Position numbers and translations under genes: made by a program
Shown here: in pieces, positions 1 to 41,557 of the stretch
How the letters are laid out: every line of letters starts with the position of its first letter
How positions within the stretch are numbered: the first letter of the stretch is position 1
The notes under the pieces: generated by a model
Seen by the model: the letters and a program-made list of their open reading frames with translations, nothing else
The model's database searches: none
Told to the model about the DNA's origin: nothing
Source of the DNA: a virus
IMG/VR virus record: IMGVR_UViG_3300050498_000076
Location: 1-41,557 of that record
Direction: 5' to 3' (one strand)
DNA length: 41,557 bases

Positions 1-936
1 GAAGCTCTTTTCGAAGAACTTCTGCAGCTTGGTGAGCATCTCGTTGTAAGGGAAGGGTGTCCAGGCTCGTGGGGTTGTGCCAAAATAAAGACCCGCCTCC
101 GCCAGGCTCAGTGTGTCGTTGGCTGCGAAGTCTGCGTCGGTCCATAACGCCATCAATAGGTTGTTTGAGTTGGATGGGATCGTGGCTGTCACCACGAAGT
201 TCGTCCAGGTTGTGGTGACGTCGCAGGCTACTGGGCTTCCGATCACTGCCAGGTTTGCTCCGAGTGTTGGGTGTGTCCCATCGGCGTTGTATGCCGAGAC
301 CAGGGCCGGGATCGTGTTGGCGGTGCCGGATGAGTTCAGCTCCACCAGTGCGATGTAGATCGTCTTGCTGGCGCTCGCCTTCATCTTCAGTTGGAATGAC
401 ATCGTTCGTCCCCGGAGTGGGATCGTGATATCAAACTCCAAGGGTTGAGCCATCAGGAACTTCCCGGCGTTGGTGATCTTCTTAAACTGCCCATAGTAAT
501 TGCTGCTCAGTCCTGCTTCGGCGCTGCCGTCTACTCGGATGTATTGAAGGTCGGCGGTTTCTCTCACGCACTTCCATTGGTCCGGTCCGTGTGTGTTGTC
601 CGGGACTGTGGTGAGTGCGACAGGGTTGAGCCTTTGCGCAAATTCAAACCCACCATTGAGCAGGTTGTTGGTTGGGTCTTCCACTTCAACCACTGGGAAT
701 TGCCAGCTCATCTTGGTCGCTGCTCCTGGGTCCCATGTTAGGGTTTGCCCTGGCGCCGATCCTCCTGGGACGATGACGGGTGTGCTTGGTCCGCTTGCGC
801 CGATCAGCTCACCGGCTGCCGTGAAGATGCTGGCGGAGATTCCCTGCTGCGTTCCGAAGTCGGCGACTTCGTAGACTGCGATCTGCTCGGTCGTCATCTC
901 AAAGTTGCCGACCACTTCGCTAACGATTAGGATCAT
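1..936 (-). CDS. Tail fibre / receptor-binding-like protein, N-terminal 312 codons; continues across the contig junction into 41202..41525 (419 aa in total)
   Basis: ATG at 936 overlaps the upstream stop (ATGA). I checked the minus frame triplet by triplet from 936 to 1 and found no stop. Positions 1..32 equal 41526..41557, and the frame runs directly into the 41202..41522 track ORF. It is the last gene of the structural operon. A PFPYNEMLTKLQKFFEKSF segment resembles a motif I associate with phage fibre proteins. Confidence 0.6.
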   Translation of the reverse strand, partial: MILIVSEVVGNFEMTTEQIAVYEVADFGTQQGISASIFTAAGELIGASGPSTPVIVPGGSAPGQTLTWDPGAATKMSWQFPVVEVEDPTNNLLNGGFEFAQRLNPVALTTVPDNTHGPDQWKCVRETADLQYIRVDGSAEAGLSSNYYGQFKKITNAGKFLMAQPLEFDITIPLRGRTMSFQLKMKASASKTIYIALVELNSSGTANTIPALVSAYNADGTHPTLGANLAVIGSPVACDVTTTWTNFVVTATIPSNSNNLLMALWTDADFAANDTLSLAEAGLYFGTTPRAWTPFPYNEMLTKLQKFFEKSF

Positions 937-1289
937 GGTATCAGCTCCACATCTCCGTAAAACGGGCAGGTCTTATCGTCGTTCGCATCGATGATGATGA
1001 TGTCGTAGGTGGCTCTGCTGAACTCCAGCTCGTCGACGACTTCCGATAATATTTCGAAGTCCATCCGGCCTGATGCGGGTGTGAGTGCGATCCCATCGCC
1101 GATCGTCAGCTGGATCATCTGGTCGCCGTTGGGTCTGTCTTTGATAGTAAGGATGACGTCCCACCCGGTGATGTCCCTTGGGGTGACCTGGTCGTCTTCC
1201 TTGGCGGTGATCGTCATGCGCCAGTCGGCTCCCTTCTTCATTCGTAGGTCGCGCTGCACTGGCATGGCTGCGGTGATCACTTGGGTCAT
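933..1289 (-). CDS. Hypothetical virion/tail-associated protein (118 aa)
   Basis: Track ORF with ATGA coupling at both ends. It lies between tail genes. No motif recognised. Confidence 0.7.
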   Translation of the reverse strand: MTQVITAAMPVQRDLRMKKGADWRMTITAKEDDQVTPRDITGWDVILTIKDRPNGDQMIQLTIGDGIALTPASGRMDFEILSEVVDELEFSRATYDIIIIDANDDKTCPFYGDVELIP

Positions 1290-1747
1290 ATGTGCATCTC
1301 TTTTCTAAGGAGTTGATAAACCGAATCCTTCGTCGGTGTCTGGTCTGTGAACCAGGCTATCAAAATCCAGCCTCGTTCCCTGGCGACGTTCTGCATCTCG
1401 AAGCGATCTTCCCTGTGCCCGGTGTGCCACACTCGACCCATCGGATCGAGTATGTAATAGATGGGTGCGTAAACGATGAAGTCTGCGACGTTCCCACCTC
1501 GGCGCCTGCGTCCACCGTTGAGTGGCACCTGGTAGTCCCATCCCCATCCGGTCATCTTCTCGATCTTCTCCAGTGCCAGGCTGGTCCAGTATTCATCCTT
1601 GCTGCCTGCCTTCTGGCCGCGGACAAAAAAGGGAGGCTGATCTGCCGGGTCCGTCAGCTTGGGCACTCGTGGCGATCTCTCTGGCCGCCTGACGTGCCCT
1701 GGCTTGGCGAATTCGAACAGCTTCTTCTTCTTCTTACTCAGCATCAT
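1286..1747 (-). CDS. Hypothetical protein with a Vsr/DUF559-like (PD-(D/E)xK) endonuclease-fold pattern (153 aa)
   Basis: Track ORF, ATGA-coupled. The pattern WDYQVPL..ADFIV..YILDPMGRVWH..REDRFEMQNVARERGWILIAWF matches the DUF559/Vsr layout (xQ..DF..hxhDxxGxxH..DxxR..L...GWxhhR) by eye. Confidence 0.5.
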   Translation of the reverse strand: MMLSKKKKKLFEFAKPGHVRRPERSPRVPKLTDPADQPPFFVRGQKAGSKDEYWTSLALEKIEKMTGWGWDYQVPLNGGRRRRGGNVADFIVYAPIYYILDPMGRVWHTGHREDRFEMQNVARERGWILIAWFTDQTPTKDSVYQLLRKEMHI

Positions 1748-4395
1748 GCTTCTTGGAGGCTGGCGGTGCAGATGAACAAGTTCTTCTTGAATTCGTTTCC
1801 GGTGTCATCGGCGAACCCGATCTGCCTGGTGGTAGGTGGGTTCAGGAAGATCATCCGGTCGTGCAGCAGTGGGCTGACGCTGTCAACGATTAACATCGAA
1901 TCGCTCGATGAGTCTGCCATGTCTTCCAGGATGCGCAGCTTCTCCATCGCCGTCCATGCTTCGTTGTCCTGGTTTGCGAGCATCGGCTCGTGGTCCATCA
2001 GTCGGAATTGCAGCGGGTACATATACTTGACGTCGGTTCGAAGCACTGTGCTGATGATCACTGCCAAAAGCACCGGCGTCTTTGTTCGGTCGGATGTGTA
2101 GCCTCGTATCCGCAGCTGCAGTCGCTTGGCTGCCAGTCCGTAGATGGGCGTGAGATCGATCCCTTGTGTCGGGCTCTCAGTGAAGGCGTCTGCGAAGGTT
2201 TCCCAGTCATCGTCCTGGTTCAGCCGGTAGTCCAGCTCAAGCCAGCAGACGTTGTTGCCGCTGCTGTCCACCTCGAGCCCCTCGGTCTGGAGTTTGATCA
2301 GCTTGACCATCTTCTGCACGTCAAACATCCCGCTGTGCATTCGGCTGGCCACCACTGCGAACTCGTGGGTGTAGTGGTAGCTGCTGTCTTCCAGCTCGTT
2401 TGCGGTTTCACTTGGGAATGGAATGTATAGCAGATCCGTTCCCTGGTAGACCCACATCCGGTCGACGGTTGTGCCTGGGATCACCTGGAAAGCCAGGGCG
2501 CCGATCGGCTGTCCGAGTGGTGCTCTGTATCTCTCGTGCCATCCGTCTGAGTCCATGATCGACGAGTAACCTGAGTACCCTGCGTTGACTGCTATAAAGA
2601 ACTTGCCGGGGTATCCAAGCATTGCGACCACGGGTCCTCGCCGGTTCTCTGGTAAGCCTTCACCCAGGTTGGGTCCGAAGTCATCAAACTGCCCGTTGTA
2701 ATATTTTTGCAGTCCCTGCTGCAAACTAAAAATGAGATAGACGTTGTGCATCAGCAGTGCCTTCCCGTTGTTGGGGCTGCGCACGTTCTTCATCTCCGGC
2801 AGGTTGACTGGGTAAGGGTTGCCGGTGCCTGGCGCAATGAACGGGATGTCGGTCTTGAAAATCCAGACCGCTTCCACTCCGCCTGTGTCCGGGTATACGA
2901 TCATGCCGTTGATCTTGCGGTACCTACTATCAATTGCGACTGCTGCAGCGAAGGTGTGCAGTCCGGTTGCCCATTCGACTGGGTCGGCGAGTGCGATCGA
3001 TACGTTCCCGGAGGCGTCAGAGTTGTTGGCTTTGACGATCTTCTGCGCCTGGGGTTTGTATTCCAGGAAGACCGCCTTGTTGCCGGTGTCGTCACGGAAC
3101 TCCCTGGTCCACGTGCCTGCGTTGTTGTATTCCCGCATCCAGCGGATCACCACTGAATCGCCTTGGGCAAACATCACGATCCCTTTGGTGGTCACCAGCA
3201 CGTCGGTGACTGGGGCGGTGAGCCCATGGCCGGTGATCTCTGTGATCCCTGGATCGAGCAAAACGTAAACGGTCGACGTGGTGTGTGTGATGGTCCAGTT
3301 GGTATCGACCTGCAGGTAATTGGTCCCGTTGGCTGTGACTGTCCGCCAGGGTTGCACCTCGTCCTTGCCTGGTCCGTCGATCACCATCACGATCGCTCCG
3401 GTCTTGGCGTTGAGCGTCCAGTTCTTCGTGGCATCGTTCAGCCTGTTCAGCTGGCCGGAGTTGGAATCGGCGCTGCCGCGATCGCCTGCGATGTATAGCT
3501 TCGGTGCTCCACTCGCTGCTGATATAACGAAGTACTGCTGTTCCTGGTACTCGAACGGGATGCAGGTCTTGGTGGAATCGAAGTCGGTGATCCTATAGTA
3601 AAGGTCAAACGCTGCCGCTGTTGGGGTTGGGGTGAAGGCGCCTGATGTGTACGTGGTTCCAGCTGCGTCGCTCACTGCGATCATCCAGTGGTTGTCATCG
3701 TTGTCGCTCGCATCGGCGATGACTAGGACCCAGTAGTAAGTCAGGTTGGTCAGTGCCTGGTTGCCGGTGTATGCCTGGTTGACCCACTCGGAGAGCACGT
3801 CGTCGAGTGCCGTGTATGGGATGCTGGCTGCCACCAGCTGGCTGCCTGGTGCTCCGGCGCTGTCCGAGAAAATTGCCACCGATACGTTGGCAGGCTTCCC
3901 TTTGATCCGGGTGAGTATCCAGGCTCTGTATGCTGTGAAGCTCTTGTCTGCCTGGATGCGTTTGTAAATCCTTCGCCGTTCGCCGGTGAGTTTATGCCAG
4001 GTCACGTTGCCTGGTATGTTCTGCAGGTAGTTCCTGCCGTTGACGTATGTCTCTTGCGGTCCTGCGAACACCATGTTGGGTCGCCCGGATCGGGCTCGGT
4101 AGCTGTCCAGGTACTTGGTGGTGTCGCGTTCGAAGTCCTTGTTGCCTCGTCCGCCTGAGTAGTCATCCTGGACCACTGGGCTGTATGGGTAGTCGTACTG
4201 TTCGTAGCTGCTGGTGCCGCTGGTCTGCTTCTGTGCAGTGGTTTCGACTGGCACCTTCATAAAGCTGGTCGGTCCCTTGAGTGGTCTGCCTTGCTCGTCG
4301 CAGAGGATCAGTCCGACCTTCTCTCCATTGCGGTTGCGGATCGCCACGTGATGGGTTGGGTTGGGCTCGGTGGGTGAGCATTTGATTTGGTTCAT
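1744..4395 (-). CDS. Large tail structural protein (883 aa; nozzle / tail-tubular-B-like by size and position)
   Basis: Long track ORF inside the structural operon, downstream of capsid and the adaptor-like gene. The functional label rests on position and size only. Confidence 0.6.
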   Translation of the reverse strand: MNQIKCSPTEPNPTHHVAIRNRNGEKVGLILCDEQGRPLKGPTSFMKVPVETTAQKQTSGTSSYEQYDYPYSPVVQDDYSGGRGNKDFERDTTKYLDSYRARSGRPNMVFAGPQETYVNGRNYLQNIPGNVTWHKLTGERRRIYKRIQADKSFTAYRAWILTRIKGKPANVSVAIFSDSAGAPGSQLVAASIPYTALDDVLSEWVNQAYTGNQALTNLTYYWVLVIADASDNDDNHWMIAVSDAAGTTYTSGAFTPTPTAAAFDLYYRITDFDSTKTCIPFEYQEQQYFVISAASGAPKLYIAGDRGSADSNSGQLNRLNDATKNWTLNAKTGAIVMVIDGPGKDEVQPWRTVTANGTNYLQVDTNWTITHTTSTVYVLLDPGITEITGHGLTAPVTDVLVTTKGIVMFAQGDSVVIRWMREYNNAGTWTREFRDDTGNKAVFLEYKPQAQKIVKANNSDASGNVSIALADPVEWATGLHTFAAAVAIDSRYRKINGMIVYPDTGGVEAVWIFKTDIPFIAPGTGNPYPVNLPEMKNVRSPNNGKALLMHNVYLIFSLQQGLQKYYNGQFDDFGPNLGEGLPENRRGPVVAMLGYPGKFFIAVNAGYSGYSSIMDSDGWHERYRAPLGQPIGALAFQVIPGTTVDRMWVYQGTDLLYIPFPSETANELEDSSYHYTHEFAVVASRMHSGMFDVQKMVKLIKLQTEGLEVDSSGNNVCWLELDYRLNQDDDWETFADAFTESPTQGIDLTPIYGLAAKRLQLRIRGYTSDRTKTPVLLAVIISTVLRTDVKYMYPLQFRLMDHEPMLANQDNEAWTAMEKLRILEDMADSSSDSMLIVDSVSPLLHDRMIFLNPPTTRQIGFADDTGNEFKKNLFICTASLQEA

Positions 4396-4399
4396 GCCA

Positions 4400-5179
4400 T
4401 CACCCTGCGTGCATCATCACGAGCGGGTCCCTGGGTCGGAGGGTCTTCAGCTCCTGCATGGCTCGGTTCAGTCGTTCTTCGATGCGGTAATCGTTGGCGG
4501 CTCCGTAGCTTCCCACTGCCCAGTAAAGGGCGTATTCTGCTGCCTTCCACTTGAGCCATGTGTCCCTGATCTGCTCGCTGATCTGGTCATCGTAATCGAC
4601 CAGGTCCGGGTGATCCTGCCTGGTGTAGATGTGTATCTTCCACCCGGTGGATGGCGGGTACCCGCTATCAAATATGATCTGACCGTCGCGCTCCCTGGAG
4701 TGGGCTGATTCGAATATTTGGGTTTCGTCGGTCGGATGCTCCAGCTCCACTCGGACCACCTTATTGAAGCCATCCGGGATGTCAAACTTCAGCGATGTGC
4801 CGTCGCCCAGGATGTCTGCCGGTGGTGTGCTCACCGCTTCCTTAACGATGAAGGTATCGGTCAGTGCCAGATTGATCGCCGACACCAGCTGCTCGTGTGG
4901 GTAGACGGCTCGTGCGACTGCGTACCCATTTCCGGCTGCGATCGCCGGGGTCACCGTGTCAATGGTCAGCTTGTTCCCGTAGTGCTTGGTGACGAAGAAT
5001 ACTTTTCCGGCGTGGCTGCCGGTGAGCATCCAGAGTGTGCCTCGATCGAAGTGTTGGTTGCCCATGATGATCTTCTTCGGGTCCGTCAGGGTGGTGGCGG
5101 TCCCTGCCTGCGCTGTGCCCCTGGTCACTTCCATCAAAAGTGAAGCCACCCGGAGTGTCATGGCTGATAGGGTTGTCAT
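4400..5179 (-). CDS. Virion structural protein (259 aa; head-tail adaptor / tail-tubular-A-like position)
   Basis: Track ORF with ATG at 5179, immediately upstream of the 883-aa tail gene. No motif recognised. Confidence 0.55.
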   Translation of the reverse strand: MTTLSAMTLRVASLLMEVTRGTAQAGTATTLTDPKKIIMGNQHFDRGTLWMLTGSHAGKVFFVTKHYGNKLTIDTVTPAIAAGNGYAVARAVYPHEQLVSAINLALTDTFIVKEAVSTPPADILGDGTSLKFDIPDGFNKVVRVELEHPTDETQIFESAHSRERDGQIIFDSGYPPSTGWKIHIYTRQDHPDLVDYDDQISEQIRDTWLKWKAAEYALYWAVGSYGAANDYRIEERLNRAMQELKTLRPRDPLVMMHAG

Positions 5180-5194
5180 GTCTACCTCGGTTGG

Positions 5195-5226
5195 TAAAAG
5201 ACCGGGATGCGCTCAGGCATCCCGGT
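5195..5226 (-). terminator. Rho-independent-type hairpin after the head genes
   Basis: Perfect 10-bp stem (accgggatgc / gcatcccggt, 5201..5226) with a 6-nt loop. It is followed on the minus strand by CTTTT. It sits between the 118-aa head gene and the adaptor-like gene. Confidence 0.5.
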
Positions 5227-5243
5227 TGTATTGTTGGCTTACT

Positions 5244-5600
5244 TTAGGTGGCCTTGTTGGCGCGGTTCGCTGGATCGATCCAGATTTTGACGCCTCCGAA
5301 GTCGGCTCCGGCTCCGGTCACGTCCAGCTTCACCTGGACGTACTCTAGCTTGGTGTAGAACGGGATCGAGTAAAAGCCGACCGCTGCGATCTGCTTCATG
5401 AACATGTTGTATTCCTGCGTGGTAGATGATGCTTCCTTGCAGAACTCCAGCTCGATGTCAAGGGTGGACCCACCCACAAATGCGGGCACGTAAACGTGAA
5501 GCCATAGCGGGTGATCCATCGGGCCGATCTTGAACGTGGTGAGGGTGGCATCGGCGGTCAGGGCTGCTGATCCGTCACGAAGAACTAAGTTGGTATCCAT
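5244..5600 (-). CDS. Hypothetical head-associated protein (118 aa)
   Basis: Track ORF directly downstream of the major capsid gene, with a GGAG RBS upstream. Confidence 0.6.
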   Translation of the reverse strand: MDTNLVLRDGSAALTADATLTTFKIGPMDHPLWLHVYVPAFVGGSTLDIELEFCKEASSTTQEYNMFMKQIAAVGFYSIPFYTKLEYVQVKLDVTGAGADFGGVKIWIDPANRANKAT

Positions 5601-5651
5601 TGTGTGATCTCCTATGATCTGGTGTCAGGTAGGTAGGTGGTGCTCTGCCTG

Positions 5652-6623
5652 TTACGCAGATTGCAAGTTGTAAGCCCGACCGATGGCGCGTGGGTGGTTG
5701 ATATAAAGCCCGGCGCTTCCACGGACCACTGTGCGGTAATGGGTGCGGTTCTCCAGCAGGCCGACGTCGTCAGCGAATGGTTCTTCCTGGCACCAGCCAG
5801 CGACGTAGGGCTCCCCGAAGCGCACGACGAACAGGCTGCTCTTGGTGCTGCCGGTGAGTGCCGTTCCGTTGGCGAGTTCCGTGTCCGGCATGATCTGCGT
5901 GGTCTGATCGACCTTGCGCCCGATCTCCACGATTTTTGGGCCACCCTTGCCGTATGTTATGAACTGCCGACCGAGTTGGTCTGTCGTGGTGTCGAGCAGG
6001 TTGGATGATCGCATTGCGGATTGTGCTCGGCGATAGGTTTTCTTCCCCATGAATATGACCTTGTCTGCCGGGTTGCCATCGACCACGTCGAGCGTTTCGT
6101 CGATGACATCAAACAGCTTGTGCTGCCAGCTGGCGACTGCCGTGTCTGGTGAGATATCCAAGGCACCGGCGTCGATGGATTGCTCGGCGAGGAAATCGTT
6201 GATCAGTCGGTAGTGCAGTCCGACCAGACCGTCGACGTCCACTGCCGGTGATCCAAGGAAGAAGCTCTCGTTGAACTTGTACGCCACCCCTTTCATGATG
6301 GCTTCTTCCTGGGCGGCTCGAACGTCCACCAGGCTGTTGGCTTTGACGTACTCGTAGGGCACGTCGATCTTGGCTCCCATGAAGTAGAGTCTTTCCTCCT
6401 GGTCTTCGGGCTCTACCTTCAGATCAGTGAAGGCTGCGCCGACCTTGCGCCAGGGCACTTCCGGGATTTCGTTGAAGCGTTTGATCTTCTCTACGAGTTG
6501 ATCAGACGTTTTGAAGCTGAGGTCTTCCAGGATGGGGCTGGCTTCCCGCCAGGTCCTGATGACTGCAGCTGTGATGGGTGTCGCTGTGCGTTCGTAATCC
6601 GCCAGCGTGAATTCGTTTGCCAT
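5652..6623 (-). CDS. Major capsid protein (323 aa)
   Basis: Track ORF with RBS aaaGGAGcctgcacaATG. It follows a scaffold-like gene, and its size and composition are typical of HK97-fold capsid proteins. Family not verified by search. Confidence 0.72.
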   Translation of the reverse strand: MANEFTLADYERTATPITAAVIRTWREASPILEDLSFKTSDQLVEKIKRFNEIPEVPWRKVGAAFTDLKVEPEDQEERLYFMGAKIDVPYEYVKANSLVDVRAAQEEAIMKGVAYKFNESFFLGSPAVDVDGLVGLHYRLINDFLAEQSIDAGALDISPDTAVASWQHKLFDVIDETLDVVDGNPADKVIFMGKKTYRRAQSAMRSSNLLDTTTDQLGRQFITYGKGGPKIVEIGRKVDQTTQIMPDTELANGTALTGSTKSSLFVVRFGEPYVAGWCQEEPFADDVGLLENRTHYRTVVRGSAGLYINHPRAIGRAYNLQSA

Positions 6624-6673
6624 TGTGCAGGCTCCTTTGCATTGTTAGTTGCTCCGGTCCTGCTGCCTGCTAT

Positions 6674-7303
6674 TTACGTTTTGCGATGGGCGTCCCTGAA
6701 CATCTGGTGCCCAGACTTCGCAGGTGCTTGACCGGATGGTTGTCCGTCGCTGATTACTCTAGCGTCGGCGGTTTGGCTCTGCGAGGCTGTTCGTTGTCGC
6801 TTGGCTTCGATGGCTTTGAATACTGTGCGCTGGTAGGCGATGATGTTCCCTTGGGGATCGTCGAGTGCGGCTTTGACTTGTGCCCACTCTGGATCGTTCT
6901 GAGTGACCGTCACACCTTCCAGCTTGTATGTTTCCATCGTCCAGTCGTAGACGGGGTTGCCGCCGACAAACCCTGGTGTGGGTTCTTCTGGCGGCTCCTG
7001 CGTGTTCAGCTGATCGATCTCAGCTTCTACTTGTTCACGCAGCTTTACCTTCTGCTCTGCATTGAGTGGGGTCGACGTAAGACCTTCGATGCTCGTTGCC
7101 AGTGCAGTGACCCTGGCTTCGACTGCTTGGGCTCGCGACTTGGCAGATTGTTGGGCTCGGCGAAATCCTTCTTCGACGGCTGCTGCCATTTCTTCCTTAG
7201 TGACAAACTGCTGCTCAGTCTGCTGCTCCTGGGTCGCTGCGGCTGGCGCAGGCTTTGGCTCTGGAGTGGTTGATGCAGTCTGATTGGGCAAAGTGTTACC
7301 CAT
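6674..7303 (-). CDS. Scaffolding-like protein (209 aa)
   Basis: Track ORF with a GGAGG RBS. It is rich in Q, E and A, has a predicted coiled-coil centre, and lies immediately upstream of the capsid gene. Confidence 0.6.
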   Translation of the reverse strand: MGNTLPNQTASTTPEPKPAPAAATQEQQTEQQFVTKEEMAAAVEEGFRRAQQSAKSRAQAVEARVTALATSIEGLTSTPLNAEQKVKLREQVEAEIDQLNTQEPPEEPTPGFVGGNPVYDWTMETYKLEGVTVTQNDPEWAQVKAALDDPQGNIIAYQRTVFKAIEAKRQRTASQSQTADARVISDGQPSGQAPAKSGHQMFRDAHRKT

Positions 7304-7328
7304 GTGGAATGCCTCCTGTCCTGGAGAT

Positions 7329-7359
7329 AAAAAAAAGGGACCGCACTTGGGGCGATCCC
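7329..7359 (-). terminator. Leader terminator A2
   Basis: In minus sense there is an 8-10 bp stem (GGGAUCGC/GCGGUCCC, one G-U pair) followed by U8. It lies 25 nt upstream of the scaffold ATG. Confidence 0.6.
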
Positions 7360-7363
7360 TTGT

Positions 7364-7395
7364 AAAAATAACGGGACCGCGTCGTGGGTCCCGTT
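7364..7395 (-). terminator. Leader terminator A1
   Basis: In minus sense there is a 9-bp stem (AACGGGACC/GGUCCCGUU) with an 8-nt loop, followed by AUUUUUA. Its 5' arm overlaps the conserved 25-nt box. Confidence 0.6.
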
Positions 7396-7412
7396 TCTCT
7401 GTCTGCCGGACT
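7388..7412 (-). promoter_or_regulatory. Conserved 25-nt leader box, copy A (AGTCCGGCAGACAGAGAAACGGGAC in minus sense)
   Basis: 24 of 25 positions are identical to 32143..32167. Both copies lie just downstream of a TGcTATAAT element and upstream of terminator hairpins. Confidence 0.5.
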
Positions 7413-7429
7413 ATTTTAGTATGCCCGGC

Positions 7430-7438
7430 ATTATAGCA
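7430..7438 (-). promoter_or_regulatory. Extended -10 promoter element TGcTATAAT (late operon 2)
   Basis: The minus strand reads TGCTATAAT. The same 9-mer is found at 32195..32203. Confidence 0.5.
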
Positions 7439-7528
7439 TAGTTTCCTTCCCGATCGCTTGCATCACCATTGCTGGCGTGGCCAGCTCGTGGCATGCCGCA
7501 TCGCCGTCGCCGGTGGTAGGATCCGGAA

Positions 7529-7777
7529 TCAGTCGTCTTCGTCGACGTGCTCATCGCCTTCGATCATTGACATGAAGTCGTCGCTGTATAAGCTGTGTTC
7601 GAACTCCGGGAAGAGTTCCCGGTGCAGCTGGTCCACTTCATGCAGCTGCGCTGCGATCCCTGCCAGTCGTTCAGGTGTGGGTCCGACTGTCATCACTTGA
7701 TACGCACTCCACCATAAAACTTGCAGCTTGGATATCAAGATGGTTGACTTCATTCGGAAGTCCGGTTGGTTTAACAT
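7529..7777 (-). CDS. Hypothetical protein with an acidic C-terminus (82 aa)
   Basis: Track ORF with a strong RBS, aaaaGGAGTAGCtATG. Confidence 0.65.
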   Translation of the reverse strand: MLNQPDFRMKSTILISKLQVLWWSAYQVMTVGPTPERLAGIAAQLHEVDQLHRELFPEFEHSLYSDDFMSMIEGDEHVDEDD

Positions 7778-7937
7778 AGCTACTCCTTTTAGAATTATTT
7801 AAGGTGATTTGCCTCACGTTAAATCCCAGGTATCACGGTGTGCCTTGCCTTCACTGCGTGCAACCTGGGGCTTCCTGTGGGCACGAATTTCGGCCAACAC
7901 CACCGAAAATGGTGATAGCTCCGGAGTTTCACGCATT

Positions 7938-8219
7938 TTACTCATCGGCGCCGAGCAGACTTAATTCATTCCGATAGCAGCCTGGGCAGACCCTGCCGCC
8001 GTCCGGGAAGGGTGAGTCCTTCATCTCACCTGTCTTCACTAAAACGTGGCACTCGCTGCAGGTCCCTTGCCATTCTGCGGCTGGTCGGAACTCCCTGCAG
8101 TGCATGCAAACGAATCCACTGCCGTCGCGTTTCCTTAGCCATCCGTGTTCGTTCTCAAAGCAGACTGCTTCGATCATGTTGTTGCTCCGGCATTTGTATC
8201 GGGTGGTCGCCTTGGGCAT
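7938..8219 (-). CDS. Cys-rich (putative Zn-binding) small protein (93 aa)
   Basis: Track ORF with several CxxC pairs (CMHC, CSEC, CPGC). Confidence 0.6.
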   Translation of the reverse strand: MPKATTRYKCRSNNMIEAVCFENEHGWLRKRDGSGFVCMHCREFRPAAEWQGTCSECHVLVKTGEMKDSPFPDGGRVCPGCYRNELSLLGADE

Positions 8220-8356
8220 TTCTTCATGTGGTTGTCCCGCTCGCCTCTCTCAAAGAACCGTTTGTTGCACCACCAGCAGAACCAGGCCGCCGGTCTGATG
8301 GTTCCACCGATTCCCCTGATGACCTTTCCCTTTCGCACGCTGATGATCCTAACCAT
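8174..8356 (-). CDS. C2HC zinc-finger-like small protein (60 aa)
   Basis: Track ORF with ATG at 8356 preceded by aaaGGAGTAGCcaATG. Contains the pattern CWWCNKRFFERGERDNHMKKC (C-x2-C-x12-H-x4-C). It overlaps its neighbours by 8 and 46 nt. Confidence 0.55.
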   Translation of the reverse strand: MVRIISVRKGKVIRGIGGTIRPAAWFCWWCNKRFFERGERDNHMKKCPRRPPDTNAGATT

Positions 8357-9062
8357 TGGCTACTCCTTTCAGTTGTTCGATTGCATCCATCACTGCGTAT
8401 CTCTCCAGGGCTGGCATCGCTTTCAGGTTCTTGAACCACCTGGTCTTCTTCTTCTTGATCCGCTCTCGCTCTCGGTAGCCTACTCCAAGGTACCTATAAT
8501 CGTGCAGCTCGAACGGCTCCGGGTAGTTCATCCACAGGCACTCCGTTGCCATGCCGGTCCGGGTCCTGGCTTGGAACTCGATGCGGCGCCATCCTTTCAA
8601 TGCCGCATTATACTGCTCCGATCGATAGCCTGAGATCGCATGCATCCAGTTGGGTGGTGTGTTTGTGATCAGTTCCAGCAGCCTGGCGTGCTGCTCCGGG
8701 GTATCGAACTCATGTCGATAAATGTTGCGCTGTGTGCTCCTGGTGCTCATCAGGTATGGTGGGTCGTGGTAAACCATCACCCGGTTCTCTTGCCAGTGGT
8801 CCCTCCAATTCTCCAGGAACGTTATCGCATCACCCATGATGAGGGCATGGTCCCACGTCCCCTCGCTCTCCAGCTGCGTGATCACCTCGACGTCGATGTC
8901 GATGCCGACGTTTGCGATCGGCGCTGGCTTCTTCCACCGGCTGACTGCTCCGCTGCCGAAGAAGGTTTCTATAAACACATCGTGTGGTGGGATTTGGTTG
9001 ATGATTAGTTGTGGGACCCCTGACCCGTTCTTCCCGCCTGGGTATTGGTGCGTGCCGTTCAT
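8349..9062 (-). CDS. Dam-like (D12-class) N6-adenine DNA methyltransferase (237 aa)
   Basis: N-terminal YPGGKNG...FIETFFGSGAV (AdoMet motif I) and a catalytic DPPY motif (VYHDPPYL). ATGA-coupled to the upstream gene. Confidence 0.85.
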   Translation of the reverse strand: MNGTHQYPGGKNGSGVPQLIINQIPPHDVFIETFFGSGAVSRWKKPAPIANVGIDIDVEVITQLESEGTWDHALIMGDAITFLENWRDHWQENRVMVYHDPPYLMSTRSTQRNIYRHEFDTPEQHARLLELITNTPPNWMHAISGYRSEQYNAALKGWRRIEFQARTRTGMATECLWMNYPEPFELHDYRYLGVGYRERERIKKKKTRWFKNLKAMPALERYAVMDAIEQLKGVANG

Positions 9063-9313
9063 GGGTTGCCCTTCACCCTCTCGCTCGATCGGGTCTGCAT
9101 GAACTTCATCCCGTCGACTTCCACGTCGTAGGTCACTGCGCTAAATCCGGCGCCATCCAGGAACGTGTTCGGGGTCCGCTTTGCGAGTGTCGTCTTCGGA
9201 TCGAACTGGTGGACTTCCCGCATGTGGTCCATCATCTCAGCGTGCGTGAACTGTGGGTGCCCTTCACATTCTAGGCACGTCCATGTGGTCGTGTGCTTCC
9301 ATTGATCTGCCAT
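9059..9313 (-). CDS. C2H2-like zinc-finger protein (84 aa from ATG 9313)
   Basis: The track ORF runs 9059..9379. I prefer ATG 9313 because an AAGGAG lies 9 nt upstream and the predicted promoter at 9336..9364 would exclude the longer starts. Motif: WTCLECEGHPQFTHAEMMDHMREVH. Confidence 0.62.
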   Translation of the reverse strand: MADQWKHTTTWTCLECEGHPQFTHAEMMDHMREVHQFDPKTTLAKRTPNTFLDGAGFSAVTYDVEVDGMKFMQTRSSERVKGNP

Positions 9314-9335
9314 TGCCTGGTTCTCCTTCATCTGA

Positions 9336-9364
9336 AGTATCACCGGGAATGGTGGTGTTGTCAA
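9336..9364 (-). promoter_or_regulatory. Sigma70-type promoter TTGACA-17-GATACT for the Zn-finger/methylase operon
   Basis: The minus strand reads cTTGACAacaccaccattcccggtGATACT, with a perfect -35, a 17-nt spacer and a 4/6 match at -10. Confidence 0.5.
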
Positions 9365-9389
9365 GGTCGCCGATCCCAAAATTCAGGGA

Positions 9390-9418
9390 TTGAATTTTGA
9401 CGGCTCCGGGCGTATACT
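9390..9418 (+). promoter_or_regulatory. Plus-strand sigma70-type promoter TTGAAT-17-TATACT
   Basis: Read directly from the sequence. It is back-to-back with, and divergent from, the 9336..9364 promoter, with the two -35 boxes 25 bp apart. Confidence 0.5.
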
Positions 9419-9424
9419 ATTCTC

Positions 9425-9630
9425 ATGATCACCCGGAGTGCTGGACGCACCTCTCCCTTTAGCTTAGTCGATCCTCTTTCCTTGCCAGAGACCGTCGAGG
9501 GGATCACTCCGGGCTCGTCTAAAATTCTGAACTGACCCTTCCCGTCGCCTGGGCAAGTGGGGGAGGGGTCAATTCATTTATAGCCAAATGAGCACGCACC
9601 ACTGTCGGACCGAGTGGTGCGTGCTGTTTT
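9425..9630 (+). ncRNA. Candidate ~200-nt plus-strand small RNA (unknown class)
   Basis: It has its own promoter (9390..9418) and an intrinsic terminator (9591..9625 plus GUUUU), and contains no meaningful ORF. Internal helices: 9432-9440/9505-9513 (9 bp) and 9534-9543/9561-9570 (10 bp, one G-U). Confidence 0.35.
9591..9625. terminator. Bidirectional-type terminator hairpin
   Basis: Perfect 13-bp stem (agcacgcaccact / agtggtgcgtgct) with a 9-nt loop. The plus strand continues GTTTTAT. It sits 4 nt beyond the stop of the minus-strand 99-aa gene. Confidence 0.6.
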
Positions 9631-9928
9631 ATATCATCTGCCCTGGTCCTTCTAAAAGGAAGGCAGCCTCCTGGTTGTACTTCTTTCGGATGCGTGTGAT
9701 CTGCTGCTTCAGTGCGGCGTATAAGTCCAGGTCATCAAGCTCGACGATCCAGGCGACGTTCTGCCAGGGCATCCAGGTTGATCCGCCGCCGAAGAAGTGG
9801 ACCTTCATTGCGTTCCTTATCAGCGTGTCCATCTCCTGGGTGAAGCAGCTCCATTCGTATTGACTCAGCTTGTCGTCTGAGTTCCCGATCGAGATCGTTG
9901 CGTAGTGGTTCGGCTCCTGTGTTGCCAT
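9629..9928 (-). CDS. Hypothetical protein (99 aa), last gene of late operon 1
   Basis: Track ORF with RBS GGAGTAGCATG, 8 nt after the giant gene's stop. Confidence 0.7.
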   Translation of the reverse strand: MATQEPNHYATISIGNSDDKLSQYEWSCFTQEMDTLIRNAMKVHFFGGGSTWMPWQNVAWIVELDDLDLYAALKQQITRIRKKYNQEAAFLLEGPGQMI

Positions 9929-9936
9929 GCTACTCC

Positions 9937-12900
9937 TTATTGGATTGGTCCGGCTGCTGCCGGTTGTTGGTAAAGCATCGCCGGTACTACCTGTGCGTCG
10001 AGCCAGGTCTGGAAGTCACCGTATGGTTGTCCTTCCTTGAGCCACACCTGCTGCATGGCGAGGGTGGCGCCTTTGCCTAGCTTCTTGCCGGTCGCTGCGT
10101 AAAGCACCACGAACTGTTCGAGCCCATCCGGCCACGTGCTCGTGTCGACCTGCTTGAATACTTTTCCCTGTAGGATCGGCTTGAGCACTGGGTACTTCTT
10201 ATAATACTCCAGGTCCCTCCACTTCCAGTAAGCGTCCAGCTTGGGGAACTTCAACAGGTAGGCTGCTCGGTCGCTCTTGGCCAGGGAGTAGTATCCCTGC
10301 TCCAGCATATAGTATTCCGGGAACTTCTCCCGGCGCTGCGTGTAAAACGAATCGGTGATCGCCGTGACTGATGGATCGTAAAGGTTCAGGGCTGGCTGCT
10401 GTGCCTGGGGGACGTCGATGATCGGTGCGGTCTGTTCGGTGCGTGGGATCATGGTGCCGAGCATCTGTGCCCACTGGGTTAGCGTTTCCACTGGGATGGA
10501 TTCCATGTCGCGTGTCTCGGTGTCCAGGAAGGATCGTTGGAACTCATCGCCGAGTTGTGCGGTCGCTGCCTTGCGGTTGGTGTCGCCGAGTGCCATGTAT
10601 GCATCCCAAATGTTGCCGATCATAAACGATCGCAGCCGGTCCTGGGGCTCTTTGCCTTTCGCCAGGTATGCTTCGTACTCCGGGTGGTCATCGAAGAATT
10701 GATTGATCGCATCCTTGTCACCGTTGTCGGCTTTCTTCCAGGCTTCGTTCCATTCACCTTTCAAGCCTCGGTACTCCAGCTCTCCTGCCGGTAGCAGCTG
10801 GCTGCCGAAGAGTGATGGCAGGAATGCCTGGGTGCCTGCGATCGCTCCTTCATGTGTGGCTGCGTAGATGGTTCCGGCGAGTGGGGTCTTCATCGCCAGC
10901 TCCATCTTGACCCGTTGTCGGGCCTGTTCGAAGAGTTCACCCTGGCGCTCGATCATGGTGGTCTGTGCCTGGTCGCTGGTGATCAATCCTTCCGCTACCA
11001 TGTTGGCGAGTTGCCGGTCGATGTAGTAATTGCCGTACTCACCGAACTCTGGCAGGTTCAGCTTCTTCCTTGCCCATTGCTCTGGCTTCCCTGCGAGCCC
11101 GATCAGCTGACCGATCGGCTCTGCCCACGTCCCTTGGGTCACGGTTTCGATTGCTCGTGCCGTGTTGGTCAGTGGTAGGTTGGTGACCTTGTTGCGATCT
11201 CCCTTGGAGATGCCTGGCACTTCAATGCCCATCATATTGAGGGGTGTGCTCAGGTACCAGGCTGGTCCGAACATCGTCGCCATAAAGTCAAACGGGTTAC
11301 TGATCTCGGCTTCCCGGCGCTGCGCTGCTTCTGCCGAGGCTCGCTCCCATAGGGCTCCGCTCTGGCTGGCTGCAGCTGCGGCGACCTGGTCCTGTTGAGC
11401 AGATCCGTCCGCTGCCATCTCCTGCAGGATGCGCTCCGTTTCTATCACCTGCATGTTCTTGTCACGGCGCATGGCTTCAATGGGCCGCAGGAAGTTTGCC
11501 GGTGCGAAGAGCATCTGCATTGGATCAATGTATAAGGCGTCGCCCATCCAGTCTGGCATCCAGGGTGCGGCGATCTTGAACTTCCCTCGCAGGCGCTCCG
11601 AGATATCCCGCTCGTGCTTGTCCTGCATGTTCCTGATGCGTGCGTAGTTGGCATACCAGGTCGGCTTGTCGAGCCCTCGCATTGCCCAGGTCAGCAGGCT
11701 CCTGGTGTAATAGAACTCGTAAGGCGCCACCGATTCCAGGTGCCTATCAAACCCATACCGGCGCTGGTAGTTGAGCATGGCGAAGTCTCGCTGGCTCTCA
11801 CCCCATTTGATCGTTGAGTTCTTGACGGCTCCCATGTCGCTCTGGACCTGGCTCACGTAATCTCTCAGCATCTTCTGGCCTGCCGGGCTCACGTCCTTCA
11901 TGGCTCCGTCGAGTGGTCGCTCGGTCTGCAGCTTGTTGATCGCCACATCCTGCATGGCATCGAGCAAGGGTTGGACGTGGTTGCGGTAGCCTTCATCCAT
12001 CCATTCACTGTCTGCTCGGAAGCTGCTGGCGTTGTCCATCGTTCCGAGTGGCGCCTCGCCGACCAGCCTGACGGATGGTGGCATGGTGTCTCGTTGACCT
12101 TTGGGTGGGCGTTGTCCGGTTTCGATCCTGCGCTGCTTGTCTGCATATAGCTGGACGTCTGCAGCTGCCAGGTCTTCGCCGATCCCATAGCTTACGGAGA
12201 AGCCTGTTCGCTTCTTTCCACCGATCTCAAACTCAAGCTCTGCGACCTGGCGATCGATCGCGGCGAGTGCATCCTTGGCAGTTGCTTCGTCCGGGAACCA
12301 ATAGACAAACTCGTCGCCACCTTTACGGAAGGCTCTGCCTCCCACTCGCTCGATCTCAGTCTTGGCTACTCTGCCGATGCCGGTGATGATCTGATCACCA
12401 GCCTCGTGTCCGAAGGTGTTGTTGATCGCCGTCAGTCCATTCAGGTCGCTGGTGGCTTCGAGCCATCCGTCTGGCTTGGAGTCTATGCCGAGTGCGACGA
12501 CGGTTTCCAGTCCGCTGAGTGGGTCGGTCAGGGTCTTGTTGAGTAGCCAGTCACGTGCCTCGGTTCGCTCGGTGGCATCCAGCTTATCCCAAATCTCACG
12601 CAGCCTGGCTGCTGCAGTGTTCCTGCGATCGGCGCTCTGCTGCAGTGCTTCTCTCCCTTCGAATTGATAGAGCGTGCTCTGCTCGCCGGTCGCTTCCCTG
12701 ATCTGTTTCATGAGTTGCCGGAAGCCGGTGGGCGATGCGTCACCTTGCAGGCTCAGGCTGGTGCCGTCCGGTCGGCGGATGTCCACGTGTAGTTGGTGGT
12801 TGACGTCGTTCCCGATCGATCGCCGCAGCAGCCTGGTCTGTGCTTCGGTCAAGGGTCCGCCGATCTGCAGGGATGTCTCTTTGTAGTCAGCGGATAGTCG

Positions 12901-15900
12901 GATCGCCTTTGCTTCGTTGACGAACTTATCAATGGCTGGTGCGTAGACGTCGGTGGTTTCCAGGTCTGCCTGGTCGAACTGGTCCGGCCACAGCTCGGCG
13001 ATCTCTGCGTGGTATCGCATGTCGTCACTGGTCCGGTTGAAGTCCAGCATGCGCCCATCGGCAAGGATGAACCCGGCGTCTTCAAAGACCGGAGTTAATC
13101 CGAAGGCTTTGATCGCCTGGCTCACTGTTTGTGCATTGCCTTGGGTCATCGTGTGCGTGTCGTCGAGCACGTTCAGCTCGATGCTCCTGGGCATCCTGCC
13201 GGTGGTCTTGTATCTATCGAATGCCGGTTCGGTCAAGACGGCGATGGCGTCATATCCCTGTGCCTGGGCTGCCTTCTTCATCTTGGCGTCCAATGCGAAG
13301 CGATCATCGATTGAGTTGATCATGTCGGGCGGCTCGATGCCGAGTGTCTGCATAATCGTGATCTCGTCGCCGACCAGCGGGTTGCTCACGTTCACGTCGA
13401 ACGGTTCGTCGATCGGTCTTCCATAGAACTCCGCCTCTGCGTAGCTCGATGCATAAAAGGTGCCGCGTTCCTGGATGGCTTCGGCGCCTGGCAGTGCGGT
13501 CCGGTACCACTTCCTGTGGTTGATATGATCGATCATCTCCGGCTCTGCTCGTTGGAAGAGTGGTTGCCCTTCCATCACTGACTTCTTCATTGCCGGTGTG
13601 ACGTCGATGCTGTGGACCCGGTTGCCTTCTGAACTATAAAAGTTGACCAGCTTCTTGGTTTGTTCGGTGCCTCGCAGTCCAGGTGTTACGTAGGATGAGT
13701 CCAGGAAGCCACCATCTTCGACGAAGTCCGCTTGCTTCCGCAGCAGGTCGCTCATCACTTCGTCCGGCTCCATCTCTGCTGCCCTGCGTAAGACGTCCGG
13801 TGTCACTAATGCATGGCGTTCCGGTAGGTCGAGCAGCTCCGGGGTCCCCACTGTAGTCTCTCCGACTTGGGCTCCCCATTTCTTTCCGTACTTATCTGCC
13901 CAGGCCGGAAGCATCTTATCGTAAAAGCCCTTCATGCCTTCGCCACCGACTTCCAGGTCGGCGTCTCTCCATTCGTTGGATGTGTCTGGTGACTCTGTGA
14001 TCTTGGTTGCCAGGTCCTTGCCTACGATTTCTTCCACCTGCTCCGGTGTCAACCCTTGCCGGTCGAGCAGTGTCTGATCCTGCTTGATCGCTTCGATGTT
14101 GTATGTGCCGTCCGGCTTTCTCCAGGATGCGATGTAATCCACTTGCTTCGATAGATTGTATCGCTCTGCCTGCTGCTTGCCGGTGGTCCATGCCACTCGC
14201 TCGTATCCTTCTTCGGCTGCCATGCGCAGGATGCGCTTCATCACCAGCTCGTGCCAGGTCTTTTGGAAGGGTGCCTGGCTGATCGGTCCCGTTTCCGGCA
14301 GTGCTTCCATCTTAACTTTCTCAGCATCCCATTGCCGGTAGATTTCCTGAGCCCTTGCCTGGTCGTCGAGGATGTCCTGTGGGTACTGCATGGCTGCATT
14401 GAAGTCTTCGTATGATCCAGCGTTCTCTCGCTTGATCAGGAAGGCTTGCTTCTTATCGGTGCCCTCGTATAAGAGTGTGCCGTCCCTCGCTCTGATCCAC
14501 GTGGTCTTGGCTTCGTCGGTCTTGTTCCACTCCATGATGCGGTACGCGAGGTCCTTCTCTATGTTGAAATAATCCAGACCGAGTTGATCAACTTGCGCCT
14601 TCTGAGCCTGCCGAGCCCGGTCGATCTCCGGGTCCCGGTATCCCTTCTGCCTGCCTGCCTGGTGCCAGTCGCTCTGGATTTCCTCCACCATGAGCACCCG
14701 CTTCCCATCGGCATCGACGCGGTCCGTCAGCCTGGTGTGTGCCAGCACGTTGGGTTCTTCCCAGTGGCTGCTCTTGTATAAGACTTCGCCACCTGGACGC
14801 TCGTTGCGTGCCAGGGATTCCAGTGCCATCGTCCGGGCTTCTGTTTCGGTGTCACCTATTCCGAGCAGCTCTCCGTTGTAGTGCACTCTCCAGTCTTCTG
14901 GTCCATACTGCCTGGGTGCTGCCAGTGCGGGTAGCTCGGTCGGTGCTTTGATTGGTGGGGTCGGCATCGTGTATAAAATCTCCCGGTAGTTCTCTCCGCC
15001 TGGCAGGGTGTAGTTCTGGTACTTTGTAGCACCGCCTGTGCGGTTTCTCGTTGCCTCCTCGACGTGGAAGTTCCAGGTCGTTCCGTAGATTCTGCTCATG
15101 TCATTGGCGTAGCGCCGGGCTCTTTCCGGCATCGATCCTAGTCCGTATACCTTCCCATCCAGGTCTGTGAAGATTTGCCGCATGGGATCGTCTGGATCGG
15201 TGTCGTGTGTGAAGCCCTGTTCTTCCAGGGCTTGCTTATATAGCTGCCACCCACTGTCGGTTTCGAGTTTCTCCCAGGTCCGCTCGGCGATCTCCTGCAT
15301 GTCGATATCGGTGCTGCCCTTGCCCTTCTTTACTTCTTTGATATCGATCCGGTGGGTGTTCAGGACGTCCATCACTTCGGCTTTGGTGATCTTGCCGGTC
15401 CTGGTCTTGAGTAGATCGTCGAGCCCACTCCACTTCATCTCATCGGCTCTGATGCCTGCCTTCTGTAGCACTCCCTTCAGCTGGTCGATGGTCATCACTT
15501 CCTGGCGCCAGGCTGTGATGGTCTGCTCGGCTTTGGTGTACCAGATGTTGCCGATGCCGACTTGCTCCAGCATCTCCGGGGATGGTGGGGTTCCCTGGCG
15601 CAGCTCTGCCAGGTGCATCTCTGTTCGTGCTGCGATCTCGCTGGTCACGTCGATCGGCTTCTTATAGGAAGCTCGTGGGTCTTCGGCGCCGAGCATTCTA
15701 TCAAAGGCTGCCTTGACTTCTGGTGCGATCTTGACGTCGATGGCGCTGCCGGTGATCACCTTATAGATGCCGAGCATCCAGTCCCGCATGGCTTCGAAGG
15801 CTTTGCGCAGCGCCGGTGTGGGTGCCTTGCCTTCTGTGATGTAGCGTTCGAACGCACGTGCGTACTTCTCCTCGGCTGCTCGGTGCCAGACTCCGTCTCT

Positions 15901-18900
15901 GACTCCTGCCCATTGTTCAATCACCTGCAGGTCCGCACGCACCTGCTCGTTCCCCGTTCGTGCGACCACGTCTGTCATCACTCGCCGATAAATGTGGGCG
16001 TTCTCGTGGATCACGGTGCTGACGTCTGCTCGCTCGAACGCCAGGATGGTTGCCTTGATCCCGTCTGGTCCAAACTGGACGGCTCCCTTTGGTGCTGCTC
16101 CCATGTCCTGGAATTGGAACTCATCGATCGCTCGCTGCATACTAGGGATCGCCTTCGATGGTTCGTTGCTCTCGAATACTTTCTTGGCGATCTGTGCGAT
16201 CTTGTTGATGCCGCTCGGTGTTGCCAGGGCTCGGTCACTCACCAGGCTTTCGCCGTTGGCATCCCGGATATCAAACGTGATCATGTCGGATGGGTGGTCC
16301 TTCAGGATTTGCCTGATTACCTTCAGCTGTGCGGCTGTAGGGACCGTGTTGACCAGGTCGATGTTGGTTTCGTCTGGCGATACCCACCAGTGCACCGATC
16401 CTGTTTCGTTGGCGAACTCGTCCCCTCGATAGGCGCCTTCTCCGGGTCCCATTACTTCGGCGATCACGCCATGTTCTTCGAGTGCGATCAGCTTGCCTTC
16501 CGGTGTCAGCCAGAGTGCCGTCAGCGGACTATTTGGATCGTACTCGGTTGCTCCGAAGGTTTCGATTGCTCGCTTCGTCCAGTCGGTGCGCTTCGTCGGC
16601 TTATAAGATGCCCTGGCTTCTTCCAGCCAGGTCTGGTAGTAAGCGTCCGGGTCCCGCTGGAAGAGTAGGTCGATGTTCTGCCTGGCGACGGCTTCTGCCA
16701 TCTTCGGGTCCAGCTTGTAAACTGCATCGATGATCTGGCGCCTGGCGCCGAGGGTGCTCTCTGCCTGCAGTGCGTGACCCACGTGCTTGGCTCCCTGGCG
16801 GACCAGGGCTTGTGCGTAGAAGCTGGTTTCGTCTGACGTCAGGGATCGGTTGATGGGTTGTATCTGGAAGAGTGGTTGCCCTTCCATCACTGCCTGCCGC
16901 ATCTCCGGGGTCACGTCCAGGCTGTGGACCGTTCCCGCCTCTTGTGTTAGTTGCACCGGCTCGACCGTCCCATTGAACCACTCGGCCTTCTTGGCGGCTT
17001 CTCTCCTGGATGTGTAGGTCTGGACTTCCCCTTCCCAATCCACATAGCTCCCGTCGCTCCGTCGCACTCGATAGGCTTCCACTGTTTTGGTCAGCTGCGT
17101 GCCGGAGACTTGGGCTCCCCATTTCTTCGCGTACTTATTGACCCAGGATGGCAGCATCTGATCATAGAAACCCTTCATGCCTTCGCCGCCGACCTTCAGG
17201 TTCTCTCCTTCCCATCGGTGGGTCGCTGCTTGGGAATGATCTGCTGCGACGATCTTCTCCGCCAGGTCTTTGCCGATCGTGTCGGCGAGTTGCTCAGGTG
17301 TAAGCCCTTCCCGGTTCAGCAGGGTTTGTCTGCCCTTGACCGCGTCGATGTTATATGTTCCGTCCGGGTTCATACTTGAATCGATGTGGTCGACTTGCTT
17401 CGCCAGGTTGTATCGATCTGCTTGCTGCTCGCCGGTGGTCCATGCCACCCGGTCGTATCCCTCATCGGCTGCCTTGCGTAGGATGCGCTTCATCACCATC
17501 TCGTGCCAGGTCTTTTGGAAGGGTGCTGGTTCTACTCCGCTGGTGCCCTTCTGCAGTTCATCTAGTCGTGCCTGGGCGACCTGCTCCGCTTGCTCGGATG
17601 CTTGCCTTGCTGCATTGTAGCGAGCCTCCTCATCGGCATCCAGTTCATATCTCCAGGCGAGTTGGCGTCCCTGCTCATCTCGATACTTCTTCTCGAACTC
17701 ACCCATCAAATCCATGTAGGAGTTGTTCTCCGGCAGTTCTTCCCATCCGTTGTTTGCCTGGTCCTGCAGGAAGTTCAGCTCTGCCTGCTCGTCCACGGAT
17801 AGCTCTCGCTTGTATCCCTTCTGCCGACCTGCCTGGTGCCAGTCGCTTTGGATTTCTTCCACCATGAGCACGCGTTTCCCATCGGCATCGACGCGATCCG
17901 TCAGCCTGGTGTGTGCCAGCACGTTGGGTTCATCCCAGTGGCTGGATTGATACTTGGCTGGTGGGTTTGCCCTGTAGTGTTCGAGTGCTGATGCGTGTGC
18001 ATCCATCGGCGTGGGACCGGCGCCGACTACCTGGTCCCCATCCCAGTATTGATAGACCTGCCTGCCGTTGAGCATGGTCTGCTTCATTGTCGTGGTCGCT
18101 GGCAGTGTGTCTGGTCGTTTGCCTGGCATCGTGAAGAGCACTTCCTGGTAGTTGGTGTGGTCGCCTGGCAGGGTGTAGCTGTGGTATTTGGTGGGCGAAT
18201 CACTCTCTCGCCTGCTCTGCGTTTGGTACCGATACTCCCGCTCCAGGGTCATCTCCATCTTGACAGCTGTCCGCTGTATGTCCCCTGGTGGCATCTCGTC
18301 GCTGGTGATGATGTCGCCTTCTGCCTTCGCATCGTGCCATCCGAACTGCAGGCTGCCTTCGTCGTCGACGAACGCATCCAGTTCATACCCTTTCCGACTC
18401 ATGCGTGCCGCCTGGGTTCTCCATCCATGCTGCTCGTTCAGGTTGTCGAATGCCGCATCTATAACCACGTCCGGGTCCGGCTCGTTTCCTCCGCCTTTGA
18501 CGATCTCAGTCATCTCCATGCGGTTGGCGTCGAGCACTTCCTGCACTTCGGCTTTGGTGATCTTGCCGGTGCGCTCTGCCAGGAAGTCATTGAGCCCGGT
18601 CCACTGCATCTCCTCGGCCTTGATGCCTGCCTTCTGCAGCATGCCGCGCAGCTGGTCGACGGTCATTGTCTCTTGTCTGATCGCCGTGATCGCTTGCTCA
18701 GATTTGGTGTACCACACAGGTGCCTCTCCTGTTTGTTTCAGCAGCCCTTCATCGCTGGCTGCTTTGCGGATGTCTTCATAATACCTGGCGTAGAAGTTTG
18801 CCTGGTCTTCGCCGGTGACGTTGGAGTACCAGGTTGCGACGGCATCGCTGATGGTCATGTATGCTTCTGCCTGCTCGACCGGCAGTCCCATCTCCTGGAT

Positions 18901-21900
18901 GATCTTCTCCTTGAGCAGCTGCTTGGTCATGGCTGCGTTGCCTGCTGTGTCCGCCTGCTCTTGTGCGATCTCAGCTCGAGCCTGGGCTTCGGCGATCGTG
19001 CGGTTGCGTTCGTTGGCTTCCACTCGGGCCGCAGCTTCATCGGCGATGTTGCTGATGTGCTCGTTCCACGTGGTGCCATCATGCCTGGTTGCGTTCCCGA
19101 TCTCCGGGGGAAGCTCTCCCATCGTTTCATACATAGTCGCCAGGTCCCCTCGGTCAACCGCGGAGTTCAGTCTCTGCTCCCAGGCTGCCAGCTCGAACGC
19201 ACCGCCGTCGCCGGTGGTAGGATCTGCGGCTTCTTCTGCAGCGACCTTCTCGTAGTGGATGGCTGCGTCCCGCTCGATCGCCGGGTCGTAGTTGTGTCCC
19301 ATCGGGTAGATGTTCTCTCCGCTCCGGGCTCGCTGGATCATGGCTGTCAGCTGTGCCACTCCGCCGAGGTCGGTTGGGTTGTCGAGGTCGATCGGGTATC
19401 CGTCGTCGGCCAGCATCCTTGCCATCTCATCGATGCCGATCCCCTGCCTGGTAAATGCTCCGGGCATCCCACGTGGGTTGGGATCGCCGGTCAAGTCACG
19501 GGCCAGCGCCAGGGAGATTCCGCCGTGATTGCGGACGGCTCTGAGTAGCTTGGTGTTGTTGTCGATCGTGCGGTCGTTGCGTGATCGCCTGCCGGTGCCG
19601 GTGTCGACGGCTCGCTCTGCAGCTGCGGTTGCTTCGATGTCCTTCAGTTCGTTTCGCCTGGTCAGGATGCTGCTGATCCGCTCTGGTGTCAGGCGTGGGT
19701 CATCGAGCCCGGTCAAGTCCGGGATGCCGCCGTATGCTTCCTTCTTCAGGGCTCCTATCAAAGCGAACCGATCCTGCAGCACGTTGCGATCGTAGGGCAA
19801 TCCTACCCGGTTGAACTGCTCGGCTGCATCCCATACTGTGCTGACTCTGGTGGCTCGCTCTGCCTGCTCCTGTGCCTGGCGCTGCTCCGCTTCGGCGATC
19901 AGCTGGTTGCGTTCTTCTTCCAGGGTGGGCACGTCCCTGCGTTGTTCTTCGAGCCTGGTCAAGTTCTCAGCCTGGACGTTCTCCCTTGTGGGCCGGGTGG
20001 TCTGCTGGTACTCGCCTCGCAGCTGGTCGATCATCCCTTCGGCTGATGGTGCGGGTCCTGGTCCTGGCTGCGTGGGTCCACTGGGTAGTGCTGCTGTGCC
20101 GGTGGGTCCGGTGCCGCGTCGAACGATTCGCTCCAGTCGGCGGATGCCTTCCATGTTGATCCGTTCCAGCTCTGCGATCTGTGCGACCTTCTCTTGTCCA
20201 TAGTATTTGTACTTGGCTTGGGCTCTCTGGTCTTTGGTCATCCCCTCGAGAGACTTTCGGAACTTCCGTTCCCTGCTCACGATCTCATCGCTGAATCGGT
20301 TGGCGTCCTTCCACCATTTGCGTGCTGCTTCACCGGCTGCCGGTCCATGCATGTCGGTGTAGATGGTGGTCAGGCTCTCGCCGATGCGAGCGTCGTTGGC
20401 TTTCTTTGCTTCGAAGGCTTGGGAGAACCTGGTGTCGATCTCCTTCTGCAGCTCTGCCCAGGCTTTGTTGCTCTCGATGCTTCCTGCTCGATCGCCGGTG
20501 TACGTCTCGAAGAACGATCGGCGCTGCTCCCGCATGAAGCTGTAGGCGTCGCTCATCACCCGGTCGTTCTCTGCGATCGCAGCCAGCAGTCCACGTGCGG
20601 ACGGGTCGTTGCTCTTTCCCCAGGCTTCGAAGATGCCGAGGTAATTGGCGGCTGTGCGTGCGTTGATCCGCCTGAACTCCTCGCTGCTGATTCGGTAGGC
20701 TTCCTCGATGGCTCTGTTCTTAAGTGCCGTGTCCGGGACGTCTGCCAGGTCCTGGAAGATTTCGCCGAACCTATAGTAATGATCGAGCCAGGCGTCGGTG
20801 TATTTGCTGTTGACCTGCATGACCGTGTCGAGTGCGGCTGGTGCTCCTTCGAGTTCGACCTTGTTGGTCACGTTCTCTGCCATCGCTCGCAGGTCCCTGG
20901 CGGTCTGCATGTCGTTGTAATCCCTGGCGTGTTGGGCTGCCATCTTGAACGCACCACGGACCTGGTCCGGGGTCTGTGCCTTGGTCAGCGCATGATCTAA
21001 CGCGTCCAGCACACCGACCTTCTCCAGGAGTGTGGCTGCCTGGCTGGATGGGATGCCTACCTTCTGTGCGGCTTCGTTGATCAGCGTGCGGCTCATCATT
21101 CCCTGCTGCCTGCCAAAGATGAAGCGATCGATCTCCGGCTTGTTCATTCCGGCTTCTATCAAAGAGTAGATGGTGTTGGGGTTGATCCCTGCCTGCTCCA
21201 CCTGAGTGCGCAGCTGTGGGCTCATCTCCTGGAAGCCTACGCCTCGGCGCCAGGTCTTCGCCCATATATCTTTCATGGCGATCATGGTGCCGTGTTTGCT
21301 TTCGGTGCTCTCGAACCAGCTGCTGACTTTATTGAACGGCATTGCCTTGCCGATGTTGCTGACGATCCTTTGGGCTGCTCCGAGTGGTCCCCGTTGGTCC
21401 CCGCGTATAGCCATATCGATCGCCGATGTCTGGACACTCCCTCGTGTGGGTGCCATGTCCACTGCTCCGCCGATTCCCACTCCTTCTGATAAACGTGCAG
21501 GCTCCACTCCGAAGCGGGTCAGCCAGCTGTCGATCTGGTGTGGTGTCATGTACCCATAGATTCCGGTGGCGGCTCTGTGGACCATGTTGCTCAGTCCGTT
21601 CTGCAGTGCGTAGCCTGGGCTGCCGCCAAGCAGTAACACTGACTGTGCGCTCTTGAGTAGATGGGTCGTGCGGAAGAATGCTTTGCTCTCTGGCGTGTCC
21701 TTCCCTAAGCCTAACCGCTCGGCGGTCCACTCATCGAAGTGTGATCCGAGTGCATCCATCAGGCTGGCTTTCCATTGGTCCGGGTGCCAGTGCAGTGCTC
21801 CGGTGCCGGTGAACGCACCGACGATGTCTTGCAAGTGATCGGCTGTAAATCGACCAGCTTCGATCTCTCGCAGCAGATCCGCTCCGTCTTCACCGGCTGC

Positions 21901-24024
21901 CTGCAGTCGTTGGGTCAGGCGCTGCATGTCCTGGTCGGGTGTGCCTCGCTTCGCCAGGTCTTCTATCAACTTGCCAGGGTCTTCCCCTAGCACGTTTGAT
22001 ATCCGCATGAGCATGTCTCGCTTGGGTGCCGTCAGGTCCCATGCCTGGATCAATCCGTCCAGCTTCTCGATCTTGAAGTCCTTGAGGGCTGGCAGGATGG
22101 TGTACCACTCCGGGGATGCGGCTACCTTCCCGGCCATCTCTGACCAGAGTTTCATGTCGCCGTTGCTGACCGATCGGATCATCTTGCCGATCTCGTGCGG
22201 GTCTGCCATCGATGAGAGCAGCGTTCCGATGTTGTTGTAAAACATCGAGGCGCCTTCTCTTGCTCGGCTCTCTGGTGTGAGTGCTGCCCAGTCTTCCTTC
22301 AGCTTGCTCAAGAGTCCGGTTCGCTTGGCTGGTACGTCGAGCAGTCCGGTGTCGGTAAGTGGTCCGGCTTTGATCTGGTTCTTGCTGTTGATGCCTGCGA
22401 TCCACCGGCTGACGGGTCCCATCTGTTCGTATGAAAAGCCTGGCGCCACGTCGCCGGTCTGGACCAGGGTCTTGTATCTGCGTGCCGCTTCGAAGGGTGC
22501 GTTGGTTTCCATGAACGCACGTGCGGCTGTCTCGTTGCCCATCACCTTGGCGATGGAGAAGTTGATGGTGTTGGTGGCTTCCGGTAGCAGCTCCAGTGGA
22601 TCGATCGCTGCCTGCCCTGCAAAGTCGGCGATCTGTGCTCCGACGTACTGGCTGTGCTCGCCGAGCAGCTGGCGGACTACCACTCGTGGGTCTTCCCCTT
22701 TGATGATCGCATCGTGGATCGTGAGCCTGGCTTCTCTCAATAGCTCCGCGCTGTCGGTGACTCTGTATCGGTTCCCTGTGATCGGATTGATGGCGGTTGC
22801 CGTTGCCCTTTCTACTGGGGCGGCCTGTCCGAGGATGAAGTCTTCTCCTCCTTGTGCGAATTGGATGTTCTCCCGCTTCGCCACTGCCTTGATGTCTTCG
22901 ATCGATCTCACCCCTTGGGTGTCGCTCACTGCCATGATCAGTGCGATCGCTGGTATCCAGTTGCGTGCGCCCAGGAAATCTGACACCTCGTACGTTAGTC
23001 TGCCTGCTTCCCATGTCGCTTTGCGTGTCGCTTCATCCGTCAGCATTCGCTTGGCTGCTTCGGCTGCTTGCTCGTTGCCCTGCATCCCTGCGATCGCTGC
23101 GTCGAGGTATTGTGTTGCAAATCCCGCCGATTGCTCGGCTCCTTCAGACAGCTTATTAAGAACCGCCATCATACCTGCTGCGGTCGTGGGTTGATCAAGC
23201 ACTCCGCCTGTCGGGTCGTACTCTTGTCCGCCGATCAGGCCGAGCCCGTATCCCGCAGCTGCTCCTACTATGCGTCCAGGCACTCCAAAGATTCCACCGG
23301 CGTGCGCTCCTGCGAGTGCCATCGGGGATGCCATGATCTTTGGGTTGCTCATCAACTCGTAGTAGGTCTTCTGCCACTTAGGGACCCGGCTCCAGTTGAA
23401 GTTGGGGTCCTTCAGTATTTGATCTCGTGTCTCTACTGGGTATGCCGTGATATCAAACTGAGGGTTCTGCAGCAGCACCTTTCGTTGCTCGGTGCTCATG
23501 TCATCCCAGGCTGCTTCTCCCTGCTGCACTGCTTTGGGTGGTGCGAACGGTGACGCCTCGCCTGGTGGCTGCGCCTCCGGTGGTCCTTGTAAACTCTCCA
23601 GGTATGCGAGTGCTGGATCATCTCCGGGCAGGTACTTCCAGTCGGTCGGTGGTTTGCCGCCGTTGCGGAAGCTGTGCCAGTTGTATGCCTGCTCGATTGC
23701 CTTCTCTTGTCCCTGCATCCACGTCGGCAGGCTGATGTCCTTGGGCGTCGCTTTCAGGATCGCATATGCGTCGGCGACCTGGCGTGGGTCTTGACCGAAG
23801 TTCGGTGCGTATCCTAGCTGCCGTTCGAGTGCCTTCTTCGGACTGATGTAATTCTTTTGCATGTCCGGGGTCAGGCTGTTGTAATAATTGGCGTAGTGCT
23901 GCTGGTAATACTCGCTCGGCTTGACGTCTGGTGGATTGCGAATGTCGATCGGCACCGGCTTGGGTTGCTGGATCGTCACTGTCTGCTGCGGGATGTTCTT
24001 GGGTGGCTTCTTGATTGGAGGCAT
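9937..24024 (-). CDS. Giant multidomain ('polyvalent'-type) virion/ejection protein candidate (4,695 aa) containing a GGDEF domain, an HExxH motif and an internal module duplication
   Basis: Uninterrupted 14,088-nt track ORF with ATG at 24024. It follows portal and small internal-protein-like genes. Domain evidence is listed under separate features. Confidence 0.9.
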   Translation of the reverse strand: MPPIKKPPKNIPQQTVTIQQPKPVPIDIRNPPDVKPSEYYQQHYANYYNSLTPDMQKNYISPKKALERQLGYAPNFGQDPRQVADAYAILKATPKDISLPTWMQGQEKAIEQAYNWHSFRNGGKPPTDWKYLPGDDPALAYLESLQGPPEAQPPGEASPFAPPKAVQQGEAAWDDMSTEQRKVLLQNPQFDITAYPVETRDQILKDPNFNWSRVPKWQKTYYELMSNPKIMASPMALAGAHAGGIFGVPGRIVGAAAGYGLGLIGGQEYDPTGGVLDQPTTAAGMMAVLNKLSEGAEQSAGFATQYLDAAIAGMQGNEQAAEAAKRMLTDEATRKATWEAGRLTYEVSDFLGARNWIPAIALIMAVSDTQGVRSIEDIKAVAKRENIQFAQGGEDFILGQAAPVERATATAINPITGNRYRVTDSAELLREARLTIHDAIIKGEDPRVVVRQLLGEHSQYVGAQIADFAGQAAIDPLELLPEATNTINFSIAKVMGNETAARAFMETNAPFEAARRYKTLVQTGDVAPGFSYEQMGPVSRWIAGINSKNQIKAGPLTDTGLLDVPAKRTGLLSKLKEDWAALTPESRAREGASMFYNNIGTLLSSMADPHEIGKMIRSVSNGDMKLWSEMAGKVAASPEWYTILPALKDFKIEKLDGLIQAWDLTAPKRDMLMRISNVLGEDPGKLIEDLAKRGTPDQDMQRLTQRLQAAGEDGADLLREIEAGRFTADHLQDIVGAFTGTGALHWHPDQWKASLMDALGSHFDEWTAERLGLGKDTPESKAFFRTTHLLKSAQSVLLLGGSPGYALQNGLSNMVHRAATGIYGYMTPHQIDSWLTRFGVEPARLSEGVGIGGAVDMAPTRGSVQTSAIDMAIRGDQRGPLGAAQRIVSNIGKAMPFNKVSSWFESTESKHGTMIAMKDIWAKTWRRGVGFQEMSPQLRTQVEQAGINPNTIYSLIEAGMNKPEIDRFIFGRQQGMMSRTLINEAAQKVGIPSSQAATLLEKVGVLDALDHALTKAQTPDQVRGAFKMAAQHARDYNDMQTARDLRAMAENVTNKVELEGAPAALDTVMQVNSKYTDAWLDHYYRFGEIFQDLADVPDTALKNRAIEEAYRISSEEFRRINARTAANYLGIFEAWGKSNDPSARGLLAAIAENDRVMSDAYSFMREQRRSFFETYTGDRAGSIESNKAWAELQKEIDTRFSQAFEAKKANDARIGESLTTIYTDMHGPAAGEAARKWWKDANRFSDEIVSRERKFRKSLEGMTKDQRAQAKYKYYGQEKVAQIAELERINMEGIRRLERIVRRGTGPTGTAALPSGPTQPGPGPAPSAEGMIDQLRGEYQQTTRPTRENVQAENLTRLEEQRRDVPTLEEERNQLIAEAEQRQAQEQAERATRVSTVWDAAEQFNRVGLPYDRNVLQDRFALIGALKKEAYGGIPDLTGLDDPRLTPERISSILTRRNELKDIEATAAAERAVDTGTGRRSRNDRTIDNNTKLLRAVRNHGGISLALARDLTGDPNPRGMPGAFTRQGIGIDEMARMLADDGYPIDLDNPTDLGGVAQLTAMIQRARSGENIYPMGHNYDPAIERDAAIHYEKVAAEEAADPTTGDGGAFELAAWEQRLNSAVDRGDLATMYETMGELPPEIGNATRHDGTTWNEHISNIADEAAARVEANERNRTIAEAQARAEIAQEQADTAGNAAMTKQLLKEKIIQEMGLPVEQAEAYMTISDAVATWYSNVTGEDQANFYARYYEDIRKAASDEGLLKQTGEAPVWYTKSEQAITAIRQETMTVDQLRGMLQKAGIKAEEMQWTGLNDFLAERTGKITKAEVQEVLDANRMEMTEIVKGGGNEPDPDVVIDAAFDNLNEQHGWRTQAARMSRKGYELDAFVDDEGSLQFGWHDAKAEGDIITSDEMPPGDIQRTAVKMEMTLEREYRYQTQSRRESDSPTKYHSYTLPGDHTNYQEVLFTMPGKRPDTLPATTTMKQTMLNGRQVYQYWDGDQVVGAGPTPMDAHASALEHYRANPPAKYQSSHWDEPNVLAHTRLTDRVDADGKRVLMVEEIQSDWHQAGRQKGYKRELSVDEQAELNFLQDQANNGWEELPENNSYMDLMGEFEKKYRDEQGRQLAWRYELDADEEARYNAARQASEQAEQVAQARLDELQKGTSGVEPAPFQKTWHEMVMKRILRKAADEGYDRVAWTTGEQQADRYNLAKQVDHIDSSMNPDGTYNIDAVKGRQTLLNREGLTPEQLADTIGKDLAEKIVAADHSQAATHRWEGENLKVGGEGMKGFYDQMLPSWVNKYAKKWGAQVSGTQLTKTVEAYRVRRSDGSYVDWEGEVQTYTSRREAAKKAEWFNGTVEPVQLTQEAGTVHSLDVTPEMRQAVMEGQPLFQIQPINRSLTSDETSFYAQALVRQGAKHVGHALQAESTLGARRQIIDAVYKLDPKMAEAVARQNIDLLFQRDPDAYYQTWLEEARASYKPTKRTDWTKRAIETFGATEYDPNSPLTALWLTPEGKLIALEEHGVIAEVMGPGEGAYRGDEFANETGSVHWWVSPDETNIDLVNTVPTAAQLKVIRQILKDHPSDMITFDIRDANGESLVSDRALATPSGINKIAQIAKKVFESNEPSKAIPSMQRAIDEFQFQDMGAAPKGAVQFGPDGIKATILAFERADVSTVIHENAHIYRRVMTDVVARTGNEQVRADLQVIEQWAGVRDGVWHRAAEEKYARAFERYITEGKAPTPALRKAFEAMRDWMLGIYKVITGSAIDVKIAPEVKAAFDRMLGAEDPRASYKKPIDVTSEIAARTEMHLAELRQGTPPSPEMLEQVGIGNIWYTKAEQTITAWRQEVMTIDQLKGVLQKAGIRADEMKWSGLDDLLKTRTGKITKAEVMDVLNTHRIDIKEVKKGKGSTDIDMQEIAERTWEKLETDSGWQLYKQALEEQGFTHDTDPDDPMRQIFTDLDGKVYGLGSMPERARRYANDMSRIYGTTWNFHVEEATRNRTGGATKYQNYTLPGGENYREILYTMPTPPIKAPTELPALAAPRQYGPEDWRVHYNGELLGIGDTETEARTMALESLARNERPGGEVLYKSSHWEEPNVLAHTRLTDRVDADGKRVLMVEEIQSDWHQAGRQKGYRDPEIDRARQAQKAQVDQLGLDYFNIEKDLAYRIMEWNKTDEAKTTWIRARDGTLLYEGTDKKQAFLIKRENAGSYEDFNAAMQYPQDILDDQARAQEIYRQWDAEKVKMEALPETGPISQAPFQKTWHELVMKRILRMAAEEGYERVAWTTGKQQAERYNLSKQVDYIASWRKPDGTYNIEAIKQDQTLLDRQGLTPEQVEEIVGKDLATKITESPDTSNEWRDADLEVGGEGMKGFYDKMLPAWADKYGKKWGAQVGETTVGTPELLDLPERHALVTPDVLRRAAEMEPDEVMSDLLRKQADFVEDGGFLDSSYVTPGLRGTEQTKKLVNFYSSEGNRVHSIDVTPAMKKSVMEGQPLFQRAEPEMIDHINHRKWYRTALPGAEAIQERGTFYASSYAEAEFYGRPIDEPFDVNVSNPLVGDEITIMQTLGIEPPDMINSIDDRFALDAKMKKAAQAQGYDAIAVLTEPAFDRYKTTGRMPRSIELNVLDDTHTMTQGNAQTVSQAIKAFGLTPVFEDAGFILADGRMLDFNRTSDDMRYHAEIAELWPDQFDQADLETTDVYAPAIDKFVNEAKAIRLSADYKETSLQIGGPLTEAQTRLLRRSIGNDVNHQLHVDIRRPDGTSLSLQGDASPTGFRQLMKQIREATGEQSTLYQFEGREALQQSADRRNTAAARLREIWDKLDATERTEARDWLLNKTLTDPLSGLETVVALGIDSKPDGWLEATSDLNGLTAINNTFGHEAGDQIITGIGRVAKTEIERVGGRAFRKGGDEFVYWFPDEATAKDALAAIDRQVAELEFEIGGKKRTGFSVSYGIGEDLAAADVQLYADKQRRIETGQRPPKGQRDTMPPSVRLVGEAPLGTMDNASSFRADSEWMDEGYRNHVQPLLDAMQDVAINKLQTERPLDGAMKDVSPAGQKMLRDYVSQVQSDMGAVKNSTIKWGESQRDFAMLNYQRRYGFDRHLESVAPYEFYYTRSLLTWAMRGLDKPTWYANYARIRNMQDKHERDISERLRGKFKIAAPWMPDWMGDALYIDPMQMLFAPANFLRPIEAMRRDKNMQVIETERILQEMAADGSAQQDQVAAAAASQSGALWERASAEAAQRREAEISNPFDFMATMFGPAWYLSTPLNMMGIEVPGISKGDRNKVTNLPLTNTARAIETVTQGTWAEPIGQLIGLAGKPEQWARKKLNLPEFGEYGNYYIDRQLANMVAEGLITSDQAQTTMIERQGELFEQARQRVKMELAMKTPLAGTIYAATHEGAIAGTQAFLPSLFGSQLLPAGELEYRGLKGEWNEAWKKADNGDKDAINQFFDDHPEYEAYLAKGKEPQDRLRSFMIGNIWDAYMALGDTNRKAATAQLGDEFQRSFLDTETRDMESIPVETLTQWAQMLGTMIPRTEQTAPIIDVPQAQQPALNLYDPSVTAITDSFYTQRREKFPEYYMLEQGYYSLAKSDRAAYLLKFPKLDAYWKWRDLEYYKKYPVLKPILQGKVFKQVDTSTWPDGLEQFVVLYAATGKKLGKGATLAMQQVWLKEGQPYGDFQTWLDAQVVPAMLYQQPAAAGPIQ
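12125..12525 (-). other. GGDEF (diguanylate-cyclase-type) domain-coding segment of the giant gene (about aa 3834-3967)
   Basis: The translation reads SDLNGLTAINNTFGHEAGDQIITGIGRV...GGRAFRKGGDEFVYWF. GGDEF itself is encoded at 12307..12321. The metal-binding Asp, the N of INN and the D of GD (PleD N335/D344 equivalents, aligned by eye) are present. No RxxD I-site precedes GGDEF. Confidence 0.8.
13555..15560 (-). repeat. Internal module copy A of the giant gene (about aa 2822-3490)
   Basis: Paralogous to 16860..18740. The two share WYTK(S/A)EQ..I.., a 40-aa identical block (EPNVLAHTRLTDRVDADGKRVLMVEEIQSDWHQAGRQKGY), APFQKTWHE.VMKRILR, GGEGMKGFYD.MLP and VMEGQPLFQ. Confidence 0.75.
15994..16008 (-). 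other. HExxH (HENAH) zincin-like motif in the inter-module segment of the giant gene
   Basis: The translation reads STVIHENAHIYRRVM (aa 2673-2677). This is a motif only; the fold is not verified. Confidence 0.35.
16860..18740 (-). repeat. Internal module copy B of the giant gene (about aa 1762-2389)
   Basis: See copy A. The 134-nt stretches 14638..14771 and 17812..17945 differ at about 8 positions by my count. Confidence 0.75.
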
Positions 24025-24192
24025 GTTGATATCCTATCGTCATTCCTGGTGGTGGTGGCCATGGCTCTGTTGGTCCCTACCGCCAGTTACGGTGGTGGTG
24101 CACTGGCATCGCCGTTCCTGGTGGTAGGTGCCGGCCACTCTCGCCGGTTCTGGTGGTGCGGGATCTCATCGTCGTATGTGGTGGTGCTCAGT
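24025..24192 (-). repeat. Leader of the giant gene: about 5 degenerate ~28-43-nt units with a CACCACCA core (minus sense)
   Basis: Minus-sense units include CACCACCAcatacgacgatg, CACCACCAgaaccggcgag, tACCACCAggaacggcgatg, CACCACCACCgtaactggcgg and CCACCACCACCAggaatgacgata. The last ends 13 nt before the ATG. Confidence 0.5.
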
Positions 24193-24957
24193 TCACTCGC
24201 CGTAGTTCCATGAGTTGAGCCCAAGGTAAAAGTTGGGATTGTTCGGCTGGTAGCCATAGCCACCACCCCACCCACCGCCACCGCCTTTGGGCTTCCACTT
24301 CCCTCCCCAGTTCGATCCGTACGATGATCCGAAGCCCATTGGCTCGGTCAGCGATTCCAATACCGGGAAGTAGGGTTGCCCGACGTTGACCCCTCCACTG
24401 CCTGATAAGAATGACCCGGTGGGATAAACTGCCGGGTTGGTCGGTGGTTGATAGATCGATCCGTCGTTCATGATCGTGCCGCCTCCGCCGATAACTGATC
24501 CGGTCGGGATTGGTTGTGTGGGTGCCATCCCCGGATATTGTCCGGGTTGAAGCAGGTCTGCGTACCAGGGTGTTGCGGGTCCAGTTCCTTGCCAGCCACC
24601 ACCACCGGCTGGCTGGTGATCCTTGGGGCGTTTCTTCTTCACCGGCACTCCAGCTGGTACGACTGCTGGTGCGTTGGTCGGCGTGTAGGTCGGCAGGTTC
24701 AGCGAAGGTGATGGGTTGTAGCTTCCACCGTAGGCTGGTCCGGGTGGGTGCTGCCACCACTGCAGCGATTGCCCTGTGCCGTAGTGACCCTTCTTGCCGA
24801 TCGGCTGCTGCCTGATTCGTTTGTTCGTGCTGCTGCTGTTCAGTGGTGGTGTTGGTTTGTTTCGTACTCCAGGAGGCATTGGTATCTCCAGTGTGCTCAC
24901 GGCTATCAGTATGGCTGCGAGCAACAATAAAAAGATTGGGTCGAGTTTCTTTCTCAT
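24193..24957 (-). CDS. Signal-anchored Gly/Pro/aromatic-rich low-complexity protein (254 aa from ATG 24957)
   Basis: The track ORF runs 24193..25044. The internal ATG at 24957 gives ATGA coupling and starts MRKKLDPIFLLLLAAILIAVS (a hydrophobic signal/anchor). The C-terminus reads WGGKWKPKGGGGGWGGGYGYQPNNPNFY. Confidence 0.62.
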   Translation of the reverse strand: MRKKLDPIFLLLLAAILIAVSTLEIPMPPGVRNKPTPPLNSSSTNKRIRQQPIGKKGHYGTGQSLQWWQHPPGPAYGGSYNPSPSLNLPTYTPTNAPAVVPAGVPVKKKRPKDHQPAGGGGWQGTGPATPWYADLLQPGQYPGMAPTQPIPTGSVIGGGGTIMNDGSIYQPPTNPAVYPTGSFLSGSGGVNVGQPYFPVLESLTEPMGFGSSYGSNWGGKWKPKGGGGGWGGGYGYQPNNPNFYLGLNSWNYGE

Positions 24958-25163
24958 GTTTGGATCATCTCCATGATCTTGGCGTAGGTCTTTGGTAGTT
25001 GTTGTTTCACCATCTCTTTCTGGTCTGGCGGCATGGTCATCCATCTCAATGCCAGCGCACTGACCATCATCGGCGCCGCCAGGTCCTGTTTGAATTCTTC
25101 GACGATCTCCATTGCGATCGCCTGCACTTCCAGCTTGATATCGGTTAGGTCGAGGTCGCTCAT
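24954..25163 (-). CDS. Small hypothetical protein (69 aa)
   Basis: This is the C-terminal part of track ORF 24954..25439. ATG 25163 forms ATGA overlaps with both neighbours. The upstream part of the track ORF is off-frame over the 163-aa gene. Confidence 0.6.
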   Translation of the reverse strand: MSDLDLTDIKLEVQAIAMEIVEEFKQDLAAPMMVSALALRWMTMPPDQKEMVKQQLPKTYAKIMEMIQT

Positions 25164-25651
25164 TGTGCGGCTCCTGACTTGAGTGGTGGTATGCGATTCG
25201 ATTCGAGCAGCTGCCTGGTCACTTCTTCTCGCCGAGCCATCAGCTGTGTCATCTCTGTCTGGCTCGCCTGCAGGTTGACGATGATCGTGTTCATCTGGCC
25301 TAGCTGCTCCTTCAGTGTTTCGTTGATCGGCACTCGCTTTGCCAGGTCCCGCATGGTGTCCAGCTGCGTGGTCGCCGACGTGAGTTGTGCGTCCCGCTCC
25401 TTCAGTCGATCCTGCATCTGCTCCACGTGCCGCTGGCATTCGACGTTGGCTCTCTGGAGTGCGACGTTCTCCTGGTAGAGTTCATCGTTCCGGTCTTGCA
25501 GCTTCTTCAGTGAGTCTGTGAACTTAGTGATCGCATCGGCATCGGCTGCTCCGCTCTGTGACTTGGCCAGCCTGCGTGCGTTCAGCCAGCTCATGGCGCC
25601 GCCGATAAATGTGAGCACTCCAATGATTAGGGTTACGGTCGATGGGTCCAT
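25160..25651 (-). CDS. N-terminal TM plus coiled-coil protein (163 aa; internal virion or envelope-acting candidate)
   Basis: Track ORF with a hydrophobic N-terminus (VTLIIGVLTFIGGAMSWL) followed by heptad-like Q/E/L-rich sequence. Confidence 0.68.
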   Translation of the reverse strand: MDPSTVTLIIGVLTFIGGAMSWLNARRLAKSQSGAADADAITKFTDSLKKLQDRNDELYQENVALQRANVECQRHVEQMQDRLKERDAQLTSATTQLDTMRDLAKRVPINETLKEQLGQMNTIIVNLQASQTEMTQLMARREEVTRQLLESNRIPPLKSGAAQ

Positions 25652-26217
25652 TTGCTTATGTTCTCCGTAAAGACCGCGAGCAGCTCCGGGTTGTACTTGT
25701 CGTGGTCCTTGATCAACTGCTCCATTGCTCGCTCGTGGGTGAAGGTCGGGTGGTAGCTGCGGACCTCGGTCAGCGCATCGTATGTGTCGACGATGTGGAC
25801 GATCATGGCGGCGTGTGAGATGTTGCTCTCTCGTGCGTGGTCCGGGTATCCGCTGCCGTTGTAGTTCTCGTGGTGGTGCCGGATGATGTCCAGGATCATG
25901 GCGTCGAGCCTGGCTTCGCTTGCGAGGGTGTATCCAAGCATCGCATGCTGTCTCATAACTACCAGCTCGATCGGCGCCAGCTTGCCGGTCTTGTTAAGGA
26001 TGGCTTCCGGGATCGATGCCTTGCCGAGGTCATGCAGTGCGGCGCCCACGTCCAGCATCTCCAGCTGGTTGCTGTTCATCCCGATCGTGCGGCCAAACTC
26101 GACGGCGATCTGTCGGACCCGATCTCCGTGTTCGTGGCTGTAGGTTTCCCTCTGCCTGCTCAGTTGTCCCATCATGCGGATGATCAGCTCGTGATCGACC
26201 TTGACCTTGCTGTTCAT
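25633..26217 (-). CDS. Stand-alone HD-GYP domain phosphodiesterase (194 aa)
   Basis: All hallmark motifs are present: SHEHGDRV, LHDLGK, PIELVVMRQHAMLGY, HHHENYNGSGYP and IVDTYDALTEVRSY. Its ATG overlaps the portal stop (ATGA). Confidence 0.9.
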   Translation of the reverse strand: MNSKVKVDHELIIRMMGQLSRQRETYSHEHGDRVRQIAVEFGRTIGMNSNQLEMLDVGAALHDLGKASIPEAILNKTGKLAPIELVVMRQHAMLGYTLASEARLDAMILDIIRHHHENYNGSGYPDHARESNISHAAMIVHIVDTYDALTEVRSYHPTFTHERAMEQLIKDHDKYNPELLAVFTENISKWTHRP

Positions 26218-27932
26218 GGAAGCGGCTGCTCTCCTGGCATCGGCATCGGTCCACCCATTGGCGCCTGGATCATGTTCGGTTGTCCCTGTGCCATTGATGG
26301 ATCGATCATCGGCTGCCCATTCTCCTGCTGCTGAAGCATCGCCTCATCTGGTGGTGCCGCCTGGGGACCTGGTGGTATCGCCGGTGGTGGTGGTGCTGCA
26401 GGGGGTTTGCGTAGTGCGACGGCGATCATCTCCTGCATGAAGCCTGGGTCAGCCAGCATCGCCTGGATCATGGTCTTGAGCATCTGCTCCTTGACGACTT
26501 GCTTGCGCATGGCATCGCTGTCGCCGATCTGCAGCAGGTTCGTGTGCTTCCATTCATCGCTGACCAGGTCGCCGAGGTTCGCAGCCACTTGTGCGTTGCG
26601 CAGGTCGTCCTGTGGTAGCTTCGGCTTCATCGTCACGATGATGATGTAATCGTCCGGGATGTCTGCTGCCGCCAGGATCGGGTGATCGATCCCTTCGTAT
26701 TTCACTCGGCAGAGTATGTGATCGAAGATGTCCCGGAAGGCTCCTTCGATTGCTTCCTTCGGGTCTTCGAGTGGTAGGGTTCCTGCGCTGCTCATCATTG
26801 CCAGTCCGCTAAAGGTTGACCCCTCGACCGCCTGTCCGAGTGTCTGCTTGTAGATGGTGCTGTCGTTGTTGACTGCATCGAGTATCTCTTTGATCCGCAT
26901 CGTGTCGCCGTCCACCACTGGGAAGTTGGTCGCCTGTGCCTTGGCGAATATCTTCCGCACGCCTCCGGTGTAGTCGATCTTCAGGGCCTGGTCGGCTCCT
27001 TGTAAACTCTCCGGGTCCACCAATAGCAGCGGTCCGGGTAAGCCCTGGACAAAGAGTGCCGTGAAAAGGTAGGTATAAAACAGGTTCTCTCGGCGATCCC
27101 ACTCCCCTTTGGTGTGTGCATATAGGAAGCTCTGCGAGAACTTGTCGCTCTCATTCCATAGGCTAGTGCCGCCTGCAAACCTGGCGGCGATGTTGATTGA
27201 GTCCATCATGTGCGGCTTGGCTATCAGCGTTTCCCGTCTGCCTTCGATCCATGCCACCCGGTTGGTGCGATCGATCCAGTCCCATATCCAATAGCTACTC
27301 TTGGCGCTCAGTCCGTCGACTCCCCACCGTTCTTCGATGGCCGGTCCACTCAGCTTGTACTTGCGCAGGTGTGCGCTCATTCCGAACTCTCCCCATCGGC
27401 TGAACGATTCGCTGGCGTTGAGTGCTTTGAGTAGGAAGGGTGTGTGCAGTCCGATCTTCTGCAGGTACTTCTTTTGGGCTGCGTCCTTCTGCACTGTGAT
27501 CAAGTCATCGACCTTCTCGGCTGCGATCACTGCCGGTCCGTATAACGTTGCCGATAGGTTGAGGTCCTTCTCCACTCGTGCTCGGCGCATCATCCCGGAC
27601 TGGTCCAGGATTTGTTTGAGTGCTCGCTCGATCCGGTTGCTGTTGGGATGGGTGTCGCCGCTGGCATCGGTGATCGTGATGTGGATTTCACTGGTGTCGA
27701 GCAGTCGCTTCATGCCGGTGACTGCGTTGCGTCCTGTTGGGCTGATCGTCACCTTCCAGTCGTTGTCATCGATGTTGTTGCCTCGTGGCTTTTCGTTGGC
27801 GGTCATGAAGTAGATTTCTTCGTACCGCTTATAGAGATCGGTCAGTCGTTGGTGACTCTCGCCAGTGGTCAGGCGTTGTGCTTCGGCTTTGACCTTGGTG
27901 ATCTCGTCTTGGGGTAGGGTGGTGTCTGGCAT
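26214..27932 (-). CDS. Portal protein (572 aa) with a Pro/Gln-rich C-terminal tail
   Basis: Track ORF immediately downstream of TerL, with a size typical of portals. Family not verified by search. Confidence 0.7.
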   Translation of the reverse strand: MPDTTLPQDEITKVKAEAQRLTTGESHQRLTDLYKRYEEIYFMTANEKPRGNNIDDNDWKVTISPTGRNAVTGMKRLLDTSEIHITITDASGDTHPNSNRIERALKQILDQSGMMRRARVEKDLNLSATLYGPAVIAAEKVDDLITVQKDAAQKKYLQKIGLHTPFLLKALNASESFSRWGEFGMSAHLRKYKLSGPAIEERWGVDGLSAKSSYWIWDWIDRTNRVAWIEGRRETLIAKPHMMDSINIAARFAGGTSLWNESDKFSQSFLYAHTKGEWDRRENLFYTYLFTALFVQGLPGPLLLVDPESLQGADQALKIDYTGGVRKIFAKAQATNFPVVDGDTMRIKEILDAVNNDSTIYKQTLGQAVEGSTFSGLAMMSSAGTLPLEDPKEAIEGAFRDIFDHILCRVKYEGIDHPILAAADIPDDYIIIVTMKPKLPQDDLRNAQVAANLGDLVSDEWKHTNLLQIGDSDAMRKQVVKEQMLKTMIQAMLADPGFMQEMIAVALRKPPAAPPPPAIPPGPQAAPPDEAMLQQQENGQPMIDPSMAQGQPNMIQAPMGGPMPMPGEQPLP

Positions 27933-27933
27933 A

Positions 27934-29352
27934 TCAGATTCCTTTCACGGCTCTGCCTGGGTGTGTGCTCCGTCTGTCCTGGCCGCCTGGTGCTGGCGGT
28001 GGTGTGTCGGTGCGCTTCTGGTTGGTGAACAAGTACCGGCACGTATCGTAGGCGTGGTCTTCGGCGGTGGTGTCGACGTCCTCGACGTTGATCGTGTCGT
28101 GCGCCAGGGTGGATAGCTGCTCGATCAAGTTCACGCATGTGCTAAAGACGACCATGCCTGGCTCGCCGTTGGGCAGATCCGCCAGCGCATCATCGATCTT
28201 CCGTTTGCCTGAGATGCGGTCGTTGTCTGCCCTGGTCAGGTAGACCTTGTTGTCTTTGTAGATGTCGTTTGCCGATGTGATCTTGGCTGCTGAGTTCTTC
28301 CGCTGCCACATCGCCGGGTCGCCGTAGTGGATGCTGATCACTTCGTTCGGCGGTGTCATCTCCTTGATCATCTCGGCTTGCTGTGTGAGTGTGAGCCCTG
28401 GTTGGTAGGCTTCCCTGTAAACGATCACCTGTCTGGTGTTCGGGTTGCGTGCTGCCCATAGTGTGCAGAATGGTGCCGTCGTTCCTTCGTCGGTTGCTCT
28501 CCACTTGAACCAGGTGTCCGGTATTTCGTGCGGCTCTACCACGTGGCGCTCGTAGTCCCATCCTGGGAATGCCATGCCTGCGAACGCATCCCAGTCTGCA
28601 TCTCGCCAGGCTTTGCCTCGTGGTCCCTTCAACCCTTCCAGCCAGCGGATGTACTCGGCGTGCAGGAATGGGTTGTCCTTGTAGGTCACGTTGAAGAAGC
28701 GGGTCCACTTCTCCCGGTGCTCTCGGGCCGGGATCACAAATGCCTTCTTGAACCAGAGCAGTCCTGGTCCGTCTGCGTTGGTGGTCAGGTACATCCGAGC
28801 ACGCCAGTCTGACCTGGTTGTGCGCAGGCTGCCTCGGATGTTCTCCTTCTTATCTTCTGGCAGCTGCGTGGCTTCTTCGACGGCGATGCCATCGTATTCC
28901 AAGCCCAGGTATTTATCGATGTCCCTGGCGTTGTTGTATCCGCCGATCACGATCCGGCTGCCGTTGGGGAACTCCACTCCTTCGGCGGTCGCTTTGTGTG
29001 GTGTGAATCGGAAGACCTTCCGGGTCAAGTCGTCCAGGCTTTCGGCTGCCGACTTCATGACCTTCCTTAAGAATAGGAACTTCAATCCATCGCGGCGCTG
29101 GCAGTCATCAAGTCCTACTTGTGCCAGGCTTGCAAATGATTTGCCTGGTCCCCGGCTCCCACCCATTGCGATCTCGTCGGGTCCGTCTTCCTGGTCGGCT
29201 TCCCTGGCTGCTGCGTGGAAGGGCATCATGCTCTGCAGCACGACGCAGCCTCCTATAATGAACCGCTCGATCTGATCTCTCGGCATCTCTGCTTCGGCTG
29301 CCGCCTGGACCATTCGAAGGATGCGCTCGTCAGCTTGGATGGTTGGCTGCAT
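27934..29352 (-). CDS. terL: Terminase large subunit (472 aa)
   Basis: Walker A (GGSRGPGKS) and Walker-B-like (GIAVEEAT) motifs. It follows a TerS-like gene and precedes portal. Confidence 0.85.
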   Translation of the reverse strand: MQPTIQADERILRMVQAAAEAEMPRDQIERFIIGGCVVLQSMMPFHAAAREADQEDGPDEIAMGGSRGPGKSFASLAQVGLDDCQRRDGLKFLFLRKVMKSAAESLDDLTRKVFRFTPHKATAEGVEFPNGSRIVIGGYNNARDIDKYLGLEYDGIAVEEATQLPEDKKENIRGSLRTTRSDWRARMYLTTNADGPGLLWFKKAFVIPAREHREKWTRFFNVTYKDNPFLHAEYIRWLEGLKGPRGKAWRDADWDAFAGMAFPGWDYERHVVEPHEIPDTWFKWRATDEGTTAPFCTLWAARNPNTRQVIVYREAYQPGLTLTQQAEMIKEMTPPNEVISIHYGDPAMWQRKNSAAKITSANDIYKDNKVYLTRADNDRISGKRKIDDALADLPNGEPGMVVFSTCVNLIEQLSTLAHDTINVEDVDTTAEDHAYDTCRYLFTNQKRTDTPPPAPGGQDRRSTHPGRAVKGI

Positions 29353-29881
29353 CTTTCGGCGCTCCGTATACCATGTCTAGGATTTGTTTCAACCCTTCAA
29401 CGTTCAGCGTGCCGTCGAAGGTGATCTTGGTTCCTGCCATGTCCAGGTTCATCAGCGTGCGGATGCTCTCTGATAGCTTGCGCACCTGGTCGACGGCTCC
29501 GAGCACCCCTCGGTACGCTGCCGGTGACGTCGAGAGTATCAATCGTTCGAGGCGCTGCCGCTCCAGCTCCCTGAGCAGGTTGGTTCCGTCTTCGATCTCT
29601 TTGCCTGTTCGCTCCAGTGCTCGCTTGACAGCCTTGCGTGCTCCTTCATGGGTGATGCCTAGTGCGTCGCCGATCGCTTCGAACGTGGCGCCGCCGATCC
29701 GTAGTTGGACGGCCTGGTTCTCTCTGACCCTGGCTGTCACTTCCTTGACCGACGTCGGTGAGTTGGCTCCCTGCAGCTGCGGGTTGGCGCTGATCAAGCT
29801 GGCGATCGTCGTCGGCACCACCGGGACTGGTGGTGTCTCCGGAGTTGGTGCCGTCTTCTGGTTCTTCTTGCGTGGGCTCAT
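29330..29881 (-). CDS. terS: Terminase small subunit-like DNA-binding protein (183 aa)
   Basis: Sigma70-region-4-like HTH (VQLRIGGATFEAIGDALGITHEGARKAVKRALER) followed by a coiled coil. It lies directly upstream of TerL and overlaps it. Confidence 0.6.
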   Translation of the reverse strand: MSPRKKNQKTAPTPETPPVPVVPTTIASLISANPQLQGANSPTSVKEVTARVRENQAVQLRIGGATFEAIGDALGITHEGARKAVKRALERTGKEIEDGTNLLRELERQRLERLILSTSPAAYRGVLGAVDQVRKLSESIRTLMNLDMAGTKITFDGTLNVEGLKQILDMVYGAPKDAANHPS

Positions 29882-29891
29882 TGCAACTACC

Positions 29892-31316
29892 TTATTGCAA
29901 CTGACTGATGTCGATGCCTGGGAAGCCTTGGGCTGCTCGTTCGAGCGTGACCGCTATGTACTTCGGGTCCAGCTCCACCCCTCGGCATCGCCTGCCGGTA
30001 TTCTCTGCGGCTATCAACGTGGCGCCTGCTCCCAGGAAGCTGTCGATCACGATCTCACCGATCGTCGATGAGTTCTCGATCGCTCGCCTTGCCAGGCCGG
30101 GTGGCTTCTGTGTTGGGTGCAGGTATTCCTTGGCGCTGTCGCGTCTGATCTCCCAGGCTGATGAGTTGCTGTTGTCGGAGATCAGCATGCTCTCCCCTTC
30201 CTTCATCCTAATCAAGCGGACCTTGCCTGACTTCGGTGCGTTGCGCTTCAGGTACATCTTGTGCTCCCCGTAGGCGAGCAGCACTCCTGCGGCGATGCTC
30301 ACTGCGCTGTGATCGTCGGGTGTCACTCGTATCCGCCAGCATGTGCTCTGCTTCCGGTCGCCGTAAAACGCAGCGGTGCTGCCCTGCTTCTGTGCATAGA
30401 AGAACGGCTCGTGCTGCCAGCGGTAGTCGCTGTGTCCCATCACGAAGGTTTCCTTGACCCACACCAGGTATTGCTTTTCTTCGAGCCCGACCGCATCCAT
30501 CGCCCATTCAAAGTCTCGGCGTGTGCTCGATGCGTGGAAGATATAAAAGCCTGCGGTGCTCAACGTATGATCCATCAGCTGCTTGAAGGCTGGCTTGAGC
30601 AGCTGGTTGACCAGCTCGTCCTGCTTCAGTTCGTCATTGAGCACTGACTCTCCGCTGCCTCGGCTCTCGTAGTCCACTCCGTAGGGCGGGTCAATGAACA
30701 CCATGCTTGCGACTTCTCCACCCATCAGCTGCTTGAAGGTCTTCGGCTTGGTTGAGTCTGCGCAGATGATTCGATGCTTGCCGATCTGCCACATCTGCCC
30801 TGGCTCCGTTCCCCATTTCATGCGCAGCTCTGCCGCCTTGTCGATCAGCTGTTGGCCTGCATCGTCATCGCCGGTGGTGCCGTAGTCGATCCCGCTGTCC
30901 CTGGCGAGGTCTGACAGGAACTTGAGCACGTCGGTGTTGCTCGTGTTGACCTGGTCGAGCAAGGCTTCCATGTTCATGCGGTCGGTCGTTGCCAGTGCGG
31001 CCATCGCATCGATCGAGAGCAGTGCCTGGGCTTCTTCTTCCGGGCTCAGGTCCACCTGGATGTATGGCACATCGGCGTCGCCGTTCTTCGCGGCTTCTTC
31101 GATGCGCTCGTGCCCATCGATCACGTGTCCGGTTCGGATGTTGTCGATCACCACGTCAAACCAACCAATCGACTGCAGTGATCCCTGCACTGCAGTCTTT
31201 TGGCGGGCCGGATGCTTGCGCCAGTTGTTAGGGTGTGGGTTGAACTGTGATGCTGGCTTGGTGCCGTATCCGACTATCCGGTTCTGCCATAGTGTGTTGG
31301 GCTCTGCGGTGCTCAC
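29892..31316 (-). CDS. ParB-like nuclease domain fused to an N4/N6 DNA methyltransferase (474 aa, GTG start)
   Basis: N-terminal ParB-type pattern (NPHPNNWRKH...VIDGHERIEEA). DPPY motif (VFIDPPYGVDY) and a C-terminal FxGxG motif (DSFLGAGAT), in the beta-class motif order. Confidence 0.85.
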   Translation of the reverse strand: MSTAEPNTLWQNRIVGYGTKPASQFNPHPNNWRKHPARQKTAVQGSLQSIGWFDVVIDNIRTGHVIDGHERIEEAAKNGDADVPYIQVDLSPEEEAQALLSIDAMAALATTDRMNMEALLDQVNTSNTDVLKFLSDLARDSGIDYGTTGDDDAGQQLIDKAAELRMKWGTEPGQMWQIGKHRIICADSTKPKTFKQLMGGEVASMVFIDPPYGVDYESRGSGESVLNDELKQDELVNQLLKPAFKQLMDHTLSTAGFYIFHASSTRRDFEWAMDAVGLEEKQYLVWVKETFVMGHSDYRWQHEPFFYAQKQGSTAAFYGDRKQSTCWRIRVTPDDHSAVSIAAGVLLAYGEHKMYLKRNAPKSGKVRLIRMKEGESMLISDNSNSSAWEIRRDSAKEYLHPTQKPPGLARRAIENSSTIGEIVIDSFLGAGATLIAAENTGRRCRGVELDPKYIAVTLERAAQGFPGIDISQLQ

Positions 31317-31693
31317 TCCGGTAAGGCTCCGGTGTATCCGAGCGTGCGCAGGTAGCCATCGACGTCGCGGACCCAGTTCATGATCTGGTTGTCATCCGGG
31401 TCCGGTGTTGGTATTGGGTTGTGCAATGATGGGAGTGCGTATCGCCTGTTGCCGATGCCCAGGCACACGTACTCTTGCGTGAGTCCGCCTGGGTTGTCTG
31501 TGATCCTTCCCCATTCCTGGATGCCTGTGCTCCCCTTGACCTTGATGATCTGATAAACGTGGAAGCCCTCGCCGTTGCTCATCCATCGCAGGATGTTCTT
31601 GGTGCTCTGCGTGTTGGTCTGTGCCCTGACGTTGAGCCCTTCCTTATTAACGACCAGGTAGTTTGCCGGGATGATCCAGCTGTCTCCGTCCAT
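31313..31693 (-). CDS. SH3b-like / peptidoglycan-binding-like protein without a recognisable catalytic domain (126 aa)
   Basis: LNVRAQTNTQSTKNILRWMSNGEGFHVYQ...EWGRI resembles a bacterial SH3 domain. The C-terminal VRDVDGYLRTLGYTG resembles the start of a PG_binding_1 repeat. It lies next to the holin-like gene. Confidence 0.6.
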   Translation of the reverse strand: MDGDSWIIPANYLVVNKEGLNVRAQTNTQSTKNILRWMSNGEGFHVYQIIKVKGSTGIQEWGRITDNPGGLTQEYVCLGIGNRRYALPSLHNPIPTPDPDDNQIMNWVRDVDGYLRTLGYTGALPE

Positions 31694-31694
31694 C

Positions 31695-32042
31695 TCAGCC
31701 TGCTTTCGGTGGCGCCAGCCAGTAGGCTTTGGTGCGCTCCACCAGCTTGTGTGTCTGGCGGCTGATGGTGATCTGGAGTATGTATTGGAAGATCAGGGTT
31801 GCAAACTTAACGATTTCGAGCAGTGCCTTGTCTGCCGATGGGACGTCGACCCTTGGGTAAAACTGCAGCAGCACTGCGACCACGATCAGGGCGATCAGGT
31901 TGAGTGCTGCGGATGCTTTGCCTGCGTTGCCTTCGTTGATCACGCCTGCCCATTTGAAGACGTCTATCAAGAGTGCGATCGCTGCGGGTATTCCTACGCT
32001 GGCTGCCAGCACGGCCAGTACGATCTCGGTTGTGATGTGCAT
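31695..32042 (-). CDS. Holin-like membrane protein (115 aa)
   Basis: Two to three hydrophobic helices and a charged C-terminus. It is the first gene after the late leader cassette. Confidence 0.55.
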   Translation of the reverse strand: MHITTEIVLAVLAASVGIPAAIALLIDVFKWAGVINEGNAGKASAALNLIALIVVAVLLQFYPRVDVPSADKALLEIVKFATLIFQYILQITISRQTHKLVERTKAYWLAPPKAG

Positions 32043-32068
32043 GGGTTGCTCCTGTTTCTTCCGGCTGC

Positions 32069-32106
32069 CAAAACAAAAACGGGAACCCTTTTGCGGGGCT
32101 CCCGTT
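32069..32106 (-). terminator. Leader terminator B2
   Basis: In minus sense there is an 11-bp stem (AACGGGAGCCC/GGGUUCCCGUU, one G-U) with a 7-nt loop, followed by UUUUGUUUU. It lies 27 nt upstream of the holin ATG. Confidence 0.65.
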
Positions 32107-32113
32107 GAGAGAT

Positions 32114-32140
32114 AAAAAAATCGAGACGCCTCGCTATCGA
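32114..32140 (-). terminator. Weak hairpin plus U7 (leader element B1)
   Basis: In minus sense a short stem (CGAG GCGU CUCG) is followed by AUUUUUUUAUCUC. The TTTTTTTATCTC 12-mer is shared with cassette A. Confidence 0.3.
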
Positions 32141-32142
32141 GT

Positions 32143-32167
32143 GTCCCGTTTCTTTGTCTGCCGGACT
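32143..32167 (-). promoter_or_regulatory. Conserved 25-nt leader box, copy B (AGTCCGGCAGACAAAGAAACGGGAC in minus sense)
   Basis: 24 of 25 positions are identical to 7388..7412. Confidence 0.5.
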
Positions 32168-32181
32168 GTGGGGGTTGGGTC

Positions 32182-32379
32182 TTACTTGGTCGGGATTATA
32201 GCACCAGTTTGGATGCCTGACTCCTTGATCGCTTCGGCTCTGCTCTCGGCGATCACGTATCCGAATCGCCGGTGGATGCTGTTGGCTTCTTTCTCAGCTG
32301 CTTCCTTCTCCCCTCGTATGGTCAGCATCGCTGTGCCTGGCTTGTATAAGTAGATTGCTATGGTTTGTTGGTTGGTCAT
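32182..32379 (-). CDS. Hypothetical protein (65 aa)
   Basis: Track ORF, ATGA-coupled to the upstream gene. Its last codons contain the late -10 element. Confidence 0.6.
   Translation of the reverse strand: MTNQQTIAIYLYKPGTAMLTIRGEKEAAEKEANSIHRRFGYVIAESRAEAIKESGIQTGAIIPTK
32195..32203 (-). promoter_or_regulatory. Extended -10 promoter element TGcTATAAT (late operon 1)
   Basis: The minus strand reads TGCTATAAT, 27 nt upstream of box B. Confidence 0.5.
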
Positions 32380-32606
32380 CGTTGTTGTCCGTTTCCTCGC
32401 ATCTCACGCAGCTCCCCGGCCAGGTCTTCGCTTAGTGCTCGCTCGATCCGGTGCGGGTGATGGTTGTGGAAGGTAATCGTCAGTCTGCCATAGCCTTCCG
32501 TCTTCATCTCTTTGCTGCGCTGTGCGATCTTTCTCAGCTCTCGGTCTGTGTAGACTTCTCGGAGTTCTTCCAGTACTCCGGTTGCCTGGGTGAGTGTCGC
32601 ATTCAT
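32376..32606 (-). CDS. Hypothetical protein (76 aa)
   Basis: Track ORF with RBS aaaGGAGcacgcgATG. Confidence 0.65.
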   Translation of the reverse strand: MNATLTQATGVLEELREVYTDRELRKIAQRSKEMKTEGYGRLTITFHNHHPHRIERALSEDLAGELREMRGNGQQR

Positions 32607-32674
32607 CGCGTGCTCCTTTGTGTGTTGATTGGGTTGGGTCTTATCTCGTGACGCAGTTCTCCTTTCTTAGTTTC

Positions 32675-32703
32675 ATTATAAATTCATTTCATCCGGCTGG
32701 CGA
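32675..32703 (-). promoter_or_regulatory. Possible promoter TCGCCA-17-TATAAT
   Basis: Perfect -10 and 4/6 match at -35 with a 17-nt spacer, read on the minus strand upstream of the 76-aa gene. Confidence 0.35.
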
Positions 32704-32712
32704 CGTGCAATT

Positions 32713-32868
32713 TCATTGCGCCAGCCTGGTCAGCTCCTCGTGTAGCTCGGATGTTATCGCCGCCAGGTCGAGGCGATCCTGGTAGTTGAACACGTGCGCG
32801 TTGGCTGTGATCATCAGCATCACTTGCGTGGTCCACTTGATCAGTAAGGCTGCCCAGGTTGGTATCAT
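32713..32868 (-). CDS. Possible small ORF (51 aa), below the track's length cutoff
   Basis: ATG at 32868 forms an ATGA overlap with the stop of the 102-aa gene. I translated the frame by hand and it is open to TGA at 32713..32715. There is no other support. Confidence 0.3.
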   Translation of the reverse strand: MIPTWAALLIKWTTQVMLMITANAHVFNYQDRLDLAAITSELHEELTRLAQ

Positions 32869-33173
32869 CGGTCCATCCCTCGATAGTCTATTCTGAACTG
32901 CCGGTACTCCATCAAGGTCATCCCCACTATATTTCTCTGCTCGTCTTCCGTCTCTACTCCAGACAGCTTGATCATGTACTGGGCTAGGAATTCTTCCTGG
33001 TCCGCGGCCTCGGCTGCTTGCAGTAAGTTCAGCGCCAGGTCACGGGCTGATGCTGGATCGATCTGCAGTGGGCGTCCGTCCTTGGGATAGTCCATCTCGA
33101 TCTCGACGATCCCCTGCCTCGACTTGCTTCCTAGCACCGACTTCACCATGATCTTCTTCAGTCCGTTGCTCAT
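32865..33173 (-). CDS. Hypothetical protein (102 aa)
   Basis: Track ORF with ATGA coupling upstream. Confidence 0.7.
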   Translation of the reverse strand: MSNGLKKIMVKSVLGSKSRQGIVEIEMDYPKDGRPLQIDPASARDLALNLLQAAEAADQEEFLAQYMIKLSGVETEDEQRNIVGMTLMEYRQFRIDYRGMDR

Positions 33174-33709
33174 ATCTCACCGCCTGTTATTTGGAACGCA
33201 GCGAAGACCTGGTGGCTGCACTCCCTCAGCATCATAGCGATGTTTGGGATCGGCATGGCGTTGGGGAAGTTGGTGACGTAGCAGGTGATCGCATACGGCG
33301 TGTGCTGGTGCTTGTGTGGGATCACAACTTCTGCCATCGGTGGGTCGTCTATCTCGACGGTGGCTTGGACGTACATCCCGCCTGCGTCGGTTCCGTCTGC
33401 ATCCGTGATCGTGATCATGCAATAGATGAGCCTGGCTTCCGGCTCTGGTCCGGCTATGATCACGTTGCCTGCCTCATCAAACGTGTACGGGGATAGCTCA
33501 CCGGCTGCGCTGCGTTGTCGTGCTCGTGCTTCGAGGTTGGCGATCGCTTCCGCTGTGTAATCGTACTTGTGCAAGTGTCCGCATGCCGCGTCGACGCAGC
33601 TGTATGGGAAGTGGCATTCGGTCATGTGGCCAAACGCACACCAGAATGATTTCAATCCATCGGCTCCGCACTGGCAGCCTGGGTTGTCTGTGGGTGTTGG
33701 GTAGTTCAT
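33170..33709 (-). CDS. Hypothetical protein with a Cys/His-rich N-terminus (179 aa)
   Basis: Track ORF. The N-terminus reads GCQCGADGLKSFWCAFGHMTECHFPYSCVDAACGHLH. Confidence 0.7.
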   Translation of the reverse strand: MNYPTPTDNPGCQCGADGLKSFWCAFGHMTECHFPYSCVDAACGHLHKYDYTAEAIANLEARARQRSAAGELSPYTFDEAGNVIIAGPEPEARLIYCMITITDADGTDAGGMYVQATVEIDDPPMAEVVIPHKHQHTPYAITCYVTNFPNAMPIPNIAMMLRECSHQVFAAFQITGGEI

Positions 33710-33720
33710 GCTGCTCTCCT

Positions 33721-34344
33721 TTACCTGAGCATGATCGTGGCGTCGTTCATGTGCCTGCTTATGATTTTTTGATACTGGTCGACCTCCGCCTTCATTGCTT
33801 TGATCAATGCGCGCCAGTGTTCTTCTTCGGTGATGATCCCCTTCTCCATTAGTAACGCGACCAGTGCTCCGTGTTCAACCATCGCCAGGTTGATCCCCAC
33901 TCGCAGGTGCTTCGGTGTTACTTGTTGCTTATCAAACTGGATCATGTAATCGACGCCCGTTTGTGCGGCGTGGCAAAGTCTCAGGTATTCCTCCTGCAGC
34001 TCTCCACCGAGATCGGACTGGGCTTCGCTCCATCCCTGGCGCCAGGCTTCCCTTTTCTCTTTGTCATCGTATGGGTTGTTGTCCGATGGTATCCCGGACC
34101 GTTGGGCTTCCCTGCCTGCGTAGTATGCTTGATTTTTCATGGCTTCTCCTTTTGCTTTGGATAATATCTTGATGCAGTCTTCGAGCATGTGCACCACCAG
34201 CTCGTTGTTCGATACTGACTTCGCCCATGTGAGCGAGTTGGTTGCGCTCTCCAGCGTGTGCGTTACTTGGTGCCCATAGGACCAGGTCACTTCTGCAAAT
34301 TCAAACCCGGCCAGTTTGATTTCGTATGTCGGCGGTGCGTTCAT
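33721..34344 (-). CDS. Hypothetical protein with a central Rmf-like motif (207 aa)
   Basis: AYYAGREAQRSGIPSDNNPYDDKEKREAWRQGWSEA resembles the ribosome-modulation-factor motif (GYxAG...CPY...W..GW.EA) by eye. Confidence 0.68.
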   Translation of the reverse strand: MNAPPTYEIKLAGFEFAEVTWSYGHQVTHTLESATNSLTWAKSVSNNELVVHMLEDCIKILSKAKGEAMKNQAYYAGREAQRSGIPSDNNPYDDKEKREAWRQGWSEAQSDLGGELQEEYLRLCHAAQTGVDYMIQFDKQQVTPKHLRVGINLAMVEHGALVALLMEKGIITEEEHWRALIKAMKAEVDQYQKIISRHMNDATIMLR

Positions 34345-34354
34345 GCTGTTCTCC

Positions 34355-34726
34355 TTATATGTAATGCTTCAGGTTCTGCATCGTGCCGATAGTATAAATC
34401 TCCGCCAGCTTCCTGACCACGTCCTGGATCGATCCGTGTGCGCTATCGATTTCCATCTCGCTGCCTGGTCGTCGTTGTGCGCTGATATCTATCAGCTCGT
34501 CATTGCCATCTTGTTGAATCACTTGCACGCCTTTGCCATCGATCTCGATCAGCCATCGTGTGATGGGTGTGTCGTTGAGTGTTGCGTAACTTATGAAGTC
34601 ACGCTGCGTGTCTATCAGTTTGATGCCGGGCAGCTGTGCGAGGATTTCGATGATCTCTTTGAGTCCGGGTGCGTCTAAAACTAATGCCATCATGCTTTGC
34701 GTTACGATGGTGATGTTGGTGTTCAT
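34355..34726 (-). CDS. Hypothetical protein (123 aa)
   Basis: Track ORF with ATGA coupling upstream. Confidence 0.7.
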   Translation of the reverse strand: MNTNITIVTQSMMALVLDAPGLKEIIEILAQLPGIKLIDTQRDFISYATLNDTPITRWLIEIDGKGVQVIQQDGNDELIDISAQRRPGSEMEIDSAHGSIQDVVRKLAEIYTIGTMQNLKHYI

Positions 34727-35082
34727 TGTAAGTGGCTCCTTCTGATCACTGCTTCATTCGTATCATGGACCATTCGCCGGATCGCTTTCACTCGGCGCTT
34801 CAACCAGTCGGGTCGTGTGTCTGGTTGACGTTCCTTCTTCGGCTTGGGTTTGTATTGCTTCATGAAAAGTTTGACGCGTGTGGCTCTCCCTTCTGGAGTT
34901 GAATCCGTTGGCTCGATCCCTTTGGTTAGGTTCTCTCGCACGTATCTATGATCGACGTCCAGTCGCCTGGCGATCTCGCGGATGATCTCCCAGGTGTGCA
35001 GCTCCCGCTTCACCTGGCGTGCGTATTTCACTAGCTTCTTGTTTGCTTGGGGGTGGAAGTGTAGCCTGTATTTCTTTGCCAT
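34723..35082 (-). CDS. Basic HTH-like DNA-binding protein (119 aa from ATG 35082)
   Basis: The track ORF extends to 35142, but ATG 35082 has the RBS GGAGctaaaATG. HTH-like segment: TWEIIREIARRLDVDHRYVRENL. Confidence 0.62.
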   Translation of the reverse strand: MAKKYRLHFHPQANKKLVKYARQVKRELHTWEIIREIARRLDVDHRYVRENLTKGIEPTDSTPEGRATRVKLFMKQYKPKPKKERQPDTRPDWLKRRVKAIRRMVHDTNEAVIRRSHLQ

Positions 35083-35411
35083 TTTAGCTCCATCGATTTT
35101 GCCTGTTTGACCACAGGAAGCTCTCTGCCGATCCAGGGTCATTTAGTATGTCCGGGGTCCGATCGCCTTGTGGTGTGGGTGGGACGTGGCGTCCCAGGAA
35201 CCCATGAGCCTTCCTGTCTTTTCTGGTAGAAACTTGGCGGGTCGGAATTTCGTGCGTGCCTGGAGTGCGTATCCGCACGTGCGTGCGACCTGTCTCTACT
35301 TTTACGTGCGGCTCCTGGTTTGGGTGGGGGAGGGGACCCATGGCCACCATCGCCAGTTGTGGTGGTAGGATCCCGCTCCCCCAAGACAGGCTGCTCCTTC
35401 AGCCTGGTCCT

Positions 35412-36086
35412 TCATTGGTTCATCGCATCGGTCAGCTGCTCGATGGTCATCGCATCGATGCGCTTGAGCACTGTCTTGCCGATGTGCGTGTGGACGAATC
35501 CGAGGTTGCTGTTCTTGTTGTTGGCTTTCACCAATAGTCCGCGTTTGATCATCTCATCTTTGAGTGATCGGATTTGATCAAGTGAGAATGGCTTGCCCGC
35601 TTTGATTGGTGACCATTCAGTTTCGCTTGGTGTCTTGTCTTCATGTATGATGCCGTGTGCGTAAGCCTTCAACTGCTCCGGCGTTGCTGGTAGATCGAAC
35701 ATCATTTGCTGATCGATGTGTCCTTGTGGGGTGACGTTATCGATCTGCACTCGGACCTTGCCGGTCTTCACTTCGCCGACGTGTTTGTCGTTGTTGAGAT
35801 CGAGCCCGGTCAATCGTTCGATGTCCGTGAGTGTGAGCCATCGGCGTTGCAACATCAGCCAAATGATCACAAAGGTTATCAGTCCGATCCCGATCATCGG
35901 CTTGATGTAATCGATGCCGTCAAACAAATAGATGACTCCGGCTGTGGCGATCGCCATGATCAGTGCGGTCAGTGCTGCTTGCACGAATGGCAGCGTTGCT
36001 CCGGCGAGCATCGTGTGCAGGAATTGTTTCTCTGCGTAGCTGGTTCGCTGTGTGATCACTGGCGTTTCGTTTCTATAGTCATGCAT
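35412..36086 (-). CDS. Membrane protein (2 TM) with a C-terminal winged-helix-like domain (224 aa)
   Basis: Track ORF with hydrophobic helices at about aa 30-55 and 62-85. The C-terminus reads LKDEMIKRGLLVKANNKNSNLGFVHTHIGKTVL. It overlaps the upstream gene by 8 nt. Confidence 0.68.
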   Translation of the reverse strand: MHDYRNETPVITQRTSYAEKQFLHTMLAGATLPFVQAALTALIMAIATAGVIYLFDGIDYIKPMIGIGLITFVIIWLMLQRRWLTLTDIERLTGLDLNNDKHVGEVKTGKVRVQIDNVTPQGHIDQQMMFDLPATPEQLKAYAHGIIHEDKTPSETEWSPIKAGKPFSLDQIRSLKDEMIKRGLLVKANNKNSNLGFVHTHIGKTVLKRIDAMTIEQLTDAMNQ

Positions 36087-36753
36087 CCTGCACCGCCTTC
36101 ACTCGGTTCAGCTCATCGATGTCGACGATGACGGGTTGCACCACTTCGGGCCGGATCGCTGCGATGCTCTGTCCGTTGTCATCGGATCGTGCCGCTGCGG
36201 TGGCCAGCACGTAGCTCTGCCGGATTGCGATCGCTCCGGCTACCATCTGTGCTTCAGCTTTGTTGCGTGTGTCCAGCTGCAGTGTGATGCCTGCGTTGAT
36301 ATCCGTGAGTGTGTACTTGCCGCTTCCATTGTATTGAAGCAAGGCCGGGTATTGTCCAGTCTGTGTGTCGATTGGAATCAGGTGCGCAGCCAGCATCGCT
36401 TTCTTCGATGCGGCTTCTCCTATTCCGAGTGCGGCCTGGTGTGCACCTCGACCGATGCCAATGATCACAATGCAGAGGGCTATAGTGCCTATCCGAAACG
36501 CCCATATGATCATGGTGTTCAGTCCGGCTTCCCACTGCGCTGCAGTCGCGGTTCGGTGTTGCTGCTCCAGCTTCAGTTGTTCCATGTAGATGGCGTGCGC
36601 TTCGTCCGCCTGTGCACGTTGCTGCTCGGCTGTGATCGCAGCCTGGTCAGCTTCGCTCCTGATCTGGTACGCCTGGGCTTCCTTGCGTGCGTCTGGTGTG
36701 CACCCGGTCAGGAGAATGAACGTGATCGTTGTGAGTGTGATCCACTTGTTCAT
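36079..36753 (-). CDS. Predicted lipoprotein with an internal TM segment (224 aa)
   Basis: Signal peptide with a lipobox (FILLTGC). RBS aaaaaGGAGTAGCgcATG. Internal hydrophobic stretch: MIIWAFRIGTIALCIVIIGIG. Confidence 0.7.
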   Translation of the reverse strand: MNKWITLTTITFILLTGCTPDARKEAQAYQIRSEADQAAITAEQQRAQADEAHAIYMEQLKLEQQHRTATAAQWEAGLNTMIIWAFRIGTIALCIVIIGIGRGAHQAALGIGEAASKKAMLAAHLIPIDTQTGQYPALLQYNGSGKYTLTDINAGITLQLDTRNKAEAQMVAGAIAIRQSYVLATAAARSDDNGQSIAAIRPEVVQPVIVDIDELNRVKAVQDA

Positions 36754-36788
36754 GCGCTACTCCTTTTTGGTTTTGTTACAATTAAGTC

Positions 36789-36830
36789 GCTCGCTCTGAT
36801 GGAGGCTGCTACTCCACCATCAGGGCGAGC
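36789..36830. repeat. Long inverted repeat (14-bp stem) in the intergenic region
   Basis: gctcgctctgatgg ... ccatcagggcgagc. The stem has one G-U in plus sense and an A-C mismatch in minus sense. No clear U-tract follows, so function is unknown. Confidence 0.4.
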
Positions 36831-36881
36831 TACTGCGTCTTGACAAGTTTACAACTTTTCCCCCATCTCAACAAGTGCCAG

Positions 36882-37184
36882 TTAAGTCCGGGTCGTCGCT
36901 GCGATCGCTGCCATCCACTTGGCGTACTCGCTGCGTGGGTGGACCTTGTATGCATCGATGCACTTGGCGCAGCGTTTGCGGGTCCGGTCCTGAGTCATGC
37001 TGCTTGCGTACTTGTCGCCGAGTTTGGTCAGCTCGATCCCGCAGAGCGTGGTCGATCTGCCTGGCTCCGTCATGTGCTCGTCGCCTTCCTTCGTCAGCAC
37101 ACTCTCTCGCTCCCCCAAATCGGACCCCTCGTCTCTCCAGTTCTGTGCGACCACGTATCTCCAGTCGTTGCTCGTGGCGCTCAT
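36882..37184 (-). CDS. Hypothetical protein (100 aa from ATG 37184)
   Basis: The internal ATG of track ORF 36882..37250 gives ATGA coupling with the upstream gene. Confidence 0.6.
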   Translation of the reverse strand: MSATSNDWRYVVAQNWRDEGSDLGERESVLTKEGDEHMTEPGRSTTLCGIELTKLGDKYASSMTQDRTRKRCAKCIDAYKVHPRSEYAKWMAAIAATTRT

Positions 37185-37375
37185 TCTTCCTCGACAATCT
37201 GGAAGATGTATCCGTGTGCTCCGAGTGTGGGACCGTTGTCCTTGATCCACTGCTCGGCTTGTTCTTTGTTCTCAAAGTCTGGCATGCCTTCCATCGTTCT
37301 CCATTCACGTTCTTCTGGTTTGTGGATGGCTTTGACCTGGTCTGCCAGCCTGGTCTGTATGGTTGGTGTGTTCAT
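37181..37375 (-). CDS. Hypothetical acidic protein (64 aa from ATG 37375; alternative GTG start at 37387)
   Basis: Track ORF 37181..37387 begins at a GTG. The first ATG is at 37375. Confidence 0.55.
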   Translation of the reverse strand: MNTPTIQTRLADQVKAIHKPEEREWRTMEGMPDFENKEQAEQWIKDNGPTLGAHGYIFQIVEEE

Positions 37376-37379
37376 CGCT

Positions 37380-38315
37380 TTACTCACTTTCTAATTCGAG
37401 CCTTGCTCGCTGGTGGTGCTTCTCACAATATCTTGATCCGGCTCTGCGTGGTCCCTTGCAGAACGGTGTCAGCTTGTGCTGTCCTTGGAGTGGTCCGCTC
37501 TCGTGGACGTCGGGCAGCTTGTCTTGCCAAATGCAGAAGCCTGTTGACTCTGGTGCGTGGGTGACTTCCGGGGATGTGTAGCGCCAGGTTGGTTGGTCTT
37601 CGGCTCCGGTGCACTCATCGCATGCGCAGTTCTCCGTGTGCCCATTGTCCTGGCGCTTCGGCTCCGGCATGTGATCAAGCATTCGGATGATTGCGATCCC
37701 GATGTGTCCGCCACCTTTCCAGCGTCCCTCGGCTTGGGCGTAGTCCACGTGTGCCTCGACGTATGTGGCGGTGACCCACTCGCAGGCGAGCAGCTCGTTC
37801 CGCTTCCGTCCCACGATGCCGTGTTTCTGCAGTGCCTTGACCGTTGCCTGGTCAGGTATCCGTTCGGCGGGTTCCTGCGCTCCAGGAATCCGTTTGCCGG
37901 ATTCCTGCTTATTATTATTATTACTTATAGAAGAGACCTGTGGGCTCCCTTGAGTAACAATAATAATAGGGGCTCCAGGAATCCGTTTGCCGGATTCCTG
38001 GGCTTCAGGAATCCGTCCCACGGAGTCCTGGAGTTCGGCGCTTCCATTGGTCAGGCTGCGGGTCACCTCTGTGAAAAGCATGGCGCTGCCTGGCACCCAT
38101 AGCTTGCGTCCGTGTGCGGTTGTCTGCTCGCCGATCATGCTCAGTCTCTCTAGGGTGGGGATGTTGTTGTGGATCGTCTCTAGCTTGAGCCCGGTCCAGG
38201 CTTTGATGTCCTTGGCGTCCATCGCTCTAAACCCTGAAAAGAAAAAGGCGAGCACGATCTGCGCTGCTGGTCCCCTCAGTTGTTGTACTAATGATTGCAT
38301 TGCCTGTTGATCCAT
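37380..38315 (-). CDS. Replication-initiator-like protein (311 aa from ATG 38315) carrying an internal iteron/AT-rich origin
   Basis: N-terminal winged-helix-like segment. The central region encodes (Q)ESGKRIPGA repeats that coincide with the DNA iterons. The C-terminus is Cys/His-rich. AGGAG lies 7 nt upstream of the ATG. Confidence 0.68.
   Translation of the reverse strand: MDQQAMQSLVQQLRGPAAQIVLAFFFSGFRAMDAKDIKAWTGLKLETIHNNIPTLERLSMIGEQTTAHGRKLWVPGSAMLFTEVTRSLTNGSAELQDSVGRIPEAQESGKRIPGAPIIIVTQGSPQVSSISNNNNKQESGKRIPGAQEPAERIPDQATVKALQKHGIVGRKRNELLACEWVTATYVEAHVDYAQAEGRWKGGGHIGIAIIRMLDHMPEPKRQDNGHTENCACDECTGAEDQPTWRYTSPEVTHAPESTGFCIWQDKLPDVHESGPLQGQHKLTPFCKGPRRAGSRYCEKHHQRARLELESE
37853..38030. 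repeat. Candidate origin of replication: four 25-nt palindromic iterons in two pairs flanking a 68-nt AT-rich spacer
   Basis: CAGGAATCCGTTTGCCGGATTCCTG occurs at 37883..37907 and 37976..38000 (exact; the 29-nt extended repeat is also exact). Degenerate copies lie at 37853..37877 and 38006..38030. Spacing within each pair is 30 nt. The AT-rich block is 37908..37975. Confidence 0.6.
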
Positions 38316-38440
38316 CGCTTGTGCTCCTGGTGGTGGCACCACCACTTCCGGTGGTGGCGCCGGCGGTATCGTCGGTTCTGGTGGTGCGGTCCCGGGTGTG
38401 GGCCTGCATCGCCATCGCCGGTGGTAGGATCCCGGGTTCT
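38316..38440 (-). repeat. Leader of the initiator gene: about 4 degenerate CACCACC-core units (same family as 24025..24192)
   Basis: Minus-sense units include ctACCACCggcgatggcgatg, CACCACCAgaaccgacgata and CCACCACCggaagtggtggtgCCACCACCaggag. The last pair forms a short hairpin abutting the SD. Confidence 0.45.
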
Positions 38441-38448
38441 GGTATAAT
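38440..38448 (+). promoter_or_regulatory. Plus-strand extended -10 element TGgTATAAT
   Basis: Read directly from the sequence. It points away from the initiator ATG and into the initiator's upstream leader. Confidence 0.4.
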
Positions 38449-38454
38449 CAATTC

Positions 38455-38530
38455 AAGACTGCACCTTTGCCTGGGTGTTGCTCCATCGCTTTGACAGACC
38501 TGCCTTGCCAGCGGGTCTGTCGCTTTATAT
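38455..38530 (+). ncRNA. Candidate ~75-nt antisense RNA (oop-like arrangement)
   Basis: It lies downstream of the 38440..38448 -10 element. A hairpin (gacagacc 38493..38500 / ggtctgtc 38514..38521) is followed by GCTTTATAT. There is no credible ORF. Confidence 0.3.
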
Positions 38531-38652
38531 CCCCACCCATACAAGAAGAAGAAGTGTCTCGACTACGACTTCGATCGCGGCTGCCCACTGGAGGGCATCC
38601 GGGATCGTGTCGGGATCGTTTGTTCTGATCTGGCTTGCGATGATGATGGTGA

Positions 38653-38868
38653 TCACCCTTCCTCCTTCATTGCCTTGACCTGCTGTGCGATCCAGTTGCT
38701 GCTCGGCTCCTTGATCTGCTGCTGGTCGTGGTCGATCAGCAGCTGCACGTATAGGCTGTCTGAGATGTCCAGGGCTCGGGCCTTCTTGTGGATGTATCCG
38801 CTCGATGCGATGCGTATCGAGTAGTTGGTCCCCTTCTTTTTATCTTCTTGTCGTTTGTCGTAGACCAT
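38653..38868 (-). CDS. Ribbon-helix-helix-like small regulator (71 aa from ATG 38868)
   Basis: Internal ATG of track ORF 38653..39009 with RBS GGAGAGcgaATG. NYSIRIASSGYIHKKARALDISDSLYVQLLI fits a strand-helix-helix pattern. Confidence 0.55.
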   Translation of the reverse strand: MVYDKRQEDKKKGTNYSIRIASSGYIHKKARALDISDSLYVQLLIDHDQQQIKEPSSNWIAQQVKAMKEEG

Positions 38869-38876
38869 TCGCTCTC

Positions 38877-39104
38877 CTATTGGTTGGTTCGTTTGTGCCT
38901 GCCGGATTGGTAGGCTTTCACTTCGCCTGTCTCGCGGTCGACGTAGGCGAAGTCGTTCGGGCCTGATGGGACCATTGCATATGTGGCGTGCATGCGGAAG
39001 CCTCCCCAAGCTCCAAGCCTGCGCATGTATCGCTTCCCGTATTTCTTCGCGGTCTTCTTGCCACCTTTCCTGCCTGCTTCCACGTGGTGTGTGCTCTTGC
39101 TCAT
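38877..39104 (-). CDS. Basic small protein with a KGG-like motif (75 aa)
   Basis: Track ORF with RBS aaaGGAGTAGCacccgATG. HHVEAGRKGGKKTAKKYG...GAWGG resembles the stress-protein KGG repeat; the resemblance is weak. Confidence 0.6.
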   Translation of the reverse strand: MSKSTHHVEAGRKGGKKTAKKYGKRYMRRLGAWGGFRMHATYAMVPSGPNDFAYVDRETGEVKAYQSGRHKRTNQ

Positions 39105-39133
39105 CGGGTGCTACTCCTTTTTCTATCTAGGTC

Positions 39134-39403
39134 TTATCTGATTGTCCGGGGTGGACGGTTGTGATCCCGCTGCTGCTTCTGCTCCGGGCTCAGGTCGAAG
39201 AAGATATCGGCTGACGCATCCTTGAGCATCATCTCCAGTGCATCGGCTGCGTCGCCGGTGATGGTGATCTGGTTGCCGCTGTGCATGGTCAGCTTGATCG
39301 TCAGTACCATCTGTTGGTCGGCGATGGCTTCCCATGATTCGATGGCCGCCAGGTCGATGCCCTGGTTGACCGATGTCCTTATAAATAGTGCGCGTCGTTC
39401 CAT
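39134..39403 (-). CDS. Hypothetical protein (89 aa)
   Basis: Track ORF with RBS aaGGAtcacaATG. Confidence 0.62.
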   Translation of the reverse strand: MERRALFIRTSVNQGIDLAAIESWEAIADQQMVLTIKLTMHSGNQITITGDAADALEMMLKDASADIFFDLSPEQKQQRDHNRPPRTIR

Positions 39404-39426
39404 TGTGATCCTTTCGTTGATAAGGT

Positions 39427-39453
39427 ACGCAGCGGTCGCGTGGACCGCTGCGT
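39427..39453. other. Intergenic 11-bp perfect hairpin
   Basis: acgcagcggtc / gaccgctgcgt with a 5-nt loop. The U-tract is poor on the minus strand, so a terminator function is uncertain. Confidence 0.4.
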
Positions 39454-39461
39454 CGTTTCAG

Positions 39462-39884
39462 TTAGTTGATGGCTCGTCCGTTGATGCAATGTGGGCAGGT
39501 CTGCACTCCTTCTCCGTGTGGGTCGATGCCTCTGCCGTTGCAATGCAGGCAGATGCCTTTGGCTGGCGCCAGGTAGCTCTGATCGATCATGTCGATGTCG
39601 TCGATCTCTCGCTTCCCATCGGGTGAGCAGATCCGTCCATCGTAGGTGATGTGGGCGACGTGGCTGGTCTGGTGTTCGTAGACTTCTCCGCCTGTCCATA
39701 GGTCGGCGGGTACGTCGTGCAGGTCGATCCAGGCTTTGACGATCGTGGCTGCGTCTGCCAGGCTTTCGACCGGCAGTCGGAGTGTCCTGGTCAGCTCGGT
39801 GCTCACGGTCACTTCGTATCGTTGGGTTGGTTGGAAGTCGATGGTCGTGGCAGCGATGTCGGTGGTGCTGGTTGTGATGTTCAT
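39462..39884 (-). CDS. Hypothetical protein with a C-terminal DnaJ-type CxxCxGxG zinc motif (140 aa)
   Basis: Track ORF. C-terminus: CLHCNGRGIDPHGEGVQTCPHCNG-like pattern (CLHCNGRG ... CPHCING). Confidence 0.7.
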   Translation of the reverse strand: MNITTSTTDIAATTIDFQPTQRYEVTVSTELTRTLRLPVESLADAATIVKAWIDLHDVPADLWTGGEVYEHQTSHVAHITYDGRICSPDGKREIDDIDMIDQSYLAPAKGICLHCNGRGIDPHGEGVQTCPHCINGRAIN

Positions 39885-40102
39885 GGCTGCTCTGTGATCT
39901 CGACCAGGTTGTCGAGCGTGGTGACTGTGGTCGTGTTGCCGTCTTGGGTTTCAATCATGATCACGTCATTGTCCTCGTCGACTTCGGTGACCGTGACCCT
40001 CGTTCCGGCTTCGATGAGGATGGGTCCGGTGCCTTGTACCATCCAGTAGAATTCTTGCCGGACGTGGTTCTTGATTGTGCACTGGGTGCCTTCGGTGATC
40101 AT
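39881..40102 (-). CDS. Hypothetical protein (73 aa)
   Basis: Track ORF with ATGA coupling on both sides. Confidence 0.65.
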   Translation of the reverse strand: MITEGTQCTIKNHVRQEFYWMVQGTGPILIEAGTRVTVTEVDEDNDVIMIETQDGNTTTVTTLDNLVEITEQP

Positions 40103-40350
40103 GGCTTCGTTGCTCCGTCGCTGTGTCCGTTGCCGTTGGTGCTGGCAGGGAACTCCTGGCTTAGTGCTGCCATCATTTCCTTGGCGGCTGTGATGGCTGC
40201 CTTCTTGCTCCGGGCTCCGACGACTGTCACTTCAACGTTGAAGCCTTTGGTGTTGCGCTCCACCTTCACGTTGTATGTTGTGCGGGTGGGTGCTGCGTGG
40301 TGGAGGATGTGCTCGACATCTTCCGGGATCGTGCTCGTGCGTACGTTCAT
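40099..40350 (-). CDS. Hypothetical protein (83 aa)
   Basis: Track ORF with RBS aaaGGAGTAGCaaccaATG. Confidence 0.65.
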   Translation of the reverse strand: MNVRTSTIPEDVEHILHHAAPTRTTYNVKVERNTKGFNVEVTVVGARSKKAAITAAKEMMAALSQEFPASTNGNGHSDGATKP

Positions 40351-40379
40351 TGGTTGCTACTCCTTTGGGTGGTGAGCAG

Positions 40380-40724
40380 TTATTCACACTGCTCGGTGAT
40401 GTGGTATCCCAAGCATCGAGGGCAGGGCGTGGCGGTGGCGGCGATTCCTGTGGCAATGTGCAGGCGCAGTCTTCCCTCGAGCACTCTGATCTGCTCGCTC
40501 CGGGTGATGATCGGTGGGACGTTGTTGTCGTCTTCCCACCATGCTATGAAGCTATCCCCTTCGATGTCATAGCATTGCTGCATGAGTTGATCTATCAGTT
40601 GCTGTTTGCGCTGCTGCTCTTGTCTGTCCACCCGTAGCTGCTCGTCCAGCAGCCAGTTCGCCTGGTCTGCTCGGTCAGTGCGTGCCGCCTGACCTCTCAA
40701 TTTGCCGTTTGAGGTGTGTGCCAT
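40380..40724 (-). CDS. Hypothetical protein, Q-rich coiled coil with a C-terminal CPRC motif (114 aa)
   Basis: Track ORF with an AAGGAG RBS. It is the first gene downstream of the strong early promoter. Confidence 0.65.
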   Translation of the reverse strand: MAHTSNGKLRGQAARTDRADQANWLLDEQLRVDRQEQQRKQQLIDQLMQQCYDIEGDSFIAWWEDDNNVPPIITRSEQIRVLEGRLRLHIATGIAATATPCPRCLGYHITEQCE

Positions 40725-40757
40725 TGCCTGTGCTCCTTCGCTTGGATTGGTTCCCCT

Positions 40758-40786
40758 ACTATATCAAATTCTTGACAAGTTGTCAA
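40758..40786 (-). promoter_or_regulatory. Strong sigma70-type early promoter TTGACA-17-TATAGT
   Basis: The minus strand reads TTGACAacttgtcaagaatttgaTATAGT. The -35 is at 40781..40786 and the -10 at 40758..40763. Confidence 0.6.
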
Positions 40787-40791
40787 GAATT
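40767..40791. promoter_or_regulatory. Perfect 12+1+12 palindromic operator AATTCTTGACAA-G-TTGTCAAGAATT
   Basis: Read directly from the sequence. It covers the -35 and spacer of the early promoter. Confidence 0.55.
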
Positions 40792-40808
40792 GTAATGTGT
40801 CTGTTAGG

Positions 40809-41117
40809 TTAGTGGATGGTGTGCCGGTCCAGCAGCAGCTCAATGATGATGTCTCTGAGCCTGCTGTTCTCGTCCCTTAGCCTGGTGCGCTCGTTTGGTT
40901 CGGGTGTGGCTCCGTTCCTTCTTTTGATGTGGTCCGTTGACGTCTTCTTGGTTGGCAGCTCTGGCAGTCCCTGGGTTGCGATCCACTTGCTGATCGTGGT
41001 TGGATGGATGTTGTACCTGGCGGCGACCGATTTTCTTGACCCTCGCTTCTTTGGATCGATCTGCTTTAGGATGGCGGCGATCTGTTGGTCTGAGTGGTGC
41101 TTCCGGTTTGTGGGCAT
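40809..41117 (-). CDS. HTH DNA-binding protein resembling IS3-family OrfA / HTH_Tnp_1, with a leucine-zipper-like C-terminus (102 aa)
   Basis: SDQQIAAILKQ...SRKSVAARYNIHPTTISKWI followed by ERTRLRDENSRLRDIIIELL. RBS GGAGGAgcccATG. No transposase ORF follows. Confidence 0.68.
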   Translation of the reverse strand: MPTNRKHHSDQQIAAILKQIDPKKRGSRKSVAARYNIHPTTISKWIATQGLPELPTKKTSTDHIKRRNGATPEPNERTRLRDENSRLRDIIIELLLDRHTIH

Positions 41118-41151
41118 GGGCTCCTCCGTAGTTGTAATAAAAATCGGCGCG

Positions 41152-41157
41152 ATTATA
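41152..41157 (-). promoter_or_regulatory. Perfect TATAAT hexamer upstream of the HTH gene (no convincing -35)
   Basis: The minus strand reads ggtgTATAATcgc, 35 nt upstream of ATG 41117. Confidence 0.3.
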
Positions 41158-41201
41158 CACCAGCTCCAGGAGTGGGCTCGGTCGTCGTCGTATTCGAATC
41201 A

Positions 41202-41525
41202 CTATAAAGCTGCTTCTGATGTCCAGTTGAACGCCAGCTTGTTGCCGACTAAGGTCCCTGCGGCGCCGGTGCAGCTCAGGAAGAAGTGATGCCCTGAAAC
41301 GCTGACCACTGTGGTCGCTGTGCAGTCTGCGGGTGCGGTCGCATCCCTCACTTGTGCGTTGGCTGCGCTTGGATTGTAGATGGTGACTGTGGGCGTGGAC
41401 AAGAATTTCCTAGCCAAGTATCTTATGGTCGGGCAGTATTGGAGTGCGGCTCCTGCTTTGCCTGCCATGAATTGCATCTCGTATGCGTTGAGCCCTACGG
41501 CTGTGGCTGGCTGCCGGTCCACTCC
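41202..41525 (-). CDS. C-terminal 107 codons of the junction-spanning tail-fibre-like gene (see 1..936)
   Basis: Same frame as 1..936 through the 32-nt terminal identity. The track's 'M' at 41522 is an internal GTG (Val). Stop TAG at 41202..41204. Confidence 0.6.
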   Translation of the reverse strand, partial: GVDRQPATAVGLNAYEMQFMAGKAGAALQYCPTIRYLARKFLSTPTVTIYNPSAANAQVRDATAPADCTATTVVSVSGHHFFLSCTGAAGTLVGNKLAFNWTSEAAL

Positions 41526-41557
41526 GAAGCTCTTTTCGAAGAACTTCTGCAGCTTGG
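41526..41557. repeat. 32-nt terminal redundancy, identical to 1..32 (circular closure / assembly overlap)
   Basis: gaagctcttttcgaagaacttctgcagcttgg is present at both window ends. Confidence 0.9.

Follow-up and report, generated by a model that had tools for sequence, protein, structure and literature searches.

The window, meaning the whole 41,557-nt stretch of viral DNA analysed here, contains two copies of a compact leader element (cassettes A and B), both read on the minus strand. Cassette A lies directly in front of a 209-aa ORF, 3' of which a gene at 6623..5652 matches the major head protein phrog_212 (E 7e-28). An earlier note had placed a scaffold/capsid operon downstream of cassette A; its capsid is confirmed by this family match, while the 209-aa ORF, which returned no match in family searches and has same-position homologues in 18 loci, can be called scaffold-like by position and acidic composition only. 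The elements which the note had assigned to cassette A are all present where it had placed them:

7438..7430, minus strand: extended -10 promoter element TGCTATAAT, without a -35 match
7429..7413, minus strand: 17-nt spacer between the -10 element and the box
7412..7388, minus strand: the 25-nt box AGTCCGGCAGACAGAGAAACGGGAC, which forms the antiterminator hairpin P1
7411..7408 and 7391..7388, minus strand: P1 stem, 5' strand GUCC paired with GGAC
Loop of P1, minus strand: GGCAGACAGAGAAACG, including the conserved (G/A)CAG, here GCAG at 7406..7403
7395..7370, minus strand: hairpin 1, arms AACGGGACC and GGTCCCGTT, then ATTTTT
7395..7364, minus strand: terminator 1, AACGGGACC-cacgacgc-GGUCCCGUU, then AUUUUU (-14 to -17.5 kcal/mol)
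7361..7335, minus strand: hairpin 2, arms AAGGGATCGC and GCGGTCCCTT
7361..7323, minus strand: terminator 2, AAGGGAUCGC-cccaagu-GCGGUCCCUU, U8, then AUCUCC
7336..7329, minus strand: T8 run after hairpin 2, then ATCTCC at 7328..7323
7317..7312, minus strand: Shine-Dalgarno AGGAGG, with the ATG (7303..7301) of the 209-aa scaffold-like gene (7303..6674)

Hairpins 1 and 2 of cassette A were the top minus-strand calls in a terminator scan of the window, and terminator 1 is homologous to the single terminator of relatives. Box and hairpin 1 had been described as consecutive elements; both are present, but the 3' third of the box (AACGGGAC) is itself the 5' arm of hairpin 1, so that they are not separate elements and terminator 1 has its 5' arm in common with P1.

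The second copy, cassette B, spans 32203..32072 on the minus strand, with its -10 element lying within the 3' end of a 65-aa ORF (32379..32182):

32203..32195, minus strand: extended -10 promoter element TGCTATAAT
32167..32143, minus strand: P1 antiterminator hairpin AGUCCGGCAGACAAAGAAACGGGAC, 24 of 25 positions as in cassette A
32166..32163 and 32146..32143, minus strand: P1 stem, GUCC paired with GGAC
32148..32109, minus strand: terminator 1, CGGGAC-ACUCGAUAGCGAGGC-GUCUCG, A, U7, then AUCUC
32106..32072, minus strand: terminator 2, AACGGGAGCCCC-gcaaaa-GGGUUCCCGUU, then UUUGUUUU
32053..32049, minus strand: Shine-Dalgarno AGGAG, with the ATG (32042..32040) of a 115-aa hydrophobic protein

In cassette B, the stem of terminator 1 is branched and its base also belongs to P1 (-17.2 kcal/mol in the free minimum-free-energy fold through terminator 1). 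The 115-aa protein gene is the first of the packaging, portal and giant-protein operon, and a small membrane-like protein occupies its position in relatives. The near-exact repetition of the box noted earlier was reproduced (one mismatch between 7388..7412 and 32143..32167), and these are the only two matches in the window when up to three mismatches are allowed, where shuffled sequences lead to an expectation of 0.00. Furthermore, TGNTATAAT occurs three times against 0.29 expected, two of the three occurrences being the cassettes, and the segment TTTTTTTATCTC is indeed repeated in both, 3' of hairpin 2 in cassette A and 3' of hairpin 1 in cassette B (32120..32109). The two terminators of the window also show sequence relatedness to one another, as well as to the box.

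Relatives were reached via capsid and TerL profiles and a degenerate DNA pattern. This pattern, which retrieved 17 cassettes, fixes CCGACAG, CGGGNC and GNCCCG and leaves free the informative positions, namely the N's and the two bases immediately before CCG. With a covariance model derived from 21 cassette copies, whose alignment was fitted to the terminator and not to P1, the cassette was found in about 37 contigs of an uncultured clade of ~40-kb phages: 45 copies, of which 43 are distinct, at E<=1e-4, and a further 3 in contigs of bacterial MAGs; prophages carrying the cassette reside in two Chloroflexota MAG contigs. Capsid identity within the cassette clade is 54–73%. The exact box had no match in IMG/VR, and no close DNA relatives were found among GenBank phages, where the best capsid match falls below 30% identity. 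Two to three cassette copies are present in ten genomes, the window having exactly two. Every copy ends within 54 nt 5' of the first ORF of a late operon and always on the coding strand, and this first ORF encodes a scaffold-like protein, with the capsid gene next, or else a small hydrophobic protein at the start of the terminase/portal operon. The proposal that both late operons are under one common control element is thus upheld by the two window cassettes and by the conservation of the unit in the clade.

The 25-mer box is identical or nearly so in both window cassettes and in the contigs L098 and L099, whose capsids are 70–73% identical; in L098, where the capsid is only 70% identical, the 25-mer of cassette B lies upstream of the scaffold gene. 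Tandem terminators, in contrast, are present in the window as described but are not a property of the clade: they are confined to the subclade of the window, L098 and L099, and most relatives have one terminator. The cassette is absent from some relatives (L012/L039/L053, L017 and L020), and the control is therefore dispensable. Contigs without it include IMGVR_UViG_3300015370_000024. Among 80 pattern matches in cellular genomes the element was not found upstream of cellular genes: a full P1 accompanied 11 of the 80 matches outside the clade, which is near chance, 3 of the 11 being prophages of the clade, and prophage copies alone combined a score above 40 bits with P1 and promoter. The missing excess outside the clade fits a phage-specific factor.

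Of the 46 cassettes, 35 have a perfect TATAAT in the 160 nt before them, as opposed to 2.6% of background windows, and 23 have TGnTATAAT (1.3% of background windows). L012 and L020 retain TGCTATAAT directly 5' of the scaffold gene without box or terminator, which supports the motif being the operon promoter. In fact, the order of a promoter followed by one or more terminators in the leader of virion-gene operons is real and clade-wide, as evident from the TATAAT enrichment and the covariation of the terminator. There is no space for a second promoter between terminator and ATG; read-through is therefore needed for scaffold and capsid, in agreement with the earlier claim that termination must be overridden. 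The gap between -10 element and box varies from 9 to 105 nt across cassettes, with unrelated sequence in between and inserted hairpins tolerated. Such variability speaks against a DNA site near the promoter or a pause that depends on sigma, and is expected of an RNA element rather than of a promoter DNA element. Transcription start, termination efficiency and any temporal regulation are predictions. Elsewhere in the window, an extended -10-like site with neither box nor terminator lies at 41162..41153, 5' of an early HTH gene.

The first four bases of the box pair with the first bases of the terminator 5' arm. Across the 43 distinct cassettes, this P1 pairing is intact in 99.4% of 172 cells, 29 of which are changed on both sides; none of 500 shuffles reached these values, and sliding the partner by one to three columns left only 29–72% paired. 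Pair 5–35 illustrates the pattern, occurring as UA in 18, CG in 16, AU in 7, GC in 1 and UG in 1 sequence, and never unpaired. In the terminator stem 94.5% of cells are paired and 94 cells have both sides changed, but the same 5'-arm base lacks its terminator pair in 7 of the 43 sequences, and the P1 pair is thus kept more faithfully than the competing terminator pair at the same position. The box pairs despite differing from the terminator 3' arm in L045, L049, L150, L004, L018, L041 and cassette B; it is therefore not a mere repeat of that arm. Differently compensated stems even occur within one genome (GUCC/GGAC vs. GCCC/GGGC; L157/L114, L116a/b). Covariation with the terminator 5' arm thus identifies the whole box as a small hairpin, P1, and as an antiterminator overlapping terminator 1. 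It shows selection for P1 pairing; the default state is a prediction from the folding energies.

As the nascent RNA grows, its minimum-free-energy fold is P1 up to the point at which the terminator 1 3' arm appears. In prefix folds P1 is present in its exact register in 24 of 43 sequences, as opposed to 0.5% for random 4-mers, and in most remaining sequences in a register shifted by one. The hairpin is small and weak, with a stem of only 4–5 bp, a length of 21–32 nt and a core of ~11 invariant nucleotides that is restricted to one phage clade; its median free energy is -5.3 kcal/mol, as opposed to -22.0 kcal/mol for the terminator, a gap of ~17 kcal/mol. P1 loops comprise 10–24 nt, and the linker often holds a mini-hairpin with compensatory stems (CUG/CAG, CGA/UCG, CGG/CCG, CGC/GCG, CAGGG/CCCUG), the loops of this optional inner hairpin (3–6 nt) having no fixed pattern. 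Strand displacement by the terminator could be too fast for P1 to matter more than marginally.

Taken together, the cassettes are probably late-operon leaders which act as attenuators of mutually exclusive RNA helices and thereby gate the late genes. Judging from the sequence, the extended -10 promoter (TGnTATAAT, without -35) would start an RNA whose first structured element is the box. As P1 is weak compared with the terminator (~-4 vs. -13 to -17 kcal/mol in the window), termination is the predicted default, in which the late genes would be off and a short RNA of ~60–110 nt would be produced, and read-through probably needs a stabilising factor. If P1 is held, the base of the terminator stem beside the U-tract would be blocked and RNA polymerase would read through. 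The most likely candidate for the stabiliser is an RNA-binding protein which the phage encodes and produces at an earlier stage of infection; its target would be the invariant CCG-ACAG...CGGG core, identical in all cassettes of any one genome.

In the subclade of the window, the decision may be relayed to terminator 2. Capture of the terminator 1 5' arm by P1 would free the 3' arm GCGGUCCC to pair with the terminator 2 5' arm GGGAUCGC and thereby block terminator 2, so that the leader would form a chain of five segments in which pairings 1:2 and 3:4 correspond to read-through and pairings 2:3 and 4:5 to double termination. In cassette A, this relay pairing, termed AT2, joins the terminator 2 5' arm (7359..7352) and the terminator 1 3' arm (7380..7373) at -15.0 kcal/mol, as opposed to -16.1 kcal/mol for the terminator 2 arms, and 1 of 500 shuffles was as good. 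The values for L098 and L099 (-13.7 and -14.0 kcal/mol) are likewise near those of the terminator 2 arms and beat shuffles, whereas AT2 of cassette B is weaker (-11.4 vs. -20.4 kcal/mol). When P1 is enforced, both cassettes fold with the terminator 1 3' arm paired to the terminator 2 5' arm before the terminator 2 3' arm emerges; once terminator 2 is complete, it wins thermodynamically in both. Given this outcome and the weak AT2 of cassette B, read-through of terminator 2 may need more, for example a processive component.

The search for a factor agreed with the earlier observation that no Q, N or put homologue is evident. Pfam and/or PHROGs scans of ~45 window ORFs, covering early and middle ORFs as well as those flanking the cassettes (a few below 45 aa were left out), revealed no Q, N, NusG-like, CAT, ANTAR or other RNA-binding or antiterminator domain. 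Rfam 15 gave no match for the whole window at gathering threshold, and at permissive E-values both cassettes matched no riboswitch family, only sRNA, miRNA and other cis-regulatory families below threshold. The 76-aa product of 32606..32376, which several relatives also encode directly 5' of cassette B, was considered as a candidate factor and rejected: only one of five family members matches Pfam DUF2292, at E 0.044, there are no close homologues and seven remote, unannotated ones, and a single-sequence AlphaFold model reaches a pLDDT of 52, too low to be of use.

Several other mechanisms were likewise discarded. A trans-acting RNA complementary to the box, similar to P4 CI, found 12 matches in the window at up to three mismatches (6.6 expected), none convincing, and leader-peptide attenuation is disfavoured by a leader with neither ATG nor Shine-Dalgarno. 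Long-range pairing of the box with the U-tract and the AUCUC/GUUUGUC tail is present in minimum-free-energy folds of the window and of some relatives; the tail, however, is not conserved across the family, so that this pairing cannot account for the conserved ACAG and resembles an ordinary extension of the stem by an A-tract and a U-tract. A link to c-di-GMP via the phage GGDEF-like segment and HD-GYP protein was dismissed, as these do not co-occur with the cassette in relatives.

Among the rival explanations, one dispenses with a trans factor: P1 would render the terminator constitutively leaky, and the resulting fixed ratio of short to long transcripts would tune expression, insulate the operons from upstream early read-through or sense only polymerase speed or NTP levels. 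This is unlikely. It agrees with the formation of P1 first during transcription, with the lack of an identified stabiliser and with the cassette-free relatives, which suggest fine-tuning instead of an essential switch; however, a P1 weaker by a median of ~17 kcal/mol would allow little read-through before scaffold and capsid, the proteins needed most abundantly, and the loop sequence is conserved far beyond the needs of a bare helix.

P1 could also be the aptamer of a small ON-type riboswitch, stabilised without any protein by a metabolite or nucleotide that signals the state of the infected cell, a rather improbable alternative. The layout is of the pbuE ON type, with the 3' strand of the closing helix common to the terminator 5' arm, and compensatory variation in the stems surrounds an invariant, unpaired core (G-ACAG...CG); the scans yielded no candidate protein, and the window encodes the GGDEF-like segment and the HD-GYP protein. 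Against this, the element is very small, being a 4-bp stem with a 13–17-nt loop when the optional mini-hairpin is lacking, it has no Rfam match and it does not precede cellular genes in the genomes searched. Moreover, L037, L036 and L044 contain cassettes without a GGDEF segment in the covered giant-gene region, and HD-GYP occurs only in the window and one other contig. That P1 (NNCCG-ACAG...CGGGNN, with or without the mini-hairpin) is a new, phage-confined, tiny riboswitch aptamer, with a two-terminator relay in the subclade of the window, is hardly to be expected; as a phage riboswitch, it would allow virion-gene transcription to be timed by a small molecule without a phage regulatory protein.

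The earlier note had favoured the logic of lambda pR'-qut-tR' with Q or of put-type antitermination as in HK022, where the box, as DNA or nascent RNA, would modify RNA polymerase such that all downstream terminators are ignored. The layout does resemble pR'-tR', with a promoter directly before the terminators and the late genes next, and two copies per genome recall putL and putR. Furthermore, the two successive terminators of the subclade would most simply be overcome processively, and terminator 2 still forms at equilibrium with P1 enforced. Conversely, the scanned ORFs include no Q, N or NusG-like domain, the element has no Rfam family match, it lies at no fixed distance from the -10 element and it tolerates inserted hairpins in the gap, and the single terminator of most relatives needs only local antitermination. 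The conserved element overlaps and covaries with the terminator as a competing helix, which neither qut nor put does. Free spacing and covariation as a terminator-excluding RNA helix leave this mechanism unsupported, and we regard it as a poor prospect; the element behaves like a local terminator/antiterminator attenuator, RAT-like or ON-riboswitch-like, rather than like a modifier of RNA polymerase. Finally, genes for small trans-acting RNAs (promoter, single-stranded 5' seed CCGACAG and terminator hairpin), with the operons transcribed independently, are very improbable. A promoter, ~60–110 nt and a strong terminator are standard sRNA gene layout, the 5' segment is conserved next to a variable hairpin and a weak, sub-threshold and merely terminator-like Rfam similarity links the cassettes to Hfq-binding sRNAs, but the cassette always sits on the coding strand so close to the first late gene that no other promoter fits, the seed covaries with the element's own terminator arm and the complementary matches in the window are neither significant nor conserved.

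Under the attenuator reading, late genes appear to be switched on by a local block of the terminator, via an RNA element that matches no Rfam family. Late timing in tailed phages without their own RNA polymerase is explained mainly by activators or sigma factors, by Q-, N- or put-type processive antitermination and by RNA-polymerase-binding proteins. The present uncultured clade, which has prophage relatives in Chloroflexota MAGs, seems instead to use a local RNA switch as the gate of both virion operons, and a full-text literature search found no description of the element or of the phage clade. The cassette would thus represent a new cis-regulatory RNA family with unusually clean covariation, and its 25-nt box offers a handle with which the regulator, be it a protein or a ligand, could be fished out of a phage in which no early gene has a recognisable homologue. 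It may also provide a natural example of one antiterminator decision relayed over two terminators, a compact and portable design for synthetic control, and it can serve as a sequence signature of late-operon starts in related metagenomic contigs.

As in attenuators generally, an intrinsic terminator lies in the leader between promoter and first gene, and a covariation-supported alternative helix, P1, uses one of its arms. With lambda pR'-qut-tR' the cassettes have in common a late, probably constitutive promoter, one or more terminators directly after it and the virion genes next, a short terminated RNA as the predicted off-state and a regulator expected from the preceding early/middle operon. 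Lambda Q works via a DNA site and a sigma-dependent pause close to the promoter, by which RNA polymerase becomes processively resistant to terminators. In the cassettes, by contrast, spacing between promoter and element is free (9–105 nt from the -10 element), there is accordingly no fixed promoter-proximal DNA element or pause site of the Q type, and the RNA helix excludes the terminator itself; a Q-family protein encoded upstream of the late promoter was not found by Pfam and PHROGs among the early/middle and cassette-flanking ORFs. ANTAR-regulated leaders combine an ANTAR-domain protein with a tandem pair of hairpins whose loops are hexanucleotides, whereas P1 loops measure 10–24 nt and the scanned ORFs contain no ANTAR domain.

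HK022 putL and putR are likewise cis-acting, structured RNAs directly downstream of promoters, present in two copies per genome, supported by covariation and without a recognisable phage protein. However, put is a two-stem RNA of ~70 nt which is upstream of and separate from the terminators and acts processively on RNA polymerase, while P1, with its 21–32 nt, overlaps the terminator and is too small for the two-stem fold. In the Thermus phage P23-45, middle and late promoters are of the extended -10 type and the antiterminator gp39 binds RNA polymerase and acts generally at U-tracts (PMC3351154). Late extended -10 promoters without -35 and suppressed intrinsic termination are thus common to both systems, a small phage product being responsible in P23-45; in the cassette phage the scans showed no gp39-like protein, and what is conserved is a specific RNA element.

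A chain of segments that pair with either neighbour is also the principle of trp-type attenuators (1:2, 2:3, 3:4), but the chain in the subclade of the window has five segments and two terminators, and in a leader without leader peptide, start codon or Shine-Dalgarno the position of a ribosome cannot be the sensor. In ON riboswitches such as the pbuE/ydhL adenine switch, the terminator 5' arm is contested by the closing helix of the sensor and the decision is kinetic and co-transcriptional, as predicted for the cassette, whose core of ~11 invariant nucleotides is far smaller, matches no Rfam family and is found in one phage clade. The RAT elements controlled by BglG, SacY and LicT are similar in that the 3' strand of a weak leader hairpin is the 5' arm of a much stronger terminator, an asymmetric internal loop with conserved bases interrupts the stems, the terminator is the default (predicted here) and stabilisation of the hairpin leads to read-through. 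By inspection, the cassette contains no RAT-like sequence, and in contrast to BglG/LicT the scanned ORFs gave no CAT_RBD/PRD match, the protein partner here being only a postulated one. Unlike the RAT systems, the cassette is carried by a phage, in two to three copies per genome, where it precedes the operons of the virion genes.

The window is phage-like (41.6 kb, 57% GC), with every gene on the minus strand. Cassette A, the leader of the capsid operon, precedes a 209-aa scaffold-like ORF, the major head protein (phrog_212, E 7e-28) and tail-like genes. Cassette B precedes an operon which opens with a 115-aa hydrophobic protein and continues with a ParB-methyltransferase, the large terminase, a 572-aa probable portal, an HD-GYP protein and a 4695-aa ORF, while the genes 5' of cassette B are almost devoid of recognisable homologues. 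No related cultured phage was found, as megablast returned no match and capsid matches stayed below 30% identity. The promoter element, box, two hairpins, ribosome-binding site and start codon listed for cassette A by the earlier note were all confirmed in position:

7438..7430, minus strand: -10 element TGCTATAAT of cassette A, followed by a 17-nt spacer
7412..7388, minus strand: conserved 25-nt box of cassette A
7395..7370, minus strand: hairpin 1 (terminator 1) of cassette A, 9 bp, then AUUUUU
7361..7335, minus strand: hairpin 2 (terminator 2) of cassette A, 10 bp, then U8 and AUCUCC
3' of hairpin 2, minus strand: AGGAGG, then the ATG at 7303
32203..32072, minus strand (as cassette A): cassette B

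Three results speak against a chance arrangement. With up to three mismatches allowed, the box matches the window twice (0.00 expected); TGNTATAAT occurs three times (0.29 expected), two of these being the cassettes, and the cassette hairpins are the top minus-strand calls of a terminator scan. Box and hairpin 1 had been read as separate, consecutive elements; both are present, but they overlap, because the box's 3'-terminal octamer (AACGGGAC) doubles as the 5' arm of hairpin 1. A further strong 11-bp hairpin (5200..5227; minus strand AACCGGGAUGC-cugagc-GCAUCCCGGUC), assigned to the plus strand by the scan, lies between the post-capsid gene and the next gene and has the GGGA(U/C) arm motif in common with the cassette terminators.

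Searches of metagenomes and IMG/VR with capsid and terminase profiles brought up a large uncultured clade of relatives, with extra loci gathered by a degenerate-pattern scan of the viral collection. Common to most relatives is a unit before the scaffold gene which consists of an extended -10 (TGnTATAAT or GTGTATAAT), a variable leader, G(U/C/A)CCGACAGA, a short linker, a GC-rich hairpin starting with CGGG and ending with CCCG, a U-tract and a ribosome-binding site; a second copy lies 5' of the packaging operon. Trained on 21 copies, a covariance model detected 45 copies (43 distinct) in the collected loci at E<=1e-4, and three more were found in bacterial MAG contigs. Altogether, the element is present in ~37 contigs, and 10 genomes carry two to three copies. 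Some relatives have a third cassette before other small genes (L116, 7945..8013, minus strand; L120, 5770..5829, minus strand), namely those for a 136-aa protein similar to a 126-aa ORF of the window (31693..31313) and for a 69-aa protein, so the number of gated late units varies among genomes. Two copies ~19 kb apart (loci L201 and L175) lie in a 248-kb Chloroflexi MAG contig (JACRBI010000004.1), where they adjoin homologues of the giant protein and of scaffold, capsid and tail genes in a phage relative at 80-112 kb, and one copy (L230) lies in a 264-kb Chloroflexia contig (CAWAMX010000017.1). Together with a Phage_integrase gene in the related phage L098, these contigs show the clade to be at least partly temperate and to include temperate phages of Chloroflexota, its likely hosts.

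Within the box, the initial four bases change in concert with the start of the terminator 5' arm (GUCC..GGAC, GCCC..GGGC, GACC..GGUC, AACC..GGUU, UGCC..GGCA, GACU..AGUC, AUCU..AGAU), including wobble cases such as GCCU..GGGC. Covariation was tested in the alignment produced by the model, for which the terminator, not this helix, had served as the guide. Of 172 cells across the four pairs, 99.4% are paired and 29 have changed on both sides; one pair is distributed as UA18 / CG16 / AU7 / GC1 / UG1, with none unpaired. These values were matched by 0 of 500 shuffles, and sliding the partner by 1-3 columns lowers pairing to 29-72%. The signal is not a by-product of the box copying the terminator 3' arm, because several boxes differ from that arm yet pair with the 5' arm; moreover, the 5'-arm base of the one pair detailed above does not match its terminator partner in 7 of 43 sequences. 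Different compensated stems can occur even among the cassettes of one genome. The invariant core comprises a 5' CCG-ACAG and a 3' CGGG, and the linker between them is often a mini-hairpin with compensatory stems or, in the window's group, an A-rich loop. The 25-nt box is thus one complete antiterminator hairpin, P1, the 3' strand of which also serves as the base of terminator 1; this explains why exactly these nucleotides are conserved. The box of cassette B is identical to that of L098 (25/25) and L099 differs by one change, whereas the capsids behind these near-identical boxes are only 70-73% identical.

In growing-transcript folds, the lowest-energy structure is P1 (-3.9 to -4.7 kcal/mol) for as long as terminator 1 lacks its 3' arm; thereafter terminator 1 prevails (-14 to -17.5 kcal/mol); family medians are -5.3 kcal/mol for the P1 state versus -22.0 for the terminator. 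P1 forms in exact register in the prefix fold of 24 of 43 sequences (0.5% with random 4-mers), and most of the remainder are off by one base. This combination of a weak antiterminator and a strong terminator suggests that termination is the default and the short RNA the off-state product. The terminator would form and release a short RNA unless a putative factor recognising the invariant core stabilised P1, thereby switching on both late operons. Two expectations of the earlier note are supported: termination has to be overridden before the late operons, as every copy of the terminator-bearing leader ends at most 54 nt before the first ORF and leaves no space for a further promoter, this ORF always encoding a scaffold-like or small membrane-like protein; and both operons share a single control, the boxes of cassettes A and B agreeing at 24 of 25 positions.

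Two terminators are found only in the window, L098 and L099. In cassette A both 3' arms are the same octamer, GCGGUCCC, and that of terminator 1 can form an 8-bp duplex with the 5' arm of terminator 2 (AT2, a second antiterminator pairing). With P1 enforced, both cassettes have AT2 in their minimum-free-energy fold just before the 3' arm of terminator 2 emerges. In cassette A, L098 and L099, the duplex energy of AT2 is close to that of the two arms of terminator 2 and better than that of shuffled arms; AT2 of cassette B is weaker. These results support a relay in which pairings 1:2 and 3:4 would give read-through, and 2:3 and 4:5 double termination. As the complete terminator 2 is still favoured at equilibrium with P1 enforced, the relay would have to be kinetic, and a processive contribution to read-through of terminator 2 is conceivable.

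In 35 of 46 cassettes, the preceding 160 nt contain a perfect TATAAT (2.6% of background windows), and TGnTATAAT precedes 23 of 46 (1.3%). The -10 and the box are 9 to 105 nt apart, and an inserted palindromic element lies between them in several genomes. In some relatives (L012, L020), TGCTATAAT stands immediately in front of the scaffold gene, and box and terminator are absent. Box and terminator are likewise missing at an extended -10-like site of the window, GGTGTATAAT (41162..41153), ahead of an early HTH gene. This distribution, the variable gap and the box-less promoters therefore indicate that TATAAT is the operon promoter and that the box is the partner of the terminator, not of the promoter. 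The palindromic mini-element, CCCTCCCCCAAAT(T)GGAGAGCGCAATTT(A)GGGGAGGG or a close variant, recurs in L201 (~6570..6640, minus strand), L175 (~1412..1480, minus strand), L111, L011/L037, L038 and L056; it lies between promoter and box in several genomes, including both Chloroflexi prophage cassettes, and after the terminator in L056, and may be REP/MITE-like or an additional leader hairpin.

In the early control region (40740..41170, minus strand), GGTGTATAAT drives a 102-aa HTH_Tnp_1-like protein (41117..40809; the mechanical call, ORF 40840..41202, has the frame wrong), followed by a near-consensus TTGACA-17-TATAGT promoter (40786..40758) whose -35 lies inside a perfect palindrome, ATTCTTGACAAcTTGTCAAGAAT, a likely operator. 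A 207-aa early ORF (33721..34344, minus strand) matches the Pfam ribosome modulation factor (RMF) over the curated cut-off (aa 71-111, E 6e-8) and could encode a ribosome hibernation-type domain. Within a nominal 321-aa ORF, the palindrome CAGGAATCCGGCAAACGGATTCCTGGAGC occurs twice around an AT-rich stretch (TATTATTATTG...AATAATAATAATAAG; 37860..38020, minus strand), which looks like a replication origin or iteron region.

Our first choice for the factor is a phage-encoded RNA-binding protein, because the element does not extend beyond this phage clade, subclades conserve the loop sequence and early expression would naturally provide the timing. A weak candidate is a protein of 72-81 aa (G-x-G-x-V-T-I-x-F-x-x-G-x-P-R-x-I) which is syntenic just 5' of cassette B in several relatives (window 32376..32606, minus strand; L045 4735..4962; L049 3462..3704; L047 1903..2148; L052 2146..2364), a position equivalent to that of Q relative to pR' in lambda. 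The 76-aa window protein has only marginal DUF2292 similarity, few homologues and an unusable structure model. Cyclic-di-GMP was also considered. The 4695-aa ORF (9937..24024, minus strand), a third of the genome, has a Pfam GGDEF match (aa 3860-3949, E 6e-10), and its 4835-aa homologue in L098 (1..4825) has precomputed GGDEF and ART-PolyVal domains; among relatives, only some (L043, L230) have the GGDEF segment. The packaging/portal operon encodes a 194-aa HD_5/HD-domain protein (25633..26217, minus strand; E 3e-29) with the HD-GYP signature HHHENYNGSGYP, a homologue of which (HHEKWDGTGYP) directly follows cassette B in L049. The phage thus carries both synthase-like and phosphodiesterase-like modules; neither co-occurs with the cassette in relatives, and this lead was rejected.

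Taken together, the element is a well-supported new terminator/antiterminator leader RNA of this phage clade. Rfam and ORF domain scans did not place it in RAT, ANTAR or any Rfam riboswitch family, and full-text literature searches returned no description of it. Its regulatory logic is that of lambda pR'-tR'; the Q/qut or put-type mechanism proposed by the earlier note is disfavoured, as no Q, N or NusG-like protein among the scanned ORFs and no fixed promoter-proximal element were found and the conserved RNA overlaps the terminator. The closer design is that of RAT/LicT-type leaders and ON riboswitches, where, as in the cassette, a weak antiterminator in need of stabilisation is set against a strong terminator.

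Follow-up and report, generated by a model that had tools for sequence, protein, structure and literature searches.

A candidate small RNA gene with complementary hairpin loops behind the giant gene of a phage from rhizosphere DNA, and similar RNAs in other phages

Genes and promoters at the locus

The window analyzed here, the whole 41,557-nucleotide stretch of IMG/VR record IMGVR_UViG_3300050498_000076, is the complete genome of a phage, bounded by direct terminal repeats, and was detected in rhizosphere DNA. All of the credible protein genes of this phage are carried on the minus strand. They include a large terminase and a portal of standard type; no integrase or repressor was recognized in the window. 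At the usual position of the small terminase (29330 to 29881), the window matched a PHROG labeled RNase E, a label that is annotation only.

The gap of interest lies between a 99-aa accessory gene (9629 to 9928, minus strand), which stands behind a 4,695-aa giant gene, and a divergent operon that opens with an 84-aa gene (9059 to 9313, minus strand; Shine-Dalgarno sequence just before the ATG at 9313) and continues with a D12-class adenine methylase (Dam methylase; 8349 to 9062, minus strand). The gap and the methylase operon are located upstream of the scaffold and capsid genes. A homologue search found no homologue of the 84-aa gene outside this phage, look-ups of methylase homologues returned short contigs only, and no RNA was reached through homologues of the two flanking small genes. 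In a strain contig (L005, 3 to 592), the end of the giant gene was called as two pieces, which could reflect an assembly error or a frameshift.

Both of the back-to-back promoters in the original prediction are present. The plus-strand sigma70-type promoter (TTGAAT-17-TATACT, 9390 to 9418) has a predicted start near 9425, and the minus-strand promoter (TTGACA-17-GATACT, 9364 to 9336) precedes the 84-aa/Dam methylase operon. We take the minus promoter to have the hexamers of lambda pL, with a similar spacer end and an operator resembling the lambda operator. Promoter-like matches at 9/12 are frequent (7 found compared to 3.5 expected in 10 kb). The claim that this is the only well-supported plus-strand transcription unit was borne out for intergenic DNA, where 9390 to 9625 is the sole promoter-plus-terminator unit genome-wide, but a second such unit lies inside the capsid gene. 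A strong early promoter (11/12) was noted at 40758 to 40786, with a −35 box that forms half of a short, perfect palindrome; its counterpart in L010, a related phage, is at 17136.

The predicted noncoding RNA (9425 to 9630, plus strand, about 205 nt) is a promoter-terminator unit. Folding gives a 5′ domain (9432 to 9513) in which a long-range helix, P1, encloses two hairpins, and the second of these (9470 to 9477 paired with 9498 to 9505) bears loop L2, with CUUGCC at 9481 to 9486. Hairpin H3 (9533 to 9571), with GGCAAG in loop L3 (9552 to 9557), is followed by an AGCCAA motif (9582 to 9587) and an intrinsic terminator with a 13-bp stem and a U-rich tail (9591 to 9632). Two helices described previously, the 9-bp long-range helix (9432 to 9440 with 9505 to 9513) and the terminator stem (9591 to 9603 with 9613 to 9625; 9-nt loop and GUUUUAU tail), are present and perfect. 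The helix described as 10 bp (9534 to 9543 with 9561 to 9570) is also present, but it contains one U·G pair and extends beyond 10 bp. The RNA converges on the end of the giant-gene operon, as had been proposed, with its terminator overlapping the stop codon of the 99-aa gene (9629 to 9631).

The plus strand had been described as having no ORF longer than 14 codons. The 14-codon ORF is at 9425 to 9469, but a longer frame, of 91 codons, begins with an ATG at 9588; it lies antisense to the 99-aa gene and continues beyond the terminator. No ORF is common to the members of the RNA family described below. The predicted start falls on the ATG at 9425, as would be expected of a leaderless mRNA for a 14-residue peptide beginning there. 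We regard such an mRNA as exceedingly improbable, because the start ATG is absent in all four relatives that carry the RNA and the ATG region is partly paired in the window.

Fold stability was above that of shuffles on both strands (z of −3.5 for the plus strand and −4.7 for the minus strand), so that the helices are more than chance yet do not show the strand. Because both strands fold well and promoter-like matches are common, the window alone cannot show a plus-strand gene. Strain comparison gave one change in the RNA, and the strain variant A9591C, in the terminator stem, costs 1.4 kcal/mol; DNA contigs of the phage had no variant within the RNA. This conservation is uninformative, because the adjacent 1.2 kb is equally invariant.

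A similar RNA in four other phages

Searches with the capsid and giant proteins gave about 40 related phage records. One of these phages, L020, shares the methylase and the forward promoter with the window, and its opposite strand carries the same −35 box, a 17-nt spacer, a consensus −10 box, and the palindrome that also covers the −35 box of the window. A pattern of this RNA promoter matched one further phage, L062, with zero chance matches, and both L020 and L062 have the −35 box, 17-nt spacing, −10 box (TATAMT), and palindrome of the window's RNA promoter. The RNA bodies of L020 and L062 have in common a hairpin, H2, with an ACGCC loop (L2), hairpin H3 with a 3-nt pyrimidine bulge and a GGCGU loop (L3), and a terminator hairpin, H4, with AGCC in its loop. 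A pattern of H3 only led to L106, which was found to bear the H2/L2 loop, H4, and the palindrome too, none of which were in the query.

A covariance model built from L020, L062, and L106 found L065 at an E value of 3e-6, at the position syntenic with that in the window. The gene order of L065 is that of the window, and its RNA and methylase promoter stand directly back-to-back. In both L020 and L065, the RNA occupies the position that it has in the window, behind the giant gene and back-to-back with the Dam promoter. In all four relatives, the RNA is a promoter-to-terminator unit that runs against the virion genes. The RNAs of the relatives are 137 to 179 nt long, compared to 206 nt in the window, and the family core was present in 4 of the 42 other records searched.

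Covariation in related contigs, which had been suggested as a check on the RNA, was found for the core of the four members. In the four-member alignment of H3 and H4, pairing holds in 91.5% of cells, and both bases have changed in 13 of the 21 pairs, which none of 500 shuffles reached; with four sequences and an alignment fitted to the structure, this result is supportive and not a probability. A model based on the window found no relative, and the window's 5′ domain (9432 to 9513) is a prediction from folding.

A promoter homologous to the minus promoter of the window precedes the same methylase in L010, L020, and L065. The divergent pair of the original prediction is present in the window but is not a fixed pair in the relatives: the two promoters are ∼170 bp apart in L020 and overlap in L065, and the partner is absent in L062 and L106. 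Between the RNA and methylase promoters of L020 (8094 to 8240), there is an extra forward promoter with a U-tailed hairpin, possibly a divergent small RNA.

Comparison with known RNA families and sequences

The earlier failure to place the RNA by eye in any known family was upheld by search. Rfam, applied at gathering and E-value thresholds to the window, L062, L106, and L020, gave chance matches only, and neither Rfam nor ARAGORN matched a tRNA, tmRNA, 6S, signal recognition particle (SRP), or riboswitch family in the window, which also has no tRNA frame. BLAST of cultured phages and plasmids gave nothing meaningful, and the exact terminator pattern was not found in viral contigs. No description of such an RNA was found in the part of the literature that was covered. 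To our knowledge, few noncoding RNAs have been described in phages other than enteric and Bacillus phages.

Several candidates were set aside. Resemblances to SRP helix 8, a solitary CRISPR repeat, CIRCE, and LexA and ArgR boxes were considered and dropped. The compact prophage RNAs STnc100 (RF02076) and PasD are reported with kissing hairpins, and the STnc100 model had no match in any of the five genomes with the RNA. Like the window RNA, C4 RNA (RF01695) and P4 CI RNA are multihairpin phage RNAs. P4 CI RNA forms a loop-loop pseudoknot. The C4 antisense RNA family (PMC2864571) gave no model match at E values up to 10, and the window RNA, unlike C4 RNA, is not part of an antirepressor operon leader. 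C4-like target sites were not found in phage leaders; the longest exact antisense match was 12 nt and lay inside a gene.

The RNA family with the two-hairpin core is uncatalogued, with no Rfam counterpart. It offers a testable fold, including a two-loop kiss, a natural compensatory variant, and a candidate operator.

Strand of the RNA gene

Comparison among phages bears on the strand. In each of the five phages (the window, L020, L062, L065, and L106), the −10 box is oriented toward the unit, and a U-rich tail on the RNA strand is clear in L020, L062, and L106, is also found in L010, and is weak in L065. The opposite strand of the relatives lacks a U tail of this kind, and the folding of L065 is much more favorable on the RNA strand.

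These observations were weighed against the possibility that there is no plus-strand RNA at all. In that case, the late mRNA of the minus strand would end in these hairpins, as its 3′ trailer and terminator, and the plus-strand hexamers would belong to an operator. Such a trailer would agree with the folding of the minus strand, which is at least as good as that of the plus strand, with the weak U-containing tail that the terminal hairpin has on the minus strand also, and with the retention of only part of the unit in L010. However, the inward direction of the −10 boxes, the U tails of the relatives on the RNA strand, and the fold of L065 make a pure minus-strand trailer unlikely, and the kissing loops described below are found on the plus strand only. 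We consider this explanation quite improbable. The promoter, the strand, the polarity of the terminator, and a folded body are all seen again in related phages, so that comparison supports the plus-strand RNA gene of the original prediction, and the gap from 9425 to 9630 very probably holds a real RNA gene, its transcription being read from these sequence features.

Complementary loops and the relation of the window RNA to the family

The best accessible loop-loop duplex in the window RNA joins 9481 to 9486 (L2) with 9552 to 9557 (L3), with 6 bp and −7.7 kcal/mol, an energy reached by 5 of 120 random windows (chance P of about 0.03 to 0.04). The reverse strand has no such duplex. The pair of loops that forms the best accessible duplex, and their order, are the same in the window, L020, L062, and L106, the assignment of L2 and L3 in the window being a manual alignment. 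Compared to the family, the GCC/GGC core of the duplex is kept in the window and two flanking pairs are swapped to U-A, a compensatory change. To judge from this loop complementarity, the kiss would also form in vivo.

The window RNA and the family have in common the position, promoter, strand, palindrome, size class, and AGCCAA motif. In L020, L062, and L106, the motif is within the terminator hairpin loop; in the window it is just before the terminator, outside its loop. The pyrimidine run of H3 is kept in the window but is paired. The four-member model missed the window in a filtered search, and the unfiltered search with the H3-H4 model matched 9523 to 9634 with 12.2 bits and an E value of 0.17, second in its own genome. 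Because this score is weak, membership rests on position and architecture. On that basis we lean toward regarding the window RNA as a divergent positional homologue, related to the family by descent.

Operator-like sites at the two promoters

The original prediction did not list three further features of the locus, the loop-loop complement, a palindrome at the plus promoter, and an operator-like site at the minus promoter. The palindrome, an inverted repeat of 9 bp with a 5-nt spacer (9377 to 9399), lies over the plus −35 box and is a probable regulator site, judged from its sequence and placement. It is found once per genome in the window (G000), G001, G002, and G003, where it always sits at the RNA promoter, compared to an expectation of 0.002 to 0.006 per genome. 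The palindrome over the −35 box is absent in L065; three further phage records have the palindrome and no recognizable RNA. Because G001 and G002 have little in common with the window apart from distant virion proteins, the protein that binds the palindrome may be encoded by the host.

The minus promoter has a different site in its spacer, a 6+6+6 quasi-palindrome (9339 to 9356) that has 12 copies in the window (at 7500, 7899, 9339, 19201, 24079, 24108, 26338, 26377, 29817, 35349, 38338, and 38408) compared to a mean of 0.13 in shuffles. It accounts for the CACCACCA repeats. Several copies sit in the leaders of late operons, the giant gene, and the initiator gene, and the site recurs in the L020 and L065 genomes, including before their late promoters. 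The quasi-palindrome is probably the site of a phage regulator, a prediction from its sequence and distribution. The presence of the palindrome at one promoter and a different site at the other indicates that the two promoters belong to separate modules.

Possible functions of the RNA

The reading that we favor, tentatively and at rather less than an even chance, is a stand-alone, operator-controlled RNA that acts in trans by its shape, as a protein ligand or decoy. Host polymerase of the sigma70 type would transcribe the RNA from 9425 to the intrinsic terminator near 9630, against the virion genes, and a regulator binding the palindrome over the −35 box would control the gene. The transcript would fold into the 5′ three-way junction, the second hairpin, and the terminator, with L2 and L3 pairing into a kissing pseudoknot, and might then serve through its shape as a ligand or decoy for a host or phage protein. 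Recognition by a protein is the simplest reading because the conserved features are features of shape (the kiss, the bulge, and the motif in the last loop); neither a terminator nor a fully complementary antisense RNA needs the conserved loops and bulge. The RNA may be active in a silent phage or at an early stage of infection. L106, in which the RNA gene follows a serine recombinase and lies on the repressor strand, suggests expression in the silent state. Since no integrase was recognized in the window, this timing is borrowed from L106. Should the RNA prove to be a decoy for a protein, an RNA would join the tools that phages use against their hosts, here in an uncultured lineage.

The strongest competing explanation is a cis-acting antisense barrier, in which the RNA and its promoter would oppose read-through from the terminase-portal-giant operon, compete with the methylase promoter, and keep the Dam operon off at the wrong time. 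Each of the five phages has the RNA converging on the end of a late operon, three of them (the window, L020, and L065) place it back-to-back with the same Dam promoter, and no strong minus-strand terminator was found after the giant operon in the window. However, in none of these three does the predicted RNA overlap the transcript that starts at the methylase promoter, no methylase is adjacent in L106, and the L062 RNA sits downstream of an unrelated cytosine methylase. Furthermore, the role of a barrier does not need conserved loops or a kiss. We therefore find this explanation doubtful, if still to be taken seriously; an RNA that is an antisense barrier only would be a modest addition to phage gene control.

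By analogy, the window RNA would work most like an independent phage small RNA such as OOP, sar, PreS, or VpdS. Lambda OOP and P22 sar are likewise small phage RNAs with their own promoters, read against the main transcript, and lambda OOP converges on an mRNA, as does the window RNA. OOP and sar overlap a fixed target (cII and ant, respectively) (PMC12197685), whereas the window RNA overlaps a stop codon only, the convergent gene varies by phage, and the loops are conserved. The convergent gene is a different one in every relative, and the 99-aa gene is unlinked to the RNA in its homologues. With such variation and an overlap of few bases or none (in the window, the stop codon at 9629 to 9631), a cis-antisense RNA of the OOP or type I antitoxin kind is disfavored.

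PreS and VpdS are trans-acting phage small RNAs that act on host mRNAs and are short and Hfq bound with known targets (PMC12197685). Both are independent phage RNA genes that end in an intrinsic terminator, as does the window RNA, which is longer and mostly paired, with no conserved seed found. Their precedent raises the possibility of a base-pairing small RNA aimed at host mRNAs through C/U-rich single strands, and accessible, anti-Shine-Dalgarno-like C/U-rich stretches are present at 9447 to 9461 and 9474 to 9483. These stretches vary in position and sequence across the members, and target prediction on phage start regions gave weak pairings (−5 to −10 kcal/mol) with unrelated genes, so that we think this mode of action distinctly unlikely. 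The suggestion that the RNA regulates phage mRNAs by base pairing found no support, as no target was shared among the phages. Pairing with a late-leader box was rejected because no covariation links that box to the RNA loops, and pairing with the ribosome site of an 82-aa gene was rejected because it was not among the top predictions and gave no shared target.

The anatomy of the RNA also recalls phi29 prohead RNA (pRNA; PMC5066667), which is a separate RNA gene product with complementary loops, a three-way junction, and a 3-nt bulge, its structure kept while its sequence drifts. A packaging RNA of this type, with covarying complementary loops linking copies into a ring on the portal, is very improbable here. 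The window phage is of the terminase type, with a standard large terminase and portal and direct terminal repeats in place of a phi29-type motor and terminal-protein genome; the two loops are on separate domains; there was no Rfam pRNA match; and the presence of the RNA is patchy, most relatives with the same head genes having no detectable RNA.

A more specific proposal, which we regard as unlikely and put forward as speculation, is a mobile, previously undescribed family of pseudoknotted phage RNAs, each with its own operator, that neutralize a host protein such as an RNA-sensing defense factor, with the window RNA as a rewired variant with coevolved kissing loops.

Neighboring elements in related phages

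Two phages with part of the unit were left out of the family. The closest whole relative of the window phage, L010 (4826 to 5071), keeps the forward promoter, the reverse −35 box at the same distance, and the antisense terminator, without a clear −10 box or kiss, and an integrase gene follows its methylase. In L113 (19345 to 19500, minus strand), the palindrome and a consensus −10 box lie before a different hairpin-rich unit of ∼120 nt, another small RNA, downstream of an integrase and an HNH gene.

The capsid type of L065 differs from that of the window (L065, 13279 to 14256), although the end of its giant gene and its tail gene are among the closest, which points to module exchange. Directly upstream of the family RNA in L106, after the recombinase, is a second ORF-poor promoter-to-terminator unit (5068 to 5255), which is possibly another small RNA.

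Follow-up and report, generated by a model that had tools for sequence, protein, structure and literature searches.

What might a GGDEF domain be doing inside a giant phage protein encoded among head genes? The closest described systems are the phage polyvalent proteins, of which Iyer et al. 2017 (J Bacteriol) inventoried 9,928 (PMC5512222). Zincin peptidases are frequent in these proteins, a GGDEF domain occurs in some (for example, Acetonema longum WP_004096050.1), and it was predicted that they are packaged and delivered, with possible interference with cyclic nucleotides at invasion (PMC5512222). A GGDEF domain in a phage polyvalent protein is therefore not a new concept, having been predicted from genomes in 2017, and the virion-delivered diguanylate cyclase has been an idea resting on genome comparisons ever since; the literature searched turned up no experimental work on a GGDEF enzyme that is packaged. 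Large enzymes that travel in the phage head and leave it along with the DNA, and so act ahead of all phage gene expression, as proposed here, are represented by T4 Alt, P1 DarB and the N4 virion RNA polymerase, which have other activities and no sequence relation to the protein described below, and for which packaging has been demonstrated by experiment whereas here it is inferred. Viral GGDEF folds are also present in Bordetella phage CN1 and Bacillus phages SP-15 and G (gp350), which are matched by our domain in a Foldseek search of BFVD (2.6e-10 to 1.4e-9). Unlike our domain, these are small stand-alone genes of 146-460 aa, with 20-29% identity to it, and no activity data for their products were found in the literature searched.

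The locus analyzed here comes from an uncultured phage and lies in a 41.6-kb stretch of DNA (the window, meaning the whole stretch analyzed), 34% of which is taken up by one uninterrupted ORF of 4,695 aa with a GGDEF domain embedded at 82% of its length:

9937..24024, minus strand: giant polyvalent-type ORF, from comparison with relatives L001-L006 and from the SNF2 helicase or ddrB-ParB of relatives
12055..12636, minus strand: whole transferable module, aa ~3797-3990, from tblastn to relatives and to stand-alone proteins
12127..12525, minus strand: GGDEF (diguanylate-cyclase-type palm) domain, aa 3834-3966, from PF00990, AlphaFold2/Foldseek, the residue map and conservation in the clade

The reading that we favor, with middling confidence, is that the domain is a working or nearly working GTP-using cyclase, with c-di-GMP as its most likely product, and that it is cargo of a head-packaged polyvalent carrier. 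Two contigs of ~41 kb, assembled independently of each other, yield the same giant ORF, and eight contigs altogether represent the phage. Because relatives sit on contigs of Chloroflexota metagenome-assembled genomes (MAGs), 130-326 kb in length, the host group is probably Chloroflexota, and the relatives on those contigs are probably prophages. A match to "RMF" (Rmf/CrpP fold), considered as a host clue, was rejected as below the NCBIfam cut-offs. There are no tRNA genes in the phage.

Comparison with L001-L006 divides the giant protein into a conserved N-terminal scaffold (aa 145-1752), a variable cargo region (aa ~1753-3990) and a conserved C-terminal scaffold (aa 3992-4685), all-alpha in its AlphaFold2 model. 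The scaffolds are conserved whether the GGDEF module is present or missing. With a C-terminal ~700 aa in common, the family comprises 537 representatives at E<=1e-30, after clustering at 50%; its proteins are 2,000-5,500 aa long and occupy a third of ~40-kb Chloroflexota-linked genomes. A GGDEF-like domain is found in 17 of the top 150 representatives, at differing positions in the cargo region. In P0028 it shares the scaffold with an SNF2 helicase and in P0062 with ddrB-ParB, and the giant protein P0115 has two GGDEF copies in one chain. Across the whole 4,695 aa, searches of Pfam, PHROGs, NCBIfam and PDB sequences recognized the GGDEF domain alone, and found no MuF, portal, DarB-like or other anchor. 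The C-terminal 704 aa, modeled by AlphaFold2 from a 14-sequence alignment (pLDDT 66.6, pTM 0.45), gave no Foldseek match better than E=1.3. The giant gene had no megablast match among 50,697 phage records, the N-terminal scaffold had none by tblastn, and the matches of the C-terminal scaffold were confined to five records of uncultured "Caudoviricetes sp.", 30% identical to it; as judged from these searches, the giant protein therefore appears to have no cultured relative and no informative annotation.

The cargo region also holds a duplicated 630-aa module and a motif of interest:

15994..16008, minus strand: HExxH motif ("VIHENAHIY", aa 2673-2677), from a motif search

The module bearing this motif (aa ~2636-2783) is kept in L001-L003 and L016, and adjoins the GGDEF module in L001/L002 and L016. 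It has no family match, and it is a candidate zincin-like metallopeptidase from its motif and from the frequency of zincins among the proteins of Iyer et al. 2017. Judged as a multi-effector polypeptide, the window protein has one family-recognized domain, GGDEF, and the HExxH and duplicated modules besides. Its conserved terminal scaffolds and variable cargo match the polyvalent class, and because the cargo is interchangeable, the setting is that of portal and capsid genes, and relatives carry other enzymes, it is best read as a polyvalent effector carrier. Like the GGDEF proteins of Iyer et al. 2017, it is a giant polypeptide, apparently with several enzymes, encoded in a terminase-portal setting, with GGDEF accompanied by a zincin-like peptidase and, in relatives, by SNF2 and DdrB-ParB, and with predicted delivery alongside the DNA. 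In contrast to those proteins, ours belongs to a lineage of uncultured phages of ~40 kb with links to Chloroflexota MAGs; Pfam and PDB searches matched neither scaffold, and a fusion to MuF or to a portal was not detected.

The identity of the GGDEF domain is confirmed. A first-pass annotation of the DNA had placed it at 12125-12525 (aa 3834-3967, from "DPLSGL" to "DKQRR"), and Pfam, AlphaFold2 and Foldseek all bear this out. PF00990 matches aa 3860-3949 with 39.5 bits (E=6.4e-10) against a gathering score of 23.8, over profile positions 39-130 of 161, and phrog_5594, which belongs with the separately encoded phage GGDEF proteins, matches at E=1.1e-15. A score of 33.0 bits for TIGR00254, under its 37.4 cut-off, is consistent with two deletions in the domain that are described below. 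In a phmmer search of the PDB, only GGDEF proteins were returned (DgcR 6zxm, 1.3e-7; PleD, 9e-5). The AlphaFold2 model of aa 3811-3973 has a pLDDT of 85.7 and a pTM of 0.79, and every one of its top 50 Foldseek matches in the PDB is a GGDEF-domain protein, in nearly every case one named as a diguanylate cyclase, with a best E-value for SiaD (1.4e-11), a best TMq for DgcR (0.79, in a range of 0.6-0.79) and a probability of 1.00. With PleD, WspR, DgcR and SiaD the domain shares the palm fold (E 1e-11 to 1e-8 by Foldseek, with TMq reaching 0.79), the GG(D/E)EF hairpin, the metal Asp, the N/D pair, the Lys/Arg clamp and the "DxLTGL" start, and it is 24-28% identical to solved structures. Unlike canonical diguanylate cyclases, it lacks sensor and receiver domains as well as an RxxD I-site, and its helix alpha-1 is shorter. 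Two other kinds of palm domain were considered and rejected. The mCpol/OptS palm lacks the linear GGDEF motif and is nearest to Cas10 (PMC12657218); in the window the motif is present, PF00990 is the best family and the top 50 folds are all of GGDEF-domain proteins. In the cGAMP-producing Hypr GGDEF domains, Ser replaces the guanine-binding Asp equivalent to PleD D344 (PMC6456294), and the residue at this position in the window, D3877, is Asp.

To see how much of the catalytic apparatus is retained, we mapped the active site onto PleD. The numbering of the PleD sequence used for the map is self-consistent, and residues 325-418 agree with the HMMER-printed alignment. The metal-binding Asp (PleD D327) is D3860, invariant in the clade; the guanine pair N335 and D344 corresponds to N3868 and D3877; R366 is R3900; and G368-F372 is the GGDEF sequence at aa 3902-3906 (window 12307-12321). 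The phosphate residues K442 and R446 correspond to K3963 and R3965/3966 ("ADKQRR"), in an alignment that needs a 2-residue gap, and the equivalents of L294 and L347 are L and I. The I-site RxxD is absent, R359 and D362 being E and G in the alignment ("RVGG" by eye), and the R390 region is missing too. The first-pass annotation had proposed, by eye, an unaltered signature, a first metal-binding Asp, the N and D of the guanine pair and the lack of an I-site, and each of these holds, the GGDE residues being invariant in eight phage copies; the check that it proposed, alignment to PF00990 and PleD, passes the gathering threshold and finds the metal, guanine and phosphate residues present. Its description of the domain as apparently catalytically intact is right for the signature and for those residues and goes too far at two points: PleD K332 is replaced by Thr, and the cross-dimer Arg is deleted. 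Its preference for GTP over Hypr-type use agrees with the Asn/Asp pair, which lacks the Hypr Ser, and c-di-GMP would be the product predicted from that pair.

The two points of departure deserve attention. The K332 equivalent is T3865, with Thr also in the two closest relatives, L001 and L016, and Lys in most members of the clade, and the K332 side chain is a proposed transition-state stabilizer (PMC12943098). PleD D336 is Asn in the window. A 10-residue deletion (in "DPLSGLETVV") removes the "NRR" segment, including PleD R300, and part of helix alpha-1, and a loop of ~12 residues before the C-terminal helix is missing. The cross-dimer Arg of the DxLTGLxNRR motif (PleD R300) is kept in 94% of predicted cyclases (PMC6456294), and its deletion is common to the whole clade. 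The K332 position varies naturally between T, G and K. At the D344 position, D alternates with N (P0115a/b, P0042 and P0306) and with S, the Hypr residue (P0311). There is a single GGDEF domain in the 4,695-aa chain and its dimerization partner is not evident; the tandem GGDEF domains of P0115 fit the requirement for two domains per catalytic event.

The GGDEF domain is part of a larger, mobile unit, consisting of an N-terminal helix ("ADRR...LREIWDKLD...DWLLNKT"), the mini-GGDEF itself (a palm of ~130 aa) and, at the C-terminal end, a tail reading "GQRPPKGQ...PPSV". By tblastn, L001/L002 match from aa 3798 onward, and L016 matches aa 3794-3994. The module is present in L001, L002 and L016, missing from the available stretches of L003 and L004 and from L005+L006, and broken in the prophage copy L024; it is dispensable, since several relatives do without it. 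In eight phage copies with 46-63% identity, the signature, metal, guanine and phosphate residues are invariant or nearly so, the invariant columns including the equivalents of D327, N335, R366, GGDE, K442 and R446, and against L001 the dN/dS of the GGDEF domain is 0.20, a value similar to that of the remainder of the protein (0.11-0.15 for the scaffolds). The module is under purifying selection. Its cellular relatives are found in 15 clusters of stand-alone GGDEF proteins of 225-299 aa (P0298-P0312), with 52-59% identity over 100% of the profile, which share with it the preceding helix, an "LGQRxERGQ" tail, the same deletions and the lack of an I-site. They differ in being free-standing, with an extra N-terminus of ~60-100 aa, and chromosomal, with a HisKA/OmpR pair next to them and, in many cases, a DUF4405 protein; they retain the Lys of K332 and the Asp of D336, and their motif is mostly GGDEI or GGDEV. 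Because these relatives match the whole module and are encoded beside two-component systems, the module resembles a host-type signaling enzyme, and its close kinship with a family of small GGDEF proteins that bacteria encode on their own suggests that phage and host have exchanged it, in a direction that a neighbor-joining tree does not resolve.

Could the GGDEF domain instead be crippled, a GTP-binding or regulatory element or a slow GTP-to-GMP hydrolase rather than a signal generator? It might, for example, couple a neighboring module or ejection to the cellular GTP level. This is the alternative that survives best, and we consider it unlikely. The Thr at K332 and Asn at D336 in this sub-branch, the deleted cross-dimer Arg with no obvious dimer partner and the low TIGR00254 score are what it would predict, and isolated or non-dimerizing GGDEF domains can turn GTP into GMP (PMC7825114). 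Against this, purifying selection has kept the general-base Glu and every ligand of metal, base and phosphate in copies only 46-63% identical, a conservation that a mere binding module would not need, and K332 contacts phosphate via its backbone. The Arg deletion occurs throughout the clade, including the cellular stand-alone proteins beside two-component systems, which makes it a feature of the clade and not a sign of decay.

The reading of the module as cargo of a packaged carrier draws on its gene neighborhood. The giant gene lies inside a head-morphogenesis block, in which terminase, probable portal, giant gene and major capsid protein gene are all on one strand:

27934-29352, minus strand: large terminase, from PHROG terminase (7.3e-36)
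26214-27932, minus strand: probable portal, 572 aa, from size and position only
25633..26217, minus strand: stand-alone HD-GYP protein, 194 aa, from Pfam HD_5, PDB matches and motifs
5652..6623, minus strand: major capsid protein gene, downstream of the giant gene, from phrog_212 major head protein (6.8e-28)

The order of large terminase, probable portal, small genes, giant gene, scaffold-sized gene and major capsid protein gene is kept in four relatives, and in L007, L013 and L015 the terminase is followed by genes for proteins of ~570, 65-69 and ~254 aa and then by the giant gene. The capsid genes of relatives match PF20911 GP7. A virion or injected location of the giant protein would fit its position between portal and capsid genes, its modular architecture and the analogy with P1 DarB, T4 Alt and the N4 virion RNA polymerase. 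Distinctly unlikely, in our judgment, is an active cyclase that is not delivered by the virion and acts in the producing cell, late in infection or from a prophage, for example by keeping infected or lysogenic filaments sessile and matrix-producing, with the HD-GYP protein setting the level. Such a role would suit the relatives on 130-326-kb Chloroflexota MAG contigs, which are probably prophages, the serine recombinase gene in which L008 ends, the HD-GYP gene in the same block of the window phage, and the fact that no packaging anchor was detected by Pfam, by PDB or by the fold search with the C-terminal scaffold. It fits poorly with the place of the giant gene in the head-morphogenesis block from probable portal to capsid gene, in every relative too, and with conserved termini and swappable SNF2/ParB/peptidase cargo, which are typical of delivered polyvalent proteins; a 14-kb gene would also be a costly route to a 190-aa enzyme.

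The HD-GYP gene is two genes upstream of the giant gene, on the same strand of an operon-like block. Its product matches HD_5 with 102.6 bits (2.6e-29) against a threshold of 27.2, resembles PmGH (4mcw, 1.7e-23), V-cGAP3 (5z7c) and PA4781 (4r8z) in the PDB, and contains the motifs "ALHDLGK" and "HHENYNGSGYP", with the metal-ligand pattern of His and Asp, making it a candidate c-di-GMP or other cyclic-dinucleotide phosphodiesterase. The place of this gene in the block is a hint that the phage has a stake in cyclic dinucleotide turnover, and the HD-GYP protein may be functionally linked to the GGDEF module. An obligate pairing of the two was rejected: no HD-GYP was found upstream of the giant gene in five relatives (L002, L006, L007, L013 and L015), nor near the GGDEF-bearing giant genes of four of these (L002, L007, L013 and L015), in a count that leaves out L008, whose sequence has no DNA upstream of the giant gene. 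The HD-GYP protein has one relative in IMG/VR, a distant one. There is no Rfam family match in the phage, and so no c-di-GMP riboswitch, and Pfam found no PilZ or similar c-di-GMP receptor domain in the 41 ORFs. Still more doubtful than a cyclase confined to the producing cell is a "write and erase" pair, in which an unregulated, virion-delivered mini-GGDEF would give a pulse of c-di-GMP or a related dinucleotide at DNA entry and the HD-GYP protein would later remove that signal or host immune dinucleotides; if true, it would mean timed control of second-messenger signaling or of nucleotide-based immunity in filamentous Chloroflexota hosts. Least probable of all is that the cyclic nucleotide of the module serves a defense arms race, flooding, mimicking or competing with CBASS-, type III CRISPR- or Panoptes-type messengers while the HD-GYP degrades host signals such as 3'3'-cGAMP: interference with host nucleotide signaling was proposed by Iyer et al. 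2017 (PMC5512222), the constitutive dinucleotide of Panoptes holds a toxic effector in check (PMC12657218), the D344 position varies in the clade (N or S) and the HD-GYP relatives include the cGAMP-specific V-cGAP3, but the canonical N/D guanine pair of the window copy predicts c-di-GMP, the domain is a true GGDEF and not an mCpol or Cas10 palm, and the nearest cellular homologs are beside ordinary two-component systems, not defense effectors.

In the favored reading of a delivered cyclase, the giant protein would travel in the phage head and enter the cell together with the DNA, where the cyclase would act, possibly once freed by proteolysis and homodimerized. The GGDEF module would use GTP and most likely yield c-di-GMP, and the rise in c-di-GMP would reprogram host physiology or nucleotide-based signaling early in infection. 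With neither I-site nor sensor domain, the module, if it dimerizes, should be unregulated. The host being uncultured, phage genetics is not currently feasible, and the module itself, with its ~190 aa, clear boundaries and close stand-alone cellular homologs, is a compact test object, for which the variants at the K332 and D344 positions provide a ready-made series in catalysis and product specificity. If the enzyme is active and delivered, the sessile/motile or developmental signaling of the host could be rewritten seconds after entry, with no feedback brake. The giant carrier, with its unmatched scaffolds and its large uncultured family, may be a general chassis for effector delivery.

What would a GGDEF domain do inside a 4,695-residue phage protein? 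The best-supported reading, which we hold with moderate confidence, is that it acts as a GTP cyclase, riding as cargo in a polyvalent protein packaged in the head, and is released with the DNA. The protein is encoded by an uninterrupted minus-strand ORF (9937-24024); the phage was recovered from several metagenomes as eight contigs of 13.6-41.7 kb, and the same ORF was called in two independently assembled contigs of ~41 kb, which rules out an assembly artefact. The GGDEF domain, placed by the first-pass annotation at 12125-12525 (aa 3834-3967, from DPLSGL to ADKQRR), is real and well delimited, with Pfam, AlphaFold2 and Foldseek in agreement. The Pfam PF00990 match (aa 3860-3949, E=6.4e-10) scores 39.5 bits, where the gathering score is 23.8, and the only PDB sequence matches of the whole giant protein are GGDEF proteins. 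AlphaFold2 gives a confident model of aa 3811-3973 (pLDDT 85.7, pTM 0.79). Each of its best 50 Foldseek matches in the PDB has a GGDEF domain, and almost every one is named as a diguanylate cyclase; these matches include SiaD (1.4e-11), DgcR (TMq 0.79), PleD, WspR, DosC and YfiN.

To map the active site, the domain was aligned with the PleD sequence, the numbering of which reproduces published positions and residues 325-418 of which agree with the alignment printed by HMMER. PleD residues and their equivalents in the giant protein are:

D327: D3860, the first metal-binding Asp
N335: N3868
D344: D3877
R366: R3900
GGEEF: GGDEF, aa 3902-3906
K442: K3963
R446: R3965/6, past a 2-residue gap

The unaltered signature, the metal-binding Asp and the N and D at the guanine-specificity positions had all been read correctly by eye in the first-pass annotation, as had the missing RxxD inhibitory site: the PleD alignment puts E/G (by eye, RVGG) at R359/D362 and shows no counterpart of the R390 region. 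Its description of the domain as apparently catalytically intact holds for the signature, metal, guanine and phosphate residues, but not for four departures from PleD that it could not have seen. The K332 position is Thr; the backbone of this Lys touches the phosphate and its side chain is a proposed transition-state stabiliser (PMC12943098, PMC7288161). The D336 position is Asn, and a 10-residue deletion takes out the NRR of DxLTGLxNRR and with it the Arg equivalent to IsPadC R537 and PleD R300, a residue that stacks onto the other subunit's guanine and that 94% of predicted cyclases retain (PMC6456294). Finally, the stretch linking the last strand to the C-terminal helix lacks ~12 residues. 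The TIGR00254 score of 33.0 bits, just below the 37.4 cut-off, is in line with these active-site and loop departures, and the domain is better called a largely intact, compact variant.

The same compact form is found in phage relatives from three sources: IMG/VR (loci L001/L002), a Chloroflexota MAG (L016) and an exhaustive HMMER search (protein representatives P0028, P0040, P0042 and P0115). Its hallmarks are DPLSGLET, KPxGW, SDLNxLxxIN, GGRAFRxGGDE, YWFP, SYG and ADxxLYxDKxRR. An alignment of eight sequences with 46-63% identity to the window copy shows no variation at, among other columns, the equivalents of D327, N335, R366, GGDE, K442 and R446. The departures from canonical GGDEF domains are traits of the clade. 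Against L001, dN/dS is about 0.20 in the domain and 0.11 and 0.15 in the scaffolds on either side, rough values with synonymous sites near saturation, and by this measure the domain is under selection. A crippled domain that only binds or hydrolyses GTP, for which a comparison case has been described (PMC7825114), would accommodate the four departures, but with the metal, guanine and phosphate residues in place we consider it unlikely. At three positions the copies of the clade differ: the motif ends in F, I, V, N or M; at K332 most copies have K, T being confined to the window copy, L001 and L016 and G to a single copy; and at D344, which bears on base specificity, most copies have D, four have N and one has S. 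The Ser is carried by P0311, as in cGAMP-making Hypr enzymes, and the variant set comprises P0311, P0306, P0042 and P0115; from these substitutions, products may differ among clade members.

Three individual copies deserve comment. P0115 (locus L014, a 1,233-residue partial protein) has two mini-GGDEF domains ~780 residues apart in one chain, which could provide a built-in partner for a dimer-dependent reaction. In a copy from a probable prophage on a 264-kb Chloroflexia contig (L024, 7281-7835) the GGDEF module is disrupted, reading GLGSDE for GGDE in an interrupted ORF that begins inside the domain; this looks like cargo decay and shows that the GGDEF cargo is dispensable. Among database fragments of the module the closest, P0001 (183 aa, from a 779-bp contig), ends in GRASCRERV, a tail that looks chimeric or artefactual, leaving its C-terminus unusable.

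A profile built from the phage copies also retrieved 15 clusters of stand-alone proteins of 225-299 aa, whose 52-59% identity extends over the full module, from the helix ahead of it to the LGQRxERGQ tail. They sit in chromosomal rather than viral surroundings, alongside a HisKA kinase and an OmpR-type regulator, in many cases with a DUF4405 membrane protein, and near ABC transporters and metabolic genes. Stand-alone mini-GGDEF loci beside a HisKA/OmpR pair are:

L034, 4663-7267
L035, 7246-9844
L036, 7200-10855

In three of four loci examined, the mini-GGDEF gene is followed by genes for the DUF4405 membrane protein and a protein of ~108-110 aa, and the HisKA/OmpR/mini-GGDEF/DUF4405 grouping could represent a conserved cassette for signalling in the host. 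In a neighbour-joining tree the stand-alone proteins form one tight clade beside or inside the phage copies. Because of this position and the full-module identity, the phage module (aa ~3797-3990) reads as a near-complete host-type small GGDEF protein minus its N-terminal ~60-100 residues, and the tree is compatible with transfer in either direction between phage and host.

Comparison with relatives divides the giant protein into two conserved scaffolds and a variable middle between them:

18769-23592, minus: conserved N-terminal scaffold, aa 145-1752
16864-18744 and 13552-15573, minus: duplicated ~630-aa module, aa 1761-2387 and 2818-3491, copies 38-49% identical
15994-16008, minus: HExxH motif (HENAH), aa 2673-2677, in a module (aa ~2636-2783) conserved in L001-L003 and L016
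13552-12637, minus: ~300-aa stretch with no assignment, aa ~3492-3796, after the second copy of the duplicated module and before GGDEF
9970-12051, minus: conserved C-terminal scaffold, aa 3992-4685

One circular contig (L005+L006) passes almost directly from N-scaffold to C-scaffold, L003 has the HExxH module and no GGDEF domain, and in L001/L002 and L016 GGDEF comes after the HExxH module. Matched by no family model, the HExxH module may encode a zincin-like peptidase for processing, of the kind described in polyvalent proteins. To this layout the window copy adds the duplicated module and further sequence without assignment. The duplicated module, with conserved motifs such as SSHWEEPNVLAHTRLTDRVDADGKRVLMVEEIQSDWHQAGRQKGY, matches only phrog_9880, which is uncharacterised, and phrog_7348 (PHROGs category lysis, 'endolysin'). 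By eye, YRT...FYASSYAEAEFYG in the ~300-aa stretch faintly recalls the R-S-E pattern of ADP-ribosyltransferases, with no tool result in support. The scaffolds had no match in Pfam, PHROG, NCBIfam or PDB searches or in an AlphaFold2/Foldseek attempt, and searches of phage records found no cultured phage with them. The C-terminal scaffold family has 537 representatives at E<=1e-30, mostly of 2,000-5,500 aa; a GGDEF-like domain occurs at varying positions in 17 of the top 150, twice in P0115, together with SNF2-type helicase domains in P0028 and with ddrB-ParB in P0062. Relatives share one gene order: the large terminase leads, a probable portal of ~570 aa comes next, then two genes for 65-69 aa and ~254 aa, and after them the giant gene, which is followed by a scaffold-sized gene and the major capsid protein.

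The giant protein resembles the polyvalent proteins of Iyer et al. (2017), who list GGDEF among the rarer cargo domains and propose cyclic-nucleotide interference at invasion (PMC5512222); the concept of GGDEF in phage polyvalent proteins is thus already published, and what is new here is the lineage and the defined compact GGDEF clade. The domain would be an unregulated GTP-using cyclase, most likely producing c-di-GMP, that rides as cargo of a head-packaged protein and enters the cell with the DNA, possibly after a cut by the HExxH module, cargo-releasing cleavage having been proposed for such peptidases (PMC5512222). Homodimerisation would be needed for its action. The analysis establishes the domain's identity and fold, its conservation, its modularity and its setting among structural genes, whereas activity, product, dimerisation, packaging and target are steps that we infer.

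Scanning one genome per species gave 17 loci, most of them in MAGs of Chloroflexota (Anaerolineales, Anaerolineaceae, Chloroflexia, Dehalococcoidia), and five of these, on contigs of 130-326 kb, are probably prophages; from MAG binning and contig size we infer a Chloroflexota host. An active enzyme working in the producing or lysogenic cell, not delivered, would suit such prophages, but given the structural-gene context it seems less likely still than a crippled domain. Searches of the window phage turned up no c-di-GMP riboswitch, PilZ domain or tRNA. Its other genes include:

33721-34344, minus: 207-aa protein, short Rmf/CrpP-fold segment at aa 71-111 (Pfam RMF 33.1 bits, above gathering score)
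8349-9062, minus: Dam-like D12-class DNA methyltransferase just downstream of the giant gene, also in L001/L002
29892-31316, minus: N6_N4_Mtase-family DNA methyltransferase upstream of the terminase region
933-1289, minus: LtfC-like beta-sandwich protein, 118 aa (domain match 1.2e-7)
1744-4395, minus: conserved 883-aa protein adjoining the LtfC-like gene

The apparent RMF domain was rejected as a host clue, all NCBIfam Rmf/CrpP models scoring below their cut-offs and leaving only a fold match. The LtfC-like and 883-aa genes, with an SU10-adaptor-like gene that occurs in relatives, suggest a podovirus-type tail module.

Two further genes lie upstream of the giant gene:

25633-26217, minus: stand-alone HD-GYP protein, 194 aa, two genes upstream of the giant gene and overlapping the end of the probable portal gene
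25160-25651: coiled-coil gene, 163 aa, beside the HD-GYP gene

The HD-GYP protein (Pfam HD_5, 2.6e-29) has both the HD and HHENYNGSGYP motifs, and its best PDB match is PmGH (4mcw, 1.7e-23), with V-cGAP3, specific for cGAMP, and PA4781, a c-di-GMP phosphodiesterase, next. Because it carries both this gene and the GGDEF module, the phage encodes one candidate enzyme for making cyclic dinucleotides and another for breaking them down. The two genes are an insertion in this phage only, among the relatives examined; the HD-GYP gene is absent from the GGDEF-bearing relatives with upstream DNA (L002, L007, L013 and L015, L008 being left out) and has almost no relatives in IMG/VR, and the case for a functional link with the GGDEF domain is suggestive. 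A role in a nucleotide-immunity arms race instead of c-di-GMP physiology, to which the cGAMP-specific match and the Ser of P0311 could be fitted and against which stands the D at the window copy's own specificity position, is improbable.

For the delivered cyclase, the first-pass proposal, in which signalling activity would arrive at infection, is plausible and was anticipated in the literature; the literature searched yielded no report of an assayed virion-borne GGDEF enzyme. A phage-delivered diguanylate cyclase is a long-standing prediction, and with a module of ~190 aa that has clean bounds, natural variants and cellular homologues, it becomes directly testable in vitro.

Follow-up and report, generated by a model that had tools for sequence, protein, structure and literature searches.

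Background

The 3,500-aa gp50 of phage N4, a giant podophage protein, is both packaged in the virion and injected into the host. Its injection and encapsidation termini surround a central enzymatic part (PMC5512222), a layout that can be compared with that of the protein described here. The podophages T7 (gp14/gp15/gp16) and P22 (gp7/gp20/gp16) each have three internal, helical ejection proteins with hydrophobic membrane-inserting segments, which are partly unfolded as they pass out through the narrow portal channel and refold afterwards (PMC8954989). In the MuF-fused toxins, a head-resident carrier is combined with variable effector domains, one C-terminal toxin being attached to each carrier (PMC5576092). 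Closest in overall character are the polyvalent proteins of Iyer, Burroughs, Anand, de Souza and Aravind (2017; PMC5512222), giant polypeptides that join many unrelated effector-type domains, have virion genes as neighbours and append their domains to one anchor (MuF, portal, DarA/DarB or N4-RNAP). For phage polyvalent proteins whose genes adjoin virion genes, packaging and injection have been predicted, the MPTase domain has been proposed as their processing hub, and a GGDEF domain is already known from one of them (PMC5512222).

We analysed a 41,557-nt viral sequence (IMG/VR record IMGVR_UViG_3300050498_000076, hereafter the window) that is dominated by a single giant gene. Its product consists of a conserved N-terminal core (N-core), about 2,500 aa of cargo and a conserved all-alpha C-terminal core (C-core), the cargo being made up of two ~630-aa modules, an HExxH...E domain, two ~135-aa domains, a lineage-specific segment and a GGDEF cyclase. 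The best explanation overall, to which we assign a probability of roughly 0.68, is that the giant is a phage-type polyvalent protein built on an unnamed chassis, packaged in the virion and ejected, with its cargo active in the host. Judging from sequence comparison, it is the chassis that is without a name in the libraries searched, the kind of protein itself being already known.

A gene occupying one third of the genome

The giant ORF (9937..24024, minus strand) encodes 4,695 aa (526 kDa, pI 5.2) without a single cysteine. Its only stop codon is the terminal one, and a Shine-Dalgarno-like AGGA lies 7 nt 5' of its ATG. Because an exact 32-nt repeat is found at both termini of the window, the genome can be taken as a circular assembly of 41,525 bp, of which the giant ORF represents 33.9%. 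The initial annotation, which described an uninterrupted ORF of 14,088 nt covering about one third of the genome, was thus correct, and the size that it called extreme is so relative to the genome; within the family it is not a record, as relatives reach 5,564 aa and 8 of the 144 relatives listed are at least 4,695 aa long.

An ORF of this length from a metagenome could be an artefact, either a chimeric assembly or several genes fused by sequencing errors, and the giant gene of one relative (L046) is indeed split into four pieces. The same 4,695-aa protein is nevertheless found intact and identical on four contigs from three other samples (JGI 3300009100, ENA ERZ27257732 and ERZ27257649) produced by two assembly pipelines, the JGI copy differing by only 2 nt, both synonymous and at third codon positions. 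Such independent assemblies were the check proposed at the outset against a chimeric or interrupted ORF. More than 100 relatives of 2,000-5,564 aa have the cores in the same order, and the two copies of the ~630-aa module have diverged at the nucleotide level, so that we regard the chance of an artefact as negligible. A megablast search of the giant ORF against 50,697 phage records returned no match.

Location in the head-morphogenesis block

All genes of the window that are given with coordinates here lie on the minus strand. The large terminase gene (TerL; 27934..29352), identified by family search, is followed by a gene for a 572-aa portal candidate (26214..27932), so named from its position and synteny only: it is found in the same place with 43-56% identity in relatives L008, L011 and L012, had no family or PDB match, and gave no tblastn match among the 50,697 phage records. 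Several small genes precede the giant (24193..25651), encoding a 163-aa protein with a transmembrane segment and a coiled coil, a 69-aa ORF that is called in the other assemblies, and a 254/283-aa Cys-free protein with a transmembrane segment and a Gly/Pro/Tyr-rich composition. These three products are possible accessory ejection or membrane proteins. An HD-GYP phosphodiesterase gene also lies among the small genes between the portal candidate and the giant. Of the earlier suggestion that the giant follows a portal gene and small internal-protein-like genes, the terminase is therefore verified by homology, the portal is placed by position and synteny, and the small genes are of the mixed kinds just listed. 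Downstream are a candidate scaffold gene (6674..7303; 209 aa, no Cys), located before the capsid gene and syntenic in relatives, and the major capsid protein gene (MCP; 5652..6623; phrog_212, E = 7e-28), whose product scores 25.5 bits against Pfam GP7, slightly below the 27-bit gathering cut-off.

The order TerL, portal candidate, giant, (Dam), scaffold, MCP, p118, p259, p883 is shared by IMG/VR and MAG loci and by MW202608, and the synteny of the block holds down to about 25% identity. The giant gene is therefore a constant component of this block of head-morphogenesis genes, in which the portal candidate precedes it and the scaffold and capsid genes follow. The position had been likened to that of T7 gp16 or the N4 virion RNA polymerase (vRNAP), which is not what we find: the ejection genes of T7 and P22 come after the tail genes, and the gene for N4 gp50 lies downstream of those for capsid and tail. 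The slot is instead that of SPP1 gp7/Mu gpF (MuF), with the portal gene preceding and the scaffold and capsid genes following, except that the giant and the portal candidate have three to four small genes between them. The logic of a head-resident carrier with variable effectors is also that of the MuF-fused toxins, although the giant has a multi-domain insert rather than one C-terminal toxin. Phage_Mu_F (PF04233) had no match in the giant in whole-protein or 600-aa-tile Pfam scans at E <= 5.

Conserved ends and an exchangeable middle

A Pro-rich leader (23593..24024; aa 1-144) precedes the N-core (19645..23592; aa ~145-1460); its conservation is limited to the closest relative, L012. The N-core is a conserved chassis domain present in 107 of the 111 relatives of at least 2,000 aa, with 45-61% identity in L008, L011 and L012 and 21-31% in MAG loci and MW202608; a separate homologue search with it returned only 2 proteins. 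Within it, the glycine-zipper-like segment pointed out by the initial annotation (23227..23334; aa 231-266, with GxxxGxxxG at aa 239 and 250) is the hydrophobicity maximum of the giant protein. Among full-length relatives, 88/111 have GxxxGxxxG within their first 600 aa, versus 20/111 in a control region, and the segment is also seen in the family consensus. A Kyte-Doolittle scan identified a second hydrophobic segment (22900..22986; aa 347-375).

The C-core (9940..12099; aa 3976-4695), first noticed as a C-terminal region of ~730 aa, is a conserved domain of about 720 aa that is found at the C-terminus or close to it in the proteins listed, with at most 207 aa beyond it in 78 well-delimited relatives. 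Its AF2 model is all-alpha and of moderate confidence (pLDDT 67.7, pTM 0.44), and a Foldseek search of the PDB with this model retrieved only non-specific helical proteins (best E = 2.6). The long helical stretches predicted earlier are thus borne out by AF2 in two places, the C-core and a hairpin of the ~630-aa module. Neither core matched a Pfam family, a function-annotated PHROG or a PDB entry. When clustered at 50% identity, the C-core family nonetheless numbers at least 1,543 clusters (E <= 1e-3; 692 at E <= 1e-30), which come from metagenomes of soil and groundwater as well as from MAGs that belong to several phyla. When the cores were compared by tblastn with the 50,697 phage records, they were found in one uncultured genome only, deposited five times, and in no cultured phage.

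Relatives keep both cores and the position of the gene while the cargo is swapped, which answers the question raised by the initial annotation as to which modules are conserved and which are exchanged among related contigs. Cargo length in the 78 well-delimited relatives ranges from 16 to 3,511 aa (median 1,245). L012 (2,283 aa) consists of the N-core and C-core only, L008 (3,014 aa) is without the ~630-aa modules but keeps the HExxH and GGDEF domains, and L046 carries an SNF2 helicase as cargo instead. In a set of 11 relatives, ART-PolyVal (4/11), Strawberry-notch (Sno)-type SNF2 helicases (4/11, recognised as AAA_34/Helicase_C_4) and ddrB-ParB (3/11) occur, along with LPD1, LPD5, RadC-JAB, LysM and GGDEF; in P0127, ART-PolyVal is immediately N-terminal to the C-core. 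Where the genome size is known, it stays within 40-43 kb (41.5 kb for the window, 40.2 kb for L008, 42.4 kb for L010/L011 and 43.3 kb for L046), with giants of about 2,270 to 4,695 aa, and it therefore appears that a gain in cargo is paid for by other genes.

This pattern agrees with the polyvalent reading made from the sequence at the outset. Polyvalent proteins have several (2-15) unrelated domains per polypeptide, and the giant combines GGDEF, HExxH...E, the modules, the ~135-aa domains and the cores. They are found in portal-terminase phages beside virion genes, as is the giant by its TerL, MCP and synteny, and they draw on a common repertoire, of which GGDEF is present in the giant itself and ART-PolyVal, ddrB-ParB, LPD1, LPD5 and the SNF2 helicase in relatives with the same cores; these last five are hallmarks of polyvalent proteins, on which their Pfam families were defined. 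Their architectures are combinatorial, as are those of the relatives. The family as a whole thus shares GGDEF, the HExxH hub, ART-PolyVal, ddrB-ParB, SNF2 and LPD domains with the proteins of PMC5512222; unlike these, it is anchored by cores of ~1,300 and 720 aa, and the cargo lies between two conserved ends instead of being appended to one anchor.

Between the N-core and the first module lies a semi-conserved segment (18745..19644; aa 1461-1760) that is shared with L006/L008, L007 and L046, has a short match in L011, is present in 20/144 family members and gave no significant match in the PDB. The lineage-specific segment X (13114..13551; aa 3492-3637) had no match in any locus, in the 144 relatives or in the PDB.

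The duplicated modules

The two copies of the ~630-aa module (copy A, 16864..18744, aa 1761-2387; copy B, 13552..15573, aa 2818-3491) are 42% identical (E = 1e-150), with many invariant charged residues, which substantiates the duplication first noticed by eye of a model. Exact nucleotide repeats between them do not exceed 35 nt, so the duplication is old and not an assembly artefact, and recent gene conversion or an assembly repeat can be ruled out as its source. The AF2 model of the module (pLDDT 82) had no significant fold match in the PDB by Foldseek (best E = 0.2). In BFVD, 28 matches are to large phage proteins with names such as 'Large polyvalent protein associated domain' and 'ART-PolyVal-like', and fusions of the module to InPase and to LPD23 occur elsewhere, both observations being in keeping with a polyvalent protein. 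It has at least 846 homologues, mostly stand-alone proteins of 650-800 aa, of which 118/120 are Cys-free; the one in L048 adjoins replication and recombination genes. The genomic context of the stand-alone homologues was uninformative as to a structural role.

Faint repeated GNAT matches give an unconfirmed hint of a GNAT-like subdomain at the C-terminus of the module ('GGEGMKxFYD'): one of 48 homologues matches GNAT Pfam families, and a profile of the subdomain had no match among PDB sequences. A Pfam match to Endonuc-BglII (E = 0.03-0.16) was below the cut-off and was dismissed.

The smaller duplicated domain (copy A, 16150..16569, aa ~2486-2625; copy B, 12655..13113, aa ~3638-3790) is a real but weak repeat, as aa ~2534-2619 and ~3698-3778 align with a Smith-Waterman score of 72 (z = 9 versus shuffles). 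Copy A is found in 4/144 relatives, and copy B, like segment X, gave nothing significant against the PDB.

The HExxH...E domain

The HExxH segment reported initially lies in a domain (15625..16149; aa 2626-2800) with HENAH at aa 2673-2677 and a downstream glutamate at aa 2719. Across 87 sequences, the conservation of H2673, E2674, H2677 and E2719 is 98-99%, and the four residues are invariant in a 20-sequence alignment that includes BPP-1 Bbp10. By its motif the domain is zincin-like, with HExxH and a downstream Glu as putative third zinc ligand, as in MPTase. There was no Pfam match to MPTase-PolyVal in whole-protein or tiled scans, and a profile of the domain had no match in the PDB and hence no profile-level link to a solved zincin. 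Alignment of the domain to the N4 MPTase region with hhalign covered 16 motif columns only (probability 11%).

The domain is homologous to BPP-1 Bbp10 and to large proteins of many podophages, with 33-39% identity to Bbp10 (2,052 aa) and to the Bbp10 homologues of phages such as Xanthomonas CP2 and Pseudomonas AF. Bbp10 is likewise a large protein; it is nearly Cys-free and encoded in a structural cassette, where its gene adjoins bbp12 (internal virion protein) and bbp11 (transglycosylase). The common part is limited to the ~150-aa HExxH...E domain; the N-core and C-core were not detected in Bbp10 or its homologues by tblastn in the 50,697 phage records, and the Bbp10 gene is located after the tail genes, unlike that of the giant.

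N4 gp50 also has an HExxH segment and no cysteine, and the giant could in principle be an N4-like virion RNA polymerase diverged beyond the reach of sequence methods, a single-subunit enzyme that would transcribe the early genes after injection. The three-part logic and the giant size would fit, and no RNA polymerase was recognised among the ORFs scanned in the window, most early-region ORFs being without a PHROG match. Yet the best BLASTP alignment to gp50 is not significant (E = 0.029 over 62 aa), no RNA polymerase family matched in Pfam, PHROGs, NCBIfam or the PDB, and the confident AF2 model of the largest module matched nothing in the PDB, RNA polymerases included. Minimal relatives lack a central domain altogether, and the middle of the giant is variable cargo where that of gp50 is one fixed enzyme. 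Homology to the N4 enzyme was accordingly rejected, and we consider a hidden polymerase very improbable.

A different possibility is that the giant is a non-virion polyprotein, made late as a form of gene economy and cut by its own HExxH peptidase into cytoplasmic enzymes. The occurrence of the HExxH...E domain in 96/144 family members would suit such a role, as would the usual stand-alone state of the ~630-aa module and its neighbours in L048. Against this, the head-block position is invariant across distant relatives, and some relatives with only 16-61 aa of cargo still keep a core of ~2,200 aa, so that the cores themselves must be the essential product; cysteine exclusion, described below, has moreover no obvious rationale in ordinary cytoplasmic enzymes. 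A self-cut polyprotein thus seems quite unlikely.

The GGDEF domain

A short GGDEF nucleotide-cyclase domain (12100..12654; aa ~3830-3965 within 3791-3975, motif at aa 3902) agrees with the first reading of the sequence, being matched by Pfam (E = 6e-10) and by diguanylate cyclases in the PDB (E = 5e-6). It covers positions 39-130 of the 161-position Pfam profile, its N-terminal helices apparently being shortened. The segment 'SDLNGLTAINNTFGHEAGD' aligns to 'IDIDKFKNINDTYGHEIGD' of 6zxm, with the metal-binding Asp and the guanine-binding Asn/Asp present, and there is no RxxD I-site. In the host, the domain would make a cyclic dinucleotide, most likely c-di-GMP in view of its retained metal- and guanine-binding residues and missing I-site, and the putative product may perturb host signalling or a nucleotide-based defence. 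GGDEF also occurs in L008 and in 13/144 relatives.

Exclusion of cysteine

The absence of cysteine from 4,695 residues contrasts with a content of 0.85% in the other proteins of the phage (P ~5e-18). The 144 relatives together have 61 cysteines in 406,959 residues, and 116 of them have none. Known ejected proteins are similar: cysteine is absent from T7 gp15 (0/747) and gp16 (0/1,318), from P22 gp7 (0/229), gp20 (0/471) and gp16 (0/609), and from N4 gp50 (0/3,500), gp51 (0/644) and gp52 (0/150), and BPP-1 bbp12, 11 and 10 have 0, 0 and 1. The feature is not exclusive to ejected proteins, as the scaffolds of T7 and P22 and the capsid protein of N4 are likewise free of cysteine. We found no description of cysteine exclusion as a mark of ejected proteins in the searchable literature. 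For some relatives, whose MAGs were assigned by binning to Chloroflexi, WWE3 or Bacillota, a periplasm-based rationale for the loss of cysteine may not apply.

The Cys-free scaffolds also suit the view that the giant stays in the capsid or serves assembly only, as a portal-bound core, a DNA-spooling or a scaffold-like protein, its enzymes acting late in the producing cell. The gene does have the portal candidate on one side and the scaffold and capsid genes on the other, and the cores are large, helical where modelled (C-core) and without a recognisable enzymatic motif. However, the cargo of the family (GTP cyclase, NAD+-dependent ART, SNF2 helicase, ParB-type nuclease) acts on cytoplasmic substrates and is thus hard to explain in a head-resident protein unless delivered. 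The model in the literature is one of injection (PMC5512222), and an exclusion of cysteine that extends over the cargo and the stand-alone modules points to a constraint of translocation. We therefore hold a purely head-resident role to be unlikely.

Proposed packaging and ejection

From the head-morphogenesis position, the Bbp10-homologous HExxH domain and the exclusion of cysteine, we infer that the giant is packaged and ejected. The analogy to ejection proteins drawn by the initial annotation stands to this extent. No homology to T7 gp15/gp16, P22 ejection proteins, MuF or N4 vRNAP was found in Pfam, PHROGs, NCBIfam, PDB sequences or, for the C-core model, with Foldseek. The giant is also one polypeptide where T7 and P22 use three ejection proteins, T7 gp15/gp16 and P22 gp7/gp20/gp16 being Cys-free as it is.

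As an ejected polyvalent protein, the giant would be built into the procapsid near the portal in one or few copies and, by analogy with known ejection proteins, would be threaded partly unfolded through the portal-tail channel on infection, ahead of or with the DNA. The cores may provide encapsidation and passage of the envelope or membrane, as the terminal regions of N4 vRNAP do, and the cargo would become active in the host cytoplasm after delivery. There the HExxH...E domain, as a putative zincin-type peptidase, may cut the giant into working units, and the two ~630-aa modules would act as enzymes.

A bolder proposal, tentative and in our view rather doubtful, is that the family represents a widespread, unrecognised single-polypeptide ejectosome that carries its own cargo, the cores building the conduit for DNA delivery, the middle holding an exchangeable payload of enzymes that manipulate the host, and cysteine exclusion being a general signature of threading. 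If so, the GGDEF payload would raise a cyclic-dinucleotide signal at infection, possibly balanced by the HD-GYP phosphodiesterase of the phage, and near-total cysteine exclusion would predict ejected proteins in uncultured phages from sequence alone.

Significance of the family

At least ~1,500 clusters of phage proteins of 2,000-5,500 aa are without a name, Pfam coverage of their conserved parts or a cultured representative, and the giant family is a fixed component of the virion block across a whole podophage-like lineage. The cost to the present phage is one third of a 41.5-kb genome. Cysteine exclusion may offer a cheap and testable predictor of ejected proteins. A virion-borne GGDEF domain together with the HD-GYP protein of the phage would amount to direct manipulation of cyclic dinucleotides on entry. 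If these proteins are injected, their fixed ends and swappable middle constitute a natural catalogue of the effectors used by phages in the first minutes of infection, which would include uncharacterised domains such as the ~630-aa module, and the same design could serve for the delivery of foreign proteins into bacteria.

Genomic integrity of the giant gene

The giant open reading frame (9937..24024, minus strand) comprises 4,695 codons with a stop solely at its end, and an AGGA motif lies 7 nt 5' of its ATG; its N-terminus is kept in one relative in the alignment of giant ORFs. An exact 32-nt repeat at the ends of the window (1-32 and 41526-41557) indicates that the latter is a circularly assembled, permuted complete genome of 41,525 bp, of which this single ORF takes up 33.9%, in line with the one third put forward in the initial annotation. 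That an ORF of this size could stem from chimeric assembly or from frameshift errors is excluded for practical purposes, as the identical 4,695-aa protein is on record in four contigs from three other samples, obtained with two assembly pipelines; the description of the ORF as uninterrupted therefore holds. The JGI copy of the gene differs from that of the window by two nucleotides, both in third codon positions. In the 168-nt spacer 5' of the gene (24025-24192), a CACCACCA-like motif that could be regulatory recurs about five times on the coding strand.

All convincingly identified genes of the window are on the minus strand. In order of transcription, a ParB-fused N6/N4 DNA methylase (29892-31316, minus strand), a 183-aa ORF, the large terminase and a 572-aa portal candidate are followed by an HD-GYP protein, a 163-aa protein that combines a transmembrane helix with a coiled coil, a 69-aa ORF taken from the gene calls of the other assemblies, a 254/283-aa transmembrane and glycine-rich protein, and the giant. 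Beyond it come small ORFs and a Dam-like (D12-class) methyltransferase (8349-9062, minus strand), a scaffold candidate, the major capsid protein and proteins of 118, 259, 883 and 153 aa. The earlier statement that the giant follows the portal gene stands as far as gene order is concerned, the 572-aa ORF being a portal candidate by position only.

The 183-aa ORF (29330-29881, minus strand) occupies the small-terminase position; it matches phrog_645 ('Rnase E', E = 5e-15) and no TerS family. This match and one to a late-region ORF were the two obtained in a PHROG scan in which 7 of the 8 ORFs tested from the presumed early region (32000-41557) had none. The 163-aa protein (25160-25651, minus strand) gives weak SMC/Rad50-like matches, and the 254/283-aa protein (24193-25044, minus strand) has an N-terminal transmembrane helix, a low-complexity tail rich in Gly, Pro, Tyr and Asn, and no cysteine; both could be accessory ejection, membrane or lysis proteins. 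In the other assemblies, the 118-aa ORF (933-1289) is followed by a 419-aa gene broken off at the ends of the loci, which in the window appears to run across both ends. The window ORFs scanned yielded no recognisable DNA polymerase, RNA polymerase or integrase.

Two conserved cores enclose a variable middle

Related contigs were recruited from IMG/VR by scans with the C-terminal, N-terminal and module parts of the giant. Alignment of their giant ORFs to that of the window delimits three parts: an N-core (aa ~145-1460), a variable middle and a C-core (aa ~3976-4695). The ends are conserved and the middle is swapped, which answers the question of which modules are kept among related contigs. In the 2,283-aa protein of the relative L012 the N-core is joined to the C-core with a near-zero middle; the 3,014-aa protein of L008 keeps the HExxH and GGDEF domains, both ~630-aa modules being missing; L046 instead has a Strawberry-notch-type SNF2 helicase; and the relative protein P0127 carries an ART-PolyVal domain immediately N-terminal to the C-core. 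The giant gene of L046 (ENA ERZ25039503 contig_156369, 43.3 kb, 3527-13313) was called as four pieces (1,881 + 78 + 183 + 1,138 aa), probably through frameshift errors of long-read assembly and not a genuine split.

An exhaustive profile search with the C-core returned at least 1,543 clusters (50% identity, E <= 1e-3), 692 of them at E <= 1e-30. The 144 listed new representatives have a median length of 2,916 aa and a maximum of 5,564 aa, with eight (8/144) matching or exceeding the window giant. In the representatives listed, the C-core sits at the C-terminus or close to it; the C-terminal region singled out initially is a conserved one, and the N-core was found in 107 of the 111 listed representatives of at least 2,000 aa. 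The HExxH domain occurs in 96/144 listed representatives, the ~630-aa module in 22/144, the GGDEF domain in 13/144, a small domain of ~135 aa in 4/144 and the segment at aa 3492-3637 in 0/144. The inter-core stretch spans 16 to 3,511 aa (median 1,245) in 78 well-delimited relatives, in which at most 207 residues follow the C-core, and measures ~2,500 aa in the window giant. Since the inter-core length varies and the cores persist, we regard the cores as the constant product and the middle as optional cargo.

The glycine zipper noticed at aa 231-266 (nt 23227..23334) proved to be the most hydrophobic stretch of the giant, a second hydrophobic segment being found at aa 347-375. The glycine zipper is conserved in 88/111 relatives, versus 20/111 for a control region. 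Outside the GGDEF domain the giant has no Pfam or NCBIfam match, even as 600-aa tiles at E <= 5, and in PHROGs it matches function-unknown giants only. The C-core is predicted to be all-alpha by a moderately confident model (pLDDT 67.7) with no neighbour in the PDB.

Conserved position and possible host range

Searches with the window proteins (tblastn) recovered one gene order (TerL, portal candidate, giant, (Dam), scaffold, capsid, p118, p259, p883, p153) both in IMG/VR relatives and in contigs of MAGs assigned to Chloroflexi, Anaerolineaceae, Dehalococcoidia, Paludibacter and a gammaproteobacterium, with identities as low as ~25%. It is also kept in the uncultured phage genome MW202608, the sole INPHARED genome with a C-core, where the giant has 2,156 aa. 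Of the two DNA methyltransferases set within the late region, the Dam-like one keeps its slot between giant and scaffold gene in the relatives L006/L008, L012 and L046. Because this order holds in relatives, the giant is a fixed member of the head-morphogenesis block. Its slot is that of SPP1 gp7 and Mu F in other phages; no MuF domain is detectable in the giant with Pfam, either in the whole protein or in 600-aa tiles.

Relatives of the giant with kept capsid and tail synteny are found in a 248-kb Chloroflexi MAG contig (L052, JACRBI010000004.1) and a 238-kb Anaerolineaceae MAG contig (L056, JBDKSE010000012.1). Their location inside long bacterial contigs suggests that they are integrated prophages and that the host range extends to Chloroflexi. 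Further matches occur in WWE3, Paludibacter, Bacillota and gammaproteobacterial bins.

Cargo domains

The duplication of the ~630-aa module was confirmed (aa 1761-2387 versus 2818-3491, 42% identical, E = 1e-150) and is old, since exact nucleotide repeats between the copies do not exceed 35 nt; that of the smaller domain, also reported as two copies, is weak yet significant (Smith-Waterman score 72, z = 9). The module has at least 846 homologues, mostly stand-alone proteins of 650-800 aa, some joined to InPase, LPD23 or ParBc. Its AF2 model is good (pLDDT 82, pTM 0.70) and has no significant neighbour in the PDB; its 28 BFVD matches are segments of very large proteins from uncultured phages, and several of these proteins carry the names 'Large polyvalent protein associated domain', 'ART-PolyVal-like' or 'LT_GEWL'. 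The module is probably an enzyme; its invariant charged or polar residues include E201, H269, H278, R280, E296, E297, Q299, D301, R444, D528 and K540 (module numbering). The hint of a GNAT-like C-terminal subdomain failed a profile test.

The HExxH motif recognised initially reads HENAH (aa 2673-2677). H2673, E2674, H2677 and E2719 are 98-99% conserved in 87 family sequences, and a curated alignment of 20 sequences including BPP-1 Bbp10 has H, E, H, E and one Trp invariant, which by sequence is a gluzincin-style ligand set. Homologues of the domain, with 33-39% identity, lie in large proteins encoded in the structural cassettes of BPP-1, Xanthomonas CP2, Pseudomonas AF and others; in BPP-1, Bbp10 adjoins bbp12 and bbp11, annotated as internal virion protein and endolysin/transglycosylase. 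The profile of the domain has no match in the PDB, and hhalign with the N4 vRNAP peptidase region aligned the motif alone.

The presence of a GGDEF domain is supported by Pfam (E = 6e-10) and NCBIfam, and by matches to diguanylate cyclases of solved structure. Its GGDEF motif (aa 3902) lines up, as do the Asp for metal binding and the Asn and Asp for guanine binding. The domain aligns over profile positions 39-130 of 161 only, and the RxxD I-site is absent from it. Directly after the portal candidate lies a stand-alone 194-aa HD-GYP protein (25633-26217, minus strand) with HDLGK and HHHENYNGSGYP motifs and no cysteine (Pfam HD_5, E = 3e-29; NCBIfam c-di-GMP phosphodiesterase NosR-family, E = 2e-28), found in no relative locus.

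A Pfam scan of eleven large relatives detected ART-PolyVal in four (4/11), AAA_34, ResIII and Helicase_C_4, which make up a Sno-type SNF2 helicase, in four (4/11), ddrB-ParB in three (3/11), and LPD1, LPD5, DUF6908, GGDEF, RadC-JAB and LysM in one each (1/11). The polyvalent Pfam families and the idea of packaging and injection come from Iyer et al. 2017 (PMC5512222), who recorded GGDEF in a prophage polyvalent protein and treated the HExxH peptidase as the processing hub of such proteins. Judged by its sequences, the cargo of the giant's family is the polyvalent-protein repertoire, and its swapping among relatives supports the polyvalent reading first proposed for the giant.

Cysteine exclusion

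Not one of the giant's 4,695 residues is a cysteine, versus 64 of 7,561 (0.85%) in the other 36 window ORFs (P ~5e-18), and the other two reading frames of its DNA would give 1.2-3.3%. Three small ORFs contrast with it in being cysteine-rich (7938-8219, 8/93 residues; 33170-33709, 9/179; 40380-40724, 4/114; all minus strand) and may encode zinc-binding proteins. Across the 144 family representatives there are 61 cysteines in 406,959 residues, 116 of the proteins having none, and 118/120 stand-alone homologues of the ~630-aa module are cysteine-free.

In three model podophages, the ejected proteins that are known from experiment and were checked likewise have little or no cysteine: T7 gp15 (0/747), gp16 (0/1,318) and gp14 (1 in 196 aa); P22 gp7 (0/229), gp20 (0/471) and gp16 (0/609); and N4 vRNAP gp50 (0/3,500), gp51 (0/644) and gp52 (0/150). 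BPP-1 bbp12 and bbp11 have none and bbp10 has one. Cysteine is present in tail, portal and terminase proteins of T7, P22, N4 and BPP-1, and the other T7 proteins checked mostly have 0.5-2.3%. Its absence is not exclusive to ejected proteins, as scaffolds and some capsid proteins also lack it (T7 scaffold gp9 and gp7.3 have none); over thousands of residues it is a strong signature common to the giant and to the ejected proteins checked. Ejection proteins pass a narrow channel partly unfolded and then refold (PMC8954989). Cysteine exclusion would fit such a passage, with refolding outside the cytoplasm, and may be a general sequence signature of ejected proteins; the literature searched yielded no paper describing it.

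A model for the giant protein family

The comparisons establish a three-part architecture, cargo swapping, a fixed position in the head block, family-wide cysteine exclusion and a conserved glycine zipper, and at the sequence level the catalytic motifs of the GGDEF and HExxH domains are intact. We propose that the giant would be incorporated into the procapsid and ejected along with the DNA. The cores would serve encapsidation and envelope passage, roles that parallel those of the terminal regions of N4 vRNAP and of the helical, membrane-inserting T7 gp16. With a mass of 526 kDa, one to three copies of the giant would equal the T7 internal core, quoted as ~1.5 MDa (PMC8954989). The cargo would work in the cytoplasm, possibly once the HExxH domain self-cleaves the giant, and the GGDEF domain would produce a cyclic dinucleotide upon entry. 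Together with the HD-GYP protein, the phage would then encode enzymes both for making and for breaking down cyclic dinucleotides.

The gain of cargo appears to come at the cost of other genes, as the related genomes whose size is known all measure 40-43 kb (window 41.5 kb, L008 40.2 kb, L010/L011 42.4 kb, L046 43.3 kb), with giants that run from about 2,270 to 4,695 aa. The giant belongs to the known concept of phage polyvalent proteins. What distinguishes it is a large, widespread and unnamed two-core chassis, absent from cultured phages, that carries such cargo between its cores.

What the first reader, a model, noticed from the sequence alone, without database searches (positions are those of the whole stretch)
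25633..26217. Stand-alone HD-GYP phosphodiesterase gene translationally coupled to the portal gene
The 194-aa product carries every HD-GYP hallmark (H..H, HDLGK, HHHE..GSGYP, D.YDAL...R.Y). It has no receiver or sensor domain.

Its ATG overlaps the portal stop. It is followed by small TM/coiled-coil proteins and the giant protein, which is where podoviruses usually encode internal or ejected virion proteins. Together with the GGDEF domain at 12125..12525, the phage has both halves of a cyclic-dinucleotide make/break pair inside its late/virion module.

Two non-exclusive hypotheses:
- The phage rewires host c-di-GMP. In cyanobacteria c-di-GMP controls type IV pili, motility and aggregation, so this could affect receptor display or superinfection.
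- The enzyme hydrolyses cyclic-dinucleotide immune signals. Some HD-GYP enzymes (Vibrio V-cGAPs) cleave 3'3'-cGAMP, so this could be an anti-CBASS-like function.

I am not aware of this arrangement being described for a phage structural module.
Basis: partly seen in the sequence, partly recalled or inferred. Interest (0 to 1): 0.85.

Follow-up and report, generated by a model that had tools for sequence, protein, structure and literature searches.

The report
Phage-borne stand-alone HD-GYP phosphodiesterase gene
An uncultured 41.5-kb phage, probably of Chloroflexota rather than cyanobacteria, carries a sensor-less enzyme of the family that destroys bacterial cyclic-dinucleotide signals, as an accessory gene next to its portal gene; this is rare in phages but not a new kind of thing.

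Summary
ORF 25633..26217 (-) encodes a 194-aa single-domain HD-GYP protein (Pfam HD_5, E=2.6e-29). The AlphaFold model has pLDDT 91 and TM 0.80-0.85 to solved HD-GYP structures. Its ATG overlaps the portal stop (ATGA). Seven of eight PmGH metal ligands and the GYP loop are intact. Three positions deviate: E185->Y (the Y/F subfamily, predicted binuclear), D183->E, and the guanine-reading Rxx(K/R) is RxxH.

Comparison with about 40 related phages shows it is not a core virion gene. HD-GYP plus a 163-aa TM/coiled-coil ORF form a 1,050-nt insertion at a variable junction between the portal and a conserved 69-aa gene. Both cellular-genome hits for this portal are Chloroflexota, so the cyanobacterial framing is unsupported.

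The giant protein is a polyvalent-type protein with a canonical GGDEF domain. That arrangement was described in 2017. Phage HD-GYPs were predicted as counter-defence enzymes in 2021, and a 2026 preprint showed one degrading 3'3'-cGAMP.

Most likely this is a constitutive late-expressed cyclic-dinucleotide phosphodiesterase. Anti-CBASS-type signal erasure (about 0.4) and c-di-GMP control linked to the phage's own GGDEF (about 0.3) cannot be separated in silico. New member of a known kind; interest 0.5.

The parts
25633..26217 (-). Stand-alone HD-GYP phosphodiesterase gene (194 aa)
   Evidence: Pfam HD_5 E=2.6e-29. Best PDB sequence match is PmGH 4mcw, E=1.7e-23. AF2 pLDDT 91.4. Foldseek TM 0.85 to the c-di-GMP-bound DvhD HD-GYP.
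26214..26217 (-). ATGA overlap of the portal stop and the HD-GYP start
   Evidence: Read directly from the sequence.
26214..27932 (-). Portal protein gene (572 aa)
   Evidence: Follows TerL. 10 of 28 homologues hit PF05133 SPP1_portal.
27934..29352 (-). Large terminase gene
   Evidence: Pfam Terminase_3 and Terminase_6N; phrog_2 E=7e-36.
25160..25651 (-). p163: N-terminal TM helix plus coiled coil. Second gene of the lineage-specific insertion; overlaps HD-GYP by 19 nt.
   Evidence: No homologue in any related locus. Only phrog_1009, of unknown function.
24954..25163 (-). p69: conserved small acidic protein that abuts the portal gene in most relatives
   Evidence: phmmer hits in more than 45 related loci. 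Junction analysis.
24193..24957 (-). p254: TM helix plus Gly/Pro-rich protein, semi-conserved
9937..24024 (-). Giant 4695-aa polyvalent-type protein
   Evidence: Positional counterparts in relatives carry ART-PolyVal, LPD3 or SNF2-type helicase domains.
12178..12447 (-). GGDEF domain within the giant protein
   Evidence: Pfam E=6.4e-10. Aligns to PleD 325-418 with the metal Asp, the guanine-reading N and D, and GGDEF all kept.
5652..6623 (-). Major capsid protein gene; shows that the structural module continues past the giant gene
   Evidence: phrog_212 E=6.8e-28.

Best explanation
The gene encodes a catalytically competent, constitutively active (sensor-less) HD-GYP phosphodiesterase for 3'3'-linked cyclic dinucleotides. 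It is an accessory cargo gene, not a virion component. Together with p163 it was inserted at a variable junction between the portal gene and the conserved p69 gene. It is made in the cytoplasm along with the late and structural proteins, by read-through and translational coupling.

Its most likely job is to erase host cyclic-dinucleotide signals while virions are assembled. I favour immune (CBASS-type) signals such as 3'3'-cGAMP over housekeeping c-di-GMP.

Shown: family membership, fold, ligand set, gene arrangement, accessory status.
Inferred: catalytic activity, substrate, timing, biological role.
For: Enzyme identity:
- HD_5 at 102.6 bits.
- H30, H62/D63, H91, H115/H116 and D144 match 7 of the 8 PmGH ligands. 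K66, D147, G123-Y124-P125 and R153 are also kept (residue roles from PMC4159591).
- Model pLDDT 91.4. The top Foldseek hits are all HD-GYP structures.

Accessory status:
- The 1,050-nt insert is absent from 41 of 48 related loci. Other relatives hold unrelated genes at the same junction.

Operon:
- Overlaps of 4, 19, 4 and 4 nt, and no promoter-like or terminator-like site on the minus strand across 23.5-30.5 kb.

Counter-defence reading:
- HD-GYPs of jumbo phages were predicted to be counter-nucleotide enzymes (PMC7824862).
- A relative with 63% portal identity carries an Acb2/Tad1-hairpin gene (E=9e-21) beside its terminase genes, so this phage family appears to face cyclic-nucleotide immunity.
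- The guanine-reading Rxx(K/R) is RxxH here, against K or R in 119 of the 120 nearest homologues. A change at this position (RxxQ) reprogrammes PmxA from c-di-GMP to cGAMP (bioRxiv 10.1101/600031).
Against: - No activity data exist for this protein.
- The closest sequence and structure matches are c-di-GMP enzymes.
- RxxH is not the validated RxxQ/N signature. It occurs in about 5% of HD-GYP motifs in my sample, including cellular stand-alone proteins of Nitrosomonas. V-cGAPs cleave cGAMP while keeping R at that position.
- D183, whose alanine mutant is inactive in PmGH, is E24 here.
- The same phage carries a canonical c-di-GMP-type GGDEF domain, which argues that c-di-GMP is the relevant molecule.
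- No CBASS system has been shown in the unknown host.
- The sigma-70 consensus scan may not apply to Chloroflexota.
Confidence: 0.4

Rival explanations
1. It is a c-di-GMP phosphodiesterase that works on host c-di-GMP or on the product of the phage's own GGDEF domain. One version is a make/break pair: the polyvalent protein's cyclase raises c-di-GMP after delivery, and the late-expressed HD-GYP clears it. Another version is insulation: HD-GYP protects the producing cell from c-di-GMP made by newly synthesised giant protein before it is packaged.
For: - The best matches are c-di-GMP enzymes: PmGH, PA4781 and c-di-GMP-bound DvhD.
- The GGDEF domain keeps the metal Asp, the guanine-specific N and D, the GGDEF motif and the C-terminal K/R.
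- GGDEF-bearing giants occur in four lineages. Three of them carry HD-GYP or DUF5662 in the same late module (window; L007; L066/L065). None of at least 7 relatives with fully read GGDEF-less giants does. By my own Fisher arithmetic this is about p=0.02, uncorrected for phylogeny.
- The nearest cellular stand-alone HD-GYPs sit three genes from a small GGDEF gene.
Against: - Rxx(K/R), which reads guanine O6/N7, is altered to RxxH.
- DUF5662 could not be shown to be an HD-fold or phosphodiesterase protein. It also occurs in unrelated phages without GGDEF, so the co-occurrence is weak.
- L063/L064 have a GGDEF giant but no such gene within the 20 kb read.
- Pfam found no PilZ or other c-di-GMP receptor among the window ORFs scanned.
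Confidence: 0.3
2. It is a packaged, ejected virion enzyme delivered with the DNA, as proposed for effector domains fused to MuF or portal proteins.
For: - It lies between the portal gene and the polyvalent giant protein and is translationally coupled to the portal.
- Iyer et al. 2017 describe phosphoesterase domains fused to MuF or portal proteins and predict that they are injected.
Against: - It is not fused to any structural domain.
- It is absent from 41 of 48 related loci at this junction.
- The related phage L014 keeps its HD-GYP in the small-gene region 4.5 kb upstream of the portal.
- No signal or capsid-targeting feature was identified.
Confidence: 0.07
3. It is not a cyclic-dinucleotide hydrolase in vivo. 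It could be a degenerate binder or protein-protein regulator, or an HD hydrolase acting on linear pGpG/pApG, 2',3'-cNMP or another nucleotide.
For: - Y/F-subfamily enzymes are predicted to be binuclear.
- D183->E and K317->H depart from the consensus.
- Catalytically inactive HD-GYPs that act through protein-protein interactions are known (bioRxiv 10.1101/2021.11.05.467447).
Against: - All seven ligands shared by both HD-GYP subfamilies are kept, together with K66, D147 and an intact GYP loop.
- The gene is identical in all five fetched contigs, from five sample accessions.
Confidence: 0.12

Closest known systems
PmGH (Persephonella marina HD-GYP c-di-GMP phosphodiesterase, PDB 4MCW)
   Same: Best PDB sequence match (E=1.7e-23, residues 3-189). 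Same fold (TM 0.82). Seven of eight metal ligands, K225, D308, the GYP loop and R314 are conserved.
   Different: No GAF sensor domain. E185->Y26 puts it in the Y/F subfamily, predicted binuclear rather than tri-iron. D183->E24. K317->H156.
V-cGAP3 / PmxA (HD-GYP enzymes that degrade 3'3'-cGAMP)
   Same: HD-GYP domain. V-cGAP3 also has Tyr at the E185 position. Like PmxA, it has a non-canonical fourth residue in RxxX.
   Different: Single domain of 194 aa. V-cGAP3 has a tandem pseudo-HD-GYP plus HD-GYP, and PmxA has Cache-HAMP-HD-GYP. The residue here is H, not the tested Q/N. Foldseek TM to 5z7c is only 0.67.
Phage HD-GYPs: jumbo-phage HD-GYPs (Iyer et al. 2021) and 'Ph-HD-GYP-2' (bioRxiv 10.64898/2026.07.21.739742)
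   Same: Virus-encoded HD-GYP with a GYP loop. The proposed role is erasure of cyclic-nucleotide immune signals, shown for one member.
   Different: This one is in a 41.5-kb genome rather than a jumbo phage. It is inserted in the packaging/structural operon and co-resident with a GGDEF-bearing polyvalent protein. There is no BFVD structural neighbour at E<=1e-3.
Acb1 / Apyc1 (phage anti-CBASS and anti-Pycsar nucleases) and Acb2/Tad1 sponges
   Same: Possible functional analogy: a small, unregulated phage protein that removes immune nucleotide signals. A related phage carries an Acb2/Tad1-hairpin gene.
   Different: Unrelated folds (2H, MBL and sponge proteins versus HD). No homology.
Polyvalent proteins with GGDEF (Iyer et al. 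2017; Acetonema longum prophage protein WP_004096050.1)
   Same: A giant multi-domain phage protein, encoded next to portal and terminase genes, that contains GGDEF. It is predicted to be packaged and injected.
   Different: In the window protein only GGDEF is recognised by Pfam. ART-PolyVal, LPD3 and helicase domains are seen in its relatives. A separate HD-GYP gene in the same operon was not described there: 'HD-GYP' occurs 0 times in that paper.
184-aa stand-alone HD-GYP family of Anaerolineales
   Same: Nearest cellular relatives (about 41% identity). Same single-domain architecture and Chloroflexota origin.
   Different: These are chromosomal housekeeping genes with canonical RxxR/K and His at the E185 position. 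The phage protein is alone in its 50%-identity cluster among 1.84 billion representatives.

Membership tests
HD-GYP domain (Pfam PF13487 HD_5) | Profile match above the curated threshold over the whole domain | tested here: met
   102.6 bits against a cut-off of 27.2; profile positions 9-170 of 170.
HD-GYP domain (Pfam PF13487 HD_5) | The seven metal ligands shared by both subfamilies (H189, H221, D222, H250, H276, H277, D305 of PmGH) | tested here: met
   H30, H62, D63, H91, H115, H116 and D144, from the phmmer alignment to 4mcw and the 50-sequence MAFFT alignment. Ligand list from PMC4159591.
HD-GYP domain (Pfam PF13487 HD_5) | HHExx(D/N)GxGYP motif | tested here: met
   H115-H-E-N-Y-N-G-S-G-Y-P125. 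N at the D/N position occurs in 22 of 120 homologues.
HD-GYP domain (Pfam PF13487 HD_5) | HD-GYP fold | tested here: met
   pLDDT 91.4. The top 14 Foldseek PDB hits are all HD-GYP structures, TM 0.66-0.85.
HD-GYP trinuclear (E/D-T-G) subfamily | Carboxylate ligand equivalent to PmGH E185 | tested here: not met
   Y26 aligns with E185, so the protein belongs to the Y/F subfamily, predicted binuclear.
Canonical c-di-GMP-specific HD-GYP | Rxx(K/R) guanine-recognition motif (R314/K317 of PmGH) | tested here: not met
   R153-S-Y-H156. K or R in 119 of the 120 nearest homologues. H in 12 of 260 motifs in the wider set.
Canonical c-di-GMP-specific HD-GYP | Catalytic pair D183/K225 | tested here: inconclusive
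   K66 is kept. D183 is E24, a conservative change at a near-invariant Asp.
cGAMP-specific HD-GYP (GAP, PmxA type) | Rxx(Q/N) signature residue | tested here: not met
   The residue is His. It is non-canonical but is not the validated Q/N.
cGAMP-specific HD-GYP (GAP, PmxA type) | Preferential hydrolysis of 3'3'-cGAMP | not testable with these tools
   Needs enzymology.
Phage counter-defence nucleotide-degrading enzymes (functional class) | Rescue of the phage from CBASS or another nucleotide-signalling defence | not testable with these tools
   Only circumstantial evidence: accessory status, literature precedent, and an Acb2/Tad1-hairpin gene in a relative.
Internal / ejected virion proteins | Conserved component of the structural module across relatives | tested here: not met
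   Absent at the portal|p69 junction in 41 of 48 related loci. L014 has its HD-GYP elsewhere.
Internal / ejected virion proteins | Presence in purified virions | not testable with these tools
   Needs virion mass spectrometry.
SPP1 Gp6-like portal (upstream ORF) | Profile match to PF05133 | tested here: inconclusive
   The window protein has no hit at E<=0.01. 10 of 28 homologues at 40-65% identity do (best E=9e-7). It lies directly after TerL.
Diguanylate cyclase GGDEF (domain in the giant protein) | GG(D/E)EF active site, metal Asp, and guanine-specific N and D | tested here: met
   SDLNGLTAINNTFGHEAGD...RKGGDEF aligns to PleD 325-418. No RxxD I-site. The segment between the DPLSGL motif and the metal Asp is shorter than in the GGDEF domains I know, and profile positions 1-38 are unmatched.
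HD superfamily (for DUF5662, the gene at the same slot in relatives) | HD fold or a significant profile match | tested here: not met
   hhalign against the HD-GYP alignment: E=0.006, probability 6%. A confident model (pLDDT 94.9) has no Foldseek PDB hit better than E=2.3.

The most novel reading that the evidence does not exclude
The phage runs its own second-messenger pulse. A diguanylate cyclase domain delivered inside the virion on the polyvalent protein raises c-di-GMP, or makes a decoy or competitor dinucleotide, at entry. A separately encoded, late-expressed, base-specificity-shifted HD-GYP then either clears that product or selectively removes host immune dinucleotides while sparing the phage's own signal. 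This would be a virus-encoded writer/eraser pair with temporal separation, recurrently assembled in this Chloroflexota phage family.
Probability: 0.15. Interest if true: 0.75.

Novelty: new member of a known kind. Interest (0 to 1): 0.5.

Why it matters
HD-GYP enzymes are very rare in viruses.
- A 2026 structural survey of about 350,000 viral proteins found two with a GYP loop.
- BFVD holds no structural neighbour at E<=1e-3.
- Only 29 of 50,697 phage records match. Twenty-eight of those are unannotated 'Bacteriophage sp.' contigs from human faecal samples.

This gene adds a compact 194-aa, sensor-less representative from a small genome of an uncultured, probably Chloroflexota-infecting phage family. 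It has a natural RxxH variant at the residue known to set c-di-GMP versus cGAMP preference, and a GGDEF cyclase domain in the same phage. It is therefore a convenient test case for two questions:
- Which residues tune HD-GYP base specificity?
- Do phages use cyclase/phosphodiesterase pairs, or only erasers, against nucleotide-based immunity?

It also documents an accessory-gene hot spot at the portal|p69 junction in this phage family.

Tried and rejected
1. Cultured relatives. Megablast of 24-30 kb and tblastn of the portal against 50,697 phage records found nothing. TerL and MCP reach only 28-34% identity.

2. Is DUF5662, which fills the same slot in L007 and L012 and follows the GGDEF giant in L066, another HD phosphohydrolase? 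Its H...HD.SK...HH...HHPEH...D motifs suggested so. However, hhalign gave E=0.006 at 6% probability, a PDB profile search found nothing, and a pLDDT-95 model had no Foldseek hit. I dropped the claim. DUF5662 also occurs in unrelated phages without GGDEF.

3. Alternative register E24-x3-H28, which would restore the E185 ligand. Rejected, because the 50-sequence alignment places H30 on the invariant His and Y26 on the Y/H/E column without indels.

4. RxxH as a phage-specific innovation. Rejected. It is a minority variant of about 5% that is also found in cellular proteins.

5. Traces of the insertion event. No flanking repeats of note. GC content is the same as the rest of the genome.

6. Selection analysis. 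The fetched contigs are nearly clonal, with 0 differences in the gene.

7. PADLOC gave only generic HD (Cas3/Cas10) and coiled-coil noise.

8. No promoter-like or terminator-like site on the coding strand near the gene.

9. No PilZ or other c-di-GMP receptor, and no Acb/Tad homologue, was found by Pfam among the window ORFs scanned.
Full report
OBSERVATION

The minus-strand ORF 25633..26217 encodes 194 aa. Its ATG shares ATGA with the stop of the upstream 572-aa ORF 26214..27932.

Pfam gives HD_5, the HD-GYP model, at E=2.6e-29 (102.6 bits, cut-off 27.2). The match spans residues 22-179, and no other domain is found. NCBIfam's best match is the HD-GYP half of a response-regulator c-di-GMP phosphodiesterase. 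This is far beyond chance, and the gene has no sensor or receiver domain.

The window's first and last 32 nt are identical. The same phage was assembled as differently permuted contigs of 39.0-41.7 kb from five sample accessions. The window is therefore a complete circular-assembling genome of about 41.5 kb.

RESIDUE-LEVEL CHECK

The best solved relative is PmGH (4mcw, E=1.7e-23), followed by V-cGAP3, DvhD, PA4781 and Bd1817. I used the roles assigned by Bellini et al. (PMC4159591), the phmmer alignment and a 50-sequence MAFFT alignment.

Conserved positions (PmGH -> this protein):
- H189 -> H30
- H221/D222 -> H62/D63
- K225 -> K66
- H250 -> H91
- H276/H277 -> H115/H116
- G284-Y-P -> G123-Y-P125
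- D305 -> D144
- D308 -> D147
- R314 -> R153

Three positions differ:
- E185 -> Y26. This places the protein in the Y/F subfamily, which Bellini et al. predict to be binuclear. V-cGAP3 also has Tyr here.
- D183 -> E24.
- K317 -> H156.

The last change alters the Rxx(K/R) motif that hydrogen-bonds a guanine of c-di-GMP. In PmxA an RxxQ at this position gives cGAMP selectivity, and Q518R reverts the enzyme to c-di-GMP (bioRxiv 10.1101/600031).

Among the 120 nearest homologues, 119 have K or R and only the phage protein has H. In a wider set, H occurs in 12 of 260 motifs, including 203-206-aa stand-alone proteins of Nitrosomonas. RxxH is thus a minority natural variant, not a phage invention, and its effect on specificity is untested.

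STRUCTURE

AlphaFold2 with the 50-sequence alignment gave pLDDT 91.4 and pTM 0.88. The leading Foldseek PDB hits are HD-GYP structures:
- c-di-GMP-bound DvhD, TM 0.85
- PA4781, TM 0.80
- PmGH, TM 0.82
- Bd1817, TM 0.71

The c-di-AMP enzyme PgpH and V-cGAP3 follow. Against BFVD viral models, nothing reaches E<=1e-3.

HOW UNUSUAL IS THE PROTEIN?

- The word-indexed search of 5.8 billion proteins found 7,936 homologues, but none above about 42% identity apart from the protein itself.
- An exhaustive phmmer search of 1.84 billion representatives found 101,675 HD-GYP proteins. The phage protein is alone in its 50% cluster, and the best single-domain identity is 46% or less.
- The nearest family is a 184-aa stand-alone HD-GYP of Anaerolineales. 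It sits in ordinary chromosomal context, three genes from a 164-aa GGDEF gene.
- Among 50,697 phage records, 29 match. Twenty-eight are unannotated 'Bacteriophage sp.' contigs from human faecal samples. The other is the V-cGAP3-like gene of the 274-kb Microcystis phage MaAM05.

CONTEXT IN THE WINDOW

All credible genes are on the minus strand. The order is:
- a ParB-like/N6_N4 DNA methyltransferase
- a 183-aa HTH protein
- TerL
- portal
- HD-GYP
- p163 (TM helix plus coiled coil)
- p69
- p254 (TM helix plus Gly/Pro-rich)
- the 4695-aa protein
- small ORFs and a D12 methyltransferase-like ORF
- the major capsid protein at 5652..6623
- tail-side genes

From portal to p254 the genes overlap by 4, 19, 4 and 4 nt. 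No sigma-70-like promoter or intrinsic-terminator-like site lies on the coding strand between 23.5 and 30.5 kb. The HD-GYP is therefore most simply a late, co-translated product.

COMPARATIVE GENOMICS

The portal has 168 homologues, and ten of 28 sampled hit PF05133. I fetched 48 related loci.

The canonical order is TerL - portal - p69 - a protein of about 250 aa - a giant protein of 2,200-4,800 aa. In 41 of the 48 loci the portal stop abuts p69. Something is inserted only in:
- the window phage: HD-GYP plus p163, 1,050 nt. p163 has no homologue in any relative.
- L007 and L012: a DUF5662 gene.
- L008/L009, L016/L051 and L041: small unknown ORFs.

So the HD-GYP is cargo in a hot spot, not a conserved virion component.

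A second family member, L014/L057 (43% portal identity), has its own 188-aa stand-alone HD-GYP (38% identical, canonical RSYR). That gene sits 4.5 kb upstream of the portal among small genes. The enzyme has thus been recruited at least twice in this family, at different places.

HOST

The single scan of 185,579 species genomes returned two hits, both Chloroflexota:
- a groundwater Chloroflexi MAG, where the portal locus sits on a 248-kb contig with a phage-integrase gene 6 kb away
- an Anaerolineales MAG

Together with the Anaerolineales affinity of the HD-GYP, this points to Chloroflexota. Nothing points to cyanobacteria beyond HD-GYP response regulators of Leptolyngbya-like cyanobacteria at 35-38% identity among thousands of hits.

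THE GIANT PROTEIN AND GGDEF

Counterparts of the giant protein in relatives carry ART-PolyVal, LPD3 and SNF2-type helicase domains. This identifies the class as the 'polyvalent proteins' of Iyer et al. 2017. Those authors predict that such proteins are packaged and injected, and they already noted GGDEF domains in them (PMC5512222).

The window's GGDEF (residues 3860-3949) keeps the metal Asp, the guanine-specific Asn and Asp, and GGDEF. It lacks an RxxD I-site.

Homologous GGDEF segments (about 59% identity) occur in the giants of L007, L016/L066/L065 and L063/L064. Three of these four lineages carry HD-GYP or DUF5662 in the late module. In L066 the DUF5662 gene directly follows the giant. 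None of at least seven relatives with fully read GGDEF-less giants does.

That looked like a cyclase/hydrolase pairing, but it is weak for four reasons:
- DUF5662 could not be shown to be an HD enzyme: hhalign probability 6%, and no Foldseek hit for a pLDDT-95 model.
- DUF5662 occurs in unrelated phages without GGDEF.
- L063 is an exception.
- The numbers are small and not phylogenetically independent.

LITERATURE

- Iyer et al. 2021 list HD-GYP enzymes in jumbo phages as predicted counter-nucleotide defences (PMC7824862).
- A July 2026 preprint found only two GYP-loop proteins among viral structures. It showed that one phage HD-GYP blocks 3'3'-cGAMP-driven STING signalling and degrades 3'3'- but not 2'3'-cGAMP (10.64898/2026.07.21.739742).
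- HD-GYPs are rarely stand-alone, and they are prevalent in Chloroflexi (bioRxiv 10.1101/2021.11.05.467447).
- I found no paper describing a phage with both an HD-GYP gene and a GGDEF polyvalent protein, within the limits of the searchable library.

MECHANISM

Shown:
- family membership, fold and ligand set
- absence of regulatory domains
- operon position
- accessory status
- co-resident GGDEF

Inferred:
- The protein is an unregulated metal-dependent phosphodiesterase, made late in the cytoplasm, that opens 3'3' cyclic dinucleotides.

I rank immune-signal erasure first, at about 0.4, because of:
- the precedent
- the hot-spot location
- the Acb2/Tad1-hairpin gene (E=9e-21) in a relative with 63% portal identity
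- the non-canonical base-reading residue

I rank c-di-GMP control second, at about 0.3, either of host signalling or of the phage's own cyclase product. The remaining readings are a packaged enzyme (about 0.07) and a non-CDN or non-catalytic role (about 0.12).

VERDICT

The sequence observation is confirmed.

This is a new, divergent member of a known but very sparsely populated kind, phage HD-GYP phosphodiesterases. The co-resident virion GGDEF domain and the RxxH variant are testable extras. Interest 0.5.

Noticed in passing
window 9937-24024 (-); repeats at nt 16864-18744 and 13552-15573: The 4695-aa giant protein contains a large internal duplication: residues 1761-2387 against 2818-3491, 42% identity over 694 columns. 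Pfam recognises nothing there. phrog_9880 and an 'endolysin' PHROG hit fall in the first copy.
   Followed up: partly
window 33721-34344 (-): A 207-aa phage protein with a ribosome modulation factor (RMF) domain at residues 71-111 (Pfam E=5.8e-8, above threshold). This could be a phage-encoded ribosome-hibernation-type factor.
   Followed up: no
L007:5938-6405, L012:3682-4134, L066:12978-13511: DUF5662, a His/Asp-rich all-helical protein of 150-177 aa, occupies the same portal|p69 slot in two relatives and directly follows a GGDEF-bearing giant in a third. A confident AF2 model (pLDDT 94.9) has no PDB structural neighbour, so it may be an uncharacterised metalloprotein fold. No paper in the searched library mentions it.
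   Followed up: partly
L014:4941-5507 (= L057; IMGVR_UViG_3300018059_000023): A second phage of the family (43% portal identity) has an independent 188-aa stand-alone HD-GYP (38% identical, canonical RxxR). It sits among small genes 4.5 kb upstream of the portal.
   Followed up: partly
L008:7409-7618: A relative with 63% portal identity encodes a 69-aa Acb2/Tad1-hairpin protein (E=9e-21) two genes upstream of its small terminase. This is a likely cyclic-nucleotide sponge in the same phage family.
   Followed up: partly
L010/L061 (JACRBI010000004.1, 247,810 bp): A member of this phage family lies on a 248-kb contig of a groundwater Chloroflexi MAG, with a phage-integrase gene 6 kb from the portal. 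This is evidence for a temperate lifestyle and a Chloroflexota host for at least part of the family.
   Followed up: partly
window 1-32 and 41526-41557: The first and last 32 nt of the window are identical. Contigs from other samples are circularly permuted. The window is a complete genome of about 41,525 bp.
   Followed up: yes
L073:1051-1545 and 4119-4673; L075:5122-5616 and 8001-8555: In Anaerolineales chromosomes the nearest stand-alone HD-GYP (184 aa) lies in a conserved neighbourhood with a sensor-less 164-aa GGDEF gene and homogentisate-pathway genes. This could be a minimal cellular make/break pair.
   Followed up: no
window 29892-31316 (-) and 8349-9062 (-): There are two DNA methyltransferase-type genes. 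One is a ParB-like/N6_N4 methyltransferase fusion upstream of the terminase genes. The other is a D12-class fragment-like ORF between the giant gene and the capsid gene.
   Followed up: no
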